Source: Actinomycetota bacterium
Lineage (GTDB): Bacteria > Actinomycetota > JBBINU01
NCBI GenBank assembly: GCA_037443725.1
Contig: JBBINU010000004.1
Location: 239,451-303,450, forward strand
Direction: 5' to 3'
Length of the DNA: 64,000 bases
Part shown: one piece after another, positions 1 to 64,000 of the stretch
Layout of the letters: each line of letters starts with the position of its first letter
Numbering within the stretch: position 1 is the stretch's first letter
Position numbers and translations under genes: made by a program
The notes under the pieces: model-generated
The model's input: the letters and a program-made list of their open reading frames with translations, nothing else
The model's database searches: none
Told to the model about the DNA's origin: nothing

Positions 1-1373
1 CCAAGGCGAAGGAGTTCCGCCGCCTCTTCGGTTACTCCGGGCCGATCCACTTCGTGGAGCACCACCTGGCGCACGCCGCGGCCGCCTTCCTCTCGAGCCC
101 CTTCGAGACCGCCCTGGTGCTCACTATCGACCGGGGCGGCGACTATGTCTCCACCGCCGCATACCTTTGCCAGGGAACCCGGTTCCGGCTCCTTGCGAGA
201 GTCATGAACCCGCACTCCCTGGGGGAGCTTTACTCCGCCGTCACCTGGTGGCTGGGCTTCACTCCCAACTGGGACGAGGCCAAGGTGATGGCTCTTGCGG
301 CCTTCGGAAGACCCACTTACGAAAGGGAATTCCTATCGATGGTGAGGCCCCTCAAGGACGGCCGTTTCCGCGTGGATCTCTCCTGGGCCGGGTGGCATCT
401 GGAGAGGGGCTGGGTCTCCCGGAGGTTCCTCCGCCGCTTCGGTCCGCCCAGGAGGCCGAGGGATCCCATCACCCACCACCACGAGGACGTGGCCTGGGGA
501 GTTCAGAGGGTGACCGAGGAGGCCGCTCTCCACTTCGCCAGAAAGATGGCGCGGAGAGCCCCCCGCGTAGAGGGCCTCTGCATCTCCGGTGGAGTGGCCC
601 TGAACTCCGTCATGAACACCCGGCTCATATTGGAGGGCCCCTTCGAGAAAGCCTTCATCCCTCCGCCGGCGGGGGACGCCGGAAACGCCATAGGCGCCGC
701 TCTCCTCACCTGGAGTAGGCTCACGGGCAAACCCAGGGTCTTCGAGATGTCCCACGCTTACTGGGGGCCGGACTACACCGACCACGAACTCCGCCGCACC
801 CTGGAGGAGAGAAAGGTCCCGTACAGGAAGGTGGATGATCCATCCGAGACGGCCGCCGACCTCATCGCAGCAGGAAAGATTATCGGCTGGTTCCAGGGCC
901 GGGCCGAGGCGGGTCCTCGAGCCCTGGGGAACCGGTCCATCTTGGCCGACCCTAGGCCGCCCGGGATGAAGGACACCATCAACCGGGAGGTGAAGCACCG
1001 GGAACCCTTCAGGCCCTTCGCCCCAACCATCCTGGCGGAGGAGGCCCCCAAGTGGTTCCACCCCTACACTCCATCCCCTTTCATGCTCCGGGTGCTGCCG
1101 GTCCGTCCCGAGCTCAGGGAGAAGGTCCCGGCCGTCCTCCACGTCGACGGGTCAGCGCGCCTCCAGACCCTGGAGGAGCACCAGAACCCCCTCTACTACC
1201 GCCTCATCAAGGCGTTCGAGAGGAGGACGGGGATACCCATGGTGCTGAACACGTCCTTCAACGACAAAGGGGAGCCTATGGTCTGCTCTCCCGCCGACGC
1301 CCTCAGGACCTTCTACGGCACCGGCCTGGACGCGCTCATCATGGGCAACTATCTCGTGGAGAAGGGAAGGTAG
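1..1373 (+). CDS. Carbamoyltransferase, NodU/CmcH family, C-terminal part (5' end outside the window)
   Basis: The reading frame is open from base 3 and contains the FVEHHLAHAA motif, an extended NodU/CmcH-like C-terminal domain and a stop at 1371-1373. The ORF track entry 54..1373 is the in-window portion. Confidence 0.8.
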   Translation, partial: KAKEFRRLFGYSGPIHFVEHHLAHAAAAFLSSPFETALVLTIDRGGDYVSTAAYLCQGTRFRLLARVMNPHSLGELYSAVTWWLGFTPNWDEAKVMALAAFGRPTYEREFLSMVRPLKDGRFRVDLSWAGWHLERGWVSRRFLRRFGPPRRPRDPITHHHEDVAWGVQRVTEEAALHFARKMARRAPRVEGLCISGGVALNSVMNTRLILEGPFEKAFIPPPAGDAGNAIGAALLTWSRLTGKPRVFEMSHAYWGPDYTDHELRRTLEERKVPYRKVDDPSETAADLIAAGKIIGWFQGRAEAGPRALGNRSILADPRPPGMKDTINREVKHREPFRPFAPTILAEEAPKWFHPYTPSPFMLRVLPVRPELREKVPAVLHVDGSARLQTLEEHQNPLYYRLIKAFERRTGIPMVLNTSFNDKGEPMVCSPADALRTFYGTGLDALIMGNYLVEKGR

Positions 1374-1388
1374 CGAGCCCCTTCCCGA

Positions 1389-3173
1389 CTACCCGGCGTA
1401 GAGCGACTCAATGATGTCGCCGTACTTCTCCAGCACCACCTTCCGCCTCACCTTGAGGGTGGGAGTGAGTTCGCCCCCCTCCACACTGAGCTCGGCTGGG
1501 AGGATCGCCCACTTCTTCACCTGCTCGGGCCTGGAGAGCCTGGAGTTCACCCTACCCACCGACTCGGCAACGCTGGCCAGGACCTCCGGGTCCCGGACGA
1601 GAGCCTCGGGATCCTGGGGCTTCCCCCTTTCCGCCGCCCAGGCCTTGAGCTTCTCCGGGTCGAGGGCGAGGAGGGCTACCAGGTAGGGCCGCCTATCCCC
1701 CACCACCACGGCCTGGGAAATAAGGGGCTCGAACTTGAGCAGGCTCTCTATGAGAGCGGGCGCGATGTTCTTTCCTCCCGCCGTGATGATGAGGTCCTTC
1801 TTTCTATCGGTTATGGTGAGGTAACCATCGGAATCGAGGCGGCCGATGTCTCCGGAGTGGAGCCATCCTCCCTCGAGAGCCTCCGCCGTCTCCTCGGGCT
1901 TCTTGAAGTACCCCTTGAAGACGTTCTCCCCTCTTACTAGGATCTCGCCATCCTCGGCTATCCTCACCTCCACCCCGGCAATGGCCGGACCCACCGTCCC
2001 TATCTTGATCCGCTGCACGGGGTTGAGCGTGGTGGGCCCGGTGTCCTCCGTCTGGCCGTACACCTCTGCGATGGGGAGACCTATGGCGTGGAAGAACCTA
2101 ATGACCTCTGGGTTTATGGGGGCTGCCCCGGAGACGAGGTACTTTGCCTGGTCGAGGCCGAGGGCGGCCCTGGCGAGCGCAAAGAGGGAGGCATCCGCCT
2201 CCCTCCATGCCCTCTCCATCTCCTCGGGCACTTCCGCACCCTCCTGCCTCAGGTCCACGAGTTTCAGGCCGAGGCTTACAGCCTCTTGCGCGCGGATCCT
2301 CTGCTCCTCGGGGAGGCCAGCCATAAGACCCTGAATCCCTGCATGGAACTTCTCCCATACCCTGGGCACGGCAAAAAAGGTGGTGGGTCTTGCATCCCTG
2401 AGATCCCTGGCCAGGGTCTCAAGGCTCTCCGCGAACCATGTGGTGGATCCGTGGTAGACGTGGAGGATGTGGGAGACCATCCTCTCAGCTATGTGGGACA
2501 GGGGGAGGTAAGAGAGGGCCCTGCCGTCCCTGTCCGAGGGCATCCTCTCATTCAGACTCCAGCATGTGAAAAGGAAGTTCCTGTGGGTGAGCATCACACC
2601 CTTGGGCTCCCCCGTCGTCCCGCTGGTGTAGACGATGCTGGCCACCTCCTCCGGACTGCGTCTTCCGAGGGCGGCCTCATAAGCTCCCTCGTGCCGGGCG
2701 AGATATGCCCTACCCATCTCGAGGAAGTCTTTCCAGGGAAGAACCCTGGGATCGGAAGAGGCTCCCTCGAAGAGAACGGCCTTCTCGAGTCGGGGTAGCC
2801 TTCCCCAGACCGAGGCCACCTTCTCCAACTCCGCCTGTCGCGAGACGAAGATCACCCGGGCCTCGGAGTGGCCCAGGACGTACGCTATCTGCTCAGCCGC
2901 ACTGGTGAGGTAAAGGGGGACGCTCCTCGCCCCCACAGCCATGCTGCCAAGATCCGCCATGTGCCACTCCGGGCGGTTGTTCGAGAGGATGGCGACCTGG
3001 TCCCCCTCGGCGATACCCATGGCGAGGAGGCTACCTGCGACGGCCCTCACCCTCTCCCCGTACTCCCCCCACGTTACGTCGCGCCACTCGCCCCCCTCCC
3101 GGTATCGGAACGCCGCCCTGGCGGGGTCATCGAGAACCCAGCGCTCCAGGCGTTCGAAGATGGTCCCTTTCAT
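1389..3173 (-). CDS. Long-chain-fatty-acid--CoA ligase (AMP-dependent synthetase/ligase)
   Basis: AMP-binding motifs are present (YTSGTTGEPKGV, GYGQTE-like 'VYGQTEDTG', 'GWLHSGDIG'). The start is placed at the internal Met (MKGTIFERLERW), which has an AAGGGGGG RBS 5 nt upstream. The longer 640-aa ORF adds a non-homologous 46-aa extension. Confidence 0.85.
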   Translation of the reverse strand: MKGTIFERLERWVLDDPARAAFRYREGGEWRDVTWGEYGERVRAVAGSLLAMGIAEGDQVAILSNNRPEWHMADLGSMAVGARSVPLYLTSAAEQIAYVLGHSEARVIFVSRQAELEKVASVWGRLPRLEKAVLFEGASSDPRVLPWKDFLEMGRAYLARHEGAYEAALGRRSPEEVASIVYTSGTTGEPKGVMLTHRNFLFTCWSLNERMPSDRDGRALSYLPLSHIAERMVSHILHVYHGSTTWFAESLETLARDLRDARPTTFFAVPRVWEKFHAGIQGLMAGLPEEQRIRAQEAVSLGLKLVDLRQEGAEVPEEMERAWREADASLFALARAALGLDQAKYLVSGAAPINPEVIRFFHAIGLPIAEVYGQTEDTGPTTLNPVQRIKIGTVGPAIAGVEVRIAEDGEILVRGENVFKGYFKKPEETAEALEGGWLHSGDIGRLDSDGYLTITDRKKDLIITAGGKNIAPALIESLLKFEPLISQAVVVGDRRPYLVALLALDPEKLKAWAAERGKPQDPEALVRDPEVLASVAESVGRVNSRLSRPEQVKKWAILPAELSVEGGELTPTLKVRRKVVLEKYGDIIESLYAG

Positions 3174-3463
3174 CGTGGCCCCCTTTCGGCTGCACAACAG
3201 CTCAAGCAGAGCATAATAAGCAGATACGCGGGCATCAAGGGGCCGGCTGCCTTGGGTGGGCTTCGCCCCAGGTAGTAGGCAGGCGGGCTTCGTGCCCTCT
3301 GCCGAGAACACCGCCGCGGCATGGCTTCACGGCCCGGACCGAGGAGGCAAGAAGGACGGGCCCGGAACGTAAAAATGGGCGCAGGATAGACGACGAGGGC
3401 GTCCGTAGCTGCGCTGTGACTGCGCCGCCCTTTGAGGGGATGCACCGATCAGACGAGCGAGGG

Positions 3464-3546
3464 TGCCCGGGGTGGGACTCGAACCCACACGCCTGGCTGG
3501 CAGAGGATTTTAAGTCCCCCGCGTCTACCGGTTCCGCCACCCGGGC
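3464..3546 (-). tRNA. tRNA-Leu (anticodon TAA)
   Basis: The reverse complement reads GCCCGGGTGGCGGAACCGGTAGACGC...GGGGACTTAAAATCCTC...GTGGGTTCGAGTCCCACCCCGGGCA. It has a 7-bp acceptor stem, a GTTCGAGTC T-loop, a long variable arm typical of Leu and the anticodon loop CT-TAA-AA. CCA is not encoded. Confidence 0.85.
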
Positions 3547-3567
3547 CCTCACACCCGATCTTATGCT

Positions 3568-3966
3568 CTAGGTTCCTTGCGGTTCCTCGCCCGCCCTATC
3601 TTCCCAGTCCACCCGCGGTGCGTCCCTCCAGAGGCGTTCCAGGTCGTAGTAGGCCCGCTCGTCGTCGTGGAAGATGTGGACCACGAAGTCCAGATAGTCC
3701 AGGAGGACCCAGCGGGCGTACCTCTCTCCCTCCCTCCTCGCTGGGTGGAAACCGACGGACGCCAGCCTCTGCTCAACCTCCTCCACGATGGCCCTGACGT
3801 GCCTTTCCGAGGAACCGCTCACGACGACGAAGTAGTCTGTCACGCCCAGGAGGTCCCGCATCTCCATCACCACCGGCGAGGACCCCTGTTTGTCCCAGGC
3901 CGCCTTTGCGGCCACGCACGCAGCTGCGCGGGGGTCGAGACGTCCGGAGGCCGACGTCTTCCCCAT
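3568..3966 (-). CDS. rsfS: Ribosomal silencing factor RsfS (Iojap family)
   Basis: A 132-aa product shows RsfS-family similarity (…VMEMRDLLGVTDYFVVVSGSSERHVRAIVEEV…FHDDERAYYDLERLW…). The start is at MGKT, which has a GGAGGAGG RBS. The gene is the last in the conserved obg…nadD…rsfS cluster. Confidence 0.85.
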   Translation of the reverse strand: MGKTSASGRLDPRAAACVAAKAAWDKQGSSPVVMEMRDLLGVTDYFVVVSGSSERHVRAIVEEVEQRLASVGFHPARREGERYARWVLLDYLDFVVHIFHDDERAYYDLERLWRDAPRVDWEDRAGEEPQGT

Positions 3967-3984
3967 GGTCACCTCCTCCACCGG

Positions 3985-5268
3985 CTACCGCGCCGGCCGG
4001 GGGCTCGCGCCGACGAAGTCGAGACCCACGACAATCACGATGTCAGCAACGGTCTGACCACTGGTATCCCTGGCCACCTCTCCGAGGCCAAGGCTCTCCC
4101 TAACCCTCCTCGCCCACTCCAGATGCCTCTCGTCCCACCGGGAGACAAGGATCATGGTGGTGGGATAGTCAAAGCTCCCGGCGTTCCCCTGGCTCACCAC
4201 ATAGAAACCTGGGGGCAGGAGGGAGGCAACCCTTGCTCCGCTCTCTGGAACGCCGTTACCGTTCAGGACCAGGACGGTGACGGGCTCCGCCGACCCCTCC
4301 CCGAGGAAACCCAGGGCAGCTTCCACCAGCTTTCTGCCCGAGGGATCGAAGCGGAACACCTCCTCGCCCTGGCCAGCGTCCACCCGGGCCACTGGCAAGA
4401 TGACGGTGGTCACGGATCCGGAGGGAAGGGAAGCGAGGGACGAGAAGAGGTCGCCGAGTTCTTCCCGCGGCAGGTCCGAGACCACACCCGCGCTCCCCGC
4501 CCAGGCAGCACCGAACCCGGCCGGGCCAGACCTCGCCCGTTCCAGAGCCGCCTCCAGCACGTCCGAGAGGCGCTTCAGCCGCGAGAGCTCTCCCTCGGAA
4601 CCCCCGAGCACGTAGGCAAGGGCCTCGGCTCCCCCGAGACTCACCCTACCTGGTCCGACCTCACCCGCAGCGGTGACTACGGGGATGTCCACATCCAGAG
4701 TGATAGAGCCCAGGGTTTCCAGCACACGCGCGAGATCCGCATCTGAGACGCTGGCCCAGTGGGAGACCTGGATACCGAGGAGACCGCGGAGAGTGGAGAC
4801 GACCGCCCCTCCTCCCACCATCCCAAAGGCCTTTCCCAGTCTCTCCATCCCCACCCCGGGCACGGTGGTGACCAGGTTGGTGGGGACGAGGACGAGTCCG
4901 CCCCTCCCAGCGCCCACCCCCACGAGGAAGAGCATCTCGGCACTGCCGGACGGATCACCCTCCCTGGTTACAGCCACGAGGACTCCCCGAGCACCGGACA
5001 CCGGAGTGGCCCCCCGGCCGACCTGGACAACCTCCCTCACCCTGAAGAGCCTCTGCACGGCGCCCGAGAGGAGGGCCCTGCCCCGCCCGGAACCTCCGAA
5101 CCCGACGGCCGCAAGAAGGAGTACCGCGACGACCGAGAGAGCGGTGGCTCGCCGCCGCCTCCGGGCCCTCCGGAGCCGACGGACTCTAACCCCTACCTTC
5201 CTTCGGCGGTGCTCCTCCCCCTTGGCTTCCCCCACGTCTCCTACCCTGCCTCCTCCCCTCTCCGACAC
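3985..5268 (-). CDS. LytR/CpsA/Psr (LCP) family cell-envelope-related protein
   Basis: An N-terminal TM helix (ATALSVVAVLLLAAVGF) is followed by an LCP catalytic region and a LytR_C-like C-terminus. Its position between nadD and rsfS is typical for this family. Confidence 0.75.
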   Translation of the reverse strand: MSERGGGRVGDVGEAKGEEHRRRKVGVRVRRLRRARRRRRATALSVVAVLLLAAVGFGGSGRGRALLSGAVQRLFRVREVVQVGRGATPVSGARGVLVAVTREGDPSGSAEMLFLVGVGAGRGGLVLVPTNLVTTVPGVGMERLGKAFGMVGGGAVVSTLRGLLGIQVSHWASVSDADLARVLETLGSITLDVDIPVVTAAGEVGPGRVSLGGAEALAYVLGGSEGELSRLKRLSDVLEAALERARSGPAGFGAAWAGSAGVVSDLPREELGDLFSSLASLPSGSVTTVILPVARVDAGQGEEVFRFDPSGRKLVEAALGFLGEGSAEPVTVLVLNGNGVPESGARVASLLPPGFYVVSQGNAGSFDYPTTMILVSRWDERHLEWARRVRESLGLGEVARDTSGQTVADIVIVVGLDFVGASPRPAR

Positions 5269-5292
5269 CCCCGAGGAACCCGCCGTTGAGGG

Positions 5293-5886
5293 TCACTCGC
5301 GGTAGAGGCCCCGGTTCTCTATGTAGGCCGCGACCTCGCGGGGCACCAGGAACCGATACGGCCGCCCTTCCCTCACCCTCTGCCTGATCTCGCTGGAGCT
5401 TATGGCAAGGGCCGGGACCTCCAGCACGCTCACCCTCCCGTCCCTCCTCAGCACCTCGCTCAGTCTGGAAAGGTCATAACCGGGCCTGGTGACCGCCACG
5501 AAGCGAGCCAGGCCGAGCACCTCCTCCGGATCCTTCCAGGTGAGGATGGAAAGAATGGCATCGGCTCCAGTTATGAAGTAGAGCTCCTCCTCCGGCCGTT
5601 CGGCCGAGAGCTTCCTCAGGGTGTCCACGGTGTATGTGGGTCCGGGCCTCTCCACCTCCACGCGGGAGACGCTGAACCCAGGCACGCTCGCCGTGGCCAG
5701 GGCGCACATCAGGTACCTATCCTCCGCCGGACTCACCTTCATGCCCGCCTTCTGCCAGGGCTGACCAGCCGGCACGAAGACCACCTCGTCCAGACCGAAG
5801 TGGTACCTCGCCTCGTCAGCCGCGACCAGGTGGCCATGGTGGATGGGGTCGAAGGTTCCGCCCATTATCCCGAGGCGCCTGGCCAT
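5293..5886 (-). CDS. nadD: Nicotinate-nucleotide adenylyltransferase
   Basis: The product begins [20 protein letters not shown], carrying the (H/T)xGH nucleotidyltransferase motif, and continues with ITGADA…SSSEIR. The 197-aa length fits NadD. Confidence 0.9.
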
Positions 5887-5916
5887 TTGGCGGCAGTGTA
5901 GCAGGTGAGGCCAGGG

Positions 5917-6783
5917 TTACTTCTCGGCGCCTACCCGCACGCTTCCCATGGGGTCAGCTCCCAAGCCGCGGTGAGCCGGGCCAGGGTCCCCCACCGGGAA
6001 GATCCAGCCCTCCGCCTGGACCAGAGGCGAGGTCCGGAACTCCTCGCCGTACCCGAGGAGCCGGAGAAAGCCAGCACGGGCCATGCCCACAGCTGCCACC
6101 AGGGCATCGAACACGTCTTCGCTGGCCACAGCGGGTTCCAGTGCATCCCCCTCCAGACCCAGGGCCAGAACGAAGCTGGCGCGAGCCGAGGGGTCGCCCT
6201 TCCTCAGCCTTTTCTGGAAAAGGCGGGGGTAGATCTCGACGGCAGTGACTTCCCCCGGAGGGTCAAAGGGCCAGACACGAACACCCGCGGCCCTCAAGGA
6301 GAGAAGCGCGGGCATCCCGGTCAAGCTGGCCATCCCCACCGCCCCAGCCCCTGCCAGCTTGAAGACGCTCTGGGGCCTACCCTGCCCGGATCGGCGCACC
6401 AGCTCCTCGGTGAGCCGGAAAAGGGGGACCCCCTCTGGAGGGCGGCTGCCTTGTGGGCCGAAGAAAGGGAAGGGTAGGAACCTCGCCCACCCCTCCCCCT
6501 CGTCCCTCACCCGCTCCCAGGCCTCGGGAGCCGAGGAGAGACCGAGATGCCCAAGGAACCAGAAGGGGAAGGAAAAGCAGAAGTCAAAACCGAGAAGCCA
6601 CTGTCCCGAAGGGCAAAGGTCGAAGACGGTTCTGAGAAGGAAGGTGAGGACCTCACCCCTGTTTTTCCACTGAGCCACCTCCACCCGCCCCGAGGAAGCA
6701 TCCAGCACACACGTGGCGAGCCTCCCGCGGACCGCCCCGGACCAGTCCACGCCGATAAAGGCCCCCTCCCCCTGGTAAGCCAT
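5917..6783 (-). CDS. Hypothetical protein (possibly a DUF429-like RNase-H-fold protein)
   Basis: It is a 288-aa ORF in the same operon orientation, with an N-terminal 'IGVDWSG' motif. No confident family assignment could be made by eye. Confidence 0.5.
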   Translation of the reverse strand: MAYQGEGAFIGVDWSGAVRGRLATCVLDASSGRVEVAQWKNRGEVLTFLLRTVFDLCPSGQWLLGFDFCFSFPFWFLGHLGLSSAPEAWERVRDEGEGWARFLPFPFFGPQGSRPPEGVPLFRLTEELVRRSGQGRPQSVFKLAGAGAVGMASLTGMPALLSLRAAGVRVWPFDPPGEVTAVEIYPRLFQKRLRKGDPSARASFVLALGLEGDALEPAVASEDVFDALVAAVGMARAGFLRLLGYGEEFRTSPLVQAEGWIFPVGDPGPAHRGLGADPMGSVRVGAEK

Positions 6784-6806
6784 CCGCCCACGCCAGGTCC
6801 GGACAC

Positions 6807-7322
6807 TCAGCGCGGGTCCCCACCCCCCAGGCGAGAGGCCCAGGCCTCAAGCTCGCCAAGGTGCTCGAGGTAGTGGAGTTCGCCGCAGCGGAGGAAGGCC
6901 TCCCGCGCCCTGGAATCCCCCTCCAACACCTGCTCCGGAAGGGCAAGGACGGCCTCCCTCAGCCTCTTCCTGGCCGCCGCCACCTCCCTGCGCATCTCGG
7001 AAAGGGAGAGGTCGGGAAGACTCAGCCTGGCCGCCTCATTTACCTCTTCCAGCTCGCCGGTGCGGGGCGGCCCACCCACCACCTCGCCCCTCGCCAGCCT
7101 CTCCAGATACTTGGCCCCCTGCTCCTGCCAGAAGGCCAGGTGCCAGAGGGTCTCCAAACCGGTCCAGCCGCCGCAGGCCCCCGGAGTGTCCATCTGGTCT
7201 GGGGGAACCTGGAGGAGAGGGGCGAGGATCCGATCCCAGGCAGCCTCCTCGGAGGCGAGGAGTCTCGCCAGCTCCTCCGGCGGCTCCACTCTCCCCCCTC
7301 TCGAACCCAGTCCTCCTCTCAT
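6807..7322 (-). CDS. DinB/ClbS-like four-helix-bundle protein
   Basis: The '[16 protein letters not shown]' motif resembles the DinB_2/ClbS-DfsB metal-binding helix. Its ATG overlaps the proA stop (ATGA). Confidence 0.5.
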
Positions 7323-8593
7323 CCCTCCCTCACCTGCCCGTCTCCCCAGACCACGTACTTGTATGTGGTGAGCTCCTTCAGAGCCATGGGGCCCCGGGCG
7401 TGAAGCTTCTGGGTGGAGATGCCTATCTCGGCACCGAAACCGAACTCACCCCCATCTGTGAACCTGGTTGAGGCATTCACAAAAAGGGCAGCCGAATCCA
7501 CGGCCTGGGTGAAGGCCCGGGCCGCAGAGAGGTCCTCCGTCACGATGGCCTCGGTATGCTTGGAGCCATACCGGTTTATGTGCTCCACGGCCTCCTGCAC
7601 CGACCCCACCACCTTCACAGCCAGGATGAGGTCTAGATACTCCCTGTACCAGTCCTCCTCGGTGGCGGGTTTCGCCTCGGGCAGTATCTGCCTCGTCTTC
7701 TCGCACCCCCTGAGTTCGACACCCCTCTCCTTCAAGGCCCTAGCGGCCATGGGCAGGAAATCTCTGGCCACCGCCTCGTGAACCAGGAGGGTCTCGGCCG
7801 CGTTGCACACTGCCGGCCTCTGGGTCTTGGCGTTCACCAGGATCCGCAGGGCCTTTTCGAGATCTGCCGCTCTGTCAACGTAAACGTGGCAGTTCCCTAT
7901 GCCCGTCTCGATCACGGGCACCTGTGCCTCCTCCACCACAGTGCGGATGAGGGACTCTCCGCCCCTGGGGATGAGGGCATCTATGTAGCCGTGCAGGCGC
8001 ATCATCTCGCGCGCTGTCTCGTGGTCGGTGCCGGGCGCGAGCTGGACGCTCCCCTCGGGAAGCCCGGCCGCCGCCCCGCTCTCATCCAGGATCCTCGCAA
8101 GCACCGAGTTAGAGTTGTAAGCCGATGCTGACCCCCTGAGGAGGCAGGCGTTCCCGCTTTTCACGCAGAGACCCGCCGCGTCAACGGTCACGTTGGGTCT
8201 GGCCTCGTAGATTACGCCCATAACCCCCAGGGGAACCCTGACCTTGGTGACCACAAGACCGTTCGGGAGCGTCCAGCCCTCCATCACCTCCCCCACGGGG
8301 TCGGGCAGGGAGGCCACGTGGCGGAGGCCGGACGCCATCTCCCTGATCCTCTTCGGGTTGAGCAGGAGCCTGTCCAGAACGGCGGGGGAGAGCCCTTCCC
8401 TTTCCCCCCTCTCCATGTCGAGGGCATTGGCCTTTAGGATGTCCTCTTCTCTCGCCTCGAGGGCGTCGGCCATGGCCAGGATCGCCCGGTCCTTCTCCCG
8501 CCTTCCCAGGTTGGCCAGGGCCAGGGCCGCCCTCCTCGCCCTTTCCGCGGCCTGGATCAGCTCTTCCCTCACGGCTCCTCCTTCCACCCCCAA
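7319..8593 (-). CDS. proA: Gamma-glutamyl phosphate reductase
   Basis: The 424-aa product shows ALDH-family / ProA similarity along its full length (…[23 protein letters not shown]…[10 protein letters not shown]…). Confidence 0.9.
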
Positions 8594-8611
8594 GCTCCCC
8601 TTCCCCAGCCG

Positions 8612-9745
8612 CTACGCGCGCCACCCATCCGCCCCACCTCGGGCCAGGACAACCATGTCGTCCCGATGGACTACCTCAGGCCCCTTGCCCAGCATCGCCC
8701 TGGCTTTTTCCCAGCCCTCCCCCAGGGCTAGCTCCAGCTCCTCCCGGGAGAAACGGGCCTTCCCCCTGGCCAGGACGGAACCCGAGGGACCGGTAACCTC
8801 CACCGTCTCCCCTGCCTGGAACCGCCCTTCCACCCCCCTCACACCCTGAACCAAGAGGCTCTTGCCTCTTTCCAGGAGGGCGCGGGCAGCCCCCTCGTCC
8901 ACCGCCACCCTCCCCCTCACGGGCGAAGCAAAGGCAATCCAAAGCCGCCTGGCATCGAGGCGGCGCCGGGCGGGCCGAAAGTAGGTTCCCACCTCCGCCC
9001 CGTCTAGGATCTCCAGGATCACTCCGGGCCTCGCCCCGTTGGCCACCACCACTCCAGCCCCTGAGAAAGTGGCCACCCAAGCAGCCTGGACCTTGGAAGC
9101 CATCCCTCCTGAACCCAGCATCGAGGGGCCGCCCCCCTCCACGCTCAGCTCCTCCGGGTGGCTCACCTCCCTCACAAGCCTCGCCCTCTTAAGGCACCTG
9201 GGATCTCCCGTGTACACCCCGTCCACGTCGGAGAGGATGACGAAGAGATCAGCCCCTACCAGATGGGTCACGAGCGCTCCGAGGATGTCATTGTCGCCGA
9301 ACCTTATCTCCTCCACGGCCACCGTGTCATTCTCGTTCACCACCGGAACCACCCCGAGGGCGAGGAGCCGCTCCATGGTGTTCCTGGCGTTCAGGTACTG
9401 CCGGCGGGAGGAGAAGTCCTCCCTGGTCAGGAGGACCTGCCCGCACACCAGCCCATGCCGGGAGAAAGCCTCCTGGTAATACCGGATGAGGAGGCCCTGA
9501 CCCACCGCGGCGGCCGCCTGCAGGGAGGGCATGTCCCGGGGCCTTGCCTTCATTCCGAGGGGCCCTAGGCCCGCAGCTATCGCTCCAGAGCTCACCACAA
9601 CCGCCTGGAGCCCCCTCTTCTTCACCTCGGCCACCTGGGCCACCAGAGCCTCTAGCCGGTCGGCCCTAAGAGCAGGCCCTCCCCCTGTGAGAGTGCTCGT
9701 CCCCACCTTCACCACTACCCGGGCCACTCCTGTGAGGTCCCTCAT
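8612..9745 (-). CDS. proB: Glutamate 5-kinase (with C-terminal PUA domain)
   Basis: The product begins MRDLTGVARVVVKVGTS and carries the amino-acid-kinase fold motifs and a PUA domain. The chosen ATG overlaps the obg stop (ATGA at 9742-9745). The track's 451-aa ORF has a Gly/Arg-rich spurious N-extension. Confidence 0.9.
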   Translation of the reverse strand: MRDLTGVARVVVKVGTSTLTGGGPALRADRLEALVAQVAEVKKRGLQAVVVSSGAIAAGLGPLGMKARPRDMPSLQAAAAVGQGLLIRYYQEAFSRHGLVCGQVLLTREDFSSRRQYLNARNTMERLLALGVVPVVNENDTVAVEEIRFGDNDILGALVTHLVGADLFVILSDVDGVYTGDPRCLKRARLVREVSHPEELSVEGGGPSMLGSGGMASKVQAAWVATFSGAGVVVANGARPGVILEILDGAEVGTYFRPARRRLDARRLWIAFASPVRGRVAVDEGAARALLERGKSLLVQGVRGVEGRFQAGETVEVTGPSGSVLARGKARFSREELELALGEGWEKARAMLGKGPEVVHRDDMVVLARGGADGWRA

Positions 9746-11097
9746 CTCAGCCCCGTGCAGTGCCCCGCCCCGCCAGCGCCGCCTCGGTCGGGTCGCTTTC
9801 GCTCCGGGCCCTCGGGGTAGAACTCGAAGACGGCCTCGCCTATCCTCACCTCGTCCCCCGCGCGAGCTCCCCTCCTTTCCAGCTCCCTCTCCACCCCCAC
9901 CCTCCTCAATCTCTCCTGGAGATAGGTGAGGGCCTCCGGGTTGGCCAGGTCCACCGCCCTCACCCACCGCTCCACCTGCCTGCCCTTCACCCGCCAGGCT
10001 CCATCCTCCCTCTCCACCAGAAAACCCACCTCCTCCGGGAAGACTCTGATCTGCACTGGCTCGGGTGCGGGCGGTGGTGCGGCCTCCACCATGCTGGCCA
10101 GGAACTCCACCAAGGGGGGAACACCCTCTCCCGTGAGAGCCGAGACAGCGAAGAAGGGAAGCCCGAGGACCCTCGCCCTGGCCTCCACTGCCCCGACGCG
10201 TTGCCCGGCCTCTTCCAGGTCTATCTTGTTGGCAGCCACCACGCCCGGGCGGGCCAGCAAGTCCGGACGGTAAAGCTCGAGCTCCCTCCTGAGGGCCTCC
10301 ACATCCTCCGCGGGGTCCCTGTCCTGGGCGGCGAGATCCACGAGGTAGAGAAAGACCCTCGCCCTCTCGACGTGCCTTAGGAACCTATCCCCCAGACCCC
10401 TACCGGCGTGGGCCCCGGGGATGAGTCCGGGCACGTCGGCCATGACGAACTCCCTCTCCCCCACTCTCACCACCCCGAGGTGCGGCGTTAAGGTGGTGAA
10501 GGGGAAACCCGCCACCCGGGGCCTCGCCCTCGATACCTTACGGAGGAGGCTCGACTTCCCCGCGTTGGGAAAACCGAGGATGCCCACATCCGCGAGGACC
10601 TTGAGCTCCAGGCGGAGAACCCTCCTCTCACCCTCCTCCCCCTTGAGGGCGAACCTGGGGGCCCTCCTGTCAGGGCCTGCCAGGGAGGCGTTACCCTTCC
10701 CGCCCTTCCCCCCTCTGGCCGCCACGTAGAAATCCCCCGGACGGGAGAGGTCGGCCAGGACACGCCCTTCTGCGTCCTTTACCACAGTGCCCACGGGCAC
10801 CGGCACGACCAGGTCTTCACCGTCCGCACCGCGGCGGTTCCCCCCCTCTCCGTGAGCTCCGTTCGCGGCCACGAGGTGCGGGTTTCGCTTCAGCTCCAGG
10901 AGGCTGGCTCGGGAAGTGGATGCGACCAGCACCACGTCACCGCCGTCCCCTCCGTCACCCCCGTCGGGACCACCCCTCGGCCTGAACTTCTCCCGCCTGA
11001 AGGAGACAGAGCCGGAGCCTCCCCGCCCGCCCGCGGCCACCACCCGTACCTCGTCCACGAACCGGCCAGGCTCTTCCGAACCGAACACCCGCTTCAC
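9742..11097 (-). CDS. obg: GTPase Obg/CgtA
   Basis: An Obg fold N-domain (FVDEVRVVAAGGRGGSGSVSFRREKF, glycine-rich repeats) is followed by G1-G4 GTPase motifs (GFPNAGKSSLL, DVPGLI, NKID) and an OCT/TGS-like C-terminal domain. The start is placed at the GTG preceded by GAGGATAA. The ORF track's first start codon at 11181 is also possible. Confidence 0.85.
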   Translation of the reverse strand: MKRVFGSEEPGRFVDEVRVVAAGGRGGSGSVSFRREKFRPRGGPDGGDGGDGGDVVLVASTSRASLLELKRNPHLVAANGAHGEGGNRRGADGEDLVVPVPVGTVVKDAEGRVLADLSRPGDFYVAARGGKGGKGNASLAGPDRRAPRFALKGEEGERRVLRLELKVLADVGILGFPNAGKSSLLRKVSRARPRVAGFPFTTLTPHLGVVRVGEREFVMADVPGLIPGAHAGRGLGDRFLRHVERARVFLYLVDLAAQDRDPAEDVEALRRELELYRPDLLARPGVVAANKIDLEEAGQRVGAVEARARVLGLPFFAVSALTGEGVPPLVEFLASMVEAAPPPAPEPVQIRVFPEEVGFLVEREDGAWRVKGRQVERWVRAVDLANPEALTYLQERLRRVGVERELERRGARAGDEVRIGEAVFEFYPEGPERKRPDRGGAGGAGHCTGLR

Positions 11098-11288
11098 AGC
11101 CCTAATTATCCTCGACGCGAGGGCTCCACCCTCCCAGCGGAAGGCGGGAGAAAGCCCTCGGGTCAAGCCGGATCTTGACACGGGGTCGGACGGGGGATAG
11201 CATCCCCTCGTTCGCTTGTGGGGTCTGGGGGTTTCCCGGCCCGGGGCCCGAATCCCTAACCCGGGTCGCTGGAAGGGAAGGGGGGTCT

Positions 11289-11756
11289 ATGCCAGCCCTT
11301 ACCATGCATCCGGAGAAGTGCACCCACTGTTTCCAGTGTGAGCTGGCCTGTACCTTCGTGCAGACTGGGTCCTTCGGAGTTTATCCCTCCCTAGTCAAGG
11401 TGTATCAGTTCGACGAGGAGGCGGCCTATACCGCCTACACCTGCACCCAGTGCGACGAAGCCTGGTGCATGATGGCCTGCCCAGTGGACGCCATAGTCGA
11501 GCGAGACGGTTTCAAAGTCGTTCTCGAGGAACTCTGCATCGGCTGCCGCCTCTGCGGTCTCGCCTGCCCCTTCGGAACCATCTTCTTTAAGCAGGACGGG
11601 AGCAAGGCGGCCAAGTGCACCACCTGCCTGGGGGAGCCGGCGTGCGCTGTGGCCTGCCCCACGGGGGCCATCGAGTGGGCTGAGGGGCCAAAGGACTGGG
11701 GGTTTTCGGCCTGGGCAGACAAGGTTAGCGAGGGCGCAGCCCTCGCCACCGTCTAG
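11289..11756 (+). CDS. 4Fe-4S ferredoxin-domain protein (multi-cluster), AOR-associated
   Basis: It has several CxxCxxCxxxCP motifs (CTHCFQCELAC, CTQCDEAWCMMACP, CIGCRLCGLACP, CTTCLGEPACAVACP). The start at MPALTMH is preceded by GGGAAGGGGGG. The gene lies immediately upstream of the AOR. Confidence 0.75.
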   Translation: MPALTMHPEKCTHCFQCELACTFVQTGSFGVYPSLVKVYQFDEEAAYTAYTCTQCDEAWCMMACPVDAIVERDGFKVVLEELCIGCRLCGLACPFGTIFFKQDGSKAAKCTTCLGEPACAVACPTGAIEWAEGPKDWGFSAWADKVSEGAALATV

Positions 11757-11824
11757 GGTCGACGCGCCCTGGGTCCCTGGAAGGTTCCAGGGAAATTTCC
11801 GGAGCGGAACCGGGAGGAGGAAAG

Positions 11825-13666
11825 GTGAAGGGCTGGACGGGCAAGGTCTTGAGGGTCGATCTCTCTAGCGGGAGCGCAGCCGCCGAACCCCTCCGGGAGG
11901 ACTGGGCCAGGCAGTACATAGGCTCCAGGGGGCTTGGGGTTCGCTACCTCTTCGAGGAAGTGGACCCGAGGGTCGACCCCTTCTCCCCCGAGAACAGGCT
12001 CTACCTCGTAACCGGTCCCCTCACCGGCACCTCCGCTTCCTGTGCGTCCCGGTGGACGGCGGTGACCAAGGGGCCCCTCACCGGGGCCGTGGCCACCTCG
12101 AACTCGGGAGGTCAGTGGGCGGCGCACCTCAAGTTCGCCGGGTACGACATGGTCATCCTGGAGGGAAGGGCGGCGAGCCCCTGCTACATCTGGATTGATG
12201 ACGGCAGGGCAGAGATCCGCGACGCCTCCCGTCTCTGGGGGAAGGGAATTTGGGAAACCGAGGAGCTCATCAAGGAAGAGCTCGGCACGGATCGGGTCTG
12301 GGTGGCGGGGATTGGACCCGCCGGCGAGAACCGGGTCCGCTTCGCCTCCATCATGAACGACAAGTACAGGGCGGCCGGCCGCTCCGGGGTGGGGGCCGTG
12401 ATGGGATCCAAGAACGTGAAGGCCATCGCCGTGCGGGGGAGGGGAGCGGTCGAGGTGGCAGACCCCGAAGCCTTTCACCGCGCGGTATGGCGGCTGAAAA
12501 GGCTCCTCAAGGAGAACCCCGTCACGGGGCAGGGCCTCCCCACCTACGGCACGGAGGTCCTCATGAATATCATCAACGAAGTGGGGGCTCTACCCACCCG
12601 CAACTTCCGCCAGTCCCAGTTTGAGGGGGCCTACGAGATCTCGGGGGAGAACCTGGCCGAGACCCGGCTCGTGAGGAACACGGCCTGCTTCGCCTGCACA
12701 ATAGGCTGCGGCAGGCTCTCCCGCATCTCCCGGGACGGCGTCACCCGGGTGAGCGTTTGGACCAGCCCGAGGCACTGGTCGGCCGCGGCGGAGGGGCCGG
12801 AATACGAGAACGCCTGGGGGCTCGGGGCCGAGACAGGCGTCTCGGATCTGGACGCCGTGGTGGCCGCCAACTCCCTCTGCAACGACTACGGCATGGACCC
12901 CATCTCCTTTGGGGCCACCCTCGGAGCCGCCATGGAGCTGTACGAGTCCGGCGTGATCACCGAGGCCGAGATAGGGATGCCTCTCCCCTTTGGCTCGTCC
13001 GAGGCCCTGGTGAGGATGGCTGAAGCCACGGCCTTCAGGAGGGGTTTCGGGGACGCGCTCGCCGAGGGAGCCAAGCGCCTTACCGAAAGGTACGGTAGGC
13101 CCGAGTTCTTCATGGGGGTGAAGGGGCAGGAGTTCCCCGCGTACGACCCGAGGAGCATTCAGGGGATGGGCCTCACCTACGCCACCTCCAACCGCGGCGC
13201 CTGTCACCTCAAGAGCTACACCGTGGCCTCGGAGGTCCTGGGCATACCCGAGAAGACCGACCCCCTGGCGACGCAGGGCAAGGCCGAGCTGGTTAGGGTC
13301 TTCCAGGATCTCACCGCCTGGTGGGACTCGACGGGGCTCTGCCTCTTCCTGGTCTTCGCCCCCGTGGTGGAGGTGGTGGCCGAGGTTCTCTCCGCAGGGA
13401 CAGGCATCCCCTACAGCCAGGAGGAGCTCATGAAGGCCGGGGAGAGGGTGTTCAACCTGGAGAGGGAGTGGATTGCGAGGGCGGGTTTCAGCACCACCGA
13501 CGACACCCTGCCGAGAAGGCTGCTAGAGGAACCTGTTCCCGCAGGCCCCACCCAGGGGCAGGTGAACCGACTCAGGGAGATGCTCGACGACTACTACCGG
13601 ATCCGCGGTTGGGAAGGGGGGCGGCCGACCCGGGCCAAGCTCCAGGAGCTGGGGATCCCCGCCTGA
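11825..13666 (+). CDS. Aldehyde:ferredoxin oxidoreductase (tungsten-containing AOR family)
   Basis: The 613-aa product shows full-length AOR-family similarity (MKGWTGKVLRVDLSSG…, a cysteine-containing [4Fe-4S] binding region, a C-terminal AFOR_C domain). It has a GTG start with a GGAGGAGG RBS. Confidence 0.9.
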   Translation: MKGWTGKVLRVDLSSGSAAAEPLREDWARQYIGSRGLGVRYLFEEVDPRVDPFSPENRLYLVTGPLTGTSASCASRWTAVTKGPLTGAVATSNSGGQWAAHLKFAGYDMVILEGRAASPCYIWIDDGRAEIRDASRLWGKGIWETEELIKEELGTDRVWVAGIGPAGENRVRFASIMNDKYRAAGRSGVGAVMGSKNVKAIAVRGRGAVEVADPEAFHRAVWRLKRLLKENPVTGQGLPTYGTEVLMNIINEVGALPTRNFRQSQFEGAYEISGENLAETRLVRNTACFACTIGCGRLSRISRDGVTRVSVWTSPRHWSAAAEGPEYENAWGLGAETGVSDLDAVVAANSLCNDYGMDPISFGATLGAAMELYESGVITEAEIGMPLPFGSSEALVRMAEATAFRRGFGDALAEGAKRLTERYGRPEFFMGVKGQEFPAYDPRSIQGMGLTYATSNRGACHLKSYTVASEVLGIPEKTDPLATQGKAELVRVFQDLTAWWDSTGLCLFLVFAPVVEVVAEVLSAGTGIPYSQEELMKAGERVFNLEREWIARAGFSTTDDTLPRRLLEEPVPAGPTQGQVNRLREMLDDYYRIRGWEGGRPTRAKLQELGIPA

Positions 13667-13693
13667 GGACGACCTTCGGAGGAAGGAGGGGAG

Positions 13694-15055
13694 ATGCCGG
13701 GAAGCAACGTCGTTGTGGGGGCGGGACCTGCGGGGCTCGCCGCGGTGAGGGAGTTGAAGGCGAGGGACCCCCGCTCCCCCGTCACCCTCGTCTCGGACGA
13801 GGCCCCCTACGCGAGGATGGCCCTCCCCTATTTCCTCAAGGGGGAGATAGTCGAGGAGAGGCTTGCCACGGCGGATCGGGGGGAACTGGAGGGGATGGGG
13901 GTGGAGGTCCTCTCGGGGAGGAGGGCGATCTCCCTGGATCCCGCCTCAAGGACCCTCCAGCTCGATGACGGGTCCTCCCTCTCCTACGAGAACCTTCTGC
14001 TCGCCACAGGGTGCCGGCCCGTCAAGCCCGACGTGCCTGGCCTAGAAGGCCCGGGGGTGAGCCACTTCTGGACCCTTGCCGATGCCCGGGCCCTCTCGTC
14101 CACGGCTGGGCCGGGGAAGGACATTCTTCTGCTCGGGGGCGGCTTCATAGCCTTCGTGGCTCTCCCTGCTCTCCTCGCCCGCGGCTGCCGGGTGACGGTG
14201 GTGGAGGCCCTCGAGCACGTCCTGCCGCGGATGCTCTCCGCCCTTCCGGCCAGACTTGTGGAGGGCTGGATCTCGGGGAGGGGAGTGGCCGTCCACACCG
14301 GGGAGACCCTCGAGGCCCTAGAGAGGCGGGATGGCAGGCTCGTCGGGGCCCTTAGGGGGGGCGGGCGTGTGGAGGCCGATCATGTTCTTGTCGCCACCGG
14401 CATCGCTCCCAACGTGGAGCTGGCCAGGCAGGCGGGGATCAGGGTGGAAACGGGGATCGTGGTGGATGACGCCATGCGCACCTCGAGCCCGGGCGTGTAC
14501 GCGGCTGGCGACTGCGCCCAGGCCAGAGACATTCTCGGGGGGAGCACGACACCCCACTACATCCAGCCCGCCGCGGTCGACCAGGGCAGGGTGGCAGGCG
14601 CTGCCATGGCCGGAGAAGAGGTGAGGTACCCCGGCTCCCTCTCCATGAACAACCTCTCCCTCATGGGTCTCGACGTGGTGGCGGTAGGCGATGCCAGAAG
14701 CGAGGAGGGGACCCTCTCCGAGATCCGCGGTCACGGACCCAGTTACCGGAGGCTCGTGATCCGCGAGGGAAGACTCGTTGGGGCGGTTTTCCTCGGGCCG
14801 AGCTCCGAGGTGTTCGCGACCCCGGCGGTGGGGATGGCCAAGGGGCTGATCCAGAGCCAGGCGGAGCTCGGGCGCTGGGCCGGAGTCCTGGCGGAGGATC
14901 CACTTCAGCTGGAGAAGGCGTACTTCGCTGTGGGGGCGCCTGCGGCCATCATTAGGACTACCCTCCTTGGGGTCCCGAGCCGGCCGAGGAGAGAGAGGAC
15001 CGAGGTCCCCGTGGCCAACTGGCCCCACCACGGAACCCTGGTGGGAACGGTCTAG
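13694..15055 (+). CDS. FAD-dependent pyridine nucleotide-disulfide oxidoreductase (ferredoxin/rubredoxin-reductase-like)
   Basis: It has an N-terminal GxGxxG (VVVGAGPAGLAA) and a second dinucleotide fold (LLLGGGFIAFV), plus a …AAGDCA… motif. An AGGAGGGGAG RBS precedes the start. Confidence 0.8.
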   Translation: MPGSNVVVGAGPAGLAAVRELKARDPRSPVTLVSDEAPYARMALPYFLKGEIVEERLATADRGELEGMGVEVLSGRRAISLDPASRTLQLDDGSSLSYENLLLATGCRPVKPDVPGLEGPGVSHFWTLADARALSSTAGPGKDILLLGGGFIAFVALPALLARGCRVTVVEALEHVLPRMLSALPARLVEGWISGRGVAVHTGETLEALERRDGRLVGALRGGGRVEADHVLVATGIAPNVELARQAGIRVETGIVVDDAMRTSSPGVYAAGDCAQARDILGGSTTPHYIQPAAVDQGRVAGAAMAGEEVRYPGSLSMNNLSLMGLDVVAVGDARSEEGTLSEIRGHGPSYRRLVIREGRLVGAVFLGPSSEVFATPAVGMAKGLIQSQAELGRWAGVLAEDPLQLEKAYFAVGAPAAIIRTTLLGVPSRPRRERTEVPVANWPHHGTLVGTV

Positions 15056-15198
15056 CAGGCCCTCGCCGCCCCCCAGCCTGCCTGGAGGCGGCCGGGGGCT
15101 TTGCCCCTCTGCTGCCCTTGGAGACGAGGGTCATCCACGTGCCTTTCGGCCTAGAATCTCGGGGACCTCGAGCTCGAGGCCGACGAAAGGGGTGACCC

Positions 15199-16038
15199 GT
15201 GGCGATCCGTTGGGAAAGGGCCCTCGTCACGGGCGCGTCCAGCGGCATCGGCCGGGCTTTCGCCCGCGCCCTGGCCGCCCGCGGAACCCACCTCATCCTG
15301 GTGGCGAGGAGGAGGGAGAGGCTCGAGGAGCTCGCCGGCGAGCTCCGGCGGGCCCACGGGGTCGAGGTGGAGGTCATCGCGGCAGACCTGCTCCACCCTT
15401 CGGACCTCGCCCGCGTCGAGGAGAGGCTCCGCGACCCCAGCCGCCCCCCCGACCTCCTCGTAAACAATGCGGGTATAGGGAATGCGGGCCCCTTCTGGCG
15501 GCTGCCCCTTGAGGGCGAGGAGGCAACCGTCGGCCTGAACGTCACCGCCCTCCTCAGGCTCACCCGCGCTGCCCTTCCGGGCATGGTGGAGCGGGGATGG
15601 GGGGGAGTCCTTAACGTCTCCTCCCTGGCAGGCCTCCTCCCTCAGCCCCATGCCTCCACCTATGCGGCCACCAAGGCCTTCGTCACGGTTTTCACCGAGT
15701 CCCTGGCGGAGGAGCTCCGCGGGACCGGGGTAAGGGTCCTCGCCCTCTGCCCCGGTTACACCAGAACCGAGTTCCACCAGAGGAAGGACTTCGCCCACCT
15801 CCAGCAGGAGGAGCAGCACCCCGGCGGCTCGGGCCTCCCCGCATTCCTCTGGGCGAGCCCGGATCGGGTGGCGGAAGAGGGACTCAGGGCCCTGGAGAGG
15901 GGAAAGGTGGTCCACATACCGGGCAGTCTGTACCGGACCACCTACGCCCTTGCGCGCCTCCTCCCCCGGGCTATGGTCCGGGCAGCCAGCGGCGGGGTAA
16001 TGAGGCTGAGCGCGAGAAGGCCTCTGGCGCGGGGATGA
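15199..16038 (+). CDS. Short-chain dehydrogenase/reductase (SDR)
   Basis: The TGASSGIGRA cofactor motif, the NNAG motif and a YxxxK active site (YAATKAF) are present. It has a GTG start. Confidence 0.85.
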   Translation: MAIRWERALVTGASSGIGRAFARALAARGTHLILVARRRERLEELAGELRRAHGVEVEVIAADLLHPSDLARVEERLRDPSRPPDLLVNNAGIGNAGPFWRLPLEGEEATVGLNVTALLRLTRAALPGMVERGWGGVLNVSSLAGLLPQPHASTYAATKAFVTVFTESLAEELRGTGVRVLALCPGYTRTEFHQRKDFAHLQQEEQHPGGSGLPAFLWASPDRVAEEGLRALERGKVVHIPGSLYRTTYALARLLPRAMVRAASGGVMRLSARRPLARG

Positions 16039-16220
16039 GGCTGGGGCCGGACACGACGGGGCGGGCTCCAGCGGGAGCAAGCAAAGGGCTAGCCGCCTGC
16101 AAGCAGGTGGTGTAGGCTTCCCCCGACCGGAAAGACTCCTCTTCCCACTCCGGCCCCCAACCGGGCGCCCGAGGGGGAGACCTGGGGGAGGTCAATGAGA
16201 GGAGGGATCGGGAGGTGGTC

Positions 16221-17525
16221 ATGTACCCCATGGAGGTGCTGGCGCAGCCCATAGCCCTGCCCGAGGCCATCGACCTGGAGGAGTGGGTCCTCGCAACCTA
16301 CCTTATTTCCGCCCCGAAGGACTTCCCCATGACCTGGCTCTCGCAGGCCCTCGCCGTGGAACAGAGCACCGGAACCTGGACCCCCGTGCCCGGCGAGACA
16401 CCCGAAGTGCGGGCGGGCCACGTTGCCAAGGTGGTTGGGATCTACGAAGTCCCCGACTATGAGTGGCAGGTGCCGGCAGGCCTGGAGGAACGGCACTACG
16501 TGGTTCAGATCGCCTACCCGGAGGTGAACATAGGGGAGCAGATCCCCCTCCTCCTCACCACCGTGATCGGGAACATCTCCATGGCGGGGAAGCTCAAGCT
16601 ATTGGACTTGAGGTTCCCCAAACGTTTTCTCGCCGGCTTCCAGGGGCCGAAGTTCGGTGTGCAGGGAATCAGGGAGATCCTGGGTGTACGGGAAAGGCCT
16701 CTCCTTAACGCCATGATCAAACCGAACACGGGATACCCGGTGGAGGTAGGGGCCGAGCTTTTCCGCGAGTGCGCCCTCGGGGGCTGCGACATCATCAAGG
16801 ACGACGAGCTCCTGGCGGACGCTTCCTTCAGCAGCGTGGAGCGGAGAGTCAAGGCCTACATGGAGGTGGAAAGGCAGGTCTACGAGGAGACGGGGGAGCA
16901 CACCCTTTACACCGTGAACATCACCGACAAGATACCCAAGGTTTTCGAGAACGCTCGCCGGGCGCTGGAGGTGGGGGCCAACGCCCTTATGGTGAACTAC
17001 GTTCCCTCCGGGTACGCGGTGCTCCAGGCCCTGGCCGAGGATCCAGAGATAAACGTTCCCATCCTCGGCCACGTGGATGTGGCCGGAGCCCTGTACATGT
17101 CGCCCGACCACGGAATCGGCTCCACCCTGGTGGTGGCCAAGCTCCCGCGCCTTGCCGGAGCTGACATGGTCATCATCCCGGCGCCCTACGGGAAGGGTCC
17201 GGTCCTGGAGGAGAAATTCCGGGCCTGGGGCAGAGCCCTCACTTACCCCTTCGCCCACATCAAGCCGACCCTCCCCATGCCCTCAGCAGGGATCACGCCG
17301 TCCATGGTTCCTCGGTGCGTCCAGGATCTTGGCCGAGACCAGGTAATTGCCGCAGGAGGAGGGATCCACGCCCACCCCCAGGGTCCGAAAGCCGGAGCCC
17401 GTGCCTTCCGGCAGGCCATAGAGGCGGTCATGAAGGGAATACCCCTGGCGGAGGCAGCCAGGGAGTACCCGGAGCTCGCCGCCGCCCTCGAGCGCTGGCC
17501 CGACCCCTTCGGCAAGGGGGTGTGA
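16221..17525 (+). CDS. RuBisCO large-subunit-like protein (RLP, form IV-type)
   Basis: It is homologous to RuBisCO large chains, with the catalytic 'GGCDIIKDDE' segment (K201/D203/E204 equivalents), a GGGIHAH (His327 region) motif and 'IKPNTG' replacing the IKPKLG segment (Lys177 to Asn). The start is placed at the ATG with a GGGAGGTGG RBS. The track's 16215 start is 2 codons upstream. Confidence 0.85.
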   Translation: MYPMEVLAQPIALPEAIDLEEWVLATYLISAPKDFPMTWLSQALAVEQSTGTWTPVPGETPEVRAGHVAKVVGIYEVPDYEWQVPAGLEERHYVVQIAYPEVNIGEQIPLLLTTVIGNISMAGKLKLLDLRFPKRFLAGFQGPKFGVQGIREILGVRERPLLNAMIKPNTGYPVEVGAELFRECALGGCDIIKDDELLADASFSSVERRVKAYMEVERQVYEETGEHTLYTVNITDKIPKVFENARRALEVGANALMVNYVPSGYAVLQALAEDPEINVPILGHVDVAGALYMSPDHGIGSTLVVAKLPRLAGADMVIIPAPYGKGPVLEEKFRAWGRALTYPFAHIKPTLPMPSAGITPSMVPRCVQDLGRDQVIAAGGGIHAHPQGPKAGARAFRQAIEAVMKGIPLAEAAREYPELAAALERWPDPFGKGV

Positions 17526-17573
17526 GGAGGACCATCCGGGGATGGGGCGGCCAGCCCTGGAAGGAGGGAGCCC

Positions 17574-18797
17574 ATGGGCAGAGTGACGGTGCTCGGAGGA
17601 GCAGGGGCGGTGGGTTCCGTGGCCGTGAGAACCCTGGCCGCCGATGGGACCTTCGAGGAGATCGTCATAGCCGACGCCGATTCCTCCCGGGCGGAGGCCC
17701 TCGCGGATTCCGTCGGGAGCCGGGCGCGGGCGGTGAAAGTGGACGCGGGAGACCCCGAGGCCGTGAGGCGGGTGGTCGAGGGTTCGGATGTGGTGCTGAA
17801 CACGGTGGGGCCCTTCTTCAGGTTCGGTCCCCCTGTCCTGGAAGGGGCCATCCGAGCGGGTGTGAACTACGTGGACGTCTGCGACGATTTCGACGCCACC
17901 GAGAGGCTCCTCGCCATGGATGAAAGGGCAAGGCAGGCAGGGGTGACCGCTCTCATCGGGATGGGCAGCTCCCCAGGGGCGGCCAACGTGATAGCCAGGT
18001 TCGCCGCCGACCATCTTCTGGACGAGGTGGAAGCAATAGACATCTACCACGCCCACGGAGGGGAGCCCGAGGAGGGAAGGGCCGTCCTGGCCCATCGGCT
18101 CCATTCCATGACAGTGGACATCCCCGTCTTCCTTGACGGGGAGTTCAGAACCGTCCGGCTCTTCGAGGAAAGCGGCCGGGCCCTCGAGGAGGAAGCGGAG
18201 TTCCCGGAGATCGGGACTTTTCGGGTCTACGCCTACCCCCACCCCGAGACCATCACCTTCCCCCGCCACATCAAGGGGCTGAAGCGCTGCACCAATCTGG
18301 GGCTCGTCCTTCCCCCAGCCTATGCCGAGCTTATAAAGGACGTGGTCCGCCTTGGCCTAGCCACCAGCGAACCCCTGGATGTCCTCGGCCAGAAGGTCAT
18401 CCCCTTCGAGTTCGCCATCTCCTTCATCCTCTCCCAGCGCCCGCGCCTTCTTCAGGCGGCGGGAATGAAGGAACCCGTGGGCTGCCTCAAGATCGTGATC
18501 CGGGGCACTAAGGATGGAAAGGAAGAGAGCTGGGCGGTCTCCCTGGCTTCGCGCGGGCGGGGCATGGGAGAGGGAACTGGCATCCCTGCGGCCGTGGGAG
18601 CCATCCTCATGGCCCAAGGGAAGGTGAAGGGCCCGGGAGTCCTTCCCCCCGAGGCCTGCGTGGACCCGGCGGACTTCTTCTCTGCGGTCCAGCGCTCCCT
18701 CCAGGCCACGGGAGCGGGAGGTCTCCCCATCATTGTCGAGAGGAGGAGGGAGGGGAAGACCGAGAGGCTTGACGTCTCCTCCCTCCTCAGCGCCTAG
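17574..18797 (+). CDS. Saccharopine-dehydrogenase-family NAD(P)-binding oxidoreductase
   Basis: It has an N-terminal Rossmann motif (VTVLGGAGAVGSVAV) and similarity to the Sacchrp_dh_NADP family. An RBS GGAGGGAG precedes the ATG. Confidence 0.75.
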   Translation: MGRVTVLGGAGAVGSVAVRTLAADGTFEEIVIADADSSRAEALADSVGSRARAVKVDAGDPEAVRRVVEGSDVVLNTVGPFFRFGPPVLEGAIRAGVNYVDVCDDFDATERLLAMDERARQAGVTALIGMGSSPGAANVIARFAADHLLDEVEAIDIYHAHGGEPEEGRAVLAHRLHSMTVDIPVFLDGEFRTVRLFEESGRALEEEAEFPEIGTFRVYAYPHPETITFPRHIKGLKRCTNLGLVLPPAYAELIKDVVRLGLATSEPLDVLGQKVIPFEFAISFILSQRPRLLQAAGMKEPVGCLKIVIRGTKDGKEESWAVSLASRGRGMGEGTGIPAAVGAILMAQGKVKGPGVLPPEACVDPADFFSAVQRSLQATGAGGLPIIVERRREGKTERLDVSSLLSA

Positions 18798-18849
18798 GCG
18801 GTCGCCGCGATCCGTCGTCGGGCAGGCGAGGGGAGAGAGCGGGGGCGGA

Positions 18850-20379
18850 GTGGCCGGAGGAACTTACATCCTCGCCCACGATGTCGGTACCTCGGGAAAC
18901 AAGGCCGTCCTGGTCGACCTGGATGGTAGGCTGGTGGCCAAGGCGGTCCAGCCTTACCGGGTGAGCTACCCGAGGCCGGGGTGGGCGGAGCAGGATCCCG
19001 AGGACTGGTGGGGGGCGGTCGCCAGGACCACCCGGGAAGTGCTCGGAAGATCCGGCGTGGCCCCCGAGGAGGTGGCCTGCCTCACCTGGAGCTACCAGCT
19101 TCTCGGGATAGTCCCCATGTCCCGCCGGGGGGAGGTCATAAGACCGGCCATCCTCTGGCTGGACAGCAGGGCCGAGGAGGAGGCCCGCAAGGCCATGAGG
19201 AAGCTCGGGGGGCCCCGGATCTTTCGCCTCCTGGCGGGGGCCACCATCACAGGTAAGGACGGCATCCCCAAGCTCCTCTGGCTCAAACGTCAGGAACCCG
19301 AGACGTACAGGGCTATGGACTTCTTCCTTGACGTCGGGGGGTACCTCGTCTGGCGCGCCACGGGCAGGGCCGTCATGGACCTCACGGGGGCTTCCGCCTT
19401 CGGCCTCGACCTCAAAAAGAAGACGTGGCTCAGGGGGTTCATGAGCTACCTCGGCCTCGACACGAGCAAGCTCCCGCCCTTGGTGAGGTCCGTGGAGGTG
19501 GTGGGGGGGCTCACCCGGGAGGCCGCAAGCGACCTCGGCCTTAAGGAGGGAACCCCCGTCGTGGCCGGAGCGGGCGACGTCCCCTCGGCCTCCGTCGGCG
19601 CTGGCGCTGTCGGAGAGGGCGAGGGTCACCTCTACCTCGGAACATCGGCCTGGCTTGCGGTGGTGACTTCCAGGACCCCGAGGGGAAAGCACGGCGTGGT
19701 GGCCATCCAGTCTGCAGACCCGAGCATGAACCTTCTCCTGGCGGAGATGGAGACAGCGGGGGCCTGTGTGGAGAGGGTCGCAGGGGAGCTCTACCGCCAC
19801 GAGGCAGGTTCCGGCGGCAGGGAAGCGGCCTTTGAGGCCATGAACGCCGAGGCCGAGAAGGCGCCCCCGGGCTCCGCCGGCCTCATCTTCCTTCCCTGGA
19901 TGTACGGGGAGCGCTCCCCCATCTCGGACAGCCTTCTCCGGGCGGCCTTCGTCAACTTAAGCCTCGACCACGGCAGGGAACACCTTGCTCGCTCCGTCTA
20001 CGAGGGGATCTCCTTCAACATCAGATGGGCCCTGGAGGTGGTGGAGGGCGGCTTCGGAGTCCGCCTTCCCTCCTTGAGGGTGATAGGCGGAGGGGCCCTC
20101 TCCAGGCCCTGGATGCAGATCCTCGCGGACGTCACGAACAGGCCCGTGGAGGTGGTCCAGGAACCCCAGGAGGCGGGGGCGGTGGGGGCTGCCCTCACGG
20201 CCGCCGTAGGCATCGGCGCTCACCCTGGGTTCCCCCACCTCCGGAACCTCGTAAGGATAGCCGCCCGGTACGAGCCCCTCCCTGGCAGGGAGGGGCTCTA
20301 CGACGGTCCCTACCGGGCCTTCAAGGATCTCTACGCGGCCCTCCGGGGCATCTACCACCGCCTGAACAGGCCCGGGTAG
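18850..20379 (+). CDS. FGGY-family carbohydrate kinase (xylulokinase/glycerol-kinase-like)
   Basis: An N-terminal 'TYILAHDVGTSGNKAVLVD' sugar-kinase motif is present, with FGGY_N and FGGY_C architecture. The start is placed at a GTG (V40 of the track ORF) just downstream of the upstream gene's stop, rather than at 18733, which overlaps the upstream gene by 64 nt. Confidence 0.8.
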   Translation: MAGGTYILAHDVGTSGNKAVLVDLDGRLVAKAVQPYRVSYPRPGWAEQDPEDWWGAVARTTREVLGRSGVAPEEVACLTWSYQLLGIVPMSRRGEVIRPAILWLDSRAEEEARKAMRKLGGPRIFRLLAGATITGKDGIPKLLWLKRQEPETYRAMDFFLDVGGYLVWRATGRAVMDLTGASAFGLDLKKKTWLRGFMSYLGLDTSKLPPLVRSVEVVGGLTREAASDLGLKEGTPVVAGAGDVPSASVGAGAVGEGEGHLYLGTSAWLAVVTSRTPRGKHGVVAIQSADPSMNLLLAEMETAGACVERVAGELYRHEAGSGGREAAFEAMNAEAEKAPPGSAGLIFLPWMYGERSPISDSLLRAAFVNLSLDHGREHLARSVYEGISFNIRWALEVVEGGFGVRLPSLRVIGGGALSRPWMQILADVTNRPVEVVQEPQEAGAVGAALTAAVGIGAHPGFPHLRNLVRIAARYEPLPGREGLYDGPYRAFKDLYAALRGIYHRLNRPG

Positions 20380-20405
20380 CAGAGTGGGGAGCCGCCGCTA
20401 GCCCC

Positions 20406-21380
20406 TCACCCCCCTATCTGCGACATGCTCCGGTGGGGGCGGAGAAAGTCTGGCTTTCCTATGCGATGACCCGCCCACTTCCTGGCAACGGCGGCCCTGA
20501 TGAGTCCCTCGAGCTCCTCATCGCTCGCACCCGCCCGGAGGGGACCCTTCAGGTCCGTCTCCTCCAGCGCAAAAAGGCAGGTCCGGAGCTGCCCGTCAGC
20601 GGTGAGCCTAACCCTGTTGCAGGAGGAGCAGAAGGGGTCTGTTACGGAGGAGATGAAGCCCACGGCGCCCGGGGAACCGTCGGCGAAGCGGTACACTTTT
20701 GCGGGCTGGGGCCTCCCATCGGAGTAGATCAGGGGGAACCTCGCGGCCACCGCCGCGTAGGCCTCGTGCCAGGGGACCACCTTTCCCCATTCCCAGGCCC
20801 TCTCAGCATCCAGGGGCATGTACTCGATGAATCTCACCTCGTAGCCTGTAGCTCTGGCCAGTTCCGCAAAGGACAGAACCTCGTCCTCGTTCACCCCGCG
20901 AATGAGAACGCAGTTCAGCTTGATCGGCCAGAAGCCGGCTTCCTCGGCCGCCCGCAGCCCCTCAAGAACCCTTTGGAAGACCCTCCGCCTGACGACCGAG
21001 GCATACTTTGAGCCCACCAGGGAGTCCAGAGAGACCGTGACGCGGTCCAGGCCGGCCTTCCGAAGAGGTCCCGCCAGGGAGGGGAGGAGAATCCCATTGG
21101 TTGTGATGGAGAGGTCCAGGTGGGGTCCGACCTCTCGTACCGCCCGGACGATATCCACAAGATCCGGTCGGAGGGTGGGTTCGCCACCCGTCAGTTTCAC
21201 TTCCTCCACCCCGAGCCCCACGAAAATCCGGACCAGGCGCCCTATCTCCTCGGCAGTGAGGACCTCCTCTCGCGGGAGCCACGGCAGGCCCTCCTTCGGC
21301 ATGCAATAGGTACAACGGAGGTTGCAGCGGTCGGTGACGGAAACGCGAAGGTCCCTCACCACCCGGCCGAAGGAGTCCAC
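20406..21380 (-). CDS. moaA: GTP 3',8-cyclase (molybdenum cofactor biosynthesis protein A)
   Basis: A radical-SAM motif (RVSVTDRCNLRCTYCMP), the MoaA twitch/C-terminal Cys motifs (CSSCNRVRLTADGQLRTCLF) and a C-terminal GG are present. The start is placed at a GTG about 10 aa before the CxxxCxxC motif. The track ORF (485 aa) carries a 160-aa Gly/Arg/Pro-rich extension that is probably non-coding. Confidence 0.75.
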   Translation of the reverse strand: MDSFGRVVRDLRVSVTDRCNLRCTYCMPKEGLPWLPREEVLTAEEIGRLVRIFVGLGVEEVKLTGGEPTLRPDLVDIVRAVREVGPHLDLSITTNGILLPSLAGPLRKAGLDRVTVSLDSLVGSKYASVVRRRVFQRVLEGLRAAEEAGFWPIKLNCVLIRGVNEDEVLSFAELARATGYEVRFIEYMPLDAERAWEWGKVVPWHEAYAAVAARFPLIYSDGRPQPAKVYRFADGSPGAVGFISSVTDPFCSSCNRVRLTADGQLRTCLFALEETDLKGPLRAGASDEELEGLIRAAVARKWAGHRIGKPDFLRPHRSMSQIGG

Positions 21381-21583
21381 CAGAGGCGCCCGCGCCCCAG
21401 AGCCCTCGGAACGGGCGGGCCGAACCGGGACCGCACTCCAGAGGGAAGTACCGGCGGCTGAACTGTCTTGAGGCACAGGGACCGGGGCCGCAGAAGCAGA
21501 GGGGCCTCTCCTGGCTGCTGCCTTCTCAGTCACGGCGGCTCCTCGTAGGCCACCTCCCCGACCGCCCCGGCAGGCGGATTCTA

Positions 21584-22726
21584 TCACCTTCCCGCCACTG
21601 CCCCCGCTGCCAGGAGTTTCCCTATTTCCTCCCGGGTGAAACCCCACTCCTCCAGGACCTCGGCGGTGTGCTCCCCGGGTCTCGGTGGCGGACGCCTCAC
21701 ACCCCCCGGGGTCCTCGTGAACCTCGGAGCCGGCCCGGGCTGCAGGACACCGTCGAGGGTGATGAAGTTTCCCCGGGCCCTGTTGTGGGGGTGCTCGGGG
21801 GCCTCGGACATGGCCAGGACTGGGGCGAAGCAGGCGTCGGTTCCCTCGAGCACCTCCCGCCACTCCTCCCGGGTCTTCGTCTTGAAGACCCTGGCCAGGA
21901 CCTCCCGAAGTTGGGGCCAGCGAGAGCGGTCTGTCGGGGGCGGGAGGTCGTCCGGGCCGAGCCCGAGGCGCTCCAGGAGCTCCCGGTAGAACTGGGGCTC
22001 CAGGGCCCCGACCGCGACGTACTTACCGTCGGCCGTCTCGTACACGTCGTAGAAGGGGGCTCCCGAGTCGAGGAGGTTCACTCCCCTTTCCTCGCTCCAC
22101 ATCCCCATGGCCTTGAGCCCGTAGGTCATGGCCATTAGCAGGGCCGCTCCGTCCACCATGGCGACGTCCACGACCTGCCCCTGGCCCGAACGGAGGGCTT
22201 CCAGCAACCCGGCGACTACCCCGAAGGCGAGGAGCATCCCCCCGCCGCCGAAATCCCCCACCAAGTTGAGAGGCGGAACCGGAGGCTGCCCGGCCCGGCC
22301 CACGTGGGCGAGGACCCCCGCGAGGGCGATGTAGTCGATGTCGTGGCCGGCCGCGTGGGCCAGGGGGCCCTCCTGGCCCCAACCCGTCATCCGGGCGTAG
22401 ACGAGCCGTGGGTTCCTCGCCATGCAGGCTTCGGGTCCAACACCCAGCCTCTCCACAACCCCCGGCCTGAAACCTTCGATGACGGCGTCAGCCTTCTCCG
22501 CAAGCCTGAGGACCACCTCGGGTCCGTGCGGGTTCTTGAGATCGACCGCGACTGACCTCTTCCCCCTGAGCAGTGGATCGAGGGGGCGGCCCGAGGCTTC
22601 CCTTGCCGCCTCCACCCGCTCCACCCGTACCACGTCAGCCCCCATGTCTGCCAGGACCATTCCCCCGAAAGGGGCAGGGCCTATCCCGCCCAGCTCCAGC
22701 ACCCTTATTCCTGAAAGAGGTCCCAC
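21584..22726 (-). CDS. CoA-transferase family III protein (CaiB/BaiF/alpha-methylacyl-CoA-racemase-like)
   Basis: It shows family III CoA-transferase similarity throughout ([13 protein letters not shown]…, [12 protein letters not shown]…, catalytic Asp region [13 protein letters not shown]). The start is placed at a GTG preceded by AAAGGAGGT. The track start at 22750 is 8 codons upstream. Confidence 0.8.
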
Positions 22727-22914
22727 CTCACCTCCTTTCGCCCGTACCACTCCGGGGACCGCCTTTCCCTGTAGACTGCGTCACGCCCCTGGGGAAGCCG
22801 GCCTCGACCTCCCGGTCGAACCCCCGCTCTTCCCCACCCTTTGGAGGTGCCGGGCGGGGCTATGCTAACCGTTGGGGTCCCGAGCCGCCCTAGGAGTAGC
22901 CCAAGGAGGGGAAG

Positions 22915-24879
22915 ATGCCGGTGGAGGAGGGAGCGCTTCTCTGGCGGCCCTCGGAGGAGTGGACGGAGCGGGCCGCCATCACCAGGTACATGGCGTGGCT
23001 CAAGGAGAAGAGGGGGCTGGAATTCGCCTCCTACGAGGAGCTATGGGAGTGGTCCGTGAGCGACCTCGATGGTTTTTGGTCGTCGGTCGCGGATTTCTTC
23101 GGGGTTCGCTTCCGGAAGCCGTGGTCCCGCGTGCTCGCCTCGAGGGAGATGCCTGGCGCACGGTGGTTCGAAGGAGCCGAGCTGAACTACGCGGAGCATG
23201 CCTTGGCCAGGAGGGACGACGCTCCCGCGTTCATCTTTGCCAGGGAGGACGGCTTCAGGCGGACCATGACCTACGCCGAGCTTTACCGGGCCGTCGCCAG
23301 GGTCCAGGCAGGGCTCGAGGCCCTGGGGGTCCGCCGCGGAGACCGGGTGGCGGCATACCTTCCGAACGGGCCCGAGGCCCTCATCGCCCTCCTCGCCACA
23401 GCCGGCCTCGGGGCCATCTGGTCCTCCTGCTCTCCAGACTTCGGGGTGAGGGCGGTGGTGGACAGATTCCGCCAGATCGAGCCGAAGGTGCTCCTGGCCG
23501 TAGACGGCTACCTGTATGGGGGCAAGGCCTTTCGTCGCCTGGAAGAGGTGGCCGAGGTGGAGAAGGAAATACCCAGCCTCGAGGCGACCGTGGTCGTTCC
23601 GTACCTCGAGTCCAATCCCGATCTCTCGACCCTCGCCAGGGGTCTTCTCTGGAGAGAGCTGGAGGCCGATGCCCGCGAGGTCCGCTTCGAGGCGGTTCCC
23701 TTCGACCATCCCCTCTGGATCCTCTACTCCTCGGGCACCACGGGTCTGCCCAAGGCCATGGTTCACGGCCACGGAGGTATTCTCTTGGAGCACCTCAAGG
23801 CCCTCTCCCTCCACCATGACATCGGCCCCGGGGACGTCTTCTTCTGGTTCACCACGACGGGGTGGATGATGTGGAACTTCCTCATAAGCGGCTTGCTGCT
23901 CGGTGCCACCATCGTCATGTACGACGGAAGCCCCGGCTACCCCGACATGATGGCCCTCTGGAGGCTGGCTGAGGAGACCCGCATGACCTGCTTCGGGACG
24001 AGCGCCCCCTACATCCTGGCCTGCATGAAGGCGGGAATTCGCCCTGCCGAGCGCGATCTCTCGTCCTTAAGGAGCGTGGGCTCAACAGGGGCCCCTCTCC
24101 CGCCCGAAGGCTTTCAGTGGGTGTACGAGAACGTCAAGGCCGATCTGGATCTCGGCTCCATGAGCGGTGGGACAGACCTGTGCACCGCCTTTGTCGGTGC
24201 CTGCCCCATCCTCCCCGTCTACGCCGGGGAGATCCAGTGCCGCATGCTCGGGGCAAAGGTGGAGGCCTTCGATGAAGAGGGCAGGGCCGTGGTGAACCAG
24301 GTTGGGGAGCTAGTCCTCACCGAGCCCATGCCGTCCATGCCCGTCTTCTTCTGGGCCGACCCCGACGGAAAGAGGTACAGGGAGAGCTACTTCGAGTTCT
24401 TCCCGGGCGTCTGGAGGCATGGGGACTGGGTCAAGGTGACGGAGAGGGGAACCGTTGTCATCTACGGCCGGTCGGACTCGACCCTGAAGCGCGCGGGGGT
24501 ACGGATGGGGACGAGCGAGTTCTACCGAGTGGTTGAGGAGATGCCCGAGGTCGTCGACTCCCTGGTCGTGGACACAGGGGAACTTGGCAAAGAGGGCAAG
24601 CTCGTCCTCTTCGTCCAGGCCGCCGAGGGCGTGGACTTCCAGGAGCTCGCCCTTCGCATCCGGGAGAAGGTGAGGAGGGAGCTCTCCCCGAGGCACGTGC
24701 CCGACCTCGTGTTGCCCGTGCCCTCCGTTCCAAGAACCCTGAACGGGAAGAAGCTGGAGGTCCCCATCAAAAGGATTCTTCTCGGAGCCCCCCTGGAGAA
24801 GGTTGTAAACCCAGGGGCCGTGACCGACCCGGAAGCGGTTAGGTTCATAGCGGAGCTCGCGAAGACCCTCGAGCTCTGA
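22915..24879 (+). CDS. Acetoacetyl-CoA synthetase (acetoacetate--CoA ligase)
   Basis: The 654-aa product shows AACS-type N-terminal similarity (WRPSEEWTERAAITRYMAWL…) and AMP-binding motifs (YSSGTTGLPKAMVH, …GDW…). An RBS GGAGGGGAAG precedes the start. Confidence 0.85.
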   Translation: MPVEEGALLWRPSEEWTERAAITRYMAWLKEKRGLEFASYEELWEWSVSDLDGFWSSVADFFGVRFRKPWSRVLASREMPGARWFEGAELNYAEHALARRDDAPAFIFAREDGFRRTMTYAELYRAVARVQAGLEALGVRRGDRVAAYLPNGPEALIALLATAGLGAIWSSCSPDFGVRAVVDRFRQIEPKVLLAVDGYLYGGKAFRRLEEVAEVEKEIPSLEATVVVPYLESNPDLSTLARGLLWRELEADAREVRFEAVPFDHPLWILYSSGTTGLPKAMVHGHGGILLEHLKALSLHHDIGPGDVFFWFTTTGWMMWNFLISGLLLGATIVMYDGSPGYPDMMALWRLAEETRMTCFGTSAPYILACMKAGIRPAERDLSSLRSVGSTGAPLPPEGFQWVYENVKADLDLGSMSGGTDLCTAFVGACPILPVYAGEIQCRMLGAKVEAFDEEGRAVVNQVGELVLTEPMPSMPVFFWADPDGKRYRESYFEFFPGVWRHGDWVKVTERGTVVIYGRSDSTLKRAGVRMGTSEFYRVVEEMPEVVDSLVVDTGELGKEGKLVLFVQAAEGVDFQELALRIREKVRRELSPRHVPDLVLPVPSVPRTLNGKKLEVPIKRILLGAPLEKVVNPGAVTDPEAVRFIAELAKTLEL

Positions 24880-24920
24880 GAGATCCGCCACTCTGGCCGA
24901 AAGGCGGCTAGAATCCCGCT

Positions 24921-25184
24921 ATGCAGGTCACGGTTAAGCTCTACGCCACCCTCGGGAGGTTCCTGCCGCCAGGGTCGAGGAACCGCTCGGCCGAGATGGA
25001 GGTGGGGGAGGGGACGACCCTTCTTGACCTCCTCGACTCCCTCGGCATCCCCCCCGCCGAGAGGCACCTGGTCGTGCTGAACGGGAGGCAGATCGAGGGC
25101 AGGGACCGGGAAGCCCTGGCCGAGACGAGGCTTACCCCGGGGGCCACCGTCGCTGTCTTCCCTCCCGTGGCGGGCGGTCGCTGA
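24921..25184 (+). CDS. MoaD/ThiS-family sulfur-carrier-like protein (ends …VAGG-R)
   Basis: The 87-aa product has a beta-grasp-like sequence (MQVTVKLYATLGRF…) and sits immediately upstream of moeA. It has a C-terminal Gly-Gly followed by one extra Arg before the stop. Confidence 0.6.
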   Translation: MQVTVKLYATLGRFLPPGSRNRSAEMEVGEGTTLLDLLDSLGIPPAERHLVVLNGRQIEGRDREALAETRLTPGATVAVFPPVAGGR

Positions 25185-25185
25185 G

Positions 25186-26460
25186 ATGGCAAGGGGCGAG
25201 GAAGAAGGGCTCCTCTCAGTGGAGGAAGCTCGGGACCTCATTCTCTCCCACATCTCTCCCCTCCCCCCTAGGGAGTTCCTGCTCCCCGAAGCCGTCGGCC
25301 TCGTCCTCGCAGAAGATGCGGTGGCGACTTCTCCCATCCCTGCTCACGACAACTGCGCCGTGGACGGATACGCCGTGAGATGGAGGGATGTAGAGGGCGC
25401 GAGCCCTGGCGCCCCCGCCCGCCTCCGCTGGATAGGCGACCTCCCCGCGGGGAAGTCCCCGGAACTCTCCCTGCGGGAGGGGGAGGCCATAAGGGTCGGT
25501 ACGGGTGCCCCCACACCCCCAGGGGCAGACACAGTGGTTCCTGTGGAAGACACCCGCCTCGAGGGAGTGGAGGTGCTGGTCTTGAGGGACCCGGGGGAGG
25601 GAGCCAACATAAGGAGGGCGGGGGAGGACGTGAGAGAGGGGGAGGTGGTCCTCAGGGCCGGAAGGCTCCTCTGGGGTCCGGACCTCGGCATTCTCGCGGC
25701 CATCGGGAAATGGAGGGTCCTCGCGAGGCCCCGGCCCAGGGTGGCCATCCTCTCCACAGGGGACGAGGTGGTGGAGCCCTGGGAGGAGATGGGGCCCGGT
25801 AAGGTCAGGGACGCCAACTCCTACATGCTCGCGGCCCTGGTGGCGGAAGCAGGAGGGGTCCCTATCCGCCTCGGCATCTCCCCGGACCGGAACGAGCCTC
25901 TGGAGGAACTCCTCAAGCGGGGGCTGGGGGCGGGAGACGCGGTGATTGCCTCGGGGGGCGTCTCCATGGGCGCCCACGACCTCATGAAGGAGGTCCTTTC
26001 GGGCGCCGGGGAGCTCCGCCTCTGGCAGGTGGCGATGCAGCCAGGCCGCCCTCTGGCCTTCGCCACTGCCTCCGGCAAGCCTGTCTTCGGCCTCCCGGGC
26101 AACCCCGTGGCCGTCTTCGTCTCCTTCCACGTCTTTGTCCTCCCCGCCCTCTGGAGGATGGCGGGACGGGAGGGGTCGCCGTGGAGACGCGTCCGCCTCC
26201 CCCTGGCCGAGCCGGTGAGACGCAAGCCCGGAAGAGCCTACTTCCTCCGGGCAAAGCTTATAGATACGCCAGGGGGGGCTGCCCTCACCCTGACCGGCCC
26301 TCAGGGCTCGGGGATCTTGAGCTCCTGCGTGGCGGCCGACGCCATCATCGTCGTGCCGCCCGAGAGGACCGTCCTCGAAGCCGGGGCAGAGGTGGAAGCG
26401 TGGCTCCTCCCACCCTCTCAGGTTCGGGTAGCTCGCCGGCCCGTCAGCCTGCCGGCGTGA
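25186..26460 (+). CDS. moeA: Molybdopterin molybdotransferase
   Basis: The 424-aa product shows MoeA similarity (…AVDGYAVR…, [39 protein letters not shown]). Confidence 0.9.
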
Positions 26461-26698
26461 GGGCCACGTACCTCTTCCCCGCCCGGGTGTAGAAGGTCAC
26501 GTAGCCCGAGGCGAGAGCGTAAAGAGTGTCATCGGAACCCCTGCCCACCCCGGGACCCGGATGGAACCGCGTCCCCCTCTGCCTGACCAAGATGGCTCCG
26601 GGTCTCACCAGAGAACCGCCGGGCGCTTTGACTCCGAGACGCTTGCCTCGGCTGTCCCGACCGTTTCTCGAGCTCCCGCCGCCTTTCTTGTGTGCCAC
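26444..26698 (-). CDS. rpmA: 50S ribosomal protein L27
   Basis: The product reads [28 protein letters not shown]…[11 protein letters not shown]. The GTG start is preceded by AGGAGGG. The 103-aa track ORF's N-extension was discarded. Confidence 0.9.
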
Positions 26699-26699
26699 C

Positions 26700-27071
26700 T
26701 CAGCCCTCCTGCTCCCTTCCTCCTTCCGCGGCTCCCGCCTTCCCGGCCGACTCACCCCCGAGCCCGGGAGCGACTATCTCCTCCACCTCGAGCAGGCTGA
26801 GGGGCTGCCGATGCCCCAGGGTTCTTTTATATCCGGTCTTGGGACGGTAGACGAAGACCCGAATCTTCTCCCCGCGGAAATGCTTGACGACCCGGGCCTT
26901 CACCTCCGCTCCGGCGAGGGCCTCTCCCAGGAGAACCCGGCCACCATCTGAGATCATGAGCGGCTCAAGCCCCACCTCGGCCCCCTCAGGCAGGCCGAGC
27001 CTCTCGACAGCGAGCCGCTCGCCAGGACGGACCGCGTACTGCTTTCCGCCTGTCTTTACCACCGCGTACAT
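26700..27071 (-). CDS. rplU: 50S ribosomal protein L21
   Basis: The product begins [20 protein letters not shown]. Its stop lies 1 nt before the rpmA start. Confidence 0.9.
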
Positions 27072-27134
27072 CCCCTCGCCTCCACCCGCTACTCGGAGGG
27101 GCCGCTCCAGATAAAAAAGGCCCTAAGGGGCTAG

Positions 27135-27208
27135 TTGCGGGGGCGGGATTTGAACCCGCGACCTCTGGGTTATGAGCCCAGCGAGCTACCGGACTGCTCC
27201 ACCCCGCG
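27135..27208 (-). tRNA. Initiator tRNA-Met (anticodon CAT)
   Basis: The reverse complement reads CGCGGGGTGGAGCAGTCCGGTAGCTCGCTGGGCTCATAACCCAGAGGTCGCGGGTTCAAATCCCGCCCCCGCAA. It is nearly identical to E. coli tRNA-fMet, including the C1:A72 mismatch and the three G-C pairs in the anticodon stem. CCA is not encoded. Confidence 0.85.
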
Positions 27209-27325
27209 GTGTCAAAGCTATTATGCACACCGCCCGCGCGCCCCACAAATCGGCACCCGTCCCCCGAGGGCTCGTCTCCGAGATCGGGGAGGAGAGCCCA
27301 GCGCCGCTACTGGCTAACCCCGCGC

Positions 27326-30106
27326 TCAGGGAGGGGAGGGAGAACCCGGCGGGCCCGCCGGCGCCGCGCCTCCCAAGCTCTCTCTTGCGCGCCGGACTGA
27401 ATCCACCATGGCGGCGAGTTCCTTCCCGAAGGTCCCCCAGTCCCCGGCCTTGAGAGCCTCCTCAGCCCTGGCCCAGTGCTCCATGGCCTCGCCCAGAAGC
27501 CCGCCCACATCACCTCCGGATACCGGCGGCTGCTTGGCCCCGCTCAGCAGGGCCTGAAGGGCACCGGGGAGGTCCGGGGCGGTGGCCACCCTGTCCCCCA
27601 GCACCACCATGACCCTCTTAAGCTCCGGTACAGCGGTGGTGTTGGACTCGAGATACCAGGGCTGGACCGTGAGAAGGGAGGATTTGACTGGGATCACCAG
27701 CACGTTTCCCTGGATGACATTGGAGCCCTGCTGACCCCAGAGGGTCCTCAGCTGGCTCACGACGGGGTCGGCGTTGATCAGCGCCACCGTCTGGGCCGGT
27801 CCGGTAATGCTCTTTTGCTTCGGGAAGACGAAGGAGACAAGCTCACCATAGTTGGGAGGGTCGGAGCGGGCTGCCATCCAAGCCACCATGTTTGGACGGT
27901 TCACTGGGTTGAAGACGCCCATAAGAAGGAATTCGGGCCTCTGCTCCCCCGGGAGGCGCATCACCACGTAGTAAGGGGGCATCTTCCCCTCGCCAGGATT
28001 CACCGGATTGGCAGGCACTTCCCAGGCGTCCTCCTTGGAGTAGAAGTCGGCGGCGCTCCCAATGTGGTACAGACCCCAGACCGCCATCTGCACCTTGAAC
28101 AGGTCTTCGGGATAGCGAAAGTGGGCCAAGAGTTCGGCGGGGGCCTCCTCCACCGGGGTGAAGAGGCCGGGAAAGGCCCGGGACCAGGCCTCCAGGATGG
28201 GGTCGGGGGGGCCCTTCCCGCCGAGTCCCCTGTCCACGCGGTACAGGGTGATGGTCCCGTCATACGCGTCGACTGCGGCCTTTATGGAGTTGCGCATGTA
28301 GTTGACGGGTCCGGCCGGCGTCTGGACCGGCTCCGAGTACGGAAAGTTCGCGCTAGTGGTGTAGGCGTCGAGGATCCAAACGATCCTCCCCCCGACCACC
28401 GCCACATAGGGGTCGGAATCGAGGGTGAGAAAGGGGGCGACCTTCTCGACCCGGTCCTCTACAGACCTGTACATCATGATCTTCGAGTCCGGGGTGAGGA
28501 GGTTCGAGATGAGGAGGTTCAGATCGGCGAAGCGCCAGGCGAAGAGGGTCCGAAGGAGCCTGGATGACAGGCGGATCCCTCCCTTCCCCGTGTATACGGT
28601 GGCCTCGAAGGTCTCTCCCCTGGGATAGTCAAGCTCCTTCTGGGCGCTACCGACCACCACGTACCTGGTTTGCCCCTCTATCCTGGCGCCGAAGTAGACC
28701 TGGGGAACCCTGAGGGCGAGGGCTGGGGAGCCCGCGGGAGGAATGTCCTTCACAATGAATTCCGGCTGGCCATCCGGGGTCACCCTGTCCACCCTAGTCG
28801 CCACCACTCCGAACCCGTGGGTGTACACGAGATGCTGGTTCACCCAGGTGCGGGCAGACTCAGGGATCTCGGCCTGGGCCATCTCCCTGGCCGAGATCAT
28901 GACCTGGCGGAGCCCCCCATCCATGACGTACCTGTCCACGTCCACGTCGGAGAAGTGGTAGTAGGGGCGGATCTGCTGGAGCTGGGAGAAGTTCTTCTTC
29001 AGCACCTCCGGGTCCCAGAGCCTGATGTTGCTCACGGTGGCTGACTCTTCGGCCAGGTCCTCGGCTCCAAGGCTTACCTCGGCGGGGAACTCCTTTACAG
29101 CCACACGTTCCAGGCCAAAGCCCCTCCTGGTCCACTCGATGTTCCTCTGGATGTACTCCCGCTCCGCCTGGGACTCCTGTGGGGCGACCCTGAACTTCTG
29201 GACGAAAGCGGGGTAGACACCCCGAACTCCCAGGGAGACCAGGAAGAGGAGGCCCACGCTCACCGCCGGGAGCACCCAGCCCCTGGCGAAGACAGCAACC
29301 AGTGCGAGGAGGGAGGAGACGAGGGCCACCAGGGTGAGCAGCCTCAGTCCGGGAAGAACGGCGTGAACGTCAGTATAGGAGGCCCCCGCCACCACGCCCC
29401 GGCTGGACCCGAGAAGCCCGAGCTGGTCGAGGTAGTACCCCCAGGCCTTGAGGGCTAGGAGAAGGGCGACGAGGACGAGAAGGTGCCTCCTGGCGCCGCT
29501 GCTCACCCTCGGGCCCCCGGGAGCCAGGCCGAGGCCCCCGTGGATGTAGTGCCCGAGCAGGGAGGTGGCCAGCGCAAGCAGAAGAGCGGCAAGGAGAAGG
29601 TCAAAAACGGACCGGGCAAAGGGGAGACCGAAGACGTAGGCACCGGCATCCTTCCCAAAAAGGGGATCCCTGACCCCAAAGGGAACGGAGTTCCTGAAAA
29701 GGAGGAAGAGGGGCCAGGTCCGGGAGAAGCTCAGGGCAGCCGAGAGCCCTGCCAGGGAAGCAACAGCGAGAAGACCGTACTTCCAGTACCTCACCACGGC
29801 CACCCTGTACCCCGGGAAGACCAGCTCCAGGGGGCGGAAGGGACGATAGGCGGGGGCGAGGGAGGAAGCCAGGACCCCGCTGCCCAGCACCGCACCGAAG
29901 ATCGCCACTCCGGCGGCGAGGCCGAGAAGGACCTCGGTCCGGAGGATCGTGAGCATCACCCCGGTTCTTCCCACCTCGCGGTACCAGAGGTAGTCGGTGA
30001 GGAAAATCGCGAGCCTCCCGCCAAGCCCGAGGAGGAGACCCAGTCCGAGCAGTCCAAGGAAGGCGCGGATCCCGAAGGCCCTCGCCCTTTCGTTCTCTCT
30101 CCTCAC
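27326..30106 (-). CDS. UPF0182-family large integral membrane protein
   Basis: The 926-aa product has seven or more N-terminal TM helices followed by a large extracytoplasmic domain containing the YTHGFGVV motif characteristic of UPF0182 proteins. Confidence 0.8.
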   Translation of the reverse strand: MRRENERARAFGIRAFLGLLGLGLLLGLGGRLAIFLTDYLWYREVGRTGVMLTILRTEVLLGLAAGVAIFGAVLGSGVLASSLAPAYRPFRPLELVFPGYRVAVVRYWKYGLLAVASLAGLSAALSFSRTWPLFLLFRNSVPFGVRDPLFGKDAGAYVFGLPFARSVFDLLLAALLLALATSLLGHYIHGGLGLAPGGPRVSSGARRHLLVLVALLLALKAWGYYLDQLGLLGSSRGVVAGASYTDVHAVLPGLRLLTLVALVSSLLALVAVFARGWVLPAVSVGLLFLVSLGVRGVYPAFVQKFRVAPQESQAEREYIQRNIEWTRRGFGLERVAVKEFPAEVSLGAEDLAEESATVSNIRLWDPEVLKKNFSQLQQIRPYYHFSDVDVDRYVMDGGLRQVMISAREMAQAEIPESARTWVNQHLVYTHGFGVVATRVDRVTPDGQPEFIVKDIPPAGSPALALRVPQVYFGARIEGQTRYVVVGSAQKELDYPRGETFEATVYTGKGGIRLSSRLLRTLFAWRFADLNLLISNLLTPDSKIMMYRSVEDRVEKVAPFLTLDSDPYVAVVGGRIVWILDAYTTSANFPYSEPVQTPAGPVNYMRNSIKAAVDAYDGTITLYRVDRGLGGKGPPDPILEAWSRAFPGLFTPVEEAPAELLAHFRYPEDLFKVQMAVWGLYHIGSAADFYSKEDAWEVPANPVNPGEGKMPPYYVVMRLPGEQRPEFLLMGVFNPVNRPNMVAWMAARSDPPNYGELVSFVFPKQKSITGPAQTVALINADPVVSQLRTLWGQQGSNVIQGNVLVIPVKSSLLTVQPWYLESNTTAVPELKRVMVVLGDRVATAPDLPGALQALLSGAKQPPVSGGDVGGLLGEAMEHWARAEEALKAGDWGTFGKELAAMVDSVRRARESLGGAAPAGPPGSPSPP

Positions 30107-30280
30107 CCTGGCCTCCCAAGAACCGCCCCACTATACCCTTCCGGCACCTCCAGGACTCGGGTGGGAGCCGGGACGGGCGAGGACTCGGCGAGGCGCCCGC
30201 AACGCCCCGCCAAGGGAGACCCTAGAGGGAAGAGGAACCCGCGCCCTCGGCTACCATCCTGGGCTGGAAAGGAGCCGCCC

Positions 30281-31690
30281 TCATCCTGAGGCCCGGAGAG
30301 CTGCAGGCACGGGGACCACCGAACACCTGCAGCCCGGATGCGCCGGGGGCGAATCGTGGCCCGAGGGAAAGGAGGCACCGGGAATCACGGAGCCCGCAGC
30401 GGCATTTGCCCGACAGGACTCTCCAGGACAGTCGTCCTCGTCAGCGAGGACCCAGACGACGGAAAGCCCCCGGGCTGCAGCCCCCGCGAGCACCCCCGCC
30501 GAGTACGCCCTCACCGCTGCGCCCTCGGCGAAGCGCGGGGCCCACTCCGTCCGGAGCCTCGAGAAGGCCTCCACGAGCTCCCCCTCAGTGGAGGCCCGCT
30601 GGACAGCGGTGCCGACCTCCCCCACGAAGGCGGCTGCCGCCCCCAGGGCCACTTCCTCCGCGTCTACCACTCCCGACCTAGCAGGCTCCCCTTCGCCAGC
30701 CTCCCCCGCCAGGTACCGGGCGTCCGTGGAGCCCACGCTGAAACCGAAGTAGAAACCCCCCGCCAGAGCGTCCTTAACCCTCTCAAGGGCCCCCCGGAGG
30801 GCCAGCATGCCTGAGGCCCCCGCTCTGAAGGATGAGAGATACAGTTCCTCCTCTCCCTGCAACGCCTTCACAACCCGTCTCAGCATCTCCTCACGGATGG
30901 CCTGGAGTCCCGCCTCCCGTAGGGAAAGGGGATCGGTGGCAAGGGACCCCACCGGGGAGGCCTCGCCCTCCACCGCTGGAGCCTCCTCCCCACCAGGCTT
31001 CGGCATGGCTGCCTCCCCACCGCCGGAGGCCACGGGTCGAGACTCAGCTGCGGCCGCCTCCTCGCCGCCGAAACTGGCCAGGGCCGGTTCCGACGCCAGG
31101 GTCTCGAGGGCGGGGGCGAGGACTGCCTGGGCCCGACGGACGGCCTCAACCAGCCGGCGGTGGACTCTGGCAAGGGCATCTGCCTCCCTCTGGAGCTGCT
31201 CCAGCCGGGATCTGGCCAATTCCACCTCCTCGCTAACCTTCTCGAGCTCCGCTCTGGCCTCCTCTTCTGCCCTCGCCCTGGCGCCCTCCAGGATGCTCTC
31301 CGCCTCCTGCCTGGCCTGAGCCAGAGTCCGGGCCGCCTCCTCCCGAGCCTCGGCCTGCACCTCCTCCGCGAGCCGTCTGGCTTCTTCCAGCAGGGCCTGG
31401 GAGGCGGCCTCGGCAGCCTCCAGAACCTGCCTCACCCGCTCCTCCTGCTCAGCTCTGATCCTGGCCTCGTGCTCCCTCTCGAGTTCTAGCGCCCTGTTCC
31501 TTGCCGATTCCATGGCGGCCGCCCTTATCCTGGCCGCCTCCTCCATCGCCCCGGCCAGGACGTTCTCGAGGGCGGCTCTCGCCCTCTCCGCCCACCCCGA
31601 CGTGGCCTCTTCCCTCTCTTCCCGCACTTCATTCACGGCTCTCACCCCCGCTCGCGGTTCCGCCACGCACCCCGGCATTGGAAAAATCAT
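30281..31690 (-). CDS. Coiled-coil protein with a C-terminal MuF/SPP1-gp7-like 4-Cys domain (paralog 1)
   Basis: A Glu/Ala/Arg-rich coiled-coil fills the N-terminal two-thirds. The C-terminus reads …WVLADEDDCPGESCRANAAAGSVIPGASFPSG…PPAHPGCRCSVVPV. An RBS GGGAGGGGGGG precedes the ATG. It is clearly paralogous to the next gene. Confidence 0.7.
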   Translation of the reverse strand: MIFPMPGCVAEPRAGVRAVNEVREEREEATSGWAERARAALENVLAGAMEEAARIRAAAMESARNRALELEREHEARIRAEQEERVRQVLEAAEAASQALLEEARRLAEEVQAEAREEAARTLAQARQEAESILEGARARAEEEARAELEKVSEEVELARSRLEQLQREADALARVHRRLVEAVRRAQAVLAPALETLASEPALASFGGEEAAAAESRPVASGGGEAAMPKPGGEEAPAVEGEASPVGSLATDPLSLREAGLQAIREEMLRRVVKALQGEEELYLSSFRAGASGMLALRGALERVKDALAGGFYFGFSVGSTDARYLAGEAGEGEPARSGVVDAEEVALGAAAAFVGEVGTAVQRASTEGELVEAFSRLRTEWAPRFAEGAAVRAYSAGVLAGAAARGLSVVWVLADEDDCPGESCRANAAAGSVIPGASFPSGHDSPPAHPGCRCSVVPVPAALRASG

Positions 31691-32966
31691 CCGTCTCCCC
31701 CCCTCCCACCCCCGGCGTGACGGGAAGCAGGGCGCAGCGGCATCCGGGGTGGGCCGGTGGACCCCAGGCTCCCGATGCGAACCTCACCCCCGGCGCGCGG
31801 GGGCCCTCCGCAGCGTTCGCCCGGCAGACCCCTCCCGGGCAGGACCCCTCTGTCCCTACCACCCAGACCAGCCCCATCCCCCTGCTCCACGCCTCCTCCA
31901 CAAAACCCGCGAAGTAGGCGGAGGAGGCGAGGTCCTGGCTCCAGGCAGGCAGGAGTCGGTGCCTCCCCCTCCGCATCGCCCGTATCATGCCGGGCTCTCC
32001 GGAAGGGCCCGTTGCCTCGAGGTCCTTCCTTATTTCCGCCATGAGCCGAGTAGAGGCTCCTAGCGCGAGCTCCCGTGCGGACGGGAGGGCGGGTGTCGGC
32101 AGCGCCCCCACCTTCCCGACCCCCGCCTCCTCGGCGAGGAAGGCGGCATCCTTTCCCCCCAGCCTCCTCGTCTCCTCCACAAGATCCAGAAGGCCCCAGG
32201 CGAACCTCTCCTCGGCCAGGCTATCCAATTGTCCTTGAAGCAGAGCCCTTTCCTCCTCGAGTCCCAAGAGCTCCCTGGATCTTCTCAGGATGTCTTCGCC
32301 CGCCCGGAACAGGCTCGAGTCCCGGAGAGCAAGCACCTCGGGAGGGCCCTGCCTCTCCGAAAAGGGAAGGCTCAGGGGAACCTCCCTTTCCGCCAGGAGA
32401 GTCCTTCCCGGAGGCCGTGGGAGACCCCCAACCTCGGCCATACCGGCCAACCCAGCCCGGGGCCCCTCCACGCCGAGAGCCTGACTCGCCTGCACCAACC
32501 TCGCCGCCAGCTCCGCCCTCGCCCCTTCCAGGCGCGAGACAGCCTCTTTAAGGCCCTCCGCCTTCAGCCTGAGCCGGGCGAGTTCCTCCTCTTCGGCGCT
32601 CCTCCTCCGGACCACCTCCTCCTCCACGTCACGCAGGAATTGGTGGGCTCTCTCCCTCGCCCTCGCCACCACTTCCTCCGCCTGCTTCCTCGCCGTCTCA
32701 AGAACCTCCCCGGCAGCCCGGAGGAGAGACCCCGCCCGCTCCCGAGCCTCCTCGAGCAGGCGCCTCGCCTGCTCCTCGGCCTCCCCCCGCCTCTTCCTCC
32801 CCTCCTCTTCGGCCTCGGCCAGAAGAGAGGAGGCCCGCTCCCGAGCCTCCTGAACAACCCGGGATGCCTCCTCCTCGGCCCTCCTCATCACCTGCTCCAG
32901 GGCGGAGGCCAGCTCGGACTCGGGCCCGGGGCCTTCAGCGGCAATCCCACCTTCAGCGGCAAACAC
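31629..32966 (-). CDS. Coiled-coil protein with a C-terminal MuF/SPP1-gp7-like 4-Cys domain (paralog 2)
   Basis: The N-terminus aligns with paralog 1 (ALEQVMRRAEEEASRVVQEA versus ALENVLAGAMEEAARIRAAA). The C-terminus reads …WVVGTEGSCPGGVCRANAAEGPRAPGVRFASG…PPAHPGCRCALLPV. The start is placed at the GTG 9 nt after GAGGG. The TTG at 32975 is also possible. Confidence 0.7.
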   Translation of the reverse strand: MFAAEGGIAAEGPGPESELASALEQVMRRAEEEASRVVQEARERASSLLAEAEEEGRKRRGEAEEQARRLLEEARERAGSLLRAAGEVLETARKQAEEVVARARERAHQFLRDVEEEVVRRRSAEEEELARLRLKAEGLKEAVSRLEGARAELAARLVQASQALGVEGPRAGLAGMAEVGGLPRPPGRTLLAEREVPLSLPFSERQGPPEVLALRDSSLFRAGEDILRRSRELLGLEEERALLQGQLDSLAEERFAWGLLDLVEETRRLGGKDAAFLAEEAGVGKVGALPTPALPSARELALGASTRLMAEIRKDLEATGPSGEPGMIRAMRRGRHRLLPAWSQDLASSAYFAGFVEEAWSRGMGLVWVVGTEGSCPGGVCRANAAEGPRAPGVRFASGAWGPPAHPGCRCALLPVTPGVGGGETDDFSNAGVRGGTASGGESRE

Positions 32967-33144
32967 AACGCACAACCCTCTTCTTCTTTTCTTCTATTCT
33001 TCTAAACCAGCCTCATCCCCATCATCTCGATCAAGAAGCTACTCCCTTATCGGAAGGGGGCAGCCCTTCTTTAGCCACCCTCGCGCCTGCCCCCCACGCC
33101 CGCCCTCTCCCTGGCCGCTTCTCCCTCCAGGGCAGGGATCACTT

Positions 33145-34332
33145 CTACCCCCAGGGGGAAGGACTTGGGGAGGGAGCTCCGCCAAGAAGACCGCCCACAG
33201 CCCCCAGGACCTCGCCGACCAGGTCCTCGAGCAGCCCAGGGGCGGGAGACGGCCCCGGAGAGGGCGCACCTCCCCCTCCACCGGCTCCCGAACCACCTCC
33301 CGCCTGCCCTCCCTCTCCACTGGCTCCCGGACTGCTCCCTCCCTCACCCCCCGCGCGGCTCCCGCCCCCGGCCTCCCCGGTTCGGCCTCGACCAGCCCCG
33401 GAGCGCCCGACCGACGGCCCTCCAGACGAAGGTGGCGGAGCCGCAAGAGTCCTGCCCCAGGAGGCCATGATGGAAGCCACCTCCCTCACCGCCTTCTCAG
33501 GGTCAACCCCGCTAGCCTGGACTACAAGACCCCAGGAAGCTCCGGCCCTTCGGAAGGAGAGAGCCTGGCTGAAGGAGCTCCTCGGGTCCCCCTTGGTGAG
33601 AGAGGCAATGACCCCGGCAATCACGAGCTCCGAAGGGAGCCCATCGAACCCGAAGGCCAGGTCCTTAAGGGCCTGGGGCGCAGCGGCCACGATGGCAGCG
33701 AGCCCGAGCCTCCCGACCCTGGAGTCGAACCCCCTCGCCAGGCTCTCCAGCTCCGGCCCGGCTTCAAGGGCCGGACCAAGGTACTTCCGGTCCCAGCGGT
33801 CGGAAGCCCTTAGCCTATAGGGCTCGGGCTGAAGCACCCGACCGGCCGTCGCCGCCGCCTGCCAGTAAGCCCGCACCACCACCTCGCCCCCCTCCGCTAG
33901 GGCCCCGACCTCGCCCGAGTAGCTGCCCACCCGCGTGCCAACCCCCACATCCATGCGGAAGACCCCCCTCCCCGTGGCCACCGCCTCCGGGCCCTCGACC
34001 CGGAAGGGCCGAGCCGCCTCTGCCAGGACCATTCCCCTCGCCAGGCGGACCTCCCCCCTTCCTACCTGGACCCTGGTTCCCGGACCGAGCTCCAGGCGGG
34101 CCGAAGCGAACTCCAGGACCGCCCAGGCACCTGGTGAGGCCTCCACCACCCACCCCGGCGGGACCGCCACCCTCCCCGAGACCGGCTCCAGCGCCCCGGC
34201 CCCGGCCCTCACTTTCCCCTCCAGGACCTCGAGGACCGCGCCTCCCTCGGGGCGCCCAGGAGAGCGACAACCTGGAAGGCCCGCCACCAGCACCAGGGAG
34301 AGAAGAAAGCCGAGGGGAGCCGGGGACCTCAT
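33145..34332 (-). CDS. FecR-domain-containing putative lipoprotein with a Gly/Ser/Ala/Pro-rich C-terminal tail
   Basis: A signal peptide with a lipobox-like LVAGLPGC is followed by a FecR-like beta-rich sensing domain (…GRVAVPPGWVVEASPGAWAVLEFASARLELGPGTRVQV…) and a roughly 90-aa low-complexity G/S/A/P tail. Its start lies 7 nt after the histidine-kinase stop. Confidence 0.65.
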   Translation of the reverse strand: MRSPAPLGFLLSLVLVAGLPGCRSPGRPEGGAVLEVLEGKVRAGAGALEPVSGRVAVPPGWVVEASPGAWAVLEFASARLELGPGTRVQVGRGEVRLARGMVLAEAARPFRVEGPEAVATGRGVFRMDVGVGTRVGSYSGEVGALAEGGEVVVRAYWQAAATAGRVLQPEPYRLRASDRWDRKYLGPALEAGPELESLARGFDSRVGRLGLAAIVAAAPQALKDLAFGFDGLPSELVIAGVIASLTKGDPRSSFSQALSFRRAGASWGLVVQASGVDPEKAVREVASIMASWGRTLAAPPPSSGGPSVGRSGAGRGRTGEAGGGSRAGGEGGSSPGASGEGGQAGGGSGAGGGGGAPSPGPSPAPGLLEDLVGEVLGAVGGLLGGAPSPSPSPWG

Positions 34333-34339
34333 GCCCGCC

Positions 34340-36913
34340 TCACCTCCCGCCTGCGGCGGAGGATCGCCGCACCCCGCCTCCCCTCCCGCCCCGAGAGGCT
34401 ACGCGGGCGCGCTTCCGGACCCCTGCCCGGGCCTCCGGGAAGAGGAGGGAAAAGGTGCTGCCCTCCCCCGGCGAGGACTCCGCCTCTACCTTCCCCCCAT
34501 GGGCTTCCATTACCCTTCTAACAAAGGCCAGGCCGAGCCCGAGGCCGCCGAAGCGCCGGGTGGATGAGGGGTCCTCCTGGGTGAAGTCCCCGAAGACCTG
34601 GGGGAGGAAGGCCGGGTCCACCCCCACCCCCGAGTCGATAACGGCGAGCCGCACCCACCTTCCGTTCTCCCTCGAGGCCGAGACCTCGACCCGCACAGGC
34701 CCCCCTCCCGGGGAGTACTTCACGGCGTTGTCAAGGAGCTCCTCCAGGGCCCTTCGGGCCAGGTGCGGGTCGGCCCGGGCAGGGGGAACCCGACCCCTCC
34801 TCACCACGCTGAACTCCCGCGCGGGCTCTCTCCTCAAGAAGGAAGCCACGCATTCCTCAGCCAGGGCGGCAAGGTCTAGGGGTTCGGTCCTGGCCGCCAG
34901 GGCTCCTCCCTCCATGGCCGCAAAATCCAGCAGGATCCCCACCACCCGCTCCATTCTGGAGGCGGCCTCCCTCACCGCCTCCAGCATCTTCCTTCTCTCC
35001 TCCTCCCCTGGGTCCTTTCTCAGGATGAGATCGACAAAACCCCTAATGGGCGTGAGGGGTGTCCTGAGCTCGTGGGAGACGTTGGCGAGGAAGGCCCTCT
35101 TCATCCTCTCCGCCTCCGCCTCCCGCGTGATGTCCCTAAGGAGCACCACCTTGCCCGCCCCTTCGCCGAAGGAGGCCGCGCGGGCTGCCACAGCTTTGCC
35201 CTCCTTGCCGGCCAGGCCCAGGCAGGAGCCCGTCGAGAGGAGCACATCCCAGAGGTCCCGGCCCGAGCTGTCCTTGAGGGGGAGGACCTCCCAAGGCCTC
35301 TTCCCAAGCATCTCTCCGGAGGGAAGGCCCGCCAGGCTTTCCGCAGCTGGGTTCGCCGCCACCACCACGTTCGCCGGGTCCACAGCAAGGAAGGCATCGC
35401 TCATCCCGGCCATCATCGCTTCCAGCCTCGACCTGAGCTCGGCCTCCTGCCGGAGGGCCCTGCTCAGACCCTCTGCAGCCCCCTCCAGCTCAACGGCCAT
35501 CTCACGGAAGGCCCGGCTCAAGTCCCCGATCTCGTCGGGACGTCCCGTGTCGAACACGGGAGGGGGGCCACCCAGCCGGAAGGCCTTCACCGCCGCCGCC
35601 ATCTCCACCAGCGGGCGGGCGAGCCTCTCCCCAAGAGCGGCCCCCGCGCCTCCCACCAGAAGTACTCCCAGCAGGGCGAGGCCCGTGGAGACGCGGGCTG
35701 TCCCTGCTTCCAGCCGCTCAAGCCCGGCCTGGGGTGCGGCCAGCGCTAATGCCGCCACTATCTCGCCGTCGGGACGCGTGAGGGGAACAGCCGAGACCAC
35801 GTAACCCCGGCCAAGAATCCTCGTCCTTTCCCCTTTCTCCAGCACGGCCCGCTCGAGCTCAGCCACCCCTCTGCCCAGAAGCTCGGCGGGGGAAGAAACC
35901 CGGAGGGAGCTCGCCACCACCGCGCCCCTTCTCAGGATGGCCACCTCCACCCCAGACTCCGCCCTCACCCTCTCAGACCAGTCCCTGTCCAGCCTGATGC
36001 CGGCCGCCACTGCCCCGGCCACCCTCTCCGGCTCCCGTGTGGAGCGGACGGGGCTTGCAGCCAGCACCGCCACCCCGCCTGGAGGGAGGAGGTCCAGGCT
36101 GGAAGAGGAGACCCCGTCCAGAGCCGACCTTGCCTCCTCCGACCCGGAAAGACCCAGAGCCTCCGAAGAGGAGAGCCCCGAGGAGTCGAGGACCACCCCC
36201 CGGGAGTCCAGAAAGGCAAGGAAGTCGAGGTAGGGGAAGAGCTGGCGGCGGAACTCCTCGGCAGCGCCGGCGAGAAAACGCCCACCCGTTAGCTGGTCCT
36301 GGATGGATCGGTTCTGGGCCAGGACCAGCCCAGCCTGGCTCACCGTCGCCCTCACGAGATCCAGGCTGTTCGCCCTCGCCACGGCGAGCCCCTCTAGCCT
36401 CTCCAGCTCACCCGAGCGCAGGCGGCGGGCCAGCACCCACGTGGTGGGGAGGGCCACCGCCAGGGCGGCGCCCACCAGGGTCACGACAGCCACAACCACC
36501 GCACGCTCTCTAAGGCTCCCCGCGGAAGCCCCCCAGATCCACCACCAGAAGATGGCCCCCCCGAGGACAAGGCCCGCCTGAGCGGTTCCGGGCCGCCCGA
36601 GGAGAAGGAGGGAGGAACCCGCGAAGAGGAGAAGACCCGCGAGGAGCCCATTCTGGCGGAACCTCCGCTCCAGAGCGAAGCCGCCTACCCCAAGGAGGGA
36701 CCCCCCACCCACCGCGGCCGAGGCGACGCCCTGGGGGAGTCCGATACCGGCCGCGGCGCAGCCCAGGCCGGCCAGGCAGAGGCCCGCGGCGAGGAGGCGC
36801 CTCCCGAAGCGCCCGCCCTCCTTCCCCACCACCAGGAGCCAGGCGGCGGTGAGGCTGGCACCCGCCCCTACGAGGGAGGAAAGGACGGGGAGGACGGTCC
36901 GGAGGGACTCCAC
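34340..36913 (-). CDS. Sensor histidine kinase (multi-TM N-domain, extracytoplasmic sensor, HAMP, PAS, HisKA, HATPase_c)
   Basis: Five or six N-terminal TM helices are followed by a roughly 270-aa loop, another TM, a HAMP-like segment, a PAS domain, the H-box VSHELRTPLTPIRGFVDLIL and N/G1/G2 ATPase boxes (…GGLGLGLAFVRRVMEAHGG…). No response regulator is adjacent. Confidence 0.85.
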   Translation of the reverse strand: MESLRTVLPVLSSLVGAGASLTAAWLLVVGKEGGRFGRRLLAAGLCLAGLGCAAAGIGLPQGVASAAVGGGSLLGVGGFALERRFRQNGLLAGLLLFAGSSLLLLGRPGTAQAGLVLGGAIFWWWIWGASAGSLRERAVVVAVVTLVGAALAVALPTTWVLARRLRSGELERLEGLAVARANSLDLVRATVSQAGLVLAQNRSIQDQLTGGRFLAGAAEEFRRQLFPYLDFLAFLDSRGVVLDSSGLSSSEALGLSGSEEARSALDGVSSSSLDLLPPGGVAVLAASPVRSTREPERVAGAVAAGIRLDRDWSERVRAESGVEVAILRRGAVVASSLRVSSPAELLGRGVAELERAVLEKGERTRILGRGYVVSAVPLTRPDGEIVAALALAAPQAGLERLEAGTARVSTGLALLGVLLVGGAGAALGERLARPLVEMAAAVKAFRLGGPPPVFDTGRPDEIGDLSRAFREMAVELEGAAEGLSRALRQEAELRSRLEAMMAGMSDAFLAVDPANVVVAANPAAESLAGLPSGEMLGKRPWEVLPLKDSSGRDLWDVLLSTGSCLGLAGKEGKAVAARAASFGEGAGKVVLLRDITREAEAERMKRAFLANVSHELRTPLTPIRGFVDLILRKDPGEEERRKMLEAVREAASRMERVVGILLDFAAMEGGALAARTEPLDLAALAEECVASFLRREPAREFSVVRRGRVPPARADPHLARRALEELLDNAVKYSPGGGPVRVEVSASRENGRWVRLAVIDSGVGVDPAFLPQVFGDFTQEDPSSTRRFGGLGLGLAFVRRVMEAHGGKVEAESSPGEGSTFSLLFPEARAGVRKRARVASRGGRGGGVRRSSAAGGR

Positions 36914-37028
36914 GCAAGGATTATATGGTTCCCACCAGGCACCACATCAGCCGCCGCGGGGCCTGGACCCCGTAACCGGGGGGCGCCTCAACCCGCTTAG
37001 TAGGGCAGGTGAGACGAAAGGAGGTGAG

Positions 37029-37547
37029 ATGAGAACGACCTTCCTGGGACCCTTCCTCGCCGCCCTGCTCGGGTTCGGAGCGACCGGCAGCGCCATATTC
37101 GCCGCCTCCCACGGGGTCGGTCCCTTCAAGGCCGAGCCCGTGATCTCGGGCGAGGCCTCCGTGGGGAATGGGGCTGCCGTGGGGCAGGGTGAGAGCAGGG
37201 GAGAGGTCGCGGAGTCCACCCCCTCAGAGGAACCCGCACCCTTGGAGGGAACGGCCGAGACAGGGGAGTCCCCCGAGGTCAGACCCACCAACCACGGCTT
37301 CTACGTGTCGCAGGCGGCCAAGTGTGGTGAGGCGAGCGACGGCTCGGTCGCCTTCACCCCTCCCAGCCCGTGCGAGGGAAGGGAGAAGGGGGAGTACGTG
37401 AGCGGGGTGGCCCGGAGCGACCTCGGCAAGCCCACCCCGGCACCGGAAGTGACCCCAGGGTCGAGGGATCACGAGGAAGCTGGGGAAGAGCACGGCTCCT
37501 CCTCGAGCCAACAGGGCAAGGGGAAGGGAAAGCAGAAGGGAGAGTAG
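37029..37547 (+). CDS. Small secreted protein (signal peptide, acidic, 2 Cys), hypothetical
   Basis: The start at MRTTFLGPFLAALLGFGATGSAIFAAS (a signal peptide) is preceded by AGGAGGTGAG. The track's 36849 start adds 60 non-hydrophobic residues overlapping the HK gene. Confidence 0.5.
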   Translation: MRTTFLGPFLAALLGFGATGSAIFAASHGVGPFKAEPVISGEASVGNGAAVGQGESRGEVAESTPSEEPAPLEGTAETGESPEVRPTNHGFYVSQAAKCGEASDGSVAFTPPSPCEGREKGEYVSGVARSDLGKPTPAPEVTPGSRDHEEAGEEHGSSSSQQGKGKGKQKGE

Positions 37548-37640
37548 CGGGACAGAACCTCGGTCGGGACGGCCGCCCCACTCCCTCGACCGGAGGATCT
37601 AACCCCAGGCTAGGTGGGGAGGGAAATCTGTCCCGCAACG

Positions 37641-37668
37641 GAGGGGCAGGGTTCTGACCCTGCCCCTC
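37641..37668. terminator. Bidirectional GC-rich hairpin between convergent genes
   Basis: GAGGGGCAGGG-TTCTGA-CCCTGCCCCTC is a perfect 11-bp stem with a 6-nt loop. It lies 94 nt after the + strand gene (which ends at 37547) and ends 2 nt before the - strand gene's TGA stop (37670-37672). Confidence 0.6.
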
Positions 37669-37669
37669 C

Positions 37670-38755
37670 TCACATCCTCCCCCCCTCAGAGATGAGGAAG
37701 TCCACGGCCTCTTTCAGGCTGGAAACCCCAACCACCCTGATCCGCCGCGCTGCCTTTCTGGCTTCGGAGAGATCCTCCCGGGGAACGAGAAAGAACTCGG
37801 CACCCGAGGCCTCGGCCGCCCTCACCTTCTGCGCCACTCCTCCGACGGGGCCGACCTTCCCCTCCTCGTCGAGGGTTCCCGTCCCCGCCACCCGGTGTCC
37901 GCCCGTGAGGTCCCCCGGCGTTAGATGATCCACGATGGCCAGGGCGAAAACCAGTCCTGCCGAGGGTCCGCCTATCTCCTTTGTCTCAATGGCTACCTTG
38001 AAAGGAAGACGGTACGCCGTCTCGAGGACCGCCCCCACCATGGGCTTCCCCGCCTCCAGGGTGGACTCGATGGTCCCCACGCTGAGTTCGAGCGTCTCTC
38101 CCCCCCGCCTCACGGTGAAGCTGACTTTCTCCCCCACCCGCCTGGCCTTCACGGCCTCGCTCACCTCCCGGGGCTCCTTCACCGGTCTTCCGTCCACGGC
38201 AATAATCACGTCCCCCTCCTCAAGGACACCCCGGGCGGGGGTGTCCTTCAGCACCCGCATCACCTTCACCCCCTCCTCGGGGCGGACCTCGTAGCCGAGG
38301 AACCTCAGGGCGGCCACGGCCGCCCTCTCCTTGCTCGCCTCCATTTCCTCGAGGTTGAGCTCGTCCTGCTCTTCCTCGGAAAGACCGTGGGGGTTCACGA
38401 GAGACCTCGGCAGGAGCTCCACGGAAGGGTCGAGAGCTTTTCGGAACAGGTCCTGCACCCCCGCCACGTCGAGACGTACGGTGGTTAGCATGAGCTCGCC
38501 CTGGGGAGGATAGGATCTCGCCCCTTCCACCCTGACGAGGGGCTCCACATTCTCAGCCGGTCCCGGAGTCACCACGTAGCAGGACCCTGGGGAGATGAGG
38601 CACCCCGGCTGCCCGGCATTCCTCACCACCACCGCGCCCGCGGCGGCCACCACAAAAAGAAGCACGGCTCCGAGGAGCCTGCCCGCCCGCCGAAGTCGCC
38701 TCCGGGGCGGGGGTGGGAGAATCTCACTCGCCCCTGTTCCTTCCTGCCCCTCCAT
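37670..38755 (-). CDS. PDZ-domain plus Lon-protease-C-terminal (S16) domain protein, YlbL/SdrC-like
   Basis: An N-terminal TM helix is followed by a PDZ domain (…GDVIIAVDGRPV…) and a Lon_C-like domain with the Ser region (…GPSAGLVFALAIVD…). The start is placed at MEGQEG. The track ORF's first 59 aa are Arg-rich and unlikely to be coding. Confidence 0.8.
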   Translation of the reverse strand: MEGQEGTGASEILPPPPRRRLRRAGRLLGAVLLFVVAAAGAVVVRNAGQPGCLISPGSCYVVTPGPAENVEPLVRVEGARSYPPQGELMLTTVRLDVAGVQDLFRKALDPSVELLPRSLVNPHGLSEEEQDELNLEEMEASKERAAVAALRFLGYEVRPEEGVKVMRVLKDTPARGVLEEGDVIIAVDGRPVKEPREVSEAVKARRVGEKVSFTVRRGGETLELSVGTIESTLEAGKPMVGAVLETAYRLPFKVAIETKEIGGPSAGLVFALAIVDHLTPGDLTGGHRVAGTGTLDEEGKVGPVGGVAQKVRAAEASGAEFFLVPREDLSEARKAARRIRVVGVSSLKEAVDFLISEGGRM

Positions 38756-38980
38756 CGCCTCCAAGTCTTTCTCCGGAATCCAGCTCGGGGGCCAGCCCCG
38801 GCCCCGCGCCCGCCCGCCGCGCCCCTGTATACTCCTGCCCGTGAGCGAGTTCCTGCAAGGTGTGCTGGCTGCCGCCGCCGGGGGTGCCCTCCTCACGGCC
38901 CTGGTAGTCGCCCTCACACCCGGATCCGACAAGGGCGAGGCGGAAGGGGAAAGGGAGCACTGAGTCGGCGTCAGCCATTC

Positions 38981-40015
38981 CTACCGGCGCCGCCTCACGA
39001 TGGGCAGGACAGCAAGGAGCACCAGGGCCGCGGCCGCGCTCATGTAAACCTGGGATCGGCGAAAACTGGTCCTCCCGATGCTGATCTGCCCTGCCTTTGA
39101 CCTCGCCGCCGCCAGGAGGGCCTCGGCGTTGGAGTGCGCCGGCTCCCAGCCTGCCTGCCTGAAGCGGGAGTTCGAGATCACCCAGGGGTGCATGATGAAG
39201 TGGAGCTCGCCGGGGGGGGACTCCAGCAGCCCGATCCTGTAGAGCCTCTCGGCCAGGGCGAAGGCAACCCCTTCTGGCAGCTCGACCCTGCCCTTACCGA
39301 CCAGTTCCAGTACCTCCCTCGCCTGAAGCCAGCCATCGGGAGCCACGTTGTAGGCACCCGGTAGATCCTTTCTGATGGCCAGGTGGATCGCGCGGGCGGC
39401 ATCCTCCTCGTGCAGGAACTGCATGGGGGGGTTGTAGCCCCGGACGGTGAAGACCCTGGGCGCCTCCAGCAGGGATCTGGAGATGAAGTTCTGAACCCCC
39501 GGCCCAAAGACTATGGCGGGCCTGAGAACGGTGACCACCACTTCCGGGTGCTCCCGAGCGAAGGACTCCGCCACTCTCTCCACCTCGAGCTTCTGCCACG
39601 CGTAGGGAAAGTCCCGATTGGCGCGGAGGGGAGACTCCTCCGTGAGGGGGACCGGATTGTCGGGGTGGGCCCCGTAGACGGTGGCGCTGGAGAGGATGAC
39701 GAGCTTTCTAACCCCAGCCCTCTCCGCGGCGCGCAGCAAGTTCTCCGTTCCCCCGACATTCACCGAACGCATGAGTTCCTCGTCACGAATGGGGTCGAGG
39801 ATGAAAGCGAGATGCACCACGGTGTCGAGACCCTCCAAGAGTCTGTAGAGGAGGACATCCCTTACGTCCAGACGGTGAAACTCAAGCTTGAGGGAGAAGG
39901 GCGGGTCCCTGAGGTCCACGCCCACCACCTTCTCCACCTGGGGATCGGAGTCGAGAAGGGGGAGGAGAGCCCGGCCGAGATACCCGGAGACCCCGGTCAC
40001 TCCTATCCTCGCCAC
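38981..40015 (-). CDS. NAD-dependent epimerase/dehydratase-family protein
   Basis: It has an N-terminal Rossmann motif (IGVTGVSGYLGRAL) and a YxxxK-type region, with extended-SDR architecture. A C-terminal hydrophobic segment is also present. Confidence 0.8.
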   Translation of the reverse strand: MARIGVTGVSGYLGRALLPLLDSDPQVEKVVGVDLRDPPFSLKLEFHRLDVRDVLLYRLLEGLDTVVHLAFILDPIRDEELMRSVNVGGTENLLRAAERAGVRKLVILSSATVYGAHPDNPVPLTEESPLRANRDFPYAWQKLEVERVAESFAREHPEVVVTVLRPAIVFGPGVQNFISRSLLEAPRVFTVRGYNPPMQFLHEEDAARAIHLAIRKDLPGAYNVAPDGWLQAREVLELVGKGRVELPEGVAFALAERLYRIGLLESPPGELHFIMHPWVISNSRFRQAGWEPAHSNAEALLAAARSKAGQISIGRTSFRRSQVYMSAAAALVLLAVLPIVRRRR

Positions 40016-40107
40016 GGCCGAATAGTAACCCAGAGGAACAGGCCGCCCGGGTCTGGGGTACGGGCAGTCCGAGTTTCCCCCCTCCCCGGAGGCGTAGAAT
40101 CAGCCCC

Positions 40108-41247
40108 GTGGAGCCGGCTTCCTTTCCCGAGCTGCCCCCCGAGGTCATGGCGAGGATCCCCCTCTTCAGGGAGATCCAGAGGGTCCTTGCATGGACGGGA
40201 GGGCCCGTCAACTGGGAGCTAGCGAGGCAGGTCGCGGTCGCTGTGGCTGCGTCCAGTGGAGACGCCTCCCCCTCCGAGCGGGAGCTCGCGGCCTTCCGGG
40301 AGCTGGCCGCCCTGGCTGAGGCCTGGGTCCAGGAGGCCACCGGGCTGGAGGCTCCCCCCGCTCCCGCTTTCCTCTTCTCCCGCTCGGACTGGGCCGAGGC
40401 AGCCATCGGCCCCTTCTCCAAGCTGCTCGAGCCCCTGTTTGAAAGGCTCTCCTTCTTTCTCAAGGAAGATGCCGAGGGACCCCTTGCGGGGGCCGTGGAA
40501 AGGCTGCTGCCGGTGGTCCTCGGCGTGCAGGCCGGAGCCGTCCTCGGCCACCTCGCCCGGGAGGTCCTCGACCCTCTCCTCCTCCCGATCCTCCCTCCCC
40601 GGCTCGGAAGGATAGGCGCCGTCCTGCCCAACCTGAGGGAGGCCGAGAGGGGGTACGGTCTTCAGAAAGAGGAGTTCCATCTCCGCCTTCTCCTGTCGAC
40701 CTCGACGAGAAGGGCATTCCTCGAGGGAGCTGGGTGGGCCGGCGAGCACCTGGCCCGGCTCTTCGCCGACCACGTGCGGGAGATGACCTTCGAGCTCTCC
40801 GAGGCTGCGAGGAACCTGATGGAGACGGATCCGAGAGATCTGGATGCCCTCCAGAGGGCCCTCTCGGGAGCGGCAGGGCCCATCGGCCTGGTGGCCGTAG
40901 CCGGGGAGGGGCTTCCGCCCTTAAGGTGGTTTCTTCTGCTTCTCCACGCCTCCGCGGAGAGGGTGGCGGAGGAGGTGGCGCGGGCGAGGATGGGAGGGGC
41001 GGCCAGGTCCGGGGAGGCCCTCAGGAGGATAAGCCTGGAGCCGGGCGAGGGAACAAGGCTCCTCGTTGAGATAGCCGGGTACCGCATCGAGCCCCAGCAC
41101 CGCGCGAGAGCCGAGGCCTTCTCGGCACGGCTGGCCGAGGAAGGGGGAACCCCTCTCCTCGGGAAGCTCTGGGCATCCCCGGCCAATCTCCCGACTCCGG
41201 AAGAGCTCGCGGACCCTCTGGCCTGGGTGGCCAGGGTGGGAAGATGA
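40108..41247 (+). CDS. DUF2342-family putative zinc-dependent metalloprotease/hydrolase
   Basis: The N-terminal 'NWELARQVA' motif and the overall pattern resemble the actinobacterial DUF2342 family. This family is often annotated as F420-biosynthesis-associated; that link is recalled from annotations, not shown here. Confidence 0.65.
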   Translation: MEPASFPELPPEVMARIPLFREIQRVLAWTGGPVNWELARQVAVAVAASSGDASPSERELAAFRELAALAEAWVQEATGLEAPPAPAFLFSRSDWAEAAIGPFSKLLEPLFERLSFFLKEDAEGPLAGAVERLLPVVLGVQAGAVLGHLAREVLDPLLLPILPPRLGRIGAVLPNLREAERGYGLQKEEFHLRLLLSTSTRRAFLEGAGWAGEHLARLFADHVREMTFELSEAARNLMETDPRDLDALQRALSGAAGPIGLVAVAGEGLPPLRWFLLLLHASAERVAEEVARARMGGAARSGEALRRISLEPGEGTRLLVEIAGYRIEPQHRARAEAFSARLAEEGGTPLLGKLWASPANLPTPEELADPLAWVARVGR

Positions 41248-42008
41248 GGCTCCCGCGCCTTCCGCTACCGGGCCGGCCCCTGGTGGGGACGTGCGGGTTC
41301 CCCAGGGCGAGGAAGCAGGTGTTCTCAGCCCTCTCCCTGGTCGAGGTGGAGCAGACCTTCTACGAGCCCCCTCCCTCCGCCACCCTCGAGCGCTGGAGGC
41401 AGGAGGCACCCCCCGGCTTCTCCTTCACCCTCAAGGCCTGGCAGATCCTCACCCACCCTGCATCAAGCCCCACCTACAAGCGGACGCGTTCTCCCCTGCC
41501 CGAAGGCGAGGTGGGGCACTTCGCCCCCGGTCCTGCCACGGAGATGGCATGGGAGAGGACCTTGGAGGCCGCCCGGGCCCTCCAGGCGGATCTCGTGCTC
41601 ATCCAGACCCCCCCTTCCTTCGGACCCGAGAAGGCCTCACGCCTCAAGGCCTTCGCCCTTAAGGCGCCGAGAGGGGGGTTCCTCCTGGCCTGGGAGTGGC
41701 GGGGAAGGTGGGACGAGGCGGAGGCCCTCGCCCTCTGCGGGGAACTCGAGCTCGTGCCGGCTCTCGACCCCTTCGCCAGGCAAGGACTCCCCGCGGCGGA
41801 ACTCCTCTACCTCAGACTGCATGGAGGGCCGGGTTACAGAAACAGGTTCACCCGAGAGGAGCTCTCCTGGCTCGCGGCGCAGCTGGAGGGGAGGCGGGCA
41901 TGGGTCCTCTTCAACAACGTCTCCATGTGGGAAGATGCCCTCGCCTTCACCGAACTCCTGGGGGGCGGATCGGCCGGAGCGCGGGAGGGAACGGCAGAAG
42001 GAGGTTGA
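41244..42008 (+). CDS. DUF72-family protein
   Basis: The 'VGTCGFP…SLVEVEQTFY' N-terminus resembles the DUF72 (UPF0759) signature. Its start overlaps the upstream stop (ATGA). Confidence 0.75.
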   Translation: MRLPRLPLPGRPLVGTCGFPRARKQVFSALSLVEVEQTFYEPPPSATLERWRQEAPPGFSFTLKAWQILTHPASSPTYKRTRSPLPEGEVGHFAPGPATEMAWERTLEAARALQADLVLIQTPPSFGPEKASRLKAFALKAPRGGFLLAWEWRGRWDEAEALALCGELELVPALDPFARQGLPAAELLYLRLHGGPGYRNRFTREELSWLAAQLEGRRAWVLFNNVSMWEDALAFTELLGGGSAGAREGTAEGG

Positions 42009-42009
42009 G

Positions 42010-42963
42010 ATGGCGGTTCCGTGGTCCAAGACGGTCTGGCTGAACGGAGAAGTGGTCTCGGCTGAGGAGGCCAGTGTGAGCGCCCTGGACCGAGCCCTTC
42101 ACTTCGGCGACGGCCTCTTCGAGACAGTCCGCGCGTACTCGGGTGTGATCTTCGCCCTCGAAGAGCACCTGGCCAGGCTGAAGGCCGGCGCGCGGGCGAT
42201 GCGGCTTCCCCTCCCTCCCGACGAGACCATAAAAGAGGCCCTCTACGGCGTTCTCGAGGCGAACGGCCTGGAGGACGGGGTCGCCCGGGTCACCATCACC
42301 CCGGGACCCGAGTGGGAGGGCTCGAGGACGGGACCGCCCAATGTGGTGGCTGTGGCCTGGCCGCTCCCGAGGCCCGAGGAGCTGGGGGCGAGGGGGGCAA
42401 GGGCTGTCCTCCTTCCCTGGGCTCGCTTCGGAGGCCCCGCCATCCCGTGGGTGAAGACCACCTCCCGCGCAGCCCACGTCCTCGGGGACAAGTACTTCCG
42501 AGCCCGCCGCGCGCATGAGGGGATCTTCGTCGCCCCCGACGGCACCGTAAGGGAGGGAACCACCTCCAACGTCTTCGTGGTGAAGGGAGACCGACTACTC
42601 ACCCCCCTTCTCCCCTTTGTCCTGCGGGGTGTGACACGGGACGTGGTCCTGACCTTGGCGGGGAAGGTGGGGCTCCGCGGAGAGGAGGCCAGGGTGAAAC
42701 TGGAAACCCTTTTCGCGGCCGACGAAGCCGCCCTCACCTCCACCATCAGGGAGGTTGTTCCCCTTGTCAAGGTGGAAGGGAGAGCCGTGGGCTCGGGCAA
42801 GCCAGGACCGAAGGTGGCAGCGCTGGCTGAGGCCTTCCGGGAGTACGTGAGGGAGTACGTCCTCCTCTGGAGAGCTATGCGCGAGGCCGGCCTCGAGGCT
42901 GAGGCCTTCCGGGAGTACGTGAGGGAGTACGTGGCCCGCGAAAAAGCGAAGGCGAAACGGTAA
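42010..42963 (+). CDS. Class IV aminotransferase (branched-chain aminotransferase / aminodeoxychorismate-lyase-like)
   Basis: The start at MAVPW is preceded by GGAGG. Fold-type IV PLP motifs are present (…LHFGDGLFETVRAY…, …EGTTSNVFVVKGDRLLTP…). The C-terminal 45 aa contain a duplicated AEAFREYVREYV segment. Confidence 0.8.
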   Translation: MAVPWSKTVWLNGEVVSAEEASVSALDRALHFGDGLFETVRAYSGVIFALEEHLARLKAGARAMRLPLPPDETIKEALYGVLEANGLEDGVARVTITPGPEWEGSRTGPPNVVAVAWPLPRPEELGARGARAVLLPWARFGGPAIPWVKTTSRAAHVLGDKYFRARRAHEGIFVAPDGTVREGTTSNVFVVKGDRLLTPLLPFVLRGVTRDVVLTLAGKVGLRGEEARVKLETLFAADEAALTSTIREVVPLVKVEGRAVGSGKPGPKVAALAEAFREYVREYVLLWRAMREAGLEAEAFREYVREYVAREKAKAKR

Positions 42964-42993
42964 TAACCACCCGCTCGCAGCTCCCTGCCTGGG

Positions 42994-44301
42994 TCAGGCG
43001 AGACGCAGCCTGGAGCGGAGAAAAACGGAAATGTGGAGGAGGGGAGGAGCGGCCTTCGGCCTCCCTCCTTCAAGCCAGAGCAGGCAGCCCGGGTTCTCCG
43101 AGACCACCACCTCGGCCCCGCTTCCCTCCAGGGCATGCCACTTGTCCTCCCTGAGCCGCCCAGCCCACCCCGGGTTCCGGAGAAAGTAGGTCCCACCCGC
43201 GCCGCAGCAGACCCCGCTCCGCTCCACCTCCACCACCCTCGCTCCGGCGAGGGCGAGAAGCCGGCGCGGGGCCTCCCTCACCCCCTGGGCATGCAGAAGG
43301 TGACAGGGATCCTGGAAGGCCACCCTCGGGCTGGGCCCCTCCAGCCGGGCGAGTCCCTCGGGGGGGCCGACTCGGTCGAGGAAGTCCGTGAGATCCCGGA
43401 CGGCTGCACCCAGCTTCTCCCCTGCTTCCCCGAGGAGATGGGGATACTCCCTGAGGACAGCGCTGCACCCCGCAGCGTCGACGAGAACCGCCTCGACCCG
43501 CGGGAGGAAGGGGAGGAAGGCGCGGGCGTTCCTGCTGGCCTGGGCCCTGGCGAGCTCCGGATACCCCTCGTGGAGCGCGAGGGCCCCGCAGCACCCCTGC
43601 CCCCTCGGAACCAGCACGTCGAAACCCCAGAGGCTGAGAAGCTCGATGCTGGAGAGGGTGGCCCTCCTGAACCAGAGGTCCCCAACACACCCGGGGAAGA
43701 AGGCCACCGTTCCCCGCTTTCTGCCCCTGGCGGGGGTGAAGGCGGGAAGAGGTCTTAGGAATCCGGGATCGGGCCTGGGGAGGGGGAACCCCCCAAGGGA
43801 CTCGAGGCCCCGGGAGAGGATGGAGAGGAGGAGGGTGGAGGCGGCAAGGGTCCCCGGCCGGCCGAGCAGCCGGAGGACCCCCCGGATCCCGAGGCCGGAG
43901 GCGGTATCTAGGAACCTCCAGAGCGGGGCGGGGGTGCCCCGTCCGGCCCCCCGAGGGGCTCGCCCGGCCCGCACTCCCCTGGTCTCCGCCCGCACCGCCT
44001 CCAGAACCCATCCGTACCTCACTCCGGCCGGACAGACAGGCTCACAGGCGCGGCAACCGACGCAGGCATCGAAATAGGAGCGGGCCTCCCCGTCGAGGGG
44101 GAGCTTTCCCCCCGCCAGAGCCAGGGCAAGAGCGAGGCGGCCCCGGGGGGAGTGGCCCTCTTCCCCCGAGAGGAGGAAGGTGGGGCAGGCAGGGAGGCAG
44201 AAGCCGCAGGCCACGCACTTCTCCGCCTCCTTGACGGCAGCACCGCCAATGGCCAGCCCGAACCCCGGGCCGGGCGCCCCCGCTGAAGGAGACCTCCTCA
44301 T
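42994..44301 (-). CDS. (Fe-S)-binding protein, glycolate-oxidase GlcF-like (two 4Fe-4S motifs plus CCG domains)
   Basis: It has CVACGFCLPACP and CVGCRACEPVCP ferredoxin motifs followed by two cysteine-rich (CCG) domains (…FPGC…, …CCGALALHEG…, …FQDPCHLLH…, …CCGAGGTYF…). The start is placed at MRRSPSAG. Confidence 0.8.
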   Translation of the reverse strand: MRRSPSAGAPGPGFGLAIGGAAVKEAEKCVACGFCLPACPTFLLSGEEGHSPRGRLALALALAGGKLPLDGEARSYFDACVGCRACEPVCPAGVRYGWVLEAVRAETRGVRAGRAPRGAGRGTPAPLWRFLDTASGLGIRGVLRLLGRPGTLAASTLLLSILSRGLESLGGFPLPRPDPGFLRPLPAFTPARGRKRGTVAFFPGCVGDLWFRRATLSSIELLSLWGFDVLVPRGQGCCGALALHEGYPELARAQASRNARAFLPFLPRVEAVLVDAAGCSAVLREYPHLLGEAGEKLGAAVRDLTDFLDRVGPPEGLARLEGPSPRVAFQDPCHLLHAQGVREAPRRLLALAGARVVEVERSGVCCGAGGTYFLRNPGWAGRLREDKWHALEGSGAEVVVSENPGCLLWLEGGRPKAAPPLLHISVFLRSRLRLA

Positions 44302-44329
44302 GCCACCCCCTTGCCCGCCGCGGCGGAAT

Positions 44330-45586
44330 TCAACCCGAAAAACCCTCCGCCTCCGCCGAGCCCCTCGCCAGCCGGTAGGGGATACGGCCGGGGGCAAGCC
44401 GCACCTCGGGATCGAAGGCCAGCTTCAACCTGGCGAGGAGGGGGGAGGAAAGGCGATCCTCCTCCTTTCCCCAGGTCCCGAGGAGGGAACGGAAAGGTTC
44501 CGGGCAGGACTCAAGGAGGAGGTACCCACCTAGGTCCTCCGCAGCCCGACGGGCCCGGGCGATGGGCTCTAGAGACCCCCCGTGAGGGCGGAAGAAGAAC
44601 CGGACCACTCCGGTCATGAGGTCAGCCAGGTAGAACCCGGGACCCCCGGGGAGCCCTGTGAGACCCTCGAGGTACTGGAGGAGAACCCCCGTCCTCACCC
44701 CCGCCCGGGCCACCACACCCCCTTCCTCGGGACCGCCGGGCCCGCCACAAGGTGCGCATAGAACCGCTTCTTTCGGAACCTCCTCGCCCTTGCCGAGGAG
44801 GGAAAGGGCGAAACCCCTCGCCTCTTCCACATCCCTGCCCGCCCCCTCTAGCAGAACCCAGAGGCAGGCCTCCCCGCCTCGCCCCCGCCCGCCCGCACCG
44901 CCACCCTCCCCCACCCTGGCCTCCAGAAGAACCGAAGAGACGCAGCCGGGGCCAAGGGCGAGCTTCCTTCCGGCCTCCGCCATTCTCTTCGCCTCACCCC
45001 GGAAGCGGAGACCCAGAGCGGCGGCTGCCCTCGGTTCCACCCGAAAGCTCAAGCGAGTGATGACGGCCATGGTACCGAGGGAGCCCACCAGGAACCTGTG
45101 GAGGTGGTAGCCGGTGGAGTACTTCACCACCCTCCTGCCCGAGCTCACCCTCTCCCCCCTTCCCGTCACGAAGGTGGCCGCGAGAAGCCTCTCCCTCGGG
45201 TGTCCGAACCTCCCCCACCTTGCCCCCACCCAGCCGGCAGCCACGAGACCGCCGAGGGAAGCCGCGGGGGAGGGGGGATCCAGGGGCAGGGTCTGCCTCC
45301 TAGAAGAGACCTCCTCCTCCACCTCCTCCCAGGCCGTTCCGGCCAGGACTGTTAAGGTGAGGTCCTCGGGGTCGTACTCCACCACCCCCCTGAGGCGGCT
45401 GGTGAGAAGGGCTGTCTCGTAGGGCTCCACGGGATCCCCGAGCCCCTGCAGGCACCCCGCTCCCCAGGCCACCACACCCCGGTAGGAGCGGACGACTTCC
45501 ATGACTTCCCCTTCATCCTCCACCTCGAGAGCCCGGAGGGGGACCCGGCCGAGGAGTGGGAAACCCGAGGGATCCAGCTCCTTCAC
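44330..45586 (-). CDS. FAD-binding oxidoreductase, GlcE-like (PCMH-type FAD domain)
   Basis: FAD_binding_4-type motifs are present (…VVAWGAGCL…, …VLAGTAWEEV…, …SLGGLVAAGWVGARWGRFGHPRE…). It lies immediately upstream of the GlcF-like gene. Its ATG overlaps the stop of the upstream helicase-nuclease gene (ATGA). Confidence 0.75.
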   Translation of the reverse strand: MKELDPSGFPLLGRVPLRALEVEDEGEVMEVVRSYRGVVAWGAGCLQGLGDPVEPYETALLTSRLRGVVEYDPEDLTLTVLAGTAWEEVEEEVSSRRQTLPLDPPSPAASLGGLVAAGWVGARWGRFGHPRERLLAATFVTGRGERVSSGRRVVKYSTGYHLHRFLVGSLGTMAVITRLSFRVEPRAAAALGLRFRGEAKRMAEAGRKLALGPGCVSSVLLEARVGEGGGAGGRGRGGEACLWVLLEGAGRDVEEARGFALSLLGKGEEVPKEAVLCAPCGGPGGPEEGGVVARAGVRTGVLLQYLEGLTGLPGGPGFYLADLMTGVVRFFFRPHGGSLEPIARARRAAEDLGGYLLLESCPEPFRSLLGTWGKEEDRLSSPLLARLKLAFDPEVRLAPGRIPYRLARGSAEAEGFSG

Positions 45587-48500
45587 CCCTCCCCCGCGCT
45601 CGGCACGCCTGCCCCGCCAGGTACACCCAGCCCGAAGCGGGCCTCAAGGGGGTCCTCACGCGCCCCCCTTTTTCCCTCCGGGCAGGTGTAGAGGTAGTGA
45701 CAGCTGCGGCAGCGGAGGGAAGGGCTGGGGGGGAAATCCCGAAAGGCGAAGGCCCTGGCAAGCCGCGCCAGGGTCCCGGAGACCCATTCCCTTGTCTCCT
45801 CAAGCACCTCGCCCGACCCCACCCTTGCCTCCTCCTCCACCACCCCCTCCGGCCTCACCCAGACGAACCTGGCCAGCAGGCTAGAGGGGGGCCTTCCGAA
45901 GACTTCCTTCACTCCCAAGAGGTAAAGGTCGAGCTGGCGGCGGGCGGGGTCGTCGGGATCCAAGCCCTCGCCCGTCTTGTAGTCCACCAGCTCCCAGAGG
46001 CCTCCCTCCCTCTCGAAGATCGCGTCCACCCTGCCCCTTATCGCCACCTCACCCACGGGCAGGACGAAGGCAACCTCCCTGGCCAGCGGGGGATGGGTGT
46101 GGAAGCGGGACGAGCGGAAAGCCTCCTGGAGTGCGGCTAGGGAGGGCACCCCAGGACTGGGTGGAACCTCCTCGCCCGGTTCGGCGGGACCGAACTCCTC
46201 CAGGACAAGCTGGCCAGCCTCCCCGTTCACCCAGGCGTGGAACTCCGCCCCGAGCCTTAGGAAGGCCGAGGAGGGGCGGGGAACGTGAAGCACGTGCCCG
46301 TAGTGGAACCGTCGGGGGCAGCGGGCATACTCGAGGATCGCGGTCACACTCAAGCTCGGTGGTAGGAGAGGGCGGGGGCTCCTTACCCCCGGAGCCCTGG
46401 CGAGGAACTCCTCGAGGGCCACCGTGTACGCTTCCCCCTGCCCCGCCGGTGGAGGGCTACCCCTCCCCTCCCGGGCCCTCTCCACCTCCCCCGCAAGACC
46501 TCCGGCTCCGAAGAGCGGATCCGCCTCCTCCGCCCGGGCCCAGGGTTCCTTCCGCTCCTCCAGCAGAAGGCGGAGAGGGTTCTCCGCTGGTTTCTCCGCT
46601 TCGAAGAGGACCTTCGCGCCGGCGCGGGCGGCGGTCTGGTAGAAGCGGGACGGGCAGAGGGGTTCCCTCAGCGGCACCAGGCTGGAACCCAGGTACCACC
46701 AGGCCCCCGAGAGGACGAGCCTCCTCTTCGCCCTAGTGCAGGCGACGTAGAAGAGCCGAGTCTCGTCCTCGAGGTTCTCCCTTTCCCGGAACTCCTTCCT
46801 CGCCTTTAGAGCACCCCTATCACCCCTCCGGACCTCGGGAGGAAGTTCCAGATCGGTTCGGAGTTCCCATGGGAGGACCTCTGGCCTCTGGCTCGGGTCG
46901 GGTTCGGCCTTGAGGTCCGGGAAGAGGCTGGAACTGGGACGTCCTCCTTCTGCCTCAGCAAGACCCGGTATGAAGACCACCTCCCACTCGAGGCCCTTGG
47001 CCTGGTGGACGGTGAGAAGCTGCACCGCGTCCCCCTTCTCCGGCACGGGCTCATCCAGCTCCTCGCCCGCCTCCTCCACGGCATCCAGGTAAGCGAGGAA
47101 GGCAACGAGATCCCCGTCTCCCCCCGGGGGGGCGAAGGACTCCGCCCACTCCAGAAAAGAGTTGAGGTTCCTCTGGATGGATCTGGCCCGAGCCCCCCCG
47201 CGAACCTCGGCCTCCCGGAGCAGCCCCGTCTCGGCTATGACGGCCCGCGCCAACTCTCCCGGGGGCAGATGGACCCTGGCCCGAAGCTTCGAGAGCTCCT
47301 CGCGGAAGAGGAGGAGGCGCCTCCTCCCCTGCTCCGATAACCCCTCCACCTCCTCTAAAGCCTCGAGGACCTCCGTTAGAACCACGGGGAAGCCGTCCTC
47401 CCCGTTCCCTGCAAACCTCCTCGACATGCGTCTTCCCGCCCTTGCCAGAGCAGCGAGATCAGACGGGCCGAGCCTCCAACGCGGGCCGAGAAGCAGTCGG
47501 GCGAGGGCCGCGTTCTCCTCGGGCCTACCCAGCACCTTGAGGTACGAGACCACCTCCACCACCTCGGGCAGCTGGAGGAGCCCCCCGATGCCCACCACGT
47601 CCACGGGGATGCCTTGAGCTTCCAGAGCCTTCCTTAAGGGCCCGAGGAGCCTCTTTTTTCGAACCAACACTGCCATCTCCCCAAGGGGTATCTCTTCCGC
47701 CCACTCCCGCGCGAGCCTCGCCACCTGCCTGGCCTCTTCAAGCTGGTCAGCCGCGAAAAAGGCCAGAACATCCCCTTCCCCCTTCTCGGGATGGGGGCGG
47801 AGCCTCGAGGTGTCCGGGAGTCCGAGGTTCCCGCGGCGGGAGCGGGTGGGAAGGCCCTCGGCGACCCTCGCGGCGAGGGAGAGAATGGCCCGGCCCGACC
47901 GGTAATTGGTGGTGAGGGGATAGACGGATGCGGGGCTTCCGTCCGAGCGCGGGAAGTCCTGGGGGAAGCGGAGGATATTGGCGAGGCTCGCCCCCCTCCA
48001 GCGGTAGATGGACTGATTCGGGTCGCCCACGGCAGTGATGGAGCTCCCCGGCCCCCAGATCCTCCTGAGGAGCCTGGCCTGGGCCACGTTGGTGTCCTGG
48101 TACTCGTCAAGGAGGAGGTGAGGGTGGCGGCTCCTCACCCTCTCCCTCACCTCCTCTAGCTCTGCCAGCCGATAGGCGAGGGAAACCTGGTCCGCGAAGT
48201 CCACGACCCCCGCCTTCTCCTTCTTCTCCTGGAACATCTGGACCGCCCGGGCCAGCTCCATCCGGGCCAGCTCTGTCCTGCCGCTCTCCCCCGCACCACC
48301 GGCCATCCTCCCCCTGGCCAGAAGAACCTCGGGCTCCAGAAGGTAGTTGGCCAGGGCCTCCGCCATGGCGAGCACCTTCCTCACGGTGGATGGGGCGGTT
48401 CTGGCGTCTAGATGCTCAAAGTCCATCTCGTCCAGGACCTCCAGGGCCATCTGCCAACGTCCGGCCTCCGAGAGAACCACCGGATCCTCGGGCAGCCCCA

Positions 48501-48865
48501 GGTGAAGCCCGAACTCCCGCACCAGCTCAAGAGCGAAAGCGTGGTAGGTGAGGACCGTGGGTTCCCCCTCCGGGGGCCCCTCCTCCTCAGCCAGGCACCT
48601 CAGGCACTCGCCGATCCTCTCCTCGAGCTCTACGGCGGCCTTGTTGGTGAAGGTGAGGCAGAGGAGTTGCGAAGGCCTGGCGGCGCCCGAGGCGATGAGG
48701 TAGGCGGCGCGGGCGGCCATCACCGCAGTCTTACCGGTTCCCGCACCCGCGAGCACCAGCACCGGCTCGGCGGGAGCCATGACTGCCGCCCTCTGTTCCT
48801 CGGTGGGCTCGTGGCCCCCGAAGGCCCTTTGCACCGCCTTCCAGAGCCAGGGCCGGCCGGTCACC
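45583..48865 (-). CDS. ATP-dependent helicase-nuclease subunit: UvrD-like SF1 helicase plus C-terminal RecB/PD-(D/E)XK nuclease with a 4-Cys motif (AdnB/AddA-like)
   Basis: The N-terminus shows 'PTEEQRAAV…VLAGAGTGKT' (Q-motif and Walker A), helicase motifs II-VI (DEYQDTN, …) and a C-terminal nuclease block (…GRVDAIFEREGGLWELVDYKTG…QLDLYLLGV…) flanked by Cys (…YARCPRRF… and …CRSCHYLYTCPEG). The start is placed at the GTG 3 nt after the upstream gene's TAA, preceded by GGGAGGGGG. Confidence 0.8.
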
Positions 48866-48868
48866 CCT

Positions 48869-51814
48869 TTACCCCCTCCCGTCGGCCTGCATGAACTCCT
48901 CCCCCTCGGGCTGGACGGGACAGAGGACCCTGAAACGGCAGAGCCAGCAGCGGTCGTGGGGGCTCGGAGGGAAGGCGTTACTGGCGACACCCTCGAGGAG
49001 CCTCGCCACCCTGGCCTCGAGCTCCCCCCACTGCCTCCGGAGGACAGGCCTTCTCCCCTTCTCGGGCTGGTAGTCGTTCCAGGTCGCCCTCTGGCCCCTC
49101 CGCTCTTTCCCTGCCACCTTGAGGGGGAAGCGGAGGGCCACCTCCTTGGGGGTTCCGAACCGCTTCAGGCCGGGGTCCTTAAGAAGGGCAAGAGCGTATA
49201 TATCAAGCTGGAGGCAGAGCTCATCGGAGGGGTCCTCCCAGAGGGAACTCTTGTAGTCCACCACCCGGCACCCCCCCTCAACCTCCTCGATCCTGTCGAT
49301 CCTCCCCACCACCCGCGCCGGCCCGAGATCGAAGGCGAAGGGGACCTCCACTCCAAGAAGCCTGGTCCCGGCCTTCTCCTCCATCTCCAGGAAAACCCTG
49401 AGGAACTCCCGGGCCTCCCTCCGCCTGGCGTGAGCCACTGCTCGGTTGGGGAAGAGGTCATCGGGAAGGCCGGCCAGCATTTCTTCCAGCCTCTCGTAGG
49501 CAGCGCCCTTGGAAAGGCCCCTCCTCTGCACCTCGGCTATGACCTCATGGAGGAGGGCCCCGAGGCGCATCTGGAAGCTGGCCTCGGGATCCAGGTCCAG
49601 CTCGGACTGGTACACATAAGAGAGGGGACAGCGGCTGAAGGGGGCGAGACGGCTGAAAGAGGTCTGGAAGGGTGGTTTCACCACAGGCTCGAGAGTGCTC
49701 CACGGCCTCCCGCCCCACCAGAGGGTGGTCGGAACGTCCATCCTGGCCAGGGCATGAGCCGCCGCGAGGCGCCGTGCGGCGGGCTCCCGGGGATCCCCCG
49801 CAACCCCGCGAAGCTCTGCCTCATAGGCGAGATGGCCGCTTCCCGCCTCTTCCTCGGAGCCCTCTCCCGATACCTCTTCGGCCACGACCCCTTCGAGGAA
49901 GCGGGAGATCCTGAGAGCCCCCCTCGTGGCGTGGGAGCGATAGGCAGTGAAGACCACCTCCCGCCTCGCCCTGGAGGCCGCGATGTAGAGTAGCCGCTCT
50001 TCTCTTTCGAGGAAGGCCCTCCTCCTCCCCTCCTCCGTCCCCGGATCGAGCAGGAGGACTTCCGGCTCGAAGGGAGGGGTGACCCCCGTCCCAGGAGGCG
50101 GCCAGATCCTCTCCACCAGCCCGGCCACGACGACCACCTCGAACTCGAGCCCCTTGGCCTGAAAGGGGGTGAGGACCCTCACCCCCACCGCAGCGGGGCT
50201 CTCCTCTTCCCTAGCCTCACCATCCCGAACAGCGTCGAGGAAGGAAGAGAGGTCCCCGCCGCCCCTCGGCCTCCGATCCTGGAACCTGCGGGCATAGGCA
50301 AACAGGCGGGCCACCCCGATGGCTTCAGCCACAGCCCAGGCCTCCCCGCGCTCCGCTGCGGAGAGAACCCGCTCCGGTCCCACCGTCCGCTTCCAGATCC
50401 GGTAAAGCCCATCCTCCGCGGGGAGCGCCAGAGCCACCCTCGCCTCTTCGAGAAGCTCGCGGATTTCTGCAAAAGGCCTTGGAAGAGGTGGCTCTGGGCC
50501 ATCCCCGCCCCCACCCGGTTCCACCCCGTCTCGCGAGGACCCAGCCCGGATCTGCCTCAGGGCCGCCCTCACCTCCTCCATCCCGAAGCCCAGAGCCGGC
50601 GCGAGGCTCCTGGCCACCACCTCCGGGCTCGCCCCGTCCCTGGCCGCCCTGGCGACCTTCACAAGGAGCTCCCCCCAGCCCCCCCTCACAATCGGCCCGG
50701 AGGGACCCGGAAGCACCGGCACAGAGGCCGCAGCCAGCGCCGACTGAATCCGCTCCGCCTCCTCCTGCTCCCTGCAGATGACCGCCATCTCCTCCCAAGG
50801 AACCCCTTGGGCGGCCCTCGCCTTTAGAAACCTAGCCACCCACGCAGCCTCCTCCCCCGGATGGCCGAAGACCATCGCCCGGCAGAGGCCAGCCCCTCCT
50901 TCGTCCACCCGAGGGGGCCCGGGAGCTCCCCCAGGCCTCTTCCACGCACCGGCCCTGGAGCCGCCTCGCCCGAGGGCTACCCTGTCAAGGCGAGCGCCGA
51001 GGGCCACTTCCAGGCCCTCCAGTCCCTCCCTGGGAGAGAGGAAGACCCCCGTTGCCGCAGCGGGATCCCCCGAAGCCACCACGAGGCCCCCCCTTGCCAG
51101 TGCCTCCAACAGGGCCACCTTGGCCGGGGAGAGATCCTCCGCCTCATCCACGAGAATGAGCCGGCCAGCCCACGGGTTCTCCCTCCCGAGAAGCGCCAGG
51201 ACCTCGCGGAACACCCCGGCCGAGTCCACCGCCCCCTCCTCCTCAAGCACCCCCAGGTACTCGCGGAAGAGGGCCGCCAGGTCCACCCAGTCCTGCCTCC
51301 CCCTGACCCGCCCCAGTTCTTCGAGGGCAGCCGGATCGAGGAGCCCCTCCTCTGCCCTGAGGAGGAAGTCCCCAAGCCGCCTAGCAAGACCGTCGGTGGG
51401 CGAGTACTGCCGCAGGAACCCCCACTCCCTCTTCGAGGAACGGAAGACCTCCAGCACCTTCCTTCTCTGCTCCGCCGAGGTGAGGAGCCTCTTCCCCTGC
51501 CTCCCGAGGGTTCTTAGACAGAACTGCTCCCAGCTGAGGCAGGGGAACTCGCGAAGGCCCCTGCCGGCCACGCGCATGACCCGGAGGAGAAACCGCCTCG
51601 CCGCCGGACGGCTGGGAAGGAGAGCCACAAGGGGCGGCTCCGAGAGACCGGCGGAAGAGCGGGATGCGAACCAAGCAGCGGTTCTTGCCAGGATCTCCGT
51701 CTTCCCCGTCCCGGCAGCCCCGAGCAGAAGGACGTGCCTGGCGCGGGAGACGGCCTCCCTCACGGCCTCCGCCGCCGCAGCAAGGGCCCCCTCTCCCTCG
51801 AGCTCTCCGAGCAT
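48869..51814 (-). CDS. ATP-dependent helicase-nuclease subunit: UvrD-like helicase plus C-terminal RecB-family nuclease with a 4-Cys motif (AdnA/AddB-like)
   Basis: A Walker A (LLLGAAGTGKT), UvrD-like motifs and a C-terminal nuclease block (…GRIDRIEEVEGGCRVVDYKSS…LQLDIYALALL…) with Cys residues (…FSRCPLSYVY… and …CWLCRFRVLCP) are present. It is the upstream partner of the previous gene. Confidence 0.8.
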   Translation of the reverse strand: MLGELEGEGALAAAAEAVREAVSRARHVLLLGAAGTGKTEILARTAAWFASRSSAGLSEPPLVALLPSRPAARRFLLRVMRVAGRGLREFPCLSWEQFCLRTLGRQGKRLLTSAEQRRKVLEVFRSSKREWGFLRQYSPTDGLARRLGDFLLRAEEGLLDPAALEELGRVRGRQDWVDLAALFREYLGVLEEEGAVDSAGVFREVLALLGRENPWAGRLILVDEAEDLSPAKVALLEALARGGLVVASGDPAAATGVFLSPREGLEGLEVALGARLDRVALGRGGSRAGAWKRPGGAPGPPRVDEGGAGLCRAMVFGHPGEEAAWVARFLKARAAQGVPWEEMAVICREQEEAERIQSALAAASVPVLPGPSGPIVRGGWGELLVKVARAARDGASPEVVARSLAPALGFGMEEVRAALRQIRAGSSRDGVEPGGGGDGPEPPLPRPFAEIRELLEEARVALALPAEDGLYRIWKRTVGPERVLSAAERGEAWAVAEAIGVARLFAYARRFQDRRPRGGGDLSSFLDAVRDGEAREEESPAAVGVRVLTPFQAKGLEFEVVVVAGLVERIWPPPGTGVTPPFEPEVLLLDPGTEEGRRRAFLEREERLLYIAASRARREVVFTAYRSHATRGALRISRFLEGVVAEEVSGEGSEEEAGSGHLAYEAELRGVAGDPREPAARRLAAAHALARMDVPTTLWWGGRPWSTLEPVVKPPFQTSFSRLAPFSRCPLSYVYQSELDLDPEASFQMRLGALLHEVIAEVQRRGLSKGAAYERLEEMLAGLPDDLFPNRAVAHARRREAREFLRVFLEMEEKAGTRLLGVEVPFAFDLGPARVVGRIDRIEEVEGGCRVVDYKSSLWEDPSDELCLQLDIYALALLKDPGLKRFGTPKEVALRFPLKVAGKERRGQRATWNDYQPEKGRRPVLRRQWGELEARVARLLEGVASNAFPPSPHDRCWLCRFRVLCPVQPEGEEFMQADGRG

Positions 51815-51880
51815 TTCGTGGCAAAGGTTAGCAGGAGGCTACGACACCGAATCCCACTTGGGGCCGAGGACGCAAGCTGG

Positions 51881-52354
51881 CTAGCCCCCGGGCTCACCCG
51901 CCCGAACTCCCTCGGCCCTCGCCTTCAGGGCCATAACGGAGGAAGCCAGCAGGGGACTCCAGAGTCTCAGGGCGGCCGCGACCAAAATGGAGGCGGGGAG
52001 CCGAAGGTACCCGGGCAGGGCAGGCCTCACCTCCTCATTCCAGCTAAGGGAGGTGCCGTAGGCTGTAGCCTCGGTTAGAATCCGGGCCTCCCCCTCGAGG
52101 ATGGGGCCGCGGCGCTCCAGGACGAGCCGGGATGGCGGGGCCCACTCCACCACTTCCAGGTCGTCCAAGAGGGGAAAGCCGAAGACGCGATGGAGCCTCC
52201 GGAGCCTCACACCGACCCCTTCCCGCTCCCTGCTCAACACCTCCACGTGGCGGACCCCCTTCATCCAGCTGGGGTACCCCTCCCAATCGGTCAGGACCCG
52301 CCAGCAGGCCTCCTGACCGGCCTCCACATGCGTTCTAACCGCCAAACCTGCCAC
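51881..52354 (-). CDS. SRPBCC-superfamily protein (polyketide cyclase/dehydrase-like)
   Basis: The 157-aa product has a 'WRVLTDWEGYPSWM' N-terminus typical of the SRPBCC/START-like fold. Confidence 0.55.
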   Translation of the reverse strand: MAGLAVRTHVEAGQEACWRVLTDWEGYPSWMKGVRHVEVLSREREGVGVRLRRLHRVFGFPLLDDLEVVEWAPPSRLVLERRGPILEGEARILTEATAYGTSLSWNEEVRPALPGYLRLPASILVAAALRLWSPLLASSVMALKARAEGVRAGEPGG

Positions 52355-52361
52355 GACGGGC

Positions 52362-53579
52362 CTAAACCTCCCCCCCGAATCTTCCGAGGGTGCGGGCGAG
52401 GGCTCCCACCCCCCTTCTGTGGTCCCTCACGCCGAACAGGGTGAGAACCGCCAGGCCAATGTACACCCAGGCGATGACCATCCTCACCTGAGGCACGGGC
52501 ATGAGGAACTGGGAAGTGAAGAGGAAGGCCAAGAGGCCAGCTTCGAGAACGCCCAGGCGAAGGTCGGAGATGAGGACGAGACCGAGGGCAGACTGGGCGG
52601 CGGTGAGGAAAACCTCCTCCACCTGGACCGCATCCAGGGGCAGGGGGTGGAGCCTTCCAGCCGAGAGGTTGAAGGCCACGGGCAGGGCACCTATGAGCAG
52701 GGTCCACTGGTTCAGCTTGGAGGAAACGAGGCTGCCCAAGGAGGCCTCAGGTAGCCCCTTCCACGCGAAGATGCCAGCCACCACGAGCTCCGGCGCCTCC
52801 GAGGCCAGAGGAGCGACCCACTGGATCATCACGAACTCCCCGACCCCGAGCCTCTCCCCTATCTGCCTCAGGGACTCGGCAAAGGGTTCGGAGGCGGCGA
52901 GGATGGCGCCGCCCGCGCTGGCAAAGGCCAGAAGGACGAAGGCGAGCCTGGCCCGCCCGGGTAGGCCTGCCAGGACCCCGGGGGTTCCCTCCAGCTTCAC
53001 CTCGACCCTCCTCGCCCTGGCAGCCCTCCACACATAGGCCAGGTAAATGAGGCCGAGCACGAGGGTGTCATACAGGGCTATCCCCCTTTTAAAGGGGAGG
53101 AGGAAGGAGTAGACGGTGGCCAGGGCGAGGAAGGAGAGCTCCAGCCGGAACCCCGGCTCCAGGGTCACCTCCTGCTTCCTAGCCCTTCGCACGTAGATGA
53201 AACCCACCAGAGGCCAGAAGAGACCGAGGAGGAGCCGGTTCGCTCCGGTCATGTTGGCAGCCGCCAGGTGGGTATAGGCAGGGTCCCGCCCCGCCCTCCA
53301 GGCCAGGTAGATGTCGACAGCATACTCGGGCAGGACCGCCACCAGAGCAAGCGCAGCGATGGCGAAGGCCCTCGGCACGTGCAGCTGGGCAACTTCGGCG
53401 CCGACGGAAAGAAGGTAAGCGGCCCCCACAACGGCGAGCCCGGCGAGGATCGCCGTGATATACGGGCTCTTCGGGACGCCCGTCCCTAGCCGGATCCACA
53501 TCCAACCAAGAGCAAAAAGGGAAGCCCCCCCCACCAGAAGGGCAGCTCTCGCGATCTTCAAGGTCTCCGGCCTGTTCAC
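52362..53579 (-). CDS. Sodium/calcium exchanger (CaCA-family cation antiporter)
   Basis: It has 10-11 TM helices with two internal Na_Ca_ex alpha-repeats (…GSLVSSKLNQWTLLIG… and an N-terminal repeat). Confidence 0.8.
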   Translation of the reverse strand: MNRPETLKIARAALLVGGASLFALGWMWIRLGTGVPKSPYITAILAGLAVVGAAYLLSVGAEVAQLHVPRAFAIAALALVAVLPEYAVDIYLAWRAGRDPAYTHLAAANMTGANRLLLGLFWPLVGFIYVRRARKQEVTLEPGFRLELSFLALATVYSFLLPFKRGIALYDTLVLGLIYLAYVWRAARARRVEVKLEGTPGVLAGLPGRARLAFVLLAFASAGGAILAASEPFAESLRQIGERLGVGEFVMIQWVAPLASEAPELVVAGIFAWKGLPEASLGSLVSSKLNQWTLLIGALPVAFNLSAGRLHPLPLDAVQVEEVFLTAAQSALGLVLISDLRLGVLEAGLLAFLFTSQFLMPVPQVRMVIAWVYIGLAVLTLFGVRDHRRGVGALARTLGRFGGEV

Positions 53580-54136
53580 GCTGCGGTCACCTTGGCTGGG
53601 ACCTCCAGGAGGACCTCGCAGGGAGCATGCTCTATCACGTACCTCACAGTCCTCCCGAAGATCTCGGGGGAGTCCCTCTTGGCCCCGAGGAGGATGAGGC
53701 TGGACTTGTCCCGGACTGCCAGCTCCACGATGGTCTTCCCCGCCCAGCGCGACTTAAGCACCCGAGTGTAGAGCTCCACGCCGTGCCCCTTGGCTATCTC
53801 CTTCGCCTCGGAAAGGGCCTTCTCCGCCTTGGCCCGCTCCTCTGGCAGGTCAGCGTCGGGCGGGACCGTGAGGGGCAGCTCGATGACGTAAACGGCGCTC
53901 ACATCGGCTCTGGTCTCCTTGGCGAGAAGGCAGGCGAACTCCACCAGCCGCCGCGTGAAGGGGGTTCCGAGGGAGGGAACGAGTATGTTGTTAATCCTTA
54001 CCCTGGCAATCTCCTCCTCGGGCGGGAGCTCCTCCTGCCTCGGGACCCTGAACATCCAGACCAGCGTCCCTCCGAGGCTTGCCGCGAAGGCCGCTCCCAG
54101 CAGGAGCCCCCAGGGCGTGATGATCACCTCGGCCAT
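53576..54136 (-). CDS. Universal stress protein (UspA family) with an N-terminal TM anchor
   Basis: The start at MAEVIITPWGLLLGAAF (TM) is preceded by a GGTGAGGAG RBS. The Usp domain runs …VLVPSLGTPFTRRLVEFA…VYVIE…ILLGAKRDSPEIFGRTVRYVIEHAPCEVLL. Confidence 0.8.
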   Translation of the reverse strand: MAEVIITPWGLLLGAAFAASLGGTLVWMFRVPRQEELPPEEEIARVRINNILVPSLGTPFTRRLVEFACLLAKETRADVSAVYVIELPLTVPPDADLPEERAKAEKALSEAKEIAKGHGVELYTRVLKSRWAGKTIVELAVRDKSSLILLGAKRDSPEIFGRTVRYVIEHAPCEVLLEVPAKVTAA

Positions 54137-54140
54137 CTCC

Positions 54141-54341
54141 TCACCTACCCCTAAGGGCCCTCCAGGCCTCCCGGAACCGCACCAGGGCCAGAACAAGCAT
54201 GGCAGCTCCGATGGCCGCGTAATGAAGACCCCTTCCCTCGAGCACCGCCCTCACCAGAATAACCACGCCCAGCACGGCCAGAAGAACGTCCACCGTGAGG
54301 ATGTATCTCTCCCGGAAGCCAACCTTCGGTCCCATGCCCAA
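54141..54341 (-). CDS. Possible small two-TM membrane protein (66 aa)
   Basis: It is a hydrophobic ORF (…YILTVDVLLAVLGVVILV…AAIGAAMLVLALV…) that fills the gap between the permease and the usp gene. It has a TTG start, and its end overlaps the usp RBS. Prediction only. Confidence 0.3.
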   Translation of the reverse strand: MGMGPKVGFRERYILTVDVLLAVLGVVILVRAVLEGRGLHYAAIGAAMLVLALVRFREAWRALRGR

Positions 54342-54366
54342 GCGCCCACCCTTAAAAGACGGTGTC

Positions 54367-56019
54367 CTAGAGCCTCGCCTCGGGGGCCCTCTTCCTCTCC
54401 CTCCTCTCCATGGCCCTCAAGTACTCCTCGAGGACCTCCCTCTCCTGGGCGTCGGCAAGGACCTTCACCTGCTCTTGCTCCCAGTCCCTGGGCAGGGTCC
54501 TGAAGACCGGGTAGCCGTTCCTCTTTCTGAACCAAGCGTAGATGAGGGCGCCGAGAACGAGCCAGGCGGGCCCCGCGACCCTGCCTATCGCGTGGGTCAG
54601 GACCACCATGAAGAAGATGCTGGAGACCCCGAGCATCCCGAGGATCCCGAGGACGGGGAAGTCCACCACCTCCCCCCGCCACCGGATCCTGAGGTTACCG
54701 GGCACCCTGAAAGGCCTCGGAGTGTACGGGTCCTTAAACCTGAGGACAATGAGGGAGCTGAAGACCAGGATGTATCCGGCGGTCGCCCCGAAGGCATACA
54801 TGTTGCCCAGGGTGTGCAGGGCGTTCTCGGAGAGACCAGCCAGGAAGAGCCAGGCCAGCCCCACCCCCCCGAAGACCCAGATGGTGCGGGAGGGCGTCCG
54901 GTAGACGGGGTGAACGTGGGCAAACCAGGCTGGCATGAGCCTGAAGGTCGCCATGGACCACGAGATGCGGCTCGAGCCCATGACCCCGGTGTTGGCGGAG
55001 ATGAAAAGGAGGGTGGCCCCGAGGAGGGCAGCAAAGGGTCCGGCGATGATACCGAGAAAGGGGATGAGCCTCGCGAGGAAAGCAACCGGGTCCTCCTGCC
55101 TCGCGGCTATCTGGTCCCAGGTGGTGACCCCCAAGCCCATGGTAGAGAAGGCGAGGGCATATATGAGAACGGTTATGATGAGCGCTTTAGAGGTCCTCGG
55201 CACCACGCTGGCAGGCCTCACCGTCTCCTCTGCCGCCTGGGATATGGACTCGAGCCCCACGAAGGAGATGATGGCCAGGGTGGACCCGAGCATGAACTCG
55301 AAGCCAGAGGGGCGGCTCCCCGCCAGGGTCCCCGTGACCTGACTCACGAAGAGGTCCGGCTTGAAGGCGAAGAGGAAGCCGAAAAGGCAGATGGCCGACT
55401 CGTTCATCATGTCCAGAGCCCCGAGGACCTCGTTCACGCGGGAGGATTCCCTGATTCCCCTGACGTTCAGGACGAGCAGGACGAGAACGATGACGGCGCC
55501 CGTGAGGATGAGCCAGGGCTGATCCACCGGGAAGTGCACCTTCTCCTTGAGGACGGGGAAGAAGTAGCTCGCGTAGCCCGCGGAGGCGAGGGCGAAGAGA
55601 GCCACGTCCAGGGTGAAGTCCAGGAGCAGGGCCCACCCCGCTATGAAACCCGCGAAATCACCGAGGCCCCGGAGGGTGTAGTACTGCCCTCCTCCCGCCA
55701 CGGGGTAGGCGGCTGCGAGCTCGGTATAGGCCAGACCTATGAGCACGTAGACGCTTCCGGCGAGGGCAAAGGCAAGGGGGGTGAGGCCCTTGCCATATGC
55801 CATCACCAGCCCCAGAGCGACGTAGATATCGGCTCCGACGTCCGCGTACCCCCAGGTAAAGGACCCCCAGGTTCCTATGGCCCGGCGTAGGGAGACCCCA
55901 GTCTCGACCCGATGAACGGCCTCCTGGCTGCGGGCGTTTCCCTCGCCTTCTCCGGCCCTCACCGCCTGCTCCGTCTCTCGCCCCGGCCTTGCACGGCGGG
56001 TGATTCTACGACTCGCCAT
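54367..56019 (-). CDS. APC-superfamily amino acid/polyamine permease
   Basis: It has 12 or more TM helices and APC-family motifs (…YVLIGLAYTELAAAYPVAGGGQYY…). The start is placed at MASRR. The track ORF begins 15 codons upstream, at 56064. Confidence 0.8.
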   Translation of the reverse strand: MASRRITRRARPGRETEQAVRAGEGEGNARSQEAVHRVETGVSLRRAIGTWGSFTWGYADVGADIYVALGLVMAYGKGLTPLAFALAGSVYVLIGLAYTELAAAYPVAGGGQYYTLRGLGDFAGFIAGWALLLDFTLDVALFALASAGYASYFFPVLKEKVHFPVDQPWLILTGAVIVLVLLVLNVRGIRESSRVNEVLGALDMMNESAICLFGFLFAFKPDLFVSQVTGTLAGSRPSGFEFMLGSTLAIISFVGLESISQAAEETVRPASVVPRTSKALIITVLIYALAFSTMGLGVTTWDQIAARQEDPVAFLARLIPFLGIIAGPFAALLGATLLFISANTGVMGSSRISWSMATFRLMPAWFAHVHPVYRTPSRTIWVFGGVGLAWLFLAGLSENALHTLGNMYAFGATAGYILVFSSLIVLRFKDPYTPRPFRVPGNLRIRWRGEVVDFPVLGILGMLGVSSIFFMVVLTHAIGRVAGPAWLVLGALIYAWFRKRNGYPVFRTLPRDWEQEQVKVLADAQEREVLEEYLRAMERRERKRAPEARL

Positions 56020-56079
56020 GGAGGTTCGCACGGCACTGGCTCGGCTTCGCGGGGCCAGCGACAAAGGGCAGTCCGAGAC

Positions 56080-56694
56080 TTAACTCGAGGACCCCACCCT
56101 TGAGCCCGACGGGCCGGAGCCGGCCACCGCGTCGGCGAGGCCCTTCAGGATCCTCGCGGTGGCCCCCCAGACCAGGTTGCTGGCAGCGAAGAAAGTGTAA
56201 GTGCTGATGCCGAGGACCTCCCCGGGCAAGAAAGCCTCCGGCCGCAGGACTTCCTCGAGGGGAACCTCAAGAACCTCATCCACCTCCGCTTCGTTCGGCC
56301 TGAAACTCGGGTCCTCCACCACCGCCACGACAGGTACCATTCTCACCCCCGTCACCATGGTGGAGGTGGCAGGTAGGCCACCAAGAACCCGCACCTCCCC
56401 CTCAAGGCCCAGCTCCTCTCTGGCTTCCCTCACGGCAGTGACAGCGAGGTCCATATCTTCCGGATGCCGCATCCCCCCCGGAAAGGAGACCTCTCCCGGG
56501 TGCCTTCCCAGGTTCCGCGAGCGCCTCGTCAGGACGAGATAGGGAAGCCCTCCTCGAAGGGCCACGAGGACGAGGACCCCGGCTTCCTCCCCACCTATCG
56601 GAGGCTCCACTGGCCCCACCACCTTAAGCAATCGGGCGAGGGCCGGATGGATCTCTCTCCCTTTCCGAGGCCCGGGCACTGACTCTTGGGACAC
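56080..56694 (-). CDS. NUDIX hydrolase (CoA-pyrophosphatase-like)
   Basis: A Nudix box 'GGMRHPEDMDLAVTAVREAREELGL' is present. The overall pattern resembles the NudL/CoAse subfamily. Confidence 0.8.
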   Translation of the reverse strand: MSQESVPGPRKGREIHPALARLLKVVGPVEPPIGGEEAGVLVLVALRGGLPYLVLTRRSRNLGRHPGEVSFPGGMRHPEDMDLAVTAVREAREELGLEGEVRVLGGLPATSTMVTGVRMVPVVAVVEDPSFRPNEAEVDEVLEVPLEEVLRPEAFLPGEVLGISTYTFFAASNLVWGATARILKGLADAVAGSGPSGSRVGSSS

Positions 56695-56753
56695 GAAAGC
56701 AGTCTAGGACGCCGCGGCCGGGAGGGGACGCGGGACTCCTGGAAGCCCTCGCC

Positions 56754-56759
56754 TATAAT
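56754..56759 (+). promoter_or_regulatory. Consensus -10 hexamer TATAAT (plus strand) inside a 450-nt non-coding gap
   Basis: An exact TATAAT sits 11 nt upstream of the GTG of the small hydrophobic ORF. No good -35 was seen (CTGGAA at the -35 position). Confidence 0.35.
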
Positions 56760-56770
56760 GCGAGCCTCGG

Positions 56771-56881
56771 GTGAGCGGAGTAACTCTTGCAGCCATAACT
56801 GAGGGAGGTCCTGCCTTTATAGCGCTGGGAGCCCTTGTCCTCACCTTCTTTGTTGTCCTTTACACCGTCCTCAGCCGGTAG
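56771..56881 (+). CDS. Putative 36-aa hydrophobic peptide (MSGVTLAAITEGGPAFIALGALVLTFFVVLYTVLSR)
   Basis: A GTG-initiated ORF is antisense to both flanking genes, with a single predicted TM helix and a TAG stop. It would be near-leaderless from the TATAAT at 56754. It is not in the supplied track, which appears to list only ORFs of 60 aa or more. Confidence 0.3.
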   Translation: MSGVTLAAITEGGPAFIALGALVLTFFVVLYTVLSR

Positions 56882-57147
56882 GGGCCTTCAGTGAAGAATG
56901 AGGTCGAGCTCCCAGTCGAAGCCCTCTTCGTCTGACTCGCCGGGTTGCCTCGGATGGCCGGGACGGACGGACTCTTCCCCCGCTCCCTCTCGGCCTTCCC
57001 CGGAGGCGGGCAGCCTTGGATCCGCTTCCACCTCGCGCCTCACCGCTGGGCAAGGCTCCTCGGTGCTACCCTCGCTCGGCCTAGGTGAGGACCCCACCTG
57101 CCTCATGGCCGCAAGAATACAACGGCCCCAGAGTCCCGGACCCTACC

Positions 57148-58590
57148 TCACGAGAGGATACGCGGGGTCCTATCAGCCCAGGGTCTTGCCTCCTCGAGCT
57201 GGGATGCAACCCTTATAAGCAGGTCCTCCCGCCCGTACGCAGCCACCAGCTGCACCCCGATGGGAAGGCCCTCCCGGTTCCACCAGAGAGGGAGGGAGAT
57301 GGCGGGCTGACCCGTCACGTTCACCCATGGGGTGAAGGGAACCAGCGATGCCCCTCTCATTAGGGCCTGGAGGGGGTTTTCTGGATCGGGGGCGAGCTCC
57401 CCCAAAAGAGGCGGCGGCTCGGCTATGGTGGGAGTCAAGAGGAGGTCGAACCCGTCCCACCACGCCGCCACCTTCCTGGTGTTCCCGGCCAGCCAGGCCA
57501 GGGAGGTGTACACGTCCAGGGCCGAGTAACCCCTCCCCATCTCGGCCAGGGCCCAGGTGAGGGGCTCCACATCCTCCGGGCCGATCCTCCTGCCCGTCCG
57601 CTCTTCCCAGTACCGCAGGTTCCCTGCCACCCCCACCGCCCAGAGGGTGATGAAGTGGCCGGCATACTCGGGATCCTCCAGGGCTCGTGGCCAGGCCTCC
57701 TCCACATGATGCCCGAGATCCTCGAGGAGCTCCGCGGCCGACCCCAGAGCTTGAGCGCAGTCGGGGTGGACCTCGCCCAGCCCGCCGGGGGCCGAGCGCA
57801 TCACCCCCACCCTGAGCCTGCCCGGCTCGGCTCCCACCTCCTCCCTGTAGGGCCTCGCAGGCGGCGGCGCCGGTGAGGGATCCCCGGGCATCGGCCCAGC
57901 CACCGCATCCAGGATGGCAGCGGTATCCCTCACGCTCCGGGCGAGCACGTGCTCGACCACGAGTCCTCCGGGGAGCTCAGGGTAGTCGGGCCCGAGAGAG
58001 GTCCGCCCGCGCGTCGGCTTAAGCCCCACGAGCCCGCACATGCTCGCCGGGATCCGTATGGACCCACCACCGTCGTTGCCGTGGGCCACGGGAACCATCC
58101 GTGAGGCCACCGCCGCCGCCGACCCGCCGCTCGAGCCACCCGGGGTACGGGAGGTATCCCAGGGGTTCCTGGTGGGTCCGAAGGCAGCGGGCTCCGTGGT
58201 GGGTACTATGCCCAGCTCCGGCGTGTTCGTCTTCCCCAGGAAGACGAACCCCGCCCGGCGGAACCTGGCAGCCAGGAAGGTGTCCTCCGCCTCCCTCCAC
58301 CCAAGGGCCTTGAGAAAGCCCATCCCCTCGAAGAAGGGGTCACCAGCGGTGTGGCAGACGAGATCCTTGAGAAGAAAGGGGACCCCTCGAAAGGGCCCCC
58401 TCGGGAGTTCCGGAGAGGAGGCCTCCGCCAGAGCTTTCTCGAACCGCGTATAGATGACGGCGTTAAGGATGGGGTTGAGGGACTCTATCCTCCTTATGGC
58501 CGCCTCGACGAGTTCGGAGGGCTTCACCTGGCCGGCGCGAACCAGCTCGGCCTGGGCGGTGGCATCTAGGTGGGCCAGCTCGTCCCACAC
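57148..58590 (-). CDS. Amidase (amidase-signature family)
   Basis: The 480-aa product carries the AS-family Ser-cisSer-Lys signature region (…[33 protein letters not shown]…) and a KDL motif at the N-terminus. Confidence 0.85.
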
Positions 58591-58816
58591 GGGGTGAGGC
58601 TACCCGGGCAGTCCTCTCCGGTCAAGGTCGCCCCCGAGCCCCGGCAGGCCGTGAGAAGGACCCCTGGCACCGGGCTCGGCCTTATACTCTGCCCATGGAC
58701 GGGTCCGGCGAGGTCAGAGGCGAGCTGGGAGTGGGGCGTGGGAGCGGACCCGGAAGGCCGATGGGCGGTGGCCGCCGGGAGTGGGGTGCGTCCCGGGTAG
58801 ACGGAAGGAGGTTGGT

Positions 58817-59947
58817 TTGACCCGGGAGAACACCCAGTGGAAGGACCTCTACCGGGAGGTCGTGACGGCGGGACTCTGCACGGGATGCGCTGCCTGCGTG
58901 ATGGTCTGCCCCAGGGACGTTCTCCGCTACGACCACACCGATTCTTACAAGCCGTACAACATAGATCCCGAGACCCCGGCCGACGACTGCATCCACGGCC
59001 AGAGGGGCTGCGACATTTGCACCCGCGCCTGCCCCCGCTTTAGAGCCTGGGAGATGGAGGCGGACACAGCCCTCTTCGGCAGACCCAGGGATCCCCGTGA
59101 GGTCTTCGGCGTCTACCGCAGGCTCCTTCTGGCCAGGGCCACCGACCCCGAGGTGCTCGCGGTGGCCCAGGACGGAGGCCTGGTCTCAGCACTGCTCCTC
59201 TTCGGCCTGGAGACCGGCAGGATAGAGGGAGCCCTCACCTCCCGCCTCTCTAGCGAGAGAATATGGGACGCCGAGCCCTTCCTCGCCACCACCAGGGAAG
59301 AGGTTCTCGCCGCCGCAGGTTCCAGGTACACCTACTCCGCCAACCCCCTGGCCGCCCTGGAGGCCGAGGAGAGGGGGGTGAAGCGCCTCGCCCTGGTGGG
59401 CATGGGCTGCCAGGCCTCGATCAACGGCACCCTCTCCGCGAGGAATGTGGCGAGGTGGAGGAAGAGAATAGTCCTCACCCTCGGGCTGCTCTGCTCCAAG
59501 AGCTTTACCTACGACCTCATGACCAAGAAGATCCAGGAGGAGATGGGGATTCCCTTGGAGGACGTGGCCAAGGTGAACATCAAGGGGAAGTTCATACTCT
59601 GGCGTCGCTCCTCGGGAAACCGGGTGGACATACCCCTCAAGGCCTGCTACCCGTACACGCGGGAGGGGTGCAACAGCTGCCCTGACTTCTCCGCGGAGCA
59701 TGCGGACATCTCCGCCGGAGGCCTCGGCCATTCCGACGGGTGGACCGTGACCATCGTGAGAACCGAGAACGGGGAGGAGTGGATACGGGCTGCTTCCGAG
59801 GCGGGCTACCTGGAGCTAAGGCCGGGGGAGGAGGACCCCCACGCCTGGGAGATGGTGGCCAAACTCGCGGCCAAGCAGCGGGAGCGCTGGCCCGTCAAGG
59901 AGGGAGAGGCATCCCGGCCTGGGCTCGCGTCGTCCCAGGGAGGCTAG
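58817..59947 (+). CDS. FrhB/FdhB-family flavo-iron-sulfur oxidoreductase (coenzyme F420 hydrogenase/dehydrogenase beta-subunit-like)
   Basis: It has two N-terminal ferredoxin motifs (CTGCAACVMVCP, CDICTRACP) followed by FrhB_FdhB_N/C-like regions (…LALVGMGCQASINGTLS…, …CNSCPDFSAEHADISAGG…). The start is placed at a TTG after GGAAGGAGG. The track start at 58781 is also possible. Confidence 0.7.
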   Translation: MTRENTQWKDLYREVVTAGLCTGCAACVMVCPRDVLRYDHTDSYKPYNIDPETPADDCIHGQRGCDICTRACPRFRAWEMEADTALFGRPRDPREVFGVYRRLLLARATDPEVLAVAQDGGLVSALLLFGLETGRIEGALTSRLSSERIWDAEPFLATTREEVLAAAGSRYTYSANPLAALEAEERGVKRLALVGMGCQASINGTLSARNVARWRKRIVLTLGLLCSKSFTYDLMTKKIQEEMGIPLEDVAKVNIKGKFILWRRSSGNRVDIPLKACYPYTREGCNSCPDFSAEHADISAGGLGHSDGWTVTIVRTENGEEWIRAASEAGYLELRPGEEDPHAWEMVAKLAAKQRERWPVKEGEASRPGLASSQGG

Positions 59948-59962
59948 AGATGGGAGAAAGGG

Positions 59963-60784
59963 ATGGAGAAGTCCTATCACCAGCTCTCAGCCGGTAGGGT
60001 CGCTCTCGTCGATGAGGGAGAGGGGGAGCCCCTCCTCCTCCTTCACGGCATACCCACTTCTTCTTTCCTCTGGAGGAAGGTGGTTCCCCTCCTCTCCCGG
60101 TACCACAGGGTCCTCGCCCCGGACCTCCTAGGCTATGGCGACTCGGAGAAGCCCGCCGGGGCGGACCTTGGGGTGAGGGCTCAAGCGAGGTACGTCGCGG
60201 AGCTCCTGGAGAAGCTCGGCTGGGAGAGGGGGACAGTGGTCGGGCACGACATCGGGGGAGGGGTAGCACAGGTTCTCGCCGCCGAGAACCCCGAGATGGT
60301 CCGGGCCCTGGTGCTGGTGGACTCCATAGCCTACGACTCCTGGCCCGTGCCAGAGATAGAGAGACTGAAGGAGCCAGTCTGGGACGAGATCTTCAAGACC
60401 CTGGATCTGTCCCGGGGGTTCAGGAAAGCCCTCGAGAGGGGACTCGTCAGGGTCGCCGTGGACGACGAGCTCGTCGAGGCTTATGTCCGCCCCTTCGCCG
60501 GGGAAGGGCGCTTCGCCTACCTGAGGGCCGCCCGAGCCTTGAGGACCGAGGACCTCCTCGACCTCATGCCCCGGGTGGAGGCCCTCTCCATACCCACGCT
60601 ACTTCTCTGGGGCGAGAGGGACGAGTTCCAGAAGGTGGAGTACGCCAGGCGCCTCGAGGCGGCGATGCCCAAGGCGAAGCTCCGGGCGATCCCCGAGGCC
60701 GGCCATTTCCTCCCCGAGGACGCCCCCGAGGACGTCGCCTCGGCCATCCGCGAGTTCCTTCAGGAGGAGAGCGCTGGAACCTAG
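59963..60784 (+). CDS. Alpha/beta-fold hydrolase
   Basis: A nucleophile-elbow motif in 'VVGHDIGGGVA' (a G-x-D-x-G variant, haloalkane-dehalogenase/epoxide-hydrolase-like) is present, with a C-terminal His in 'EAGHFLPEDAP'. Confidence 0.8.
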   Translation: MEKSYHQLSAGRVALVDEGEGEPLLLLHGIPTSSFLWRKVVPLLSRYHRVLAPDLLGYGDSEKPAGADLGVRAQARYVAELLEKLGWERGTVVGHDIGGGVAQVLAAENPEMVRALVLVDSIAYDSWPVPEIERLKEPVWDEIFKTLDLSRGFRKALERGLVRVAVDDELVEAYVRPFAGEGRFAYLRAARALRTEDLLDLMPRVEALSIPTLLLWGERDEFQKVEYARRLEAAMPKAKLRAIPEAGHFLPEDAPEDVASAIREFLQEESAGT

Positions 60785-60803
60785 GGATTACAGGGCCGCT
60801 GGC

Positions 60804-61847
60804 GTGGACCAGGCCCTAGAAGACGAGGTCATGGCCGGGTTCCTGGCCACGATCCTTCCCACATGCAACCTGTCGCACCTGCCCGTCCTCATCGGCCCCG
60901 AGAGGAAGCACTTCGCAGCCCTGCTGGATGCCGGGAGGGGGCTTGGCCTGGCCCTCTCCGCCGACGGCGTCGGGACAAAGCTCCTGGTGGCTGCGGCCAC
61001 AGGGAGGTACAGGGAGGTGGGCCAGGACCTGGTAGCCATGAACGTGAACGACGTCCTCTGTCTAGGGGCGAGACCCGTCGCCCTCCTAGACTACGTGGCC
61101 CTGCAGCGGGTTCGGAAGGACCTCCTCCTCGGCCTCGCGGAAGGTCTGCGCATAGGGGCAGAAGAGGCGGGGGTGGCAGTGGTCGGGGGCGAGGTTGCCC
61201 AGGTTCCCGAGGTCCTGGCCGGGCAGGGTGAGGGGTTCGAGCTCGCCGGGGCCTGCCTCGGAGTGGTCCCCCTGGACCGCGTGGTGGATGGATCCCGCCT
61301 GCGTCCCGGAGACACCGTCATCGGGCTGACCAGCTCTGGCCTGCACGCCAACGGTTTCACCCTGGCGAGAAAGGTTCTAAGGGAGGCCGGCCTTTCCCTG
61401 GAGGACCGCCCCCCGCCCCTGGGGGAGACCCTCGCCGAGGCCCTGCTCCGGCCGACCCGCATCTACGTTCGGGGGGTTCTGGCCCTCCTGGAGGAGGTGG
61501 AAGTTCACGGCCTCGCTCACATCACGGGCGGAGGCCTCCTCAACCTCCTCCGGCTGAACCCGAGCGTCGGGTATGTCCTGGACGCCCTGCCCGAGCCTCC
61601 GGCCATCTTCCAACTCCTGGCCGAGGTGGGCCGGATCCCTCCCGAGGAGATGTACTCCGTCTTCAACATGGGGATCGGTTTCTGCGCCGTGGTCCCCCCC
61701 GAGCACACCGACCGAGCCCTGAGGGTGCTGGGGGAGGCCGGGGAAGAAGCCATACCCCTAGGATCTGTCACCGTCGAGGCGGCGACCCTTCGCCTTCCCA
61801 CCCGCGGCCTGGTGGGCCGGGGAGAGGCGTTCCTCAGACTGCGCTAG
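60804..61847 (+). CDS. PurM-like (AIR-synthase-related) protein, possibly phosphoribosylformylglycinamidine cyclo-ligase
   Basis: The 'SADGVGTKL' and 'DLVAMNVNDVLCLGARPVALLDY' motifs match the PurM N-domain and a PurM_C-like C-terminus is present. The 347-aa length fits PurM, but the gene is not in a pur operon. Confidence 0.6.
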   Translation: MDQALEDEVMAGFLATILPTCNLSHLPVLIGPERKHFAALLDAGRGLGLALSADGVGTKLLVAAATGRYREVGQDLVAMNVNDVLCLGARPVALLDYVALQRVRKDLLLGLAEGLRIGAEEAGVAVVGGEVAQVPEVLAGQGEGFELAGACLGVVPLDRVVDGSRLRPGDTVIGLTSSGLHANGFTLARKVLREAGLSLEDRPPPLGETLAEALLRPTRIYVRGVLALLEEVEVHGLAHITGGGLLNLLRLNPSVGYVLDALPEPPAIFQLLAEVGRIPPEEMYSVFNMGIGFCAVVPPEHTDRALRVLGEAGEEAIPLGSVTVEAATLRLPTRGLVGRGEAFLRLR

Positions 61848-61934
61848 CCTGGCCCCGGGGACCCAAACCGGTAGGGTCTCCACTACCCCAAGTTGCGCGC
61901 CCTGCAGGCGCCGCCCGGCAGATCTTGAAGAAAC

Positions 61935-62252
61935 TCACTCCGCCTTCTGCCAGGAGGCCACCCTAGGGTGGTCGTGATCGACCGGGCCGAGCTTTGCAGC
62001 TCCCCCTGGCGAGCCGAGTTCGGAGAAAAACTCGGCATTGATGGCCTTGAACTCCTTCCACTGATCGGGGAGGTCATCCTCGTAGAAGATGGCCTCCACC
62101 GGGCAGACCGGCTCACAGGCCCCGCAGTCCACACACTCGTCGGGGTGGATGTAAAGCATTCTCGGCCCCTCGTAGATGCAGTCCACGGGGCACTCCTCGA
62201 CACAGGCCTTGTCCTTCACGTCTATGCAGGGTTCAGCAATGATGTACGCCAT
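61935..62252 (-). CDS. Ferredoxin (7Fe-type, [3Fe-4S][4Fe-4S], FdxA-like)
   Basis: The product begins [27 protein letters not shown]…[17 protein letters not shown], the classic 7Fe ferredoxin Cys pattern. Confidence 0.85.
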
Positions 62253-62397
62253 CTTCCCTCCACTCGCCGCCTACGCTTCCGCGCGGCACCAGATACCACC
62301 ATTCCCGCACGGAGTCAATTCCATCTCCCCCAAGCCGGGTGGCCCTCCCGGATACCGCAAGAAAGCTGCAAGAAACGAGAGGAGTTACCATTCAGGC

Positions 62398-63270
62398 GTG
62401 GCCCAGGTCCTCACCATCATCTCAGCGGACGGAACCCCCCTGGAGGCTAGAGCGAGACCGGGCCGGCCCGAAAGGGGGGCTCTCCTTCTCCATCCGCACC
62501 CGGCCTTCGGGGGGTCCATGGACGTGGAGCTCCTCCTTGTCCTCGAGGACGCCCTCTCGGAGCGCGGATTCACGTGCCTTCGCTTCAACTTCCGGGGTGT
62601 AGGGAGGAGCGGAGGAAGCCGGGAGGACGGCAGGGAGGTCGAGGACGCTCTGGCCGCCTCGGCCGCCCTGGCAGACCTGCTCCGCCCAGGAGCCTTCATG
62701 GCTTGGGTGGGGTGGTCCTTCGGTGCAGCCGTCGCGCTCGGGGCAGCGCTGCGGACAACCCCGCAAGCCCTCGCCCTCCTCTCCCTCCCCCTCACGGGGC
62801 TCCCGCAAGGTCTAGTACCTTCACCTCCGCCCGACCTCTCCGCCGTCCAGGGGTTCAAGCTCCTCCTCGCCGGCGACTCGGACCCCTGGGCCCCGCGGGA
62901 AGCCCTGGAGGACCTCCGCTCCCGCCTCCCTCCCCCCGCCGAGATCGTCCAGATACCCGGGGCCGACCACTTCTTCTTCGGTCGGGAGACGGAGGTGGCG
63001 CAGGCCGTCTCTGAAAAACTTGCTGCCATCGCCGAGAAGCGCACCAGATCCGCGGTTCCCCCGGAGTGGGTGGGAAAGCGGGTGAGCCTGCGTTTCCTCC
63101 TTCCCGAGGGAGGGGTATCGGAGGCCGTGGGAACCCTGACAAGCCACGAAGGTGCCCTCCTCACCCTTGAGACCCGTAAAGGGAGGATCGAGGTACCCAT
63201 ATCCTGCGTGACCCACGCCCGACCGCTGGACCCCGGCCGAGGCCACGGACCCGATGGGGCCGGGCCGTGA
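62398..63270 (+). CDS. Alpha/beta-hydrolase-family protein with an extra C-terminal roughly 80-aa domain
   Basis: 'LLLHPHPAFGGSMD…LRFNFRGVGRSGG' and 'WVGWSFGAAVAL' (nucleophile elbow GWSFG) are present. The start is placed at a GTG downstream of the convergent ferredoxin gene. The track ORF start at 62176 would overlap the ferredoxin on the opposite strand. Confidence 0.6.
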   Translation: MAQVLTIISADGTPLEARARPGRPERGALLLHPHPAFGGSMDVELLLVLEDALSERGFTCLRFNFRGVGRSGGSREDGREVEDALAASAALADLLRPGAFMAWVGWSFGAAVALGAALRTTPQALALLSLPLTGLPQGLVPSPPPDLSAVQGFKLLLAGDSDPWAPREALEDLRSRLPPPAEIVQIPGADHFFFGRETEVAQAVSEKLAAIAEKRTRSAVPPEWVGKRVSLRFLLPEGGVSEAVGTLTSHEGALLTLETRKGRIEVPISCVTHARPLDPGRGHGPDGAGP

Positions 63271-63291
63271 GGGACCCGGCAAGGGGGGGCC

Positions 63292-64000
63292 GTGCTGCGG
63301 CTCTTCGACACCCTGACGGGGGAGGTCCGGGAGATCCGGGCTCCGGGAGTGGTGAGGATGTACTCCTGCGGGCCGACAGTGTACCGCCGCGCCCACCTCG
63401 GCAACCTTCGCTCCTTCCTCCTGCCCGACTTGGTGAGGCGTGTTCTGGAGGCCCGGGGGGTGCAGGTGCGGGCAGTGATGAACATCACCGACATCGGCCA
63501 CCTCGCCGACGAGATGTCTGAGACGGGTGAGGACAAGGTCCTGGCCGAGGCCAGGAGGAGGGGTGTGAGCCCATTGGAGCTGGCCGAGGAATTCACTCGC
63601 CTCTTCTTCGAGGACACCCTCGCCCTCGCGATCCTCCCCGCCCACCGCTACCCGAGAGCGAGCGAGCACATTTTCGAGATGATCTCCCTCATCCAGCGCT
63701 TGCTCGAGAGGGGACATGCGTACGTCGCGGGGGGAGCGGTCTTCTACGACGTCACCACCTTCCCAGCCTACGGGAAACTCTCGGGGAACACCCTGGAAAG
63801 GCTCCGCCCAGGCCACAGGAAGGAGGAGGTGGACTCCAGAAAGAGGCACCATTTCGATTTCGTCCTCTGGAAGGACGCGGGGCCGAGGAGGATCCTCTCA
63901 TGGGAGAGCCCGTGGGGAAGGGGCTATCCTGGCTGGCACATCGAATGCTCCGCCATGAGCCTCGCTCATCTCGGGGACGAGATCGAGCTGCACACAGGAG
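63292..64000 (+). CDS. Cysteine--tRNA ligase family protein (CysS or the mycothiol ligase MshC), N-terminal part; the 3' end is outside the window
   Basis: It has a GTG start after AAGGGGGGG. The product reads VLRLFDTLTGEVREIRAPGVVRMYSCGPTVYRRAHLGN (the HIGH-region equivalent)…NITDI…FVLWK…GYPGWHIECSAM. Both CysRS and MshC share these motifs. The frame runs open to the window end and is therefore absent from the ORF track. Confidence 0.8.
   Translation, partial: MLRLFDTLTGEVREIRAPGVVRMYSCGPTVYRRAHLGNLRSFLLPDLVRRVLEARGVQVRAVMNITDIGHLADEMSETGEDKVLAEARRRGVSPLELAEEFTRLFFEDTLALAILPAHRYPRASEHIFEMISLIQRLLERGHAYVAGGAVFYDVTTFPAYGKLSGNTLERLRPGHRKEEVDSRKRHHFDFVLWKDAGPRRILSWESPWGRGYPGWHIECSAMSLAHLGDEIELHTG

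Follow-up and report, generated by a model that had tools for sequence, protein, structure and literature searches.

A conserved module around a RuBisCO-like protein

The window, a 64,000-nucleotide stretch of DNA from an Actinomycetota bacterium, encodes a form IV RuBisCO-like protein (RLP; 434 amino acids; positions 16221–17525; Pfam RuBisCO_large, 1.6e-47, and RuBisCO_large_N) that is the core of a gene module. The RLP gene is followed, after 48 bp, by a gene for a saccharopine-dehydrogenase-like NAD-type C–N oxidoreductase (SDHL; 407 amino acids; 17574–18797; Pfam Sacchrp_dh_NADP and Sacchrp_dh_C) and, after a further gap of 52 bp, by a gene for a xylulokinase-like FGGY-family carbohydrate kinase (509 amino acids; 18850–20379; Pfam FGGY_N and FGGY_C). 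Upstream of the RLP gene, across a gap of 182 bp, lies a gene for a short-chain dehydrogenase/reductase (SDR; 15199–16038; Pfam adh_short), preceded by genes for a 4Fe-4S protein (11289–11756), a tungsten-type aldehyde oxidoreductase (AOR; 11825–13666) and an FAD/NAD oxidoreductase (13694, or 13745 with an alternative start, to 15055), these three being assigned with Pfam and NCBIfam models. All of these genes, which an earlier note on this DNA had reported, are co-directional on the + strand.

We next consider gene neighbourhoods across 82 related loci. An FGGY kinase gene adjoins the RLP gene in 72 of the 82, and 8 of the 10 loci without an adjacent FGGY gene have <1 kb of sequence upstream. 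An amine/carbonyl enzyme is encoded next to the RLP in 66/82 loci, with one kind per locus and never two: SDHL in 37, the class-III aminotransferase "c6" in 15 and the class-III aminotransferase "c3" in 14. The arrangement recurs in Chloroflexota, Caldisericota, Calditrichota, Acidobacteriota, Actinomycetota and probable archaea, and remoter relatives of the RLP (47–55% identity) likewise lie beside genes for class-III aminotransferases, FGGY kinases and class-II aldolase-family (aldolase-II) proteins. The usual gene order is FGGY-RLP-SDHL; the window and one other locus (L058) have RLP-SDHL-FGGY. We conclude that RLP, SDHL and FGGY kinase belong to a single conserved unit, in agreement with the earlier note, which had treated them as linked. 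The contrary view, that these genes are separate transcription units placed together by chance, draws on promoter and terminator scans that were uninformative in this high-GC region; however, it is already refuted by the occurrence of the same families side by side at dozens of loci spread over several phyla, by their staying together when the gene order changes, and by the short gaps within the module, with 4-bp overlaps at some loci. The module is often located among housekeeping genes, with no regulator.

The remaining neighbours had also been proposed as partners, a suggestion that conservation bears out only in part. The SDR gene is co-directional with the RLP gene, but its membership of the module is not supported: it is not conserved beside the RLP, and the only homologue near an RLP at another locus (59% identical, in L082) is 8 kb away. 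The 4Fe-4S (ferredoxin) and FAD genes are similarly not conserved. AOR homologues do occur near the module in a few lineages, beside SDHL-FGGY-RLP (52–55% identity in L096, L112, L117 and L122; 39% in L022) or beside FGGY and aldolase-II genes (33–35% identity in L118, L119 and L123), but were not found at the remaining ~80 bacterial loci. The 4Fe-4S, AOR and FAD/NAD genes together look like a multi-subunit tungsten-type AOR, a possible, weakly supported accessory of the module.

Identity and active site of the RLP

The nearest characterised relative of the RLP is MtnW, the 2,3-diketo-5-methylthiopentyl-1-phosphate enolase of methionine salvage (PDB 2oek, 3e-91, ~41% identity). Profile scoring nevertheless placed the RLP under all NCBIfam cut-offs. 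It reached 394 and 354 bits with the two MtnW models (cut-offs 409 and 513.6), for which a genuine MtnW representative scored 652 and 641, and 195 bits with the OiaX model (cut-off 700). In a neighbour-joining tree, with a placement bootstrap of only ~50%, the MtnW group forms a cluster apart from the clade of the RLP; a position squarely inside the methionine-salvage clade is what the earlier note had named as counting against its reading. Members of the RLP clade are 65–71% identical to one another, span phyla and come from at least 412 species genomes. Judged by sequence, the RLP is a form IV protein from a large clade without a characterised member rather than one of the characterised types, as the note had proposed.

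The structure model of the RLP was too poor to show the pocket. Active-site residues were mapped by aligning the protein to spinach RbcL (identical in sequence to PDB 8RUC/1IR1) and to G. kaustophilus MtnW. The three motifs expected from the earlier reading, MIKPNTGY, GGCDIIKDDE and AAGGGIHAHP, are all present. In spinach numbering, E60, T65, W66, N123, K175, K201, D203, E204, H294, K334, G381 and G403/404 are invariant in the clade, and S379 is retained by most sequences but not all. The proximal (P1) phosphate site is conserved. By contrast, the distal phosphate site has been replaced by hydrophobic residues, with R295, H298, H327 and S328 changed to M, A, V and I/F/Y. Residues E47, N118 and K325 of the RLP correspond to E60, N123 and K334, positions at which MtnW has Gly, a catalytic Lys (Lys98 in G. 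kaustophilus) and Ser. Representatives that score best with the OiaX model also retain E60, N123 and K334.

These observations bear on whether the RLP is simply an MtnW, with neighbours that are unrelated to its function. MtnW provides the top NCBIfam and PDB matches, and many homologues carry that name in JGI/IMG annotation. However, we rejected this identity, since both curated cut-offs are missed and Asn occupies the position of the catalytic Lys. E60 and K334, missing from MtnW, are kept in the RLP, the MtnW sequences cluster separately, and none of the conserved partner genes is an mtn gene. In addition, a downstream step of MtnW-dependent methionine salvage needs O2, and the hosts of the RLP are mostly anaerobes that would be unable to perform it. 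We regard this explanation as largely refuted and very improbable.

The earlier note had argued that the RLP is no bona fide carboxylase because Asn replaces Lys177. Asn169 does align to spinach Lys177, but this Asn is idiosyncratic to the RLP of the window; the other 94 family loci examined all have Cys. A better argument that carboxylation of RuBP is unlikely is that R295, H298 and H327, which make up the distal phosphate site, have been lost. Because the carboxylation-type residues E60, N123, K175, K201, H294 and K334 are retained, a reaction with CO2 would still be possible if the substrate were a monophosphate. One such option is a true carboxylase of a ketose monophosphate (for example, erythrulose-1-P, ribulose-1-P, xylulose-1-P or 5-methylthio-ribulose-1-P), in which RuBisCO-type carboxylation and hydrolytic cleavage would yield 3-phosphoglycerate and a non-phosphorylated acid. 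In its favour, none of the carboxylation residues varies, nor does the P1 site; the only losses are the P2 site and K177. Moreover, R. rubrum metabolises MTA anaerobically to methylthiolactate and S-methylcysteine, for which it requires a bona fide RubisCO whose role there is unexplained (PMC4958253); on chemical grounds, RuBisCO-type cleavage of 5-methylthio-ribulose-1-P would give 3-PGA and methylthiolactate, the latter being the unexplained RubisCO-dependent metabolite. We nonetheless consider a carboxylase improbable, given the Cys or Asn in place of K177, a gene context without phosphoribulokinase-like or CO2-concentrating genes, and the precedent of OiaC and OiaT, RLPs with CO2 chemistry that decarboxylate or transcarboxylate but do not fix CO2.

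The amine enzyme, the kinase and occasional partners

The AF2 model of SDHL (pLDDT 90) matched carboxyspermidine dehydrogenases best (TM ~0.8), followed by L-lysine dehydrogenase, saccharopine reductase and BioU. All of these close structural relatives carry out C=N redox chemistry between an aldehyde or ketone and an amine. Asp34 of SDHL is invariant (120/120 family members), whereas an NADPH-using carboxyspermidine dehydrogenase has Ser-Arg there; SDHL is therefore predicted to use NAD(H), as catabolic oxidation typically does. The earlier note had recognised a saccharopine-dehydrogenase-family oxidoreductase, and the gene is indeed conserved in the module, but the exchange with class-III aminotransferases had been missed. 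This interchangeability suggests an amine/carbonyl step rather than a generic oxidoreductase step. BioU is known to stand in for the class-III aminotransferase BioA, a saccharopine-dehydrogenase-fold enzyme thus replacing an aminotransferase in the same ketone-to-amine conversion, and the same swap is seen beside the RLP. However, the match of BioU to SDHL is distant (TM ~0.5), carboxyspermidine dehydrogenases are closer, and the substrate would be unrelated to biotin.

The FGGY kinase scored 326 bits with the NCBIfam XylB model (cut-off 380) and 211 with the gluconokinase model, and its top PDB matches were 3ifr and E. coli XylB (2itm). An aldolase-II gene joins SDHL-FGGY-RLP in 9 loci, accompanies SDHL-FGGY where there is no RLP (L087, L088 and L094), and is adjacent in probable archaeal loci as well as in L038 and L171; its product scored 123 bits against 3-oxo-tetronate-4-P decarboxylase. 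The probable archaeal relatives add both this gene and an MFS transporter; the transporter family is found repeatedly at bacterial loci too, and is weakly similar to lactate/galactonate carriers. A LivK-type ABC transporter adjoins the cluster in L171, HAD hydrolases are present in L087, L132 and L172, and genes for AOR, Fe-ADH and 2-hydroxyacid dehydrogenase lie near some clusters.

A possible pathway

Our leading explanation, to which we give slightly less than an even chance, is that the conserved unit encodes an undescribed pathway for a small polyhydroxy compound that bears an amino group, probably an amino-polyol or an amino-hydroxy acid. The conserved linkage fits the earlier suggestion of an undescribed phospho-sugar or sugar-acid pathway, and a literature search found no paper combining RLP, SDHL/aminotransferase and FGGY kinase families. 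In the direction and order that we infer, NAD-dependent SDHL, or a class-III aminotransferase in other genomes, would turn an amine into a carbonyl; the FGGY kinase would phosphorylate a terminal hydroxyl; and the RLP would bind the monophosphate at its P1 site and enolise it via a carbamylated Lys193-Mg2+ centre (D195, E196, K167 and H284). In the leading candidate reaction, by analogy with OiaC, the RLP would decarboxylate a beta-keto-acid phosphate to give a ketose phosphate, the main alternative being enolisation-driven isomerisation or epimerisation. Breaking or making of a C–C bond with CO2 appears most likely because the carboxylate-holding residues K325, E47 and N118 are invariant, unlike in enolase/isomerase RLPs, although their retention is a correlative sign of such chemistry. 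In hundreds of uncultured anaerobes, members of this clade are neighbours of a sugar kinase and of an enzyme that handles amines, which points to a sugar-phosphate pathway not yet described.

The proposed scheme resembles the D-apiose (OiaC/OiaT/OiaX) and OtnC pathways, where a keto group is made, a terminal hydroxyl is phosphorylated and an RLP or aldolase-II protein acts on the keto-acid monophosphate. The pairing of OiaC, an RLP, with OtnC, an aldolase-II-family decarboxylase, is mirrored by loci with an aldolase-II gene alongside or instead of the RLP gene. Those pathways differ, however, in using a DUF1537 kinase rather than FGGY, and in forming the keto group with a hydroxyl dehydrogenase rather than, apparently, from an amine. 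In addition, the representatives nearest to OiaX retain R295 and H327, both lost in the clade of the window. MtnW/YkrW (PDB 2OEK and 2ZVI) shares the form IV fold, the KDDE metal site, K175, H294, the P1 glycine loops and the hydrophobic residues at the distal site; its partners, by contrast, are mtnK, mtnA, mtnB, mtnX and mtnD. The earlier observation that the partners here are neither mtnK/mtnA nor DUF1537 kinases holds, an FGGY kinase and an amine enzyme being conserved instead.

In another reading, possible but in our view rather unlikely, enolisation by the RLP would drive isomerisation or 3-epimerisation, either in a deoxy-sugar route or in the salvage of SAM by-products (5-deoxyribose or methylthioribose). 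A FucK/RhaB-like FGGY kinase would make a ketose 1-phosphate whose tail is short or apolar (deoxy or methylthio), and a class-II aldolase would split the RLP product into DHAP and an aldehyde, to be oxidised (AOR), reduced (Fe-ADH) or aminated (SDHL/aminotransferase). The model is the "DeepYkr" 5-methylthio-D-ribulose-1-P 1,3-isomerase of R. rubrum, an RLP that enolises a ketose 1-phosphate carrying an apolar tail (PMC6302742); compared by description only, it differs in its partner, a cupin methylsulfurylase, with no kinase or amine enzyme partner reported. Consistent with an isomerase are the relationship to MtnW, the distal pocket that is hydrophobic as in MtnW, the aldolase-II genes (the family of FucA, Ald2, DrdA and MtnB), the HAD hydrolases, the oxidoreductase genes close by, the regulator-free housekeeping setting, and the RubisCO dependence of MTA metabolism in R. 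rubrum. On the other hand, the kinase is FGGY rather than MtnK/DrdK, and the conserved neighbours that were annotated included no MtnA/DrdI-type isomerase, MtnP or MtnN. K334 and E60, lost from known isomerase/enolase RLPs, are invariant here; the aldolase-II gene is not nearby in most bacterial loci; and the most constant third partner, the amine enzyme, is left unexplained. The L-fucose/L-rhamnose route (FucK/RhaB, FucA/RhaD and FucO) likewise combines FGGY, aldolase-II and Fe-ADH or an aldehyde-oxidising enzyme, as in the probable archaeal loci; however, the module has an RLP and an amine enzyme but no sugar isomerase, and none of its proteins meets curated cut-offs for fucose or rhamnose enzymes.

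Three observations sit less easily with the preferred reading. With its hydrophobic residues, the distal pocket is like the one that takes the alkyl tail in MtnW, so that a deoxy or thioether tail is equally possible, which would point to salvage of a SAM by-product. The neighbouring AOR, Fe-ADH and 2-hydroxyacid dehydrogenase genes near some clusters are more readily explained by an aldolase route to DHAP and an aldehyde than by a decarboxylase. Finally, the aldolase-II gene often occurs alongside the RLP gene rather than replacing it, suggesting that the two enzymes may act in sequence.

The RuBisCO-like protein and its gene neighbourhood

The form-IV RuBisCO-like protein (RLP; 434 aa, positions 16221–17525; Pfam PF00016 and PF02788) is encoded within a close-set, co-directional run of seven genes on the + strand. 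Upstream of it lie a 4Fe-4S protein (11289–11756), a tungsten-type aldehyde:ferredoxin oxidoreductase of the AOR family (AOR, 11825–13666), a Pyr_redox_2 FAD/NAD oxidoreductase (13694–15055) and a short-chain dehydrogenase/reductase (SDR, 15199–16038); downstream are a saccharopine-dehydrogenase-like protein (SDHL, 17574–18797) and an FGGY-family kinase (18850–20379). Intergenic gaps are 182 bp between the SDR and RLP genes, 48 bp between RLP and SDHL, and 52 bp between SDHL and the kinase. The RLP motifs quoted in the earlier note (MIKPNTGY, GGCDIIKDDE and AAGGGIHAHP) are all found in the window, and together with the seven co-directional genes they confirm the reported RLP cluster. The kinase has both the N- and C-terminal FGGY domains, and its top score among FGGY models is for XylB (326 bits, cut-off 380.25). 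A promoter and terminator scan of positions 11000–20600 gave no usable signal in this 67% GC DNA, and an Rfam scan of the window and seven related loci found tRNAs only and no riboswitches. The host has a GC content of 65–70%, and its Obg is at most 59% identical to any protein in the collection, with the best named matches in Actinomycetota MAGs and 55% identity to Thermaerobacter; the host lineage is deep and poorly sampled.

We next compared gene neighbourhoods across 82 non-redundant RLP loci. An FGGY homologue (40–60% identity) adjoins the RLP gene in 72 loci, mostly directly upstream and at times with a 4-bp overlap, and in eight of the ten loci without one there the available upstream sequence is shorter than 1 kb. 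SDHL is directly downstream of RLP in 37 loci; where it is missing, its operon place is filled by a class-III aminotransferase of one of two families. The first family ('c6', 15 loci) lies upstream of the kinase, and the second ('c3', 14 loci), which resembles glutamate-1-semialdehyde aminomutase and GntE, is mostly directly downstream of RLP. SDHL, 'c6' and 'c3' are mutually exclusive, with no locus carrying two kinds; 16 loci carry none of them, 11 of which are short-flanked. The core unit is therefore FGGY, RLP and an interchangeable amine enzyme, and it follows from this linkage that one pathway joins the kinase, RLP and the amine/carbonyl enzyme. The earlier note's unit of RLP, dehydrogenase-like gene and FGGY kinase recurs more widely than first thought; the SDR, ferredoxin and FAD protein that it had also listed as neighbours are not conserved with RLP in the 82 loci. 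The window's gene order, RLP-SDHL-FGGY, also occurs in an Acidobacteria MAG (L058; L-numbers denote related loci in other genomes and metagenomes). Elsewhere in the 64-kb window there are no homologues of the class-III aminotransferases, or of the class-II-aldolase-family (aldolase-II), HAD or module-type MFS proteins found at related loci. Small proteins encoded between FGGY and RLP, or after RLP, in Anaerolineae loci are neither aldolase-II nor HAD proteins and were set aside as unrelated insertions. On a Dehalococcoidia contig (L040, 1333–14170) the FGGY-RLP-SDHL trio occurs twice as a perfect inverted duplication, with equal identities to the query, which is either a true inverted repeat or an assembly artefact.

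Classification and active site of the RLP

We aligned the RLP with spinach RbcL (identical to PDB 8RUC/1IR1; its numbering is used here), Geobacillus kaustophilus MtnW and 30 family members; an alignment of 30 sequences of the family has a mean column identity of 82%. The RLP keeps RuBisCO residues E60, T65, W66, N123, K175, K201, D203, E204, H294, K334, S379, G381 and G403/G404, of which E60, T65, N123, K175, K201, D203, E204, H294 and K334 are invariant in 95 family loci. The predicted carbamylation-site Lys201, the metal ligands D203 and E204, and the loop-6 Lys334 are thus all in place, as in bona fide RuBisCO. Other positions are replaced: K177 by Cys in the family and Asn in the window, R295 by Met and Val, respectively, H298 by Ala or Thr and Ala, H327 by Val and Ile, and S328 by Ile, Phe or Tyr and Ile. 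In RuBisCO, the ligands of the distal (C5) phosphate are R295, H298 and H327, and those of the proximal phosphate are T65, W66, G381 and G403/404; K334, E60 and N123 place CO2 and hold the intermediate's carboxylate. Given these roles, the residue pattern indicates that the clade has lost the second phosphate site, now filled by apolar residues, and has retained the machinery for enolisation and carboxylate handling; the clade is therefore a natural experiment in repurposing the RuBisCO active site. An AlphaFold2 model of the RLP built from the 30-sequence alignment was poor (mean pLDDT 64, below 50 for residues 285–357) and was set aside for pocket and fold work.

The presence of both RuBisCO large-subunit domains, with K177, R295, H298 and H327 replaced, identifies the protein as a form IV RLP. 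The same replacements, and a score of 268 bits against 497 for the rubisco_III model, rule out a bona fide RuBisCO of forms I–III. The MtnW models are the top curated matches, yet both fall below cut-off (NF007095, 394 vs 409 bits; TIGR03332, 354 vs 513.6), and for an authentic MtnW representative the two models give 652 and 641 bits. At positions 60, 123 and 334, G. kaustophilus MtnW has Gly, the catalytic Lys98 and Ser, where the clade has Glu, Asn and Lys; the window residue at the catalytic-Lys (Asn123) position is Asn118, invariant across the family. We reject membership of the MtnW/YkrW enolases because MtnW differs at exactly these three positions, and the two cut-offs and the non-mtn neighbours lead to the same result. 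Among the annotated neighbour clusters, the conserved genes are FGGY, SDHL and the class-III aminotransferases; there is no association with mtnK, mtnA, mtnB, mtnX or mtnD, and no cupin, which as an MTXu-5-P methylsulfurylase is the partner of DeepYkr RLPs (MTRu-1-P 1,3-isomerases), was noticed. The apiose RLPs OiaC, OiaT and OiaX are ruled out by a score of 195 bits against 700 (NF042437) and by a kinase of the FGGY rather than the DUF1537 type.

The earlier note had proposed placing the protein on a phylogeny. We built a rough neighbour-joining tree from 96 representatives, in which the window RLP falls within a group of ~28 that mostly keep E60, N123 and K334 and lack R295. This group stands apart from a monophyletic MtnW group, but with a bootstrap value of only ~50%, so that the classification rests mainly on residue signatures and HMM cut-offs.

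A protein search found hundreds of sequences with 66–71% identity in Chloroflexota (Anaerolineae, Dehalococcoidia, Thermoflexales), Caldisericota and Calditrichota. At least 412 relatives were found with one genome scanned per species, nearly all of them MAGs and including some from Acidobacteriota, Actinomycetota and Deferribacteres; one relative in culture is Anaerofustis stercorihominis. The clade is thus large, with members mostly from uncultured Chloroflexota, Caldisericota, their relatives and probable archaea, and it is unusually constrained, with 65–71% identity across phyla. Its members are routinely misannotated as methionine-salvage enolase or RuBisCO, and both MtnW and RuBisCO occur among their public annotations. 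The Asn singled out at the Lys177 position (Asn169) proved to be a local peculiarity rather than a family feature, since the other 94 of 94 loci have Cys. Four more near-invariant positions by the active site differ in the window RLP (M285V, V318I, A326G and G356A), which is the only one of 95 loci with Asn169, Val285, Ile318, Gly326 and Ala356; at these sites every other locus has Cys, Met, Val, Ala (replaced by Gln in the probable archaeal group) and Gly. These five concerted changes may reflect a shifted specificity in the deep-branching host lineage.

The amine-acting partner and accessory genes

The AlphaFold2 model of SDHL is confident (pLDDT 90). Its top structural matches are carboxyspermidine dehydrogenases (8deb and 8h4z; TM ~0.8), and others are L-lysine dehydrogenase, saccharopine reductase and dehydrogenase, and BioU; in all of these enzymes an amine reacts with an aldehyde or ketone in C=N redox chemistry. 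We rejected assignment as a carboxy(nor)spermidine dehydrogenase, an enzyme that uses NADP(H) to condense aspartate semialdehyde reductively with a diamine: the fold fits, but the NF043000 score is 63 bits against 800, and there is an Asp at the cofactor position. This residue is Asp34, which closes strand beta-2 and is shared by 120 of 120 family members; the NADPH-using carboxyspermidine dehydrogenase has Ser-Arg in its place. Because of Asp34, SDHL is predicted by the usual Rossmann-fold rule to use NAD(H), a preference that would fit the oxidative, catabolic direction. BioU can replace the class-III aminotransferase BioA, a direct precedent for the swap of SDHL and aminotransferase beside the RLP. 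SDHL homologues form a large conserved family of their own, with 59–65% identity.

Eight metagenome loci from a probably archaeal lineage carry aldolase-II (+), MFS (−) and SDHL-FGGY-RLP (+) genes, as does L089 in a rearranged order; we consider the archaeal assignment probable because one SDHL member is annotated as Ca. Bathyarchaeota and L089 contains a PAC2 gene. SDHL, FGGY and aldolase-II genes also occur without a nearby RLP, in L094 and, with an intervening MFS gene, in L087 and L088. The same MFS family (35–44% identity), which has weak similarity to lactate and galactonate carriers, is found in bacterial loci L016, L038, L045, L057, L065 and L084. The aldolase-II protein reaches no curated cut-off; it scores highest with the L-ribulose-5-P 4-epimerase subfamily (166 bits) and ribulose-1-P aldolase (124 bits), followed by 3-oxo-tetronate-4-P decarboxylase (123 bits), FucA (119 bits) and MtnB (90 bits, cut-off 137).

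RLPs 43–55% identical to the query have related partners. In L170 a class-III aminotransferase is directly upstream of RLP. In L171 (1258–12841) a LivK/Peripla_BP_6-type ABC transporter directly precedes RLP-FGGY, followed by aldolase-II (−), an Rrf2 regulator and a class-III aminotransferase, a gene set in keeping with import of an amino compound. The Lachnospiraceae locus L172 contains an IMPase-family gene, RLP, an AP_endonuc_2 gene, FGGY, a GntR regulator and a HAD hydrolase. Further distant RLP relatives stand alone. In a Desulfosporosinus MAG (L086, 8245–19735), an RLP 48–50% identical to the query lies inside a glycerol-3-phosphate dehydrogenase (GlpA/B/C-like) cluster with pyruvate kinase, enolase, glycerol kinase and glycerol facilitator genes, which suggests DHAP or another three-carbon phosphate as the substrate of this sister subfamily.

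The AOR, which the earlier note had listed upstream of the cluster, adjoins the module in a few lineages but is missing from the great majority of loci. Homologues of the window AOR lie beside the module in L096, L112, L117 and L122 (52–55% identity) and L022 (39%), and beside FGGY and aldolase-II in L118, L119 and L123 (33–35%); AOR may thus be an occasional accessory of the module. The AOR, the 4Fe-4S protein and the PadH-like FAD/NAD oxidoreductase (together 11289–15055) look like the three subunits of an NAD-linked tungsten aldehyde oxidoreductase similar to AorABC of Aromatoleum; the NCBIfam matches to PadI-like (81 bits) and PadH-like (248 bits) proteins are both under cut-off. Around the cluster are pterin-cofactor genes at 20406–21587 (−), 24921–25184 (+) and 25186–26460 (+), encoding MoaA (a radical-SAM protein carrying Mob_synth_C), a small ThiS/MoaD-like protein and a MoeA-like one, consistent with tungsten/molybdenum cofactor supply for AOR. 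A ThiS-like gene is also beside AOR in L096, L112, L117 and L122. Directly downstream of the cluster are a CoA-transferase family III gene (21584–22750, −) and a gene for an acetoacetyl-CoA-synthetase-like AMP-binding enzyme (22915–24879, +), for which no tie to the module was seen in other loci.

A candidate pathway

In addition to the core enzymes, the candidate pathway includes a dedicated transporter in many lineages and sometimes an aldolase-II enzyme. The combination of kinase and importer argues for catabolism or salvage rather than biosynthesis. In the simplest order, SDHL or an aminotransferase would turn an amine into a carbonyl, FGGY would phosphorylate a terminal hydroxyl, and the RLP would then act on the monophosphate through carbamate-Mg2+ enolisation. 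The logic of the module would resemble that of known RLP sugar-phosphate pathways, in which a kinase and an RLP act on a monophosphorylated keto compound.

The RLP residue pattern favours CO2-linked C-C chemistry, because the enolase MtnW has lost K334 and E60, which both the top scorers with the OiaX decarboxylase model and the clade keep. The leading specific model, by analogy, is decarboxylation of a beta-keto-acid phosphate, with parallels in the apiose pathway (OiaC, an RLP) and the tetronate pathway (OtnC, of the aldolase-II family). Here, unlike in those pathways, an amine would supply the keto group, and the kinase belongs to FGGY instead of DUF1537. As the main rival, the RLP would be an isomerase or epimerase of a ketose 1-phosphate whose tail is short or apolar, passing its product to an aldolase; consistent with this are a hydrophobic pocket resembling that of MtnW, neighbouring genes for aldolase-II, HAD, Fe-ADH and AOR proteins, and the housekeeping-like gene contexts, and it is the retained K334 and E60 that favour CO2-linked chemistry instead. 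A third possibility is a true carboxylase of a monophosphate. By our own chemical reasoning, RuBisCO-type cleavage of 5-methylthio-ribulose-1-P would give 3-PGA and methylthiolactate, and the RubisCO-dependent origin of methylthiolactate in R. rubrum is unexplained (PMC4958253). The clade could be a dedicated counterpart of that RubisCO-dependent route to methylthiolactate and S-methylcysteine. Tentatively, and with more doubt than belief, we propose that the clade is a RuBisCO-type CO2 lyase specialised on a monophosphate (a decarboxylase, or a carboxylase converting, for example, a ketose 1-phosphate to 3-phosphoglycerate and a non-phosphorylated acid), in a new, widespread pathway of anaerobic bacteria and archaea that opens with deamination of an amino-polyhydroxy compound. 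As substrates we weighed 4-hydroxythreonine/2-oxo-tetronate, AI-2/DPD-phosphate, serinol/DHAP, amino-deoxy sugars, 5-deoxyribose and methylthioribose, and favour none of them.

In the literature searched, no paper pairs an RLP with an FGGY kinase or a saccharopine dehydrogenase, and a search combining saccharopine dehydrogenase, FGGY and aldolase returned nothing relevant. Publications that do refer to RLPs of these phyla leave the module context unanalysed, and the RLP reported from a Hakuba actinobacterium has a different gene context. What is new is a partner set without earlier description, around a protein that fails membership of the MtnW, OiaX-type and bona fide RuBisCO groups. Functions are assigned for only a few RLP clades, and with every one new sugar-phosphate chemistry came to light. 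The function of this clade is directly testable because its partners are well defined: FGGY, an amine dehydrogenase or aminotransferase, and sometimes an aldolase-II enzyme and a transporter. With the right function assigned, metabolic reconstructions would become more accurate for abundant subsurface anaerobes, to which carbon fixation or methionine salvage would no longer be wrongly ascribed.

A second, divergent FGGY kinase (31–34% identity) is found in L038, L051 and L059. In L038 (Ca. Cryosericum septentrionale, 1638–11302) it follows an MFS gene and precedes a class-III aminotransferase (−) and aldolase-II (−), with FGGY-RLP further on. The second kinase hints at two phosphorylation steps or two related substrates.

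What the first reader, a model, noticed from the sequence alone, without database searches (positions are those of the whole stretch)
30281..32975. Tandem paralogous coiled-coil proteins ending in a 4-Cys, phage-MuF-like (…PPAHPGCRC) domain, with no prophage context
Two adjacent, overlapping minus-strand genes encode paralogs (about 469 aa and about 445 aa). Their N-terminal two-thirds are Glu/Ala/Arg-rich coiled-coil, reminiscent of ATP-synthase b or DivIVA-like segments. Their C-termini align closely: WVLADEDDCPGESCRANAAAGSVIPGASFPSG-HDSPPAHPGCRCSVVPV versus WVVGTEGSCPGGVCRANAAEGPRAPGVRFASG-AWGPPAHPGCRCALLPV.

The pattern W-[VI]…D…[T/C]RP/CPG…H/C…A..G…F……PP.HP.CRC matches what I recall as the conserved C-terminal core of the phage head-morphogenesis domain (Mu gpF / SPP1 gp7, Pfam Phage_Mu_F). 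There, a 'tRPsHaaldG' segment and a terminal 'HPNCRC' are characteristic. In these proteins the usual R-P-x-H is replaced by C-P-G-x-x-C. Together with the terminal C-R-C this gives a four-cysteine set that could bind zinc.

No portal, terminase, capsid or integrase gene is present anywhere in the window. The MuF-like module is at the C-terminus, not at the N-terminus as in phage MuF-toxin fusions. The pair is embedded in a chromosomal operon with a sensor kinase, a FecR-domain lipoprotein and a UPF0182 membrane protein. A chromosomal, duplicated, coiled-coil-fused MuF-like module of this kind is not something I know to be described.
Basis: partly seen in the sequence, partly recalled or inferred. 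Interest (0 to 1): 0.8.

Follow-up and report, generated by a model that had tools for sequence, protein, structure and literature searches.

The report
Domesticated phage MuF domain beside UPF0182
Two neighbouring genes encode long-helix proteins whose last ~215 residues are a cellular, non-prophage descendant of the phage MuF/SPP1-gp7 minor head protein; they are a duplicated, DivIVA-less offshoot of a large undescribed actinobacterial family that always sits just upstream of the membrane-quality-control gene UPF0182.

Summary
Two overlapping minus-strand paralogues (30281-31690 and 31629-32975; BLASTP E=3e-37) each end in C-x4-C ... PPAHPGCRC, and the 64 kb window has no phage genes.

The MuF guess is right at the superfamily level only:
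- Pfam PF04233 is far below threshold (11.5 vs 29.6 bits for A; no hit for B).
- A family profile aligns over 210 columns with bona fide PF04233 proteins (hhalign 99.6%, E=3.5e-24).
- A confident AF2 model (pLDDT 89.6) matches phage head-morphogenesis/MuF proteins almost exclusively.

The domain defines a big cellular family: 741 cluster representatives at E<=1e-30 and at least 422 species genomes, mostly Acidimicrobiia. The usual architecture is DivIVA N-domain, coiled coil, linker, MuF-like domain, annotated only as 'DivIVA domain-containing' or 'hypothetical'.

The gene lies immediately upstream of UPF0182 in 79/79 genome loci and 57/57 metagenome loci, and downstream of PDZ/Lon_C in 74/74. 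Viral homologues instead follow a portal gene (9/10).

The Cys/His set is family-wide, not special to this pair. What is special here is the tandem duplication and the loss of the DivIVA head, seen in one other metagenome contig.

Function is inferred: a cytoplasmic scaffold or adaptor coupled to UPF0182.

The parts
30281..31690 (-). Gene A: 469 aa from the ATG (about 451 aa if the GTG at 31636 is the true start). Long helix, then disordered linker, then MuF-like domain.
   Evidence: ORF list. Paralogous to B, E=3e-37. Orthologue N-terminus in L083. Start-codon context.
31094..31654 (-). A residues 13-199: a single uninterrupted Glu/Ala/Arg-rich helix (putative coiled-coil stalk).
   Evidence: AF2 full-length model: helix 13-199, pLDDT >90 for about residues 40-185. 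E+A+R+L+Q+K make up 75% of residues. Hydrophobic periodicity 3.65; power at 3.5 exceeds shuffles, p~0.011.
30935..31093 (-). A residues 200-252: Pro/Gly/Ala/Glu-rich disordered linker.
   Evidence: pLDDT <50 for residues 201-252. P+G make up 27%.
30302..30931 (-). A residues 254-463: MuF-like domain, a helical bundle plus a small beta/Zn-knuckle-like C-terminal subdomain.
   Evidence: AF2 with 122-sequence alignment: pLDDT 89.6, pTM 0.88. hhalign vs PF04233 set 99.6%, E=3.5e-24. Foldseek BFVD hits to MuF/head-morphogenesis proteins.
30323..30430 (-). A putative metal-ligand segment: C421-x4-C426 ... H451-P-G-C454-R-C456.
   Evidence: Sequence. Family conservation: His and the C-x-C in 150/150 (partly by construction; 151/153 fetched proteins carry the motif), at least one loop Cys in 150/150.
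31629..32975 (-). Gene B: 448 aa from TTG, or 445 aa from the GTG at 32966. Same architecture as A, plus a 28-aa Gly/Ser-rich tail that overlaps the start of A.
   Evidence: ORF list. P0005 is the identical 445-aa database protein. Orthologue P0013/L083 at 65% identity. RBS-like GAGGG upstream.
31716..32369 (-). B residues 203-420: MuF-like domain.
   Evidence: Aligns with A and the family. Member of the profile that matches PF04233 proteins.
31734..31841 (-). B putative metal-ligand segment: C379-x4-C384 ... H409-P-G-C412-R-C414. It lacks the 'SGH' His that A has.
   Evidence: Sequence. Alignment columns.
27326..30106 (-). UPF0182 membrane protein, immediately downstream of A on the same strand (174-nt gap). 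This is the invariant syntenic partner of the family.
   Evidence: PF03699 E=8e-268. Downstream on the same strand in 79/79 genome loci and 57/57 metagenome loci. Distance-matrix correlation with the family domain r=0.83.
33145..34332 (-). FecR-like putative lipoprotein, an accessory neighbour.
   Evidence: Weak PF04773 hit, E=0.28. Lipobox-like LPGC in the sequence. Homologues at the same position in L015, L032 and L037.
34340..36913 (-). Sensor histidine kinase (dCache_3-HAMP-PAS-HisKA-HATPase_c), an accessory neighbour.
   Evidence: Pfam. Same position in L015, L032, L037, L062, L063 and L069.
37670..38932 (-). PDZ + Lon_C protease-like protein, the conserved upstream landmark of the locus.
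   Evidence: Pfam. Upstream on the same strand in 74/74 genome loci with a hit.
40108..41247 (+). Zincin_2 metallopeptidase-like gene, a divergent outer landmark of the conserved block.
   Evidence: PF10103 E=1e-48. Found upstream on the opposite strand in many loci.

Best explanation
A and B are cytoplasmic scaffold-type proteins. Each has a ~185-residue helical stalk, a flexible linker and a ~215-residue acidic C-terminal domain. That domain is an exapted (domesticated) copy of the complete phage MuF/SPP1-gp7 minor head protein, stabilised by a Cys/His metal knuckle: loop Cys(s) plus H-P-G-C-R-C.

They belong to a large, vertically inherited actinobacterial family, mainly Acidimicrobiia. Its usual form is a single gene encoding a DivIVA N-domain, coiled coil, long linker and the MuF-like domain. 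That gene is fixed between PDZ/Lon_C and UPF0182.

In the window's lineage the gene was duplicated in tandem. Both copies lost the DivIVA membrane-targeting head and changed the first knuckle from C-x2-C to C-x4-C.

Inferred mechanism: in phages, MuF docks on the oligomeric portal encoded by the adjacent gene. By analogy, the cellular MuF-like domain serves as a protein-docking module for the product of its invariant neighbour. That neighbour is UPF0182, a 7-TM protein predicted to form a tetrameric dome and implicated in FtsH/YccA membrane-protein quality control. The stalk, and DivIVA where present, would provide oligomerisation and positioning. A and B probably pair through their stalks.

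Shown: paralogy, MuF-superfamily homology, fold, family size, architecture, synteny, absence of phage context, duplication. Inferred: metal binding, A/B pairing, physical or functional coupling to UPF0182.
For: Homology:
- hhalign of the family profile vs 20 PF04233-annotated proteins: 99.6%, E=3.5e-24, 210 columns.
- Foldseek of a pLDDT-89.6 model against BFVD: 41 hits at E<=1e-3, named ones almost all head-morphogenesis, minor capsid or MuF proteins.
- PF04233 is the top recurrent weak Pfam hit, 21/122 members.
- P0003 matches model positions 4-111 of 112 at E=1.3e-3.

Family size and architecture:
- 741 cluster representatives at E<=1e-30, with the domain always C-terminal in the 150 listed.
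- At least 422 species genomes.
- DivIVA N-domain in 70/76 untruncated ORFs and confirmed by Pfam and NCBIfam.

Synteny:
- UPF0182 downstream on the same strand in 79/79 genome loci, median 125 nt; PDZ/Lon_C upstream in 74/74.
- Replicated in metagenome loci, 57/57.
- Viral homologues: 0/45 with UPF0182, and 9/10 have a portal gene upstream.

Vertical inheritance: Mantel r=0.83 with UPF0182.

Duplication: A, B and P0013 form an exclusive clade. All 160 other loci are single-copy. The B->A tandem is also present in L083.

Cytoplasmic and unlikely to bind DNA: no TM segment, and domain pI about 4.9 with net charge about -11.

Metal site: every member has at least one loop Cys plus an invariant H..C.C. 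Ligand swapping occurs in phage relatives, where R..H in the first knuckle co-occurs with His->Asp in the second.

UPF0182 role: bioRxiv 10.1101/2025.11.14.688347. MuF-portal relationship: PMC5576092.
Against: - No direct evidence of any interaction. Synteny and correlated distances also follow from shared vertical descent alone.
- UPF0182 is described as having a large periplasmic domain, so its cytoplasmic surface for docking may be small.
- The molecular function of MuF itself is unknown apart from gp7's portal and DNA binding.
- Heptad periodicity is not significant for B.
- Co-transcription is not shown. The promoter and terminator scans were uninformative, and a 174-nt gap separates A from UPF0182.
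- Other Actinobacteria keep PDZ/Lon_C and UPF0182 adjacent without this gene (own knowledge of M. tuberculosis Rv3193c-Rv3194c). It is therefore not an obligatory UPF0182 partner.
Confidence: 0.55

Rival explanations
1. Same identity (an exapted MuF-like domain on a DivIVA-type scaffold), but its function has nothing to do with UPF0182. It would be a polar or septal cytoskeletal protein of the DivIVA/Wag31 type whose C-terminal Zn domain recruits some other client, such as cell-wall or division machinery. Its position next to UPF0182 would be a frozen accident of gene order.
For: Relatives have a genuine DivIVA N-domain. DivIVA proteins are known recruitment hubs (established knowledge). Correlated distance matrices are expected from shared descent alone: the PDZ/Lon vs UPF0182 control also gives r=0.64.
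Against: Gene order is invariant across 136 informative loci whose proteins differ on average at about 55% of positions, with a short same-strand gap (median 125 nt). That degree of conservation usually reflects co-expression or functional linkage. The accessory insertions (kinase, FecR-like) go upstream of the gene and never between it and UPF0182.
Confidence: 0.25
2. The MuF-like domain keeps the nucleic-acid-binding activity reported for SPP1 gp7. The proteins would tether DNA or RNA to the membrane or pole (through DivIVA in relatives), acting as a chromosome- or RNA-organising factor.
For: gp7 is described as a DNA-binding protein targeted to the procapsid via the portal (reference titles cited in PMC5576092). 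DivIVA-anchored DNA tethers are known, for example RacA and ParB (own knowledge).
Against: The domain is strongly acidic across the family: median pI 4.94 and net charge about -11; A 4.8, B 5.9. Whole proteins A and B carry net charges of -26 and -12. No HTH or other nucleic-acid-binding domain was detected.
Confidence: 0.1
3. A decayed prophage remnant or mobile-element cargo: leftover MuF minor-head genes, possibly former MuF-toxin fusions, with no cellular role.
For: About 96% of muf genes in bacterial genomes are in prophages or remnants (PMC5576092). Sub-threshold hits to phage head-morphogenesis families.
Against: No phage gene in the 64 kb. GC content is in line with the flanks. The chromosomal position is fixed in hundreds of species, with vertical co-inheritance. 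The ORFs are intact with conserved motifs. There are no PADLOC hits. Viral homologues are much more distant and sit next to portal genes.
Confidence: 0.03
4. The similarity to MuF is a chance or convergent resemblance of a short Cys-rich motif. The domain would be an unrelated 'unknown Cys-rich domain'.
For: Single-sequence Pfam scores are far below threshold (A 11.5 bits, E=0.52; B none). No PDB structure is available to anchor the fold.
Against: The profile-profile alignment spans 210 columns including the helical N-terminal part, E=3.5e-24. Fold search, which is largely independent of sequence identity (about 15% in the matches), returns MuF and head-morphogenesis proteins almost exclusively. 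Intermediate sequences bridge the two sets (P0003, P0004).
Confidence: 0.02

Closest known systems
Phage MuF / SPP1 gp7 minor head (head-morphogenesis) proteins, Pfam PF04233 Phage_Mu_F, TIGR01641
   Same: Homologous over the whole ~215-residue domain (hhalign 99.6%). Same predicted fold. Same terminal F-P-S/T-G-H..P.-H-P-x-C-R-C motif, and in one PF04233 subfamily the same C-x-x-C first knuckle.
   Different: Below Pfam's gathering score. Chromosomal, vertically inherited, never next to portal or terminase genes. Placed at the C-terminus of a long scaffold protein rather than standing alone or at the N-terminus of toxin fusions. More acidic. The neighbour is UPF0182 instead of a portal.
Actinobacterial DivIVA-domain proteins (Wag31/DivIVA, SepIVA, GpsB-like; Pfam PF05103, TIGR03544)
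   Same: Most family members start with a bona fide DivIVA N-domain followed by a coiled coil. Database names for relatives are 'DivIVA domain-containing protein'.
   Different: Window proteins A and B lack the DivIVA N-domain. Their only hit is compositional, to the coiled-coil part of the model (E=0.03), and the local DivIVA-N HMM finds nothing. No characterised DivIVA protein is known to me to carry a MuF-like C-terminal domain.
MuF polymorphic toxins (Jamet et al. 2017, PMC5576092) and polyvalent MuF fusions (Iyer et al. 2017, PMC5512222)
   Same: Multidomain proteins that use a MuF module as a docking or packaging adaptor.
   Different: In those, MuF is N-terminal with a C-terminal toxin or effector domain, and they are encoded in prophages beside the portal gene. 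Here MuF is C-terminal, no effector domain is present, and the context is housekeeping.
Conserved actinobacterial Zincin_2 / PDZ-Lon_C / UPF0182 block (M. tuberculosis Rv3195-Rv3194c-Rv3193c; M. smegmatis MSMEG1959)
   Same: The same three landmark genes flank the pair. UPF0182 is proposed to act in FtsH/YccA-linked membrane-protein quality control (bioRxiv 10.1101/2025.11.14.688347).
   Different: The mycobacterial block has no gene between PDZ/Lon_C and UPF0182 (own knowledge, not tested here). Acidimicrobiia and the window insert the DivIVA-MuF-like gene there. The window lineage adds a second copy plus a kinase and a FecR-like gene.

Membership tests
Pfam PF04233 Phage_Mu_F (strict family membership) | Sequence scores at or above Pfam's gathering threshold (29.6 bits) | tested here: not met
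   A: 11.5 bits, E=0.52. B: no hit. Domain-only A: 14.2 bits. Among 122 family members, 21 give E<0.1 (best 1.8e-4), all below the threshold.
MuF superfamily (homology level) | Significant profile-profile similarity to bona fide MuF proteins over the domain | tested here: met
   hhalign A3 vs A5 (20 PF04233-annotated proteins): probability 99.6%, E=3.5e-24, 210 aligned columns.
MuF superfamily (homology level) | Same three-dimensional fold as phage MuF / head-morphogenesis proteins | tested here: met
   Model pLDDT 89.6. Foldseek vs BFVD: top hits E=3.7e-6, probability 1.00, TMq up to 0.69, named hits almost all MuF, minor capsid or head-morphogenesis proteins. Both sides of the comparison are predicted structures. 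No experimental MuF structure was found.
MuF superfamily (homology level) | Conserved C-terminal H-P-x-C-R-C motif preceded by the W..D..[R/C]xx[H/C] knuckle | tested here: met
   A: WVLADEDDCPGESC...AHPGCRC. B: WVVGTEGSCPGGVC...AHPGCRC. Aligned with PF04233 proteins.
Phage MuF proteins (functional class: virion minor head protein) | Encoded in a (pro)phage packaging module, typically immediately downstream of the portal gene | tested here: not met
   No portal, terminase or capsid gene in the window or in the gene table of related locus L082. Viral homologues do have a portal gene upstream, 9/10.
Phage MuF proteins (functional class: virion minor head protein) | Binds the portal oligomer and is packaged in the capsid | not testable with these tools
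   Needs biochemistry. No portal gene exists in this context.
DivIVA family (PF05103 / TIGR03544) | N-terminal DivIVA lipid-binding / crossed-loop domain (F..[RK]GY...EV..FL) | tested here: not met
   A: none. B: E=0.03, aligned only to the coiled-coil part of the model, positions 64-114. A local HMM built from Pfam-positive relatives finds it in 70/76 relatives but not in A or B.
Unnamed Acidimicrobiia 'DivIVA-MuF-like, UPF0182-linked' family (defined here) | C-terminal ~215-aa domain matching the family | tested here: met
   The A domain alone finds P0002 (E=2.9e-7) and P0003 (E=8.5e-7). tblastn of the A domain vs genome loci gives down to E=1e-20. A and B are only about 31% identical to the main family and lack its KLKRVLADEQN and YREWKTQRI motifs.
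Unnamed Acidimicrobiia 'DivIVA-MuF-like, UPF0182-linked' family (defined here) | Gene lies immediately upstream of UPF0182 on the same strand and downstream of PDZ/Lon_C | tested here: met
   Window order is PDZ/Lon_C 37670-38932, B, A, UPF0182 27326-30106, all on the minus strand. Family rule: 79/79 and 74/74; 57/57.
Unnamed Acidimicrobiia 'DivIVA-MuF-like, UPF0182-linked' family (defined here) | Single copy per locus | tested here: not met
   The window has two tandem copies. All 80 genome and 80 metagenome loci have one. Only L083 shares the tandem.
Zinc-knuckle / treble-clef-like metal site | Four Cys/His ligands positioned to coordinate one metal ion | not testable with these tools

The most novel reading that the evidence does not exclude
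A phage portal-docking module (MuF) was captured once by an ancestor of the Acidimicrobiia. It was fused to a DivIVA scaffold and repurposed to dock on, position or gate the oligomeric UPF0182 membrane dome that regulates FtsH-type membrane-protein quality control. This would be a structural phage protein domesticated into core cell-envelope homeostasis. The window lineage would have evolved a heteromeric A/B version under the control of a dedicated sensor kinase and FecR-like sensor.
Probability: 0.25. Interest if true: 0.8.

Novelty: new variant of a known kind. Interest (0 to 1): 0.62.

Why it matters
MuF is one of the most widespread phage virion domains, yet it has no known molecular function and no solved structure. 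Until now it was considered almost exclusively prophage-borne: about 96% of bacterial copies according to PMC5576092.

A vertically inherited cellular version that is conserved across a whole bacterial class is a clear case of exaptation of a phage structural protein. It is fused to the polar scaffold DivIVA and locked next to UPF0182.

This has two practical consequences:
- It gives a cellular context in which to work out what the MuF fold actually binds.
- It nominates a concrete cytoplasmic candidate partner for UPF0182, an enigmatic, universally conserved actinobacterial membrane protein only recently linked to FtsH/YccA quality control.

It also shows that hundreds of proteins annotated only as 'DivIVA domain-containing' or 'hypothetical' share an unrecognised domain that deserves its own family model.

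Tried and rejected
1. Single-sequence family scans (Pfam, NCBIfam, PHROGs) gave only sub-threshold hits, so they could not settle the question. A profile-level test was needed.
2. The word-indexed search with A's C-terminal half found only four proteins and wrongly suggested rarity. The exhaustive HMMER search corrected this.
4. Weak NCBIfam hits of the helices to V-ATPase E, FliH, YscL, ATP-synthase b and Wag31 were judged compositional: Glu/Ala/Arg-rich sequence, 15-27 bits against cut-offs of 130-280. They were not used.
5. Defence-system reading: no PADLOC hits for A, B, the FecR-like gene or UPF0182.
6. Prophage reading: rejected (see rivals).
7. The window's organism could not be identified. 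Exact-match look-ups show only an unnamed NCBI contig of 306,963 bp. Its UPF0182 is about 40% identical to Acidimicrobiia loci, so it is a distant relative of unknown class.
9. Promoter and terminator scans were at chance level.
10. The apparently different architecture in L082 (a short family gene plus a 106-aa upstream gene) is a split of the normal gene, probably a frameshift.
11. The outgroup rooting of the NJ tree failed. Only the exclusive A+B+P0013 clade is used.

Full report
OBSERVATION

Gene A is 30281-31690 (-), ATG start, 469 aa. Gene B is 31629-32975 (-), TTG start, 448 aa, or 445 aa from the GTG at 32966, which is the form present in public data as P0005. They overlap by 62 nt.

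An orthologous contig (L083) starts the A-like gene further in. This suggests A may begin at the GTG at 31636, in a GTGAATGA start/stop overlap with B, giving about 451 aa.

A and B are full-length paralogues (BLASTP E=3e-37, 34% identity). Both quoted C-terminal strings are present.

About 45 large ORFs spread over the whole 64 kb are housekeeping genes. They include Obg, ProB, L21, tRNA-Met, MoeA/MoaA, acyl-CoA ligases, a RuBisCO-like protein, AFOR, an AdnAB-like helicase-nuclease pair, permeases and an amidase. There is no portal, terminase, capsid or integrase gene. GC content across the pair (0.69-0.70) is within the range of the window.

ANATOMY

A single-sequence AF2 model of full-length A gives three parts:
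- one uninterrupted helix at residues 13-199 (pLDDT >90 over about residues 40-185);
- a disordered Pro/Gly/Ala/Glu linker at residues 201-252;
- the C-terminal domain.

With a 122-sequence alignment, the C-terminal 225 residues fold confidently (pLDDT 89.6, pTM 0.88). The fold is four long helices followed by a small strand-helix-strand subdomain that carries the Cys/His residues.

The helical stalk is therefore about 40% of the protein, not two-thirds. Hydrophobic periodicity peaks at 3.65 residues. Power at 3.5 exceeds shuffles for A (p~0.011) but not for B. A coiled coil is plausible but not demonstrated.

Neither protein has a transmembrane segment. Both are acidic, with net charges of -26 and -12.

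IS THE C-TERMINAL DOMAIN MuF-LIKE?

Single-sequence scans are only suggestive:
- PF04233: E=0.52 for A (11.5 bits vs a 29.6-bit threshold), nothing for B.
- TIGR01641 (SPP1 gp7): E=1.8e-3.
- The 'head morphogenesis' family phrog_1657: E=1.5e-3.

Three further lines make the relationship solid.

1. Bridging sequences. Relatives of A include P0003, which matches PF04233 positions 4-111 of 112 at E=1.3e-3, and P0004, which just passes Pfam's threshold.

2. Profile-profile comparison. A 22-sequence family profile was compared with 20 PF04233-annotated proteins, one of which is named 'phage minor head protein'. The result is hhalign probability 99.6%, E=3.5e-24, over 210 columns. That covers the entire domain, including the helical part outside the 112-residue Pfam model.

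3. Fold. The AF2 model searched against predicted viral structures returns 41 hits at E<=1e-3, and almost every named one is 'phage head morphogenesis', 'minor capsid protein' or 'MuF-like minor capsid protein' (probability 1.00, TMq up to 0.69).

In addition, PF04233 is by far the most frequent weak Pfam hit across the family: 21 of 122 members, against 8 for the next family.

No experimental structure of this fold exists in the PDB copy.

Conclusion: A and B are members of the MuF superfamily by homology. They are not members of Pfam PF04233 by its curated cut-off.

THE LARGER FAMILY

The exhaustive HMMER search of 1.84 billion cluster representatives found 4669 proteins at E<=1e-3, 1533 at E<=1e-10 and 741 at E<=1e-30. 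In the 150 listed, the domain always lies at the extreme C-terminus of proteins 220-1041 aa long.

The long members share one architecture:
- an N-terminal DivIVA domain (PF05103 and TIGR03544 above threshold);
- a coiled coil;
- an acidic or Pro-rich linker of variable length;
- this C-terminal domain.

Their sources call them 'DivIVA domain-containing protein' or 'hypothetical protein'. No Pfam or NCBIfam model covers the C-terminal domain.

The best 80 are almost all Acidimicrobiia MAGs: Acidimicrobiales, Acidimicrobiaceae, Ilumatobacteraceae and Iamiaceae.

Family consensus: W-[VL]-V-D-x-x-G-x-P-C-P-D-[C/A]-[E/D]-D-N-A-L-A-G ... F-P-T-G-[H]-x-x-P-P-A-H-P-G-C-R-C.

In 150 members:
- The His and the C-x-C are invariant. 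This is partly by construction, but 151 of 153 fetched proteins have the motif.
- Every member has at least one loop Cys: 66 have C-x-x-C, 61 have only the first Cys, and about 20 only the second.

Bona fide phage PF04233 proteins show the same C-x-x-C ... H-P-G-C-R-C layout. Where the first knuckle is R-x-x-H, the second-knuckle His becomes Asp. That is the kind of ligand swapping expected of a metal site.

The window's peculiarity is a two-residue longer first knuckle (C-x4-C).

SYNTENY

This is the most informative result.

In the 80 genome loci:
- The family gene is followed on the same strand by UPF0182 in 79 of 79 loci where UPF0182 is detectable. The other four end within 260 nt. The median distance from the stop codon to the first aligned UPF0182 residue is 125 nt.
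- It is preceded on the same strand by a PDZ/Lon_C gene in 74 of 74 loci with a hit.
- Zincin_2 lies divergently further upstream in many loci.

An independent set of 80 metagenome loci gives 57 of 57 with UPF0182 downstream.

The window has the same order: Zincin_2 (+), PDZ/Lon_C, [kinase, FecR-like], B, A, UPF0182. The kinase and, less often, the FecR-like gene occur at the same place in only six or seven loci (L015, L032, L037, L062, L063, L069). They are an accessory insertion, always upstream of the family gene.

Viral-contig homologues are much more distant (best E=2e-9 vs 9e-21, mostly the last ~80 residues). None has UPF0182 (0/45) or PDZ/Lon_C. In 9 of 10 tested, the gene immediately upstream is a portal protein. 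That matches the published rule that muf genes follow the portal gene and that about 96% of bacterial copies are prophage-borne (PMC5576092).

Pairwise distances of the family domain correlate with those of UPF0182 across 67 loci (Mantel r=0.83, p=0.001). The PDZ/Lon vs UPF0182 control gives r=0.64. Mean divergence is similar, 0.56 vs 0.54. This shows stable vertical co-inheritance, not mobility.

WHAT IS SPECIAL ABOUT THE WINDOW

- All 160 other loci have one copy. The window has two in tandem.
- A, B and P0013 form an exclusive clade.
- L083, a 987-bp metagenome contig, carries a B orthologue (65% identity), followed 28 nt later by the start of an A orthologue. The duplication therefore predates the split of at least two organisms.
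- A and B lack the DivIVA N-domain that 70 of 76 untruncated relatives have.
- They also lack the family's KLKRVLADEQN and YREWKTQRI motifs and are only about 31% identical to the main family.
- The window's UPF0182 is about 40% identical to the Acidimicrobiia ones, so the organism is a distant relative. I could not name it.

MECHANISM

Shown:
- a cytoplasmic, acidic, long-helix protein with a MuF-derived C-terminal domain;
- a conserved Cys/His set;
- invariant placement upstream of UPF0182;
- vertical inheritance;
- lineage-specific duplication with loss of the DivIVA head.

Inferred:
1. The Cys/His set binds a structural metal.
2. The MuF-like domain is a protein-docking module. This is by analogy with gp7, which binds the portal oligomer encoded by its neighbour (PMC5576092).
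3. Its client is the product of the invariant neighbour, UPF0182. That protein is a 7-TM protein predicted to form a tetrameric periplasmic dome. It is phenotypically tied to FtsH and YccA in three distant Actinobacteria (bioRxiv 10.1101/2025.11.14.688347).
4. DivIVA, where present, positions the assembly at curved membranes.
5. A and B pair through their stalks.

I put about 0.9 on the identity and exaptation part and about 0.4-0.5 on the UPF0182-coupling part.

The main rival keeps the identity but denies any link to UPF0182, treating the synteny as a frozen accident (0.25). A gp7-like nucleic-acid-binding role is disfavoured by the domain's charge (0.1). The prophage-remnant and chance-similarity readings are effectively excluded.

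COMPARISON AND NOVELTY

The closest known entities are:
- phage MuF/gp7 minor head proteins: same fold and motifs, but different context, position in the protein and partner;
- actinobacterial DivIVA-domain proteins: same N-terminal half in relatives, but absent in A and B;
- MuF polymorphic toxins: opposite domain order, and prophage-borne;
- the conserved Zincin_2 / PDZ-Lon_C / UPF0182 block of Actinobacteria.

Searches of 8 million full texts found no paper that combines DivIVA with MuF, Phage_Mu_F or Acidimicrobiia. The proteins themselves sit in databases as unannotated hypotheticals.

I classify this as a new variant of a known kind: an exapted MuF domain in a new architecture and a fixed cellular context. 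It is moderately to highly interesting. It turns a 'phage-only' domain of unknown function into something testable in a cellular setting, and it supplies a candidate partner for UPF0182.

LIMITS

- All relatives are MAG or metagenome sequences.
- No coordinates were available to inspect the metal site.
- No multimer prediction was possible.
- Expression was not assessed.
- The 4669-hit count at E<=1e-3 certainly includes ordinary phage MuF proteins. The set at E<=1e-30 is my estimate of the cellular family.

Noticed in passing
window 36849-37547 (+): A 232-aa ORF with no Pfam or PADLOC hit lies between the kinase and PDZ/Lon_C, divergent from the kinase. An internal Met is followed by a signal-peptide-like stretch (MRTTFLGPFLAALLGFGATGSAIFA) and a Ser/Gly/Glu-rich region. 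It may be a small secreted protein, or it may not be a gene.
   Followed up: partly
window 34340-36913 (-): The dCache_3-HAMP-PAS histidine kinase has no response-regulator gene next to it among the ORFs scanned, so it is an orphan kinase. A homologous kinase occupies the same slot in six or seven Acidimicrobiia loci (L015, L032, L037, L062, L063, L069).
   Followed up: partly
window 31629-31715 (-), B residues 421-448: B carries a 28-residue Gly/Ser/Glu-rich tail after the MuF-like domain, and this tail overlaps the start of gene A. The orthologue P0013 has a comparable tail (…AMGSGESEERVSSAGVAG). A has only a short tail.
   Followed up: no
window 31094-31654 and about 32466-32924 (-): Hydrophobic periodicity of both N-terminal helices peaks at 3.65 residues rather than 3.5. 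This could be plain amphipathic-helix periodicity or a hendecad-type (11/3) right-handed coiled coil, like stator-stalk proteins. It may explain the weak hits to V-ATPase E, FliH and ATP-synthase b.
   Followed up: partly
L082 9260-10912: In this 1.78-Mb contig the family gene is called as a 106-aa gene plus a 303-aa gene. The 106-aa product is the family's own coiled-coil segment, so the gene is probably broken by a frameshift or assembly error rather than truly split.
   Followed up: yes
L033 and L043 (records titled 'uncultured Bifidobacterium sp.'): These MAG contigs carry the typical Acidimicrobiia PDZ-Lon / DivIVA-MuF-like / UPF0182 locus and closely resemble Ilumatobacteraceae loci (L035, L054). 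The taxonomic label is probably wrong.
   Followed up: no
alignment A5 (P0273, P0281 vs the rest): In phage-type PF04233 proteins the first knuckle alternates between C-x-x-C, x-x-x-C and R-x-x-H. In the two R-x-x-H sequences the His of H-P-G-C-R-C is replaced by Asp. This is compensatory-looking ligand swapping that supports a metal site in MuF proteins generally.
   Followed up: partly
window 11825-13666 (+) and 16215-17525 (+): A tungsten-type aldehyde:ferredoxin oxidoreductase and a RuBisCO large-subunit-like protein lie on the same contig. They may be clues to an anaerobic or thermophilic lifestyle for the unidentified host.
   Followed up: no
window 45583-51814 (-): Two adjacent UvrD-helicase + PD-(D/E)XK nuclease proteins (1135 and 981 aa) form an AdnA/AdnB-type pair, typical of Actinobacteria and consistent with the conserved chromosomal neighbourhood.
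   Followed up: no
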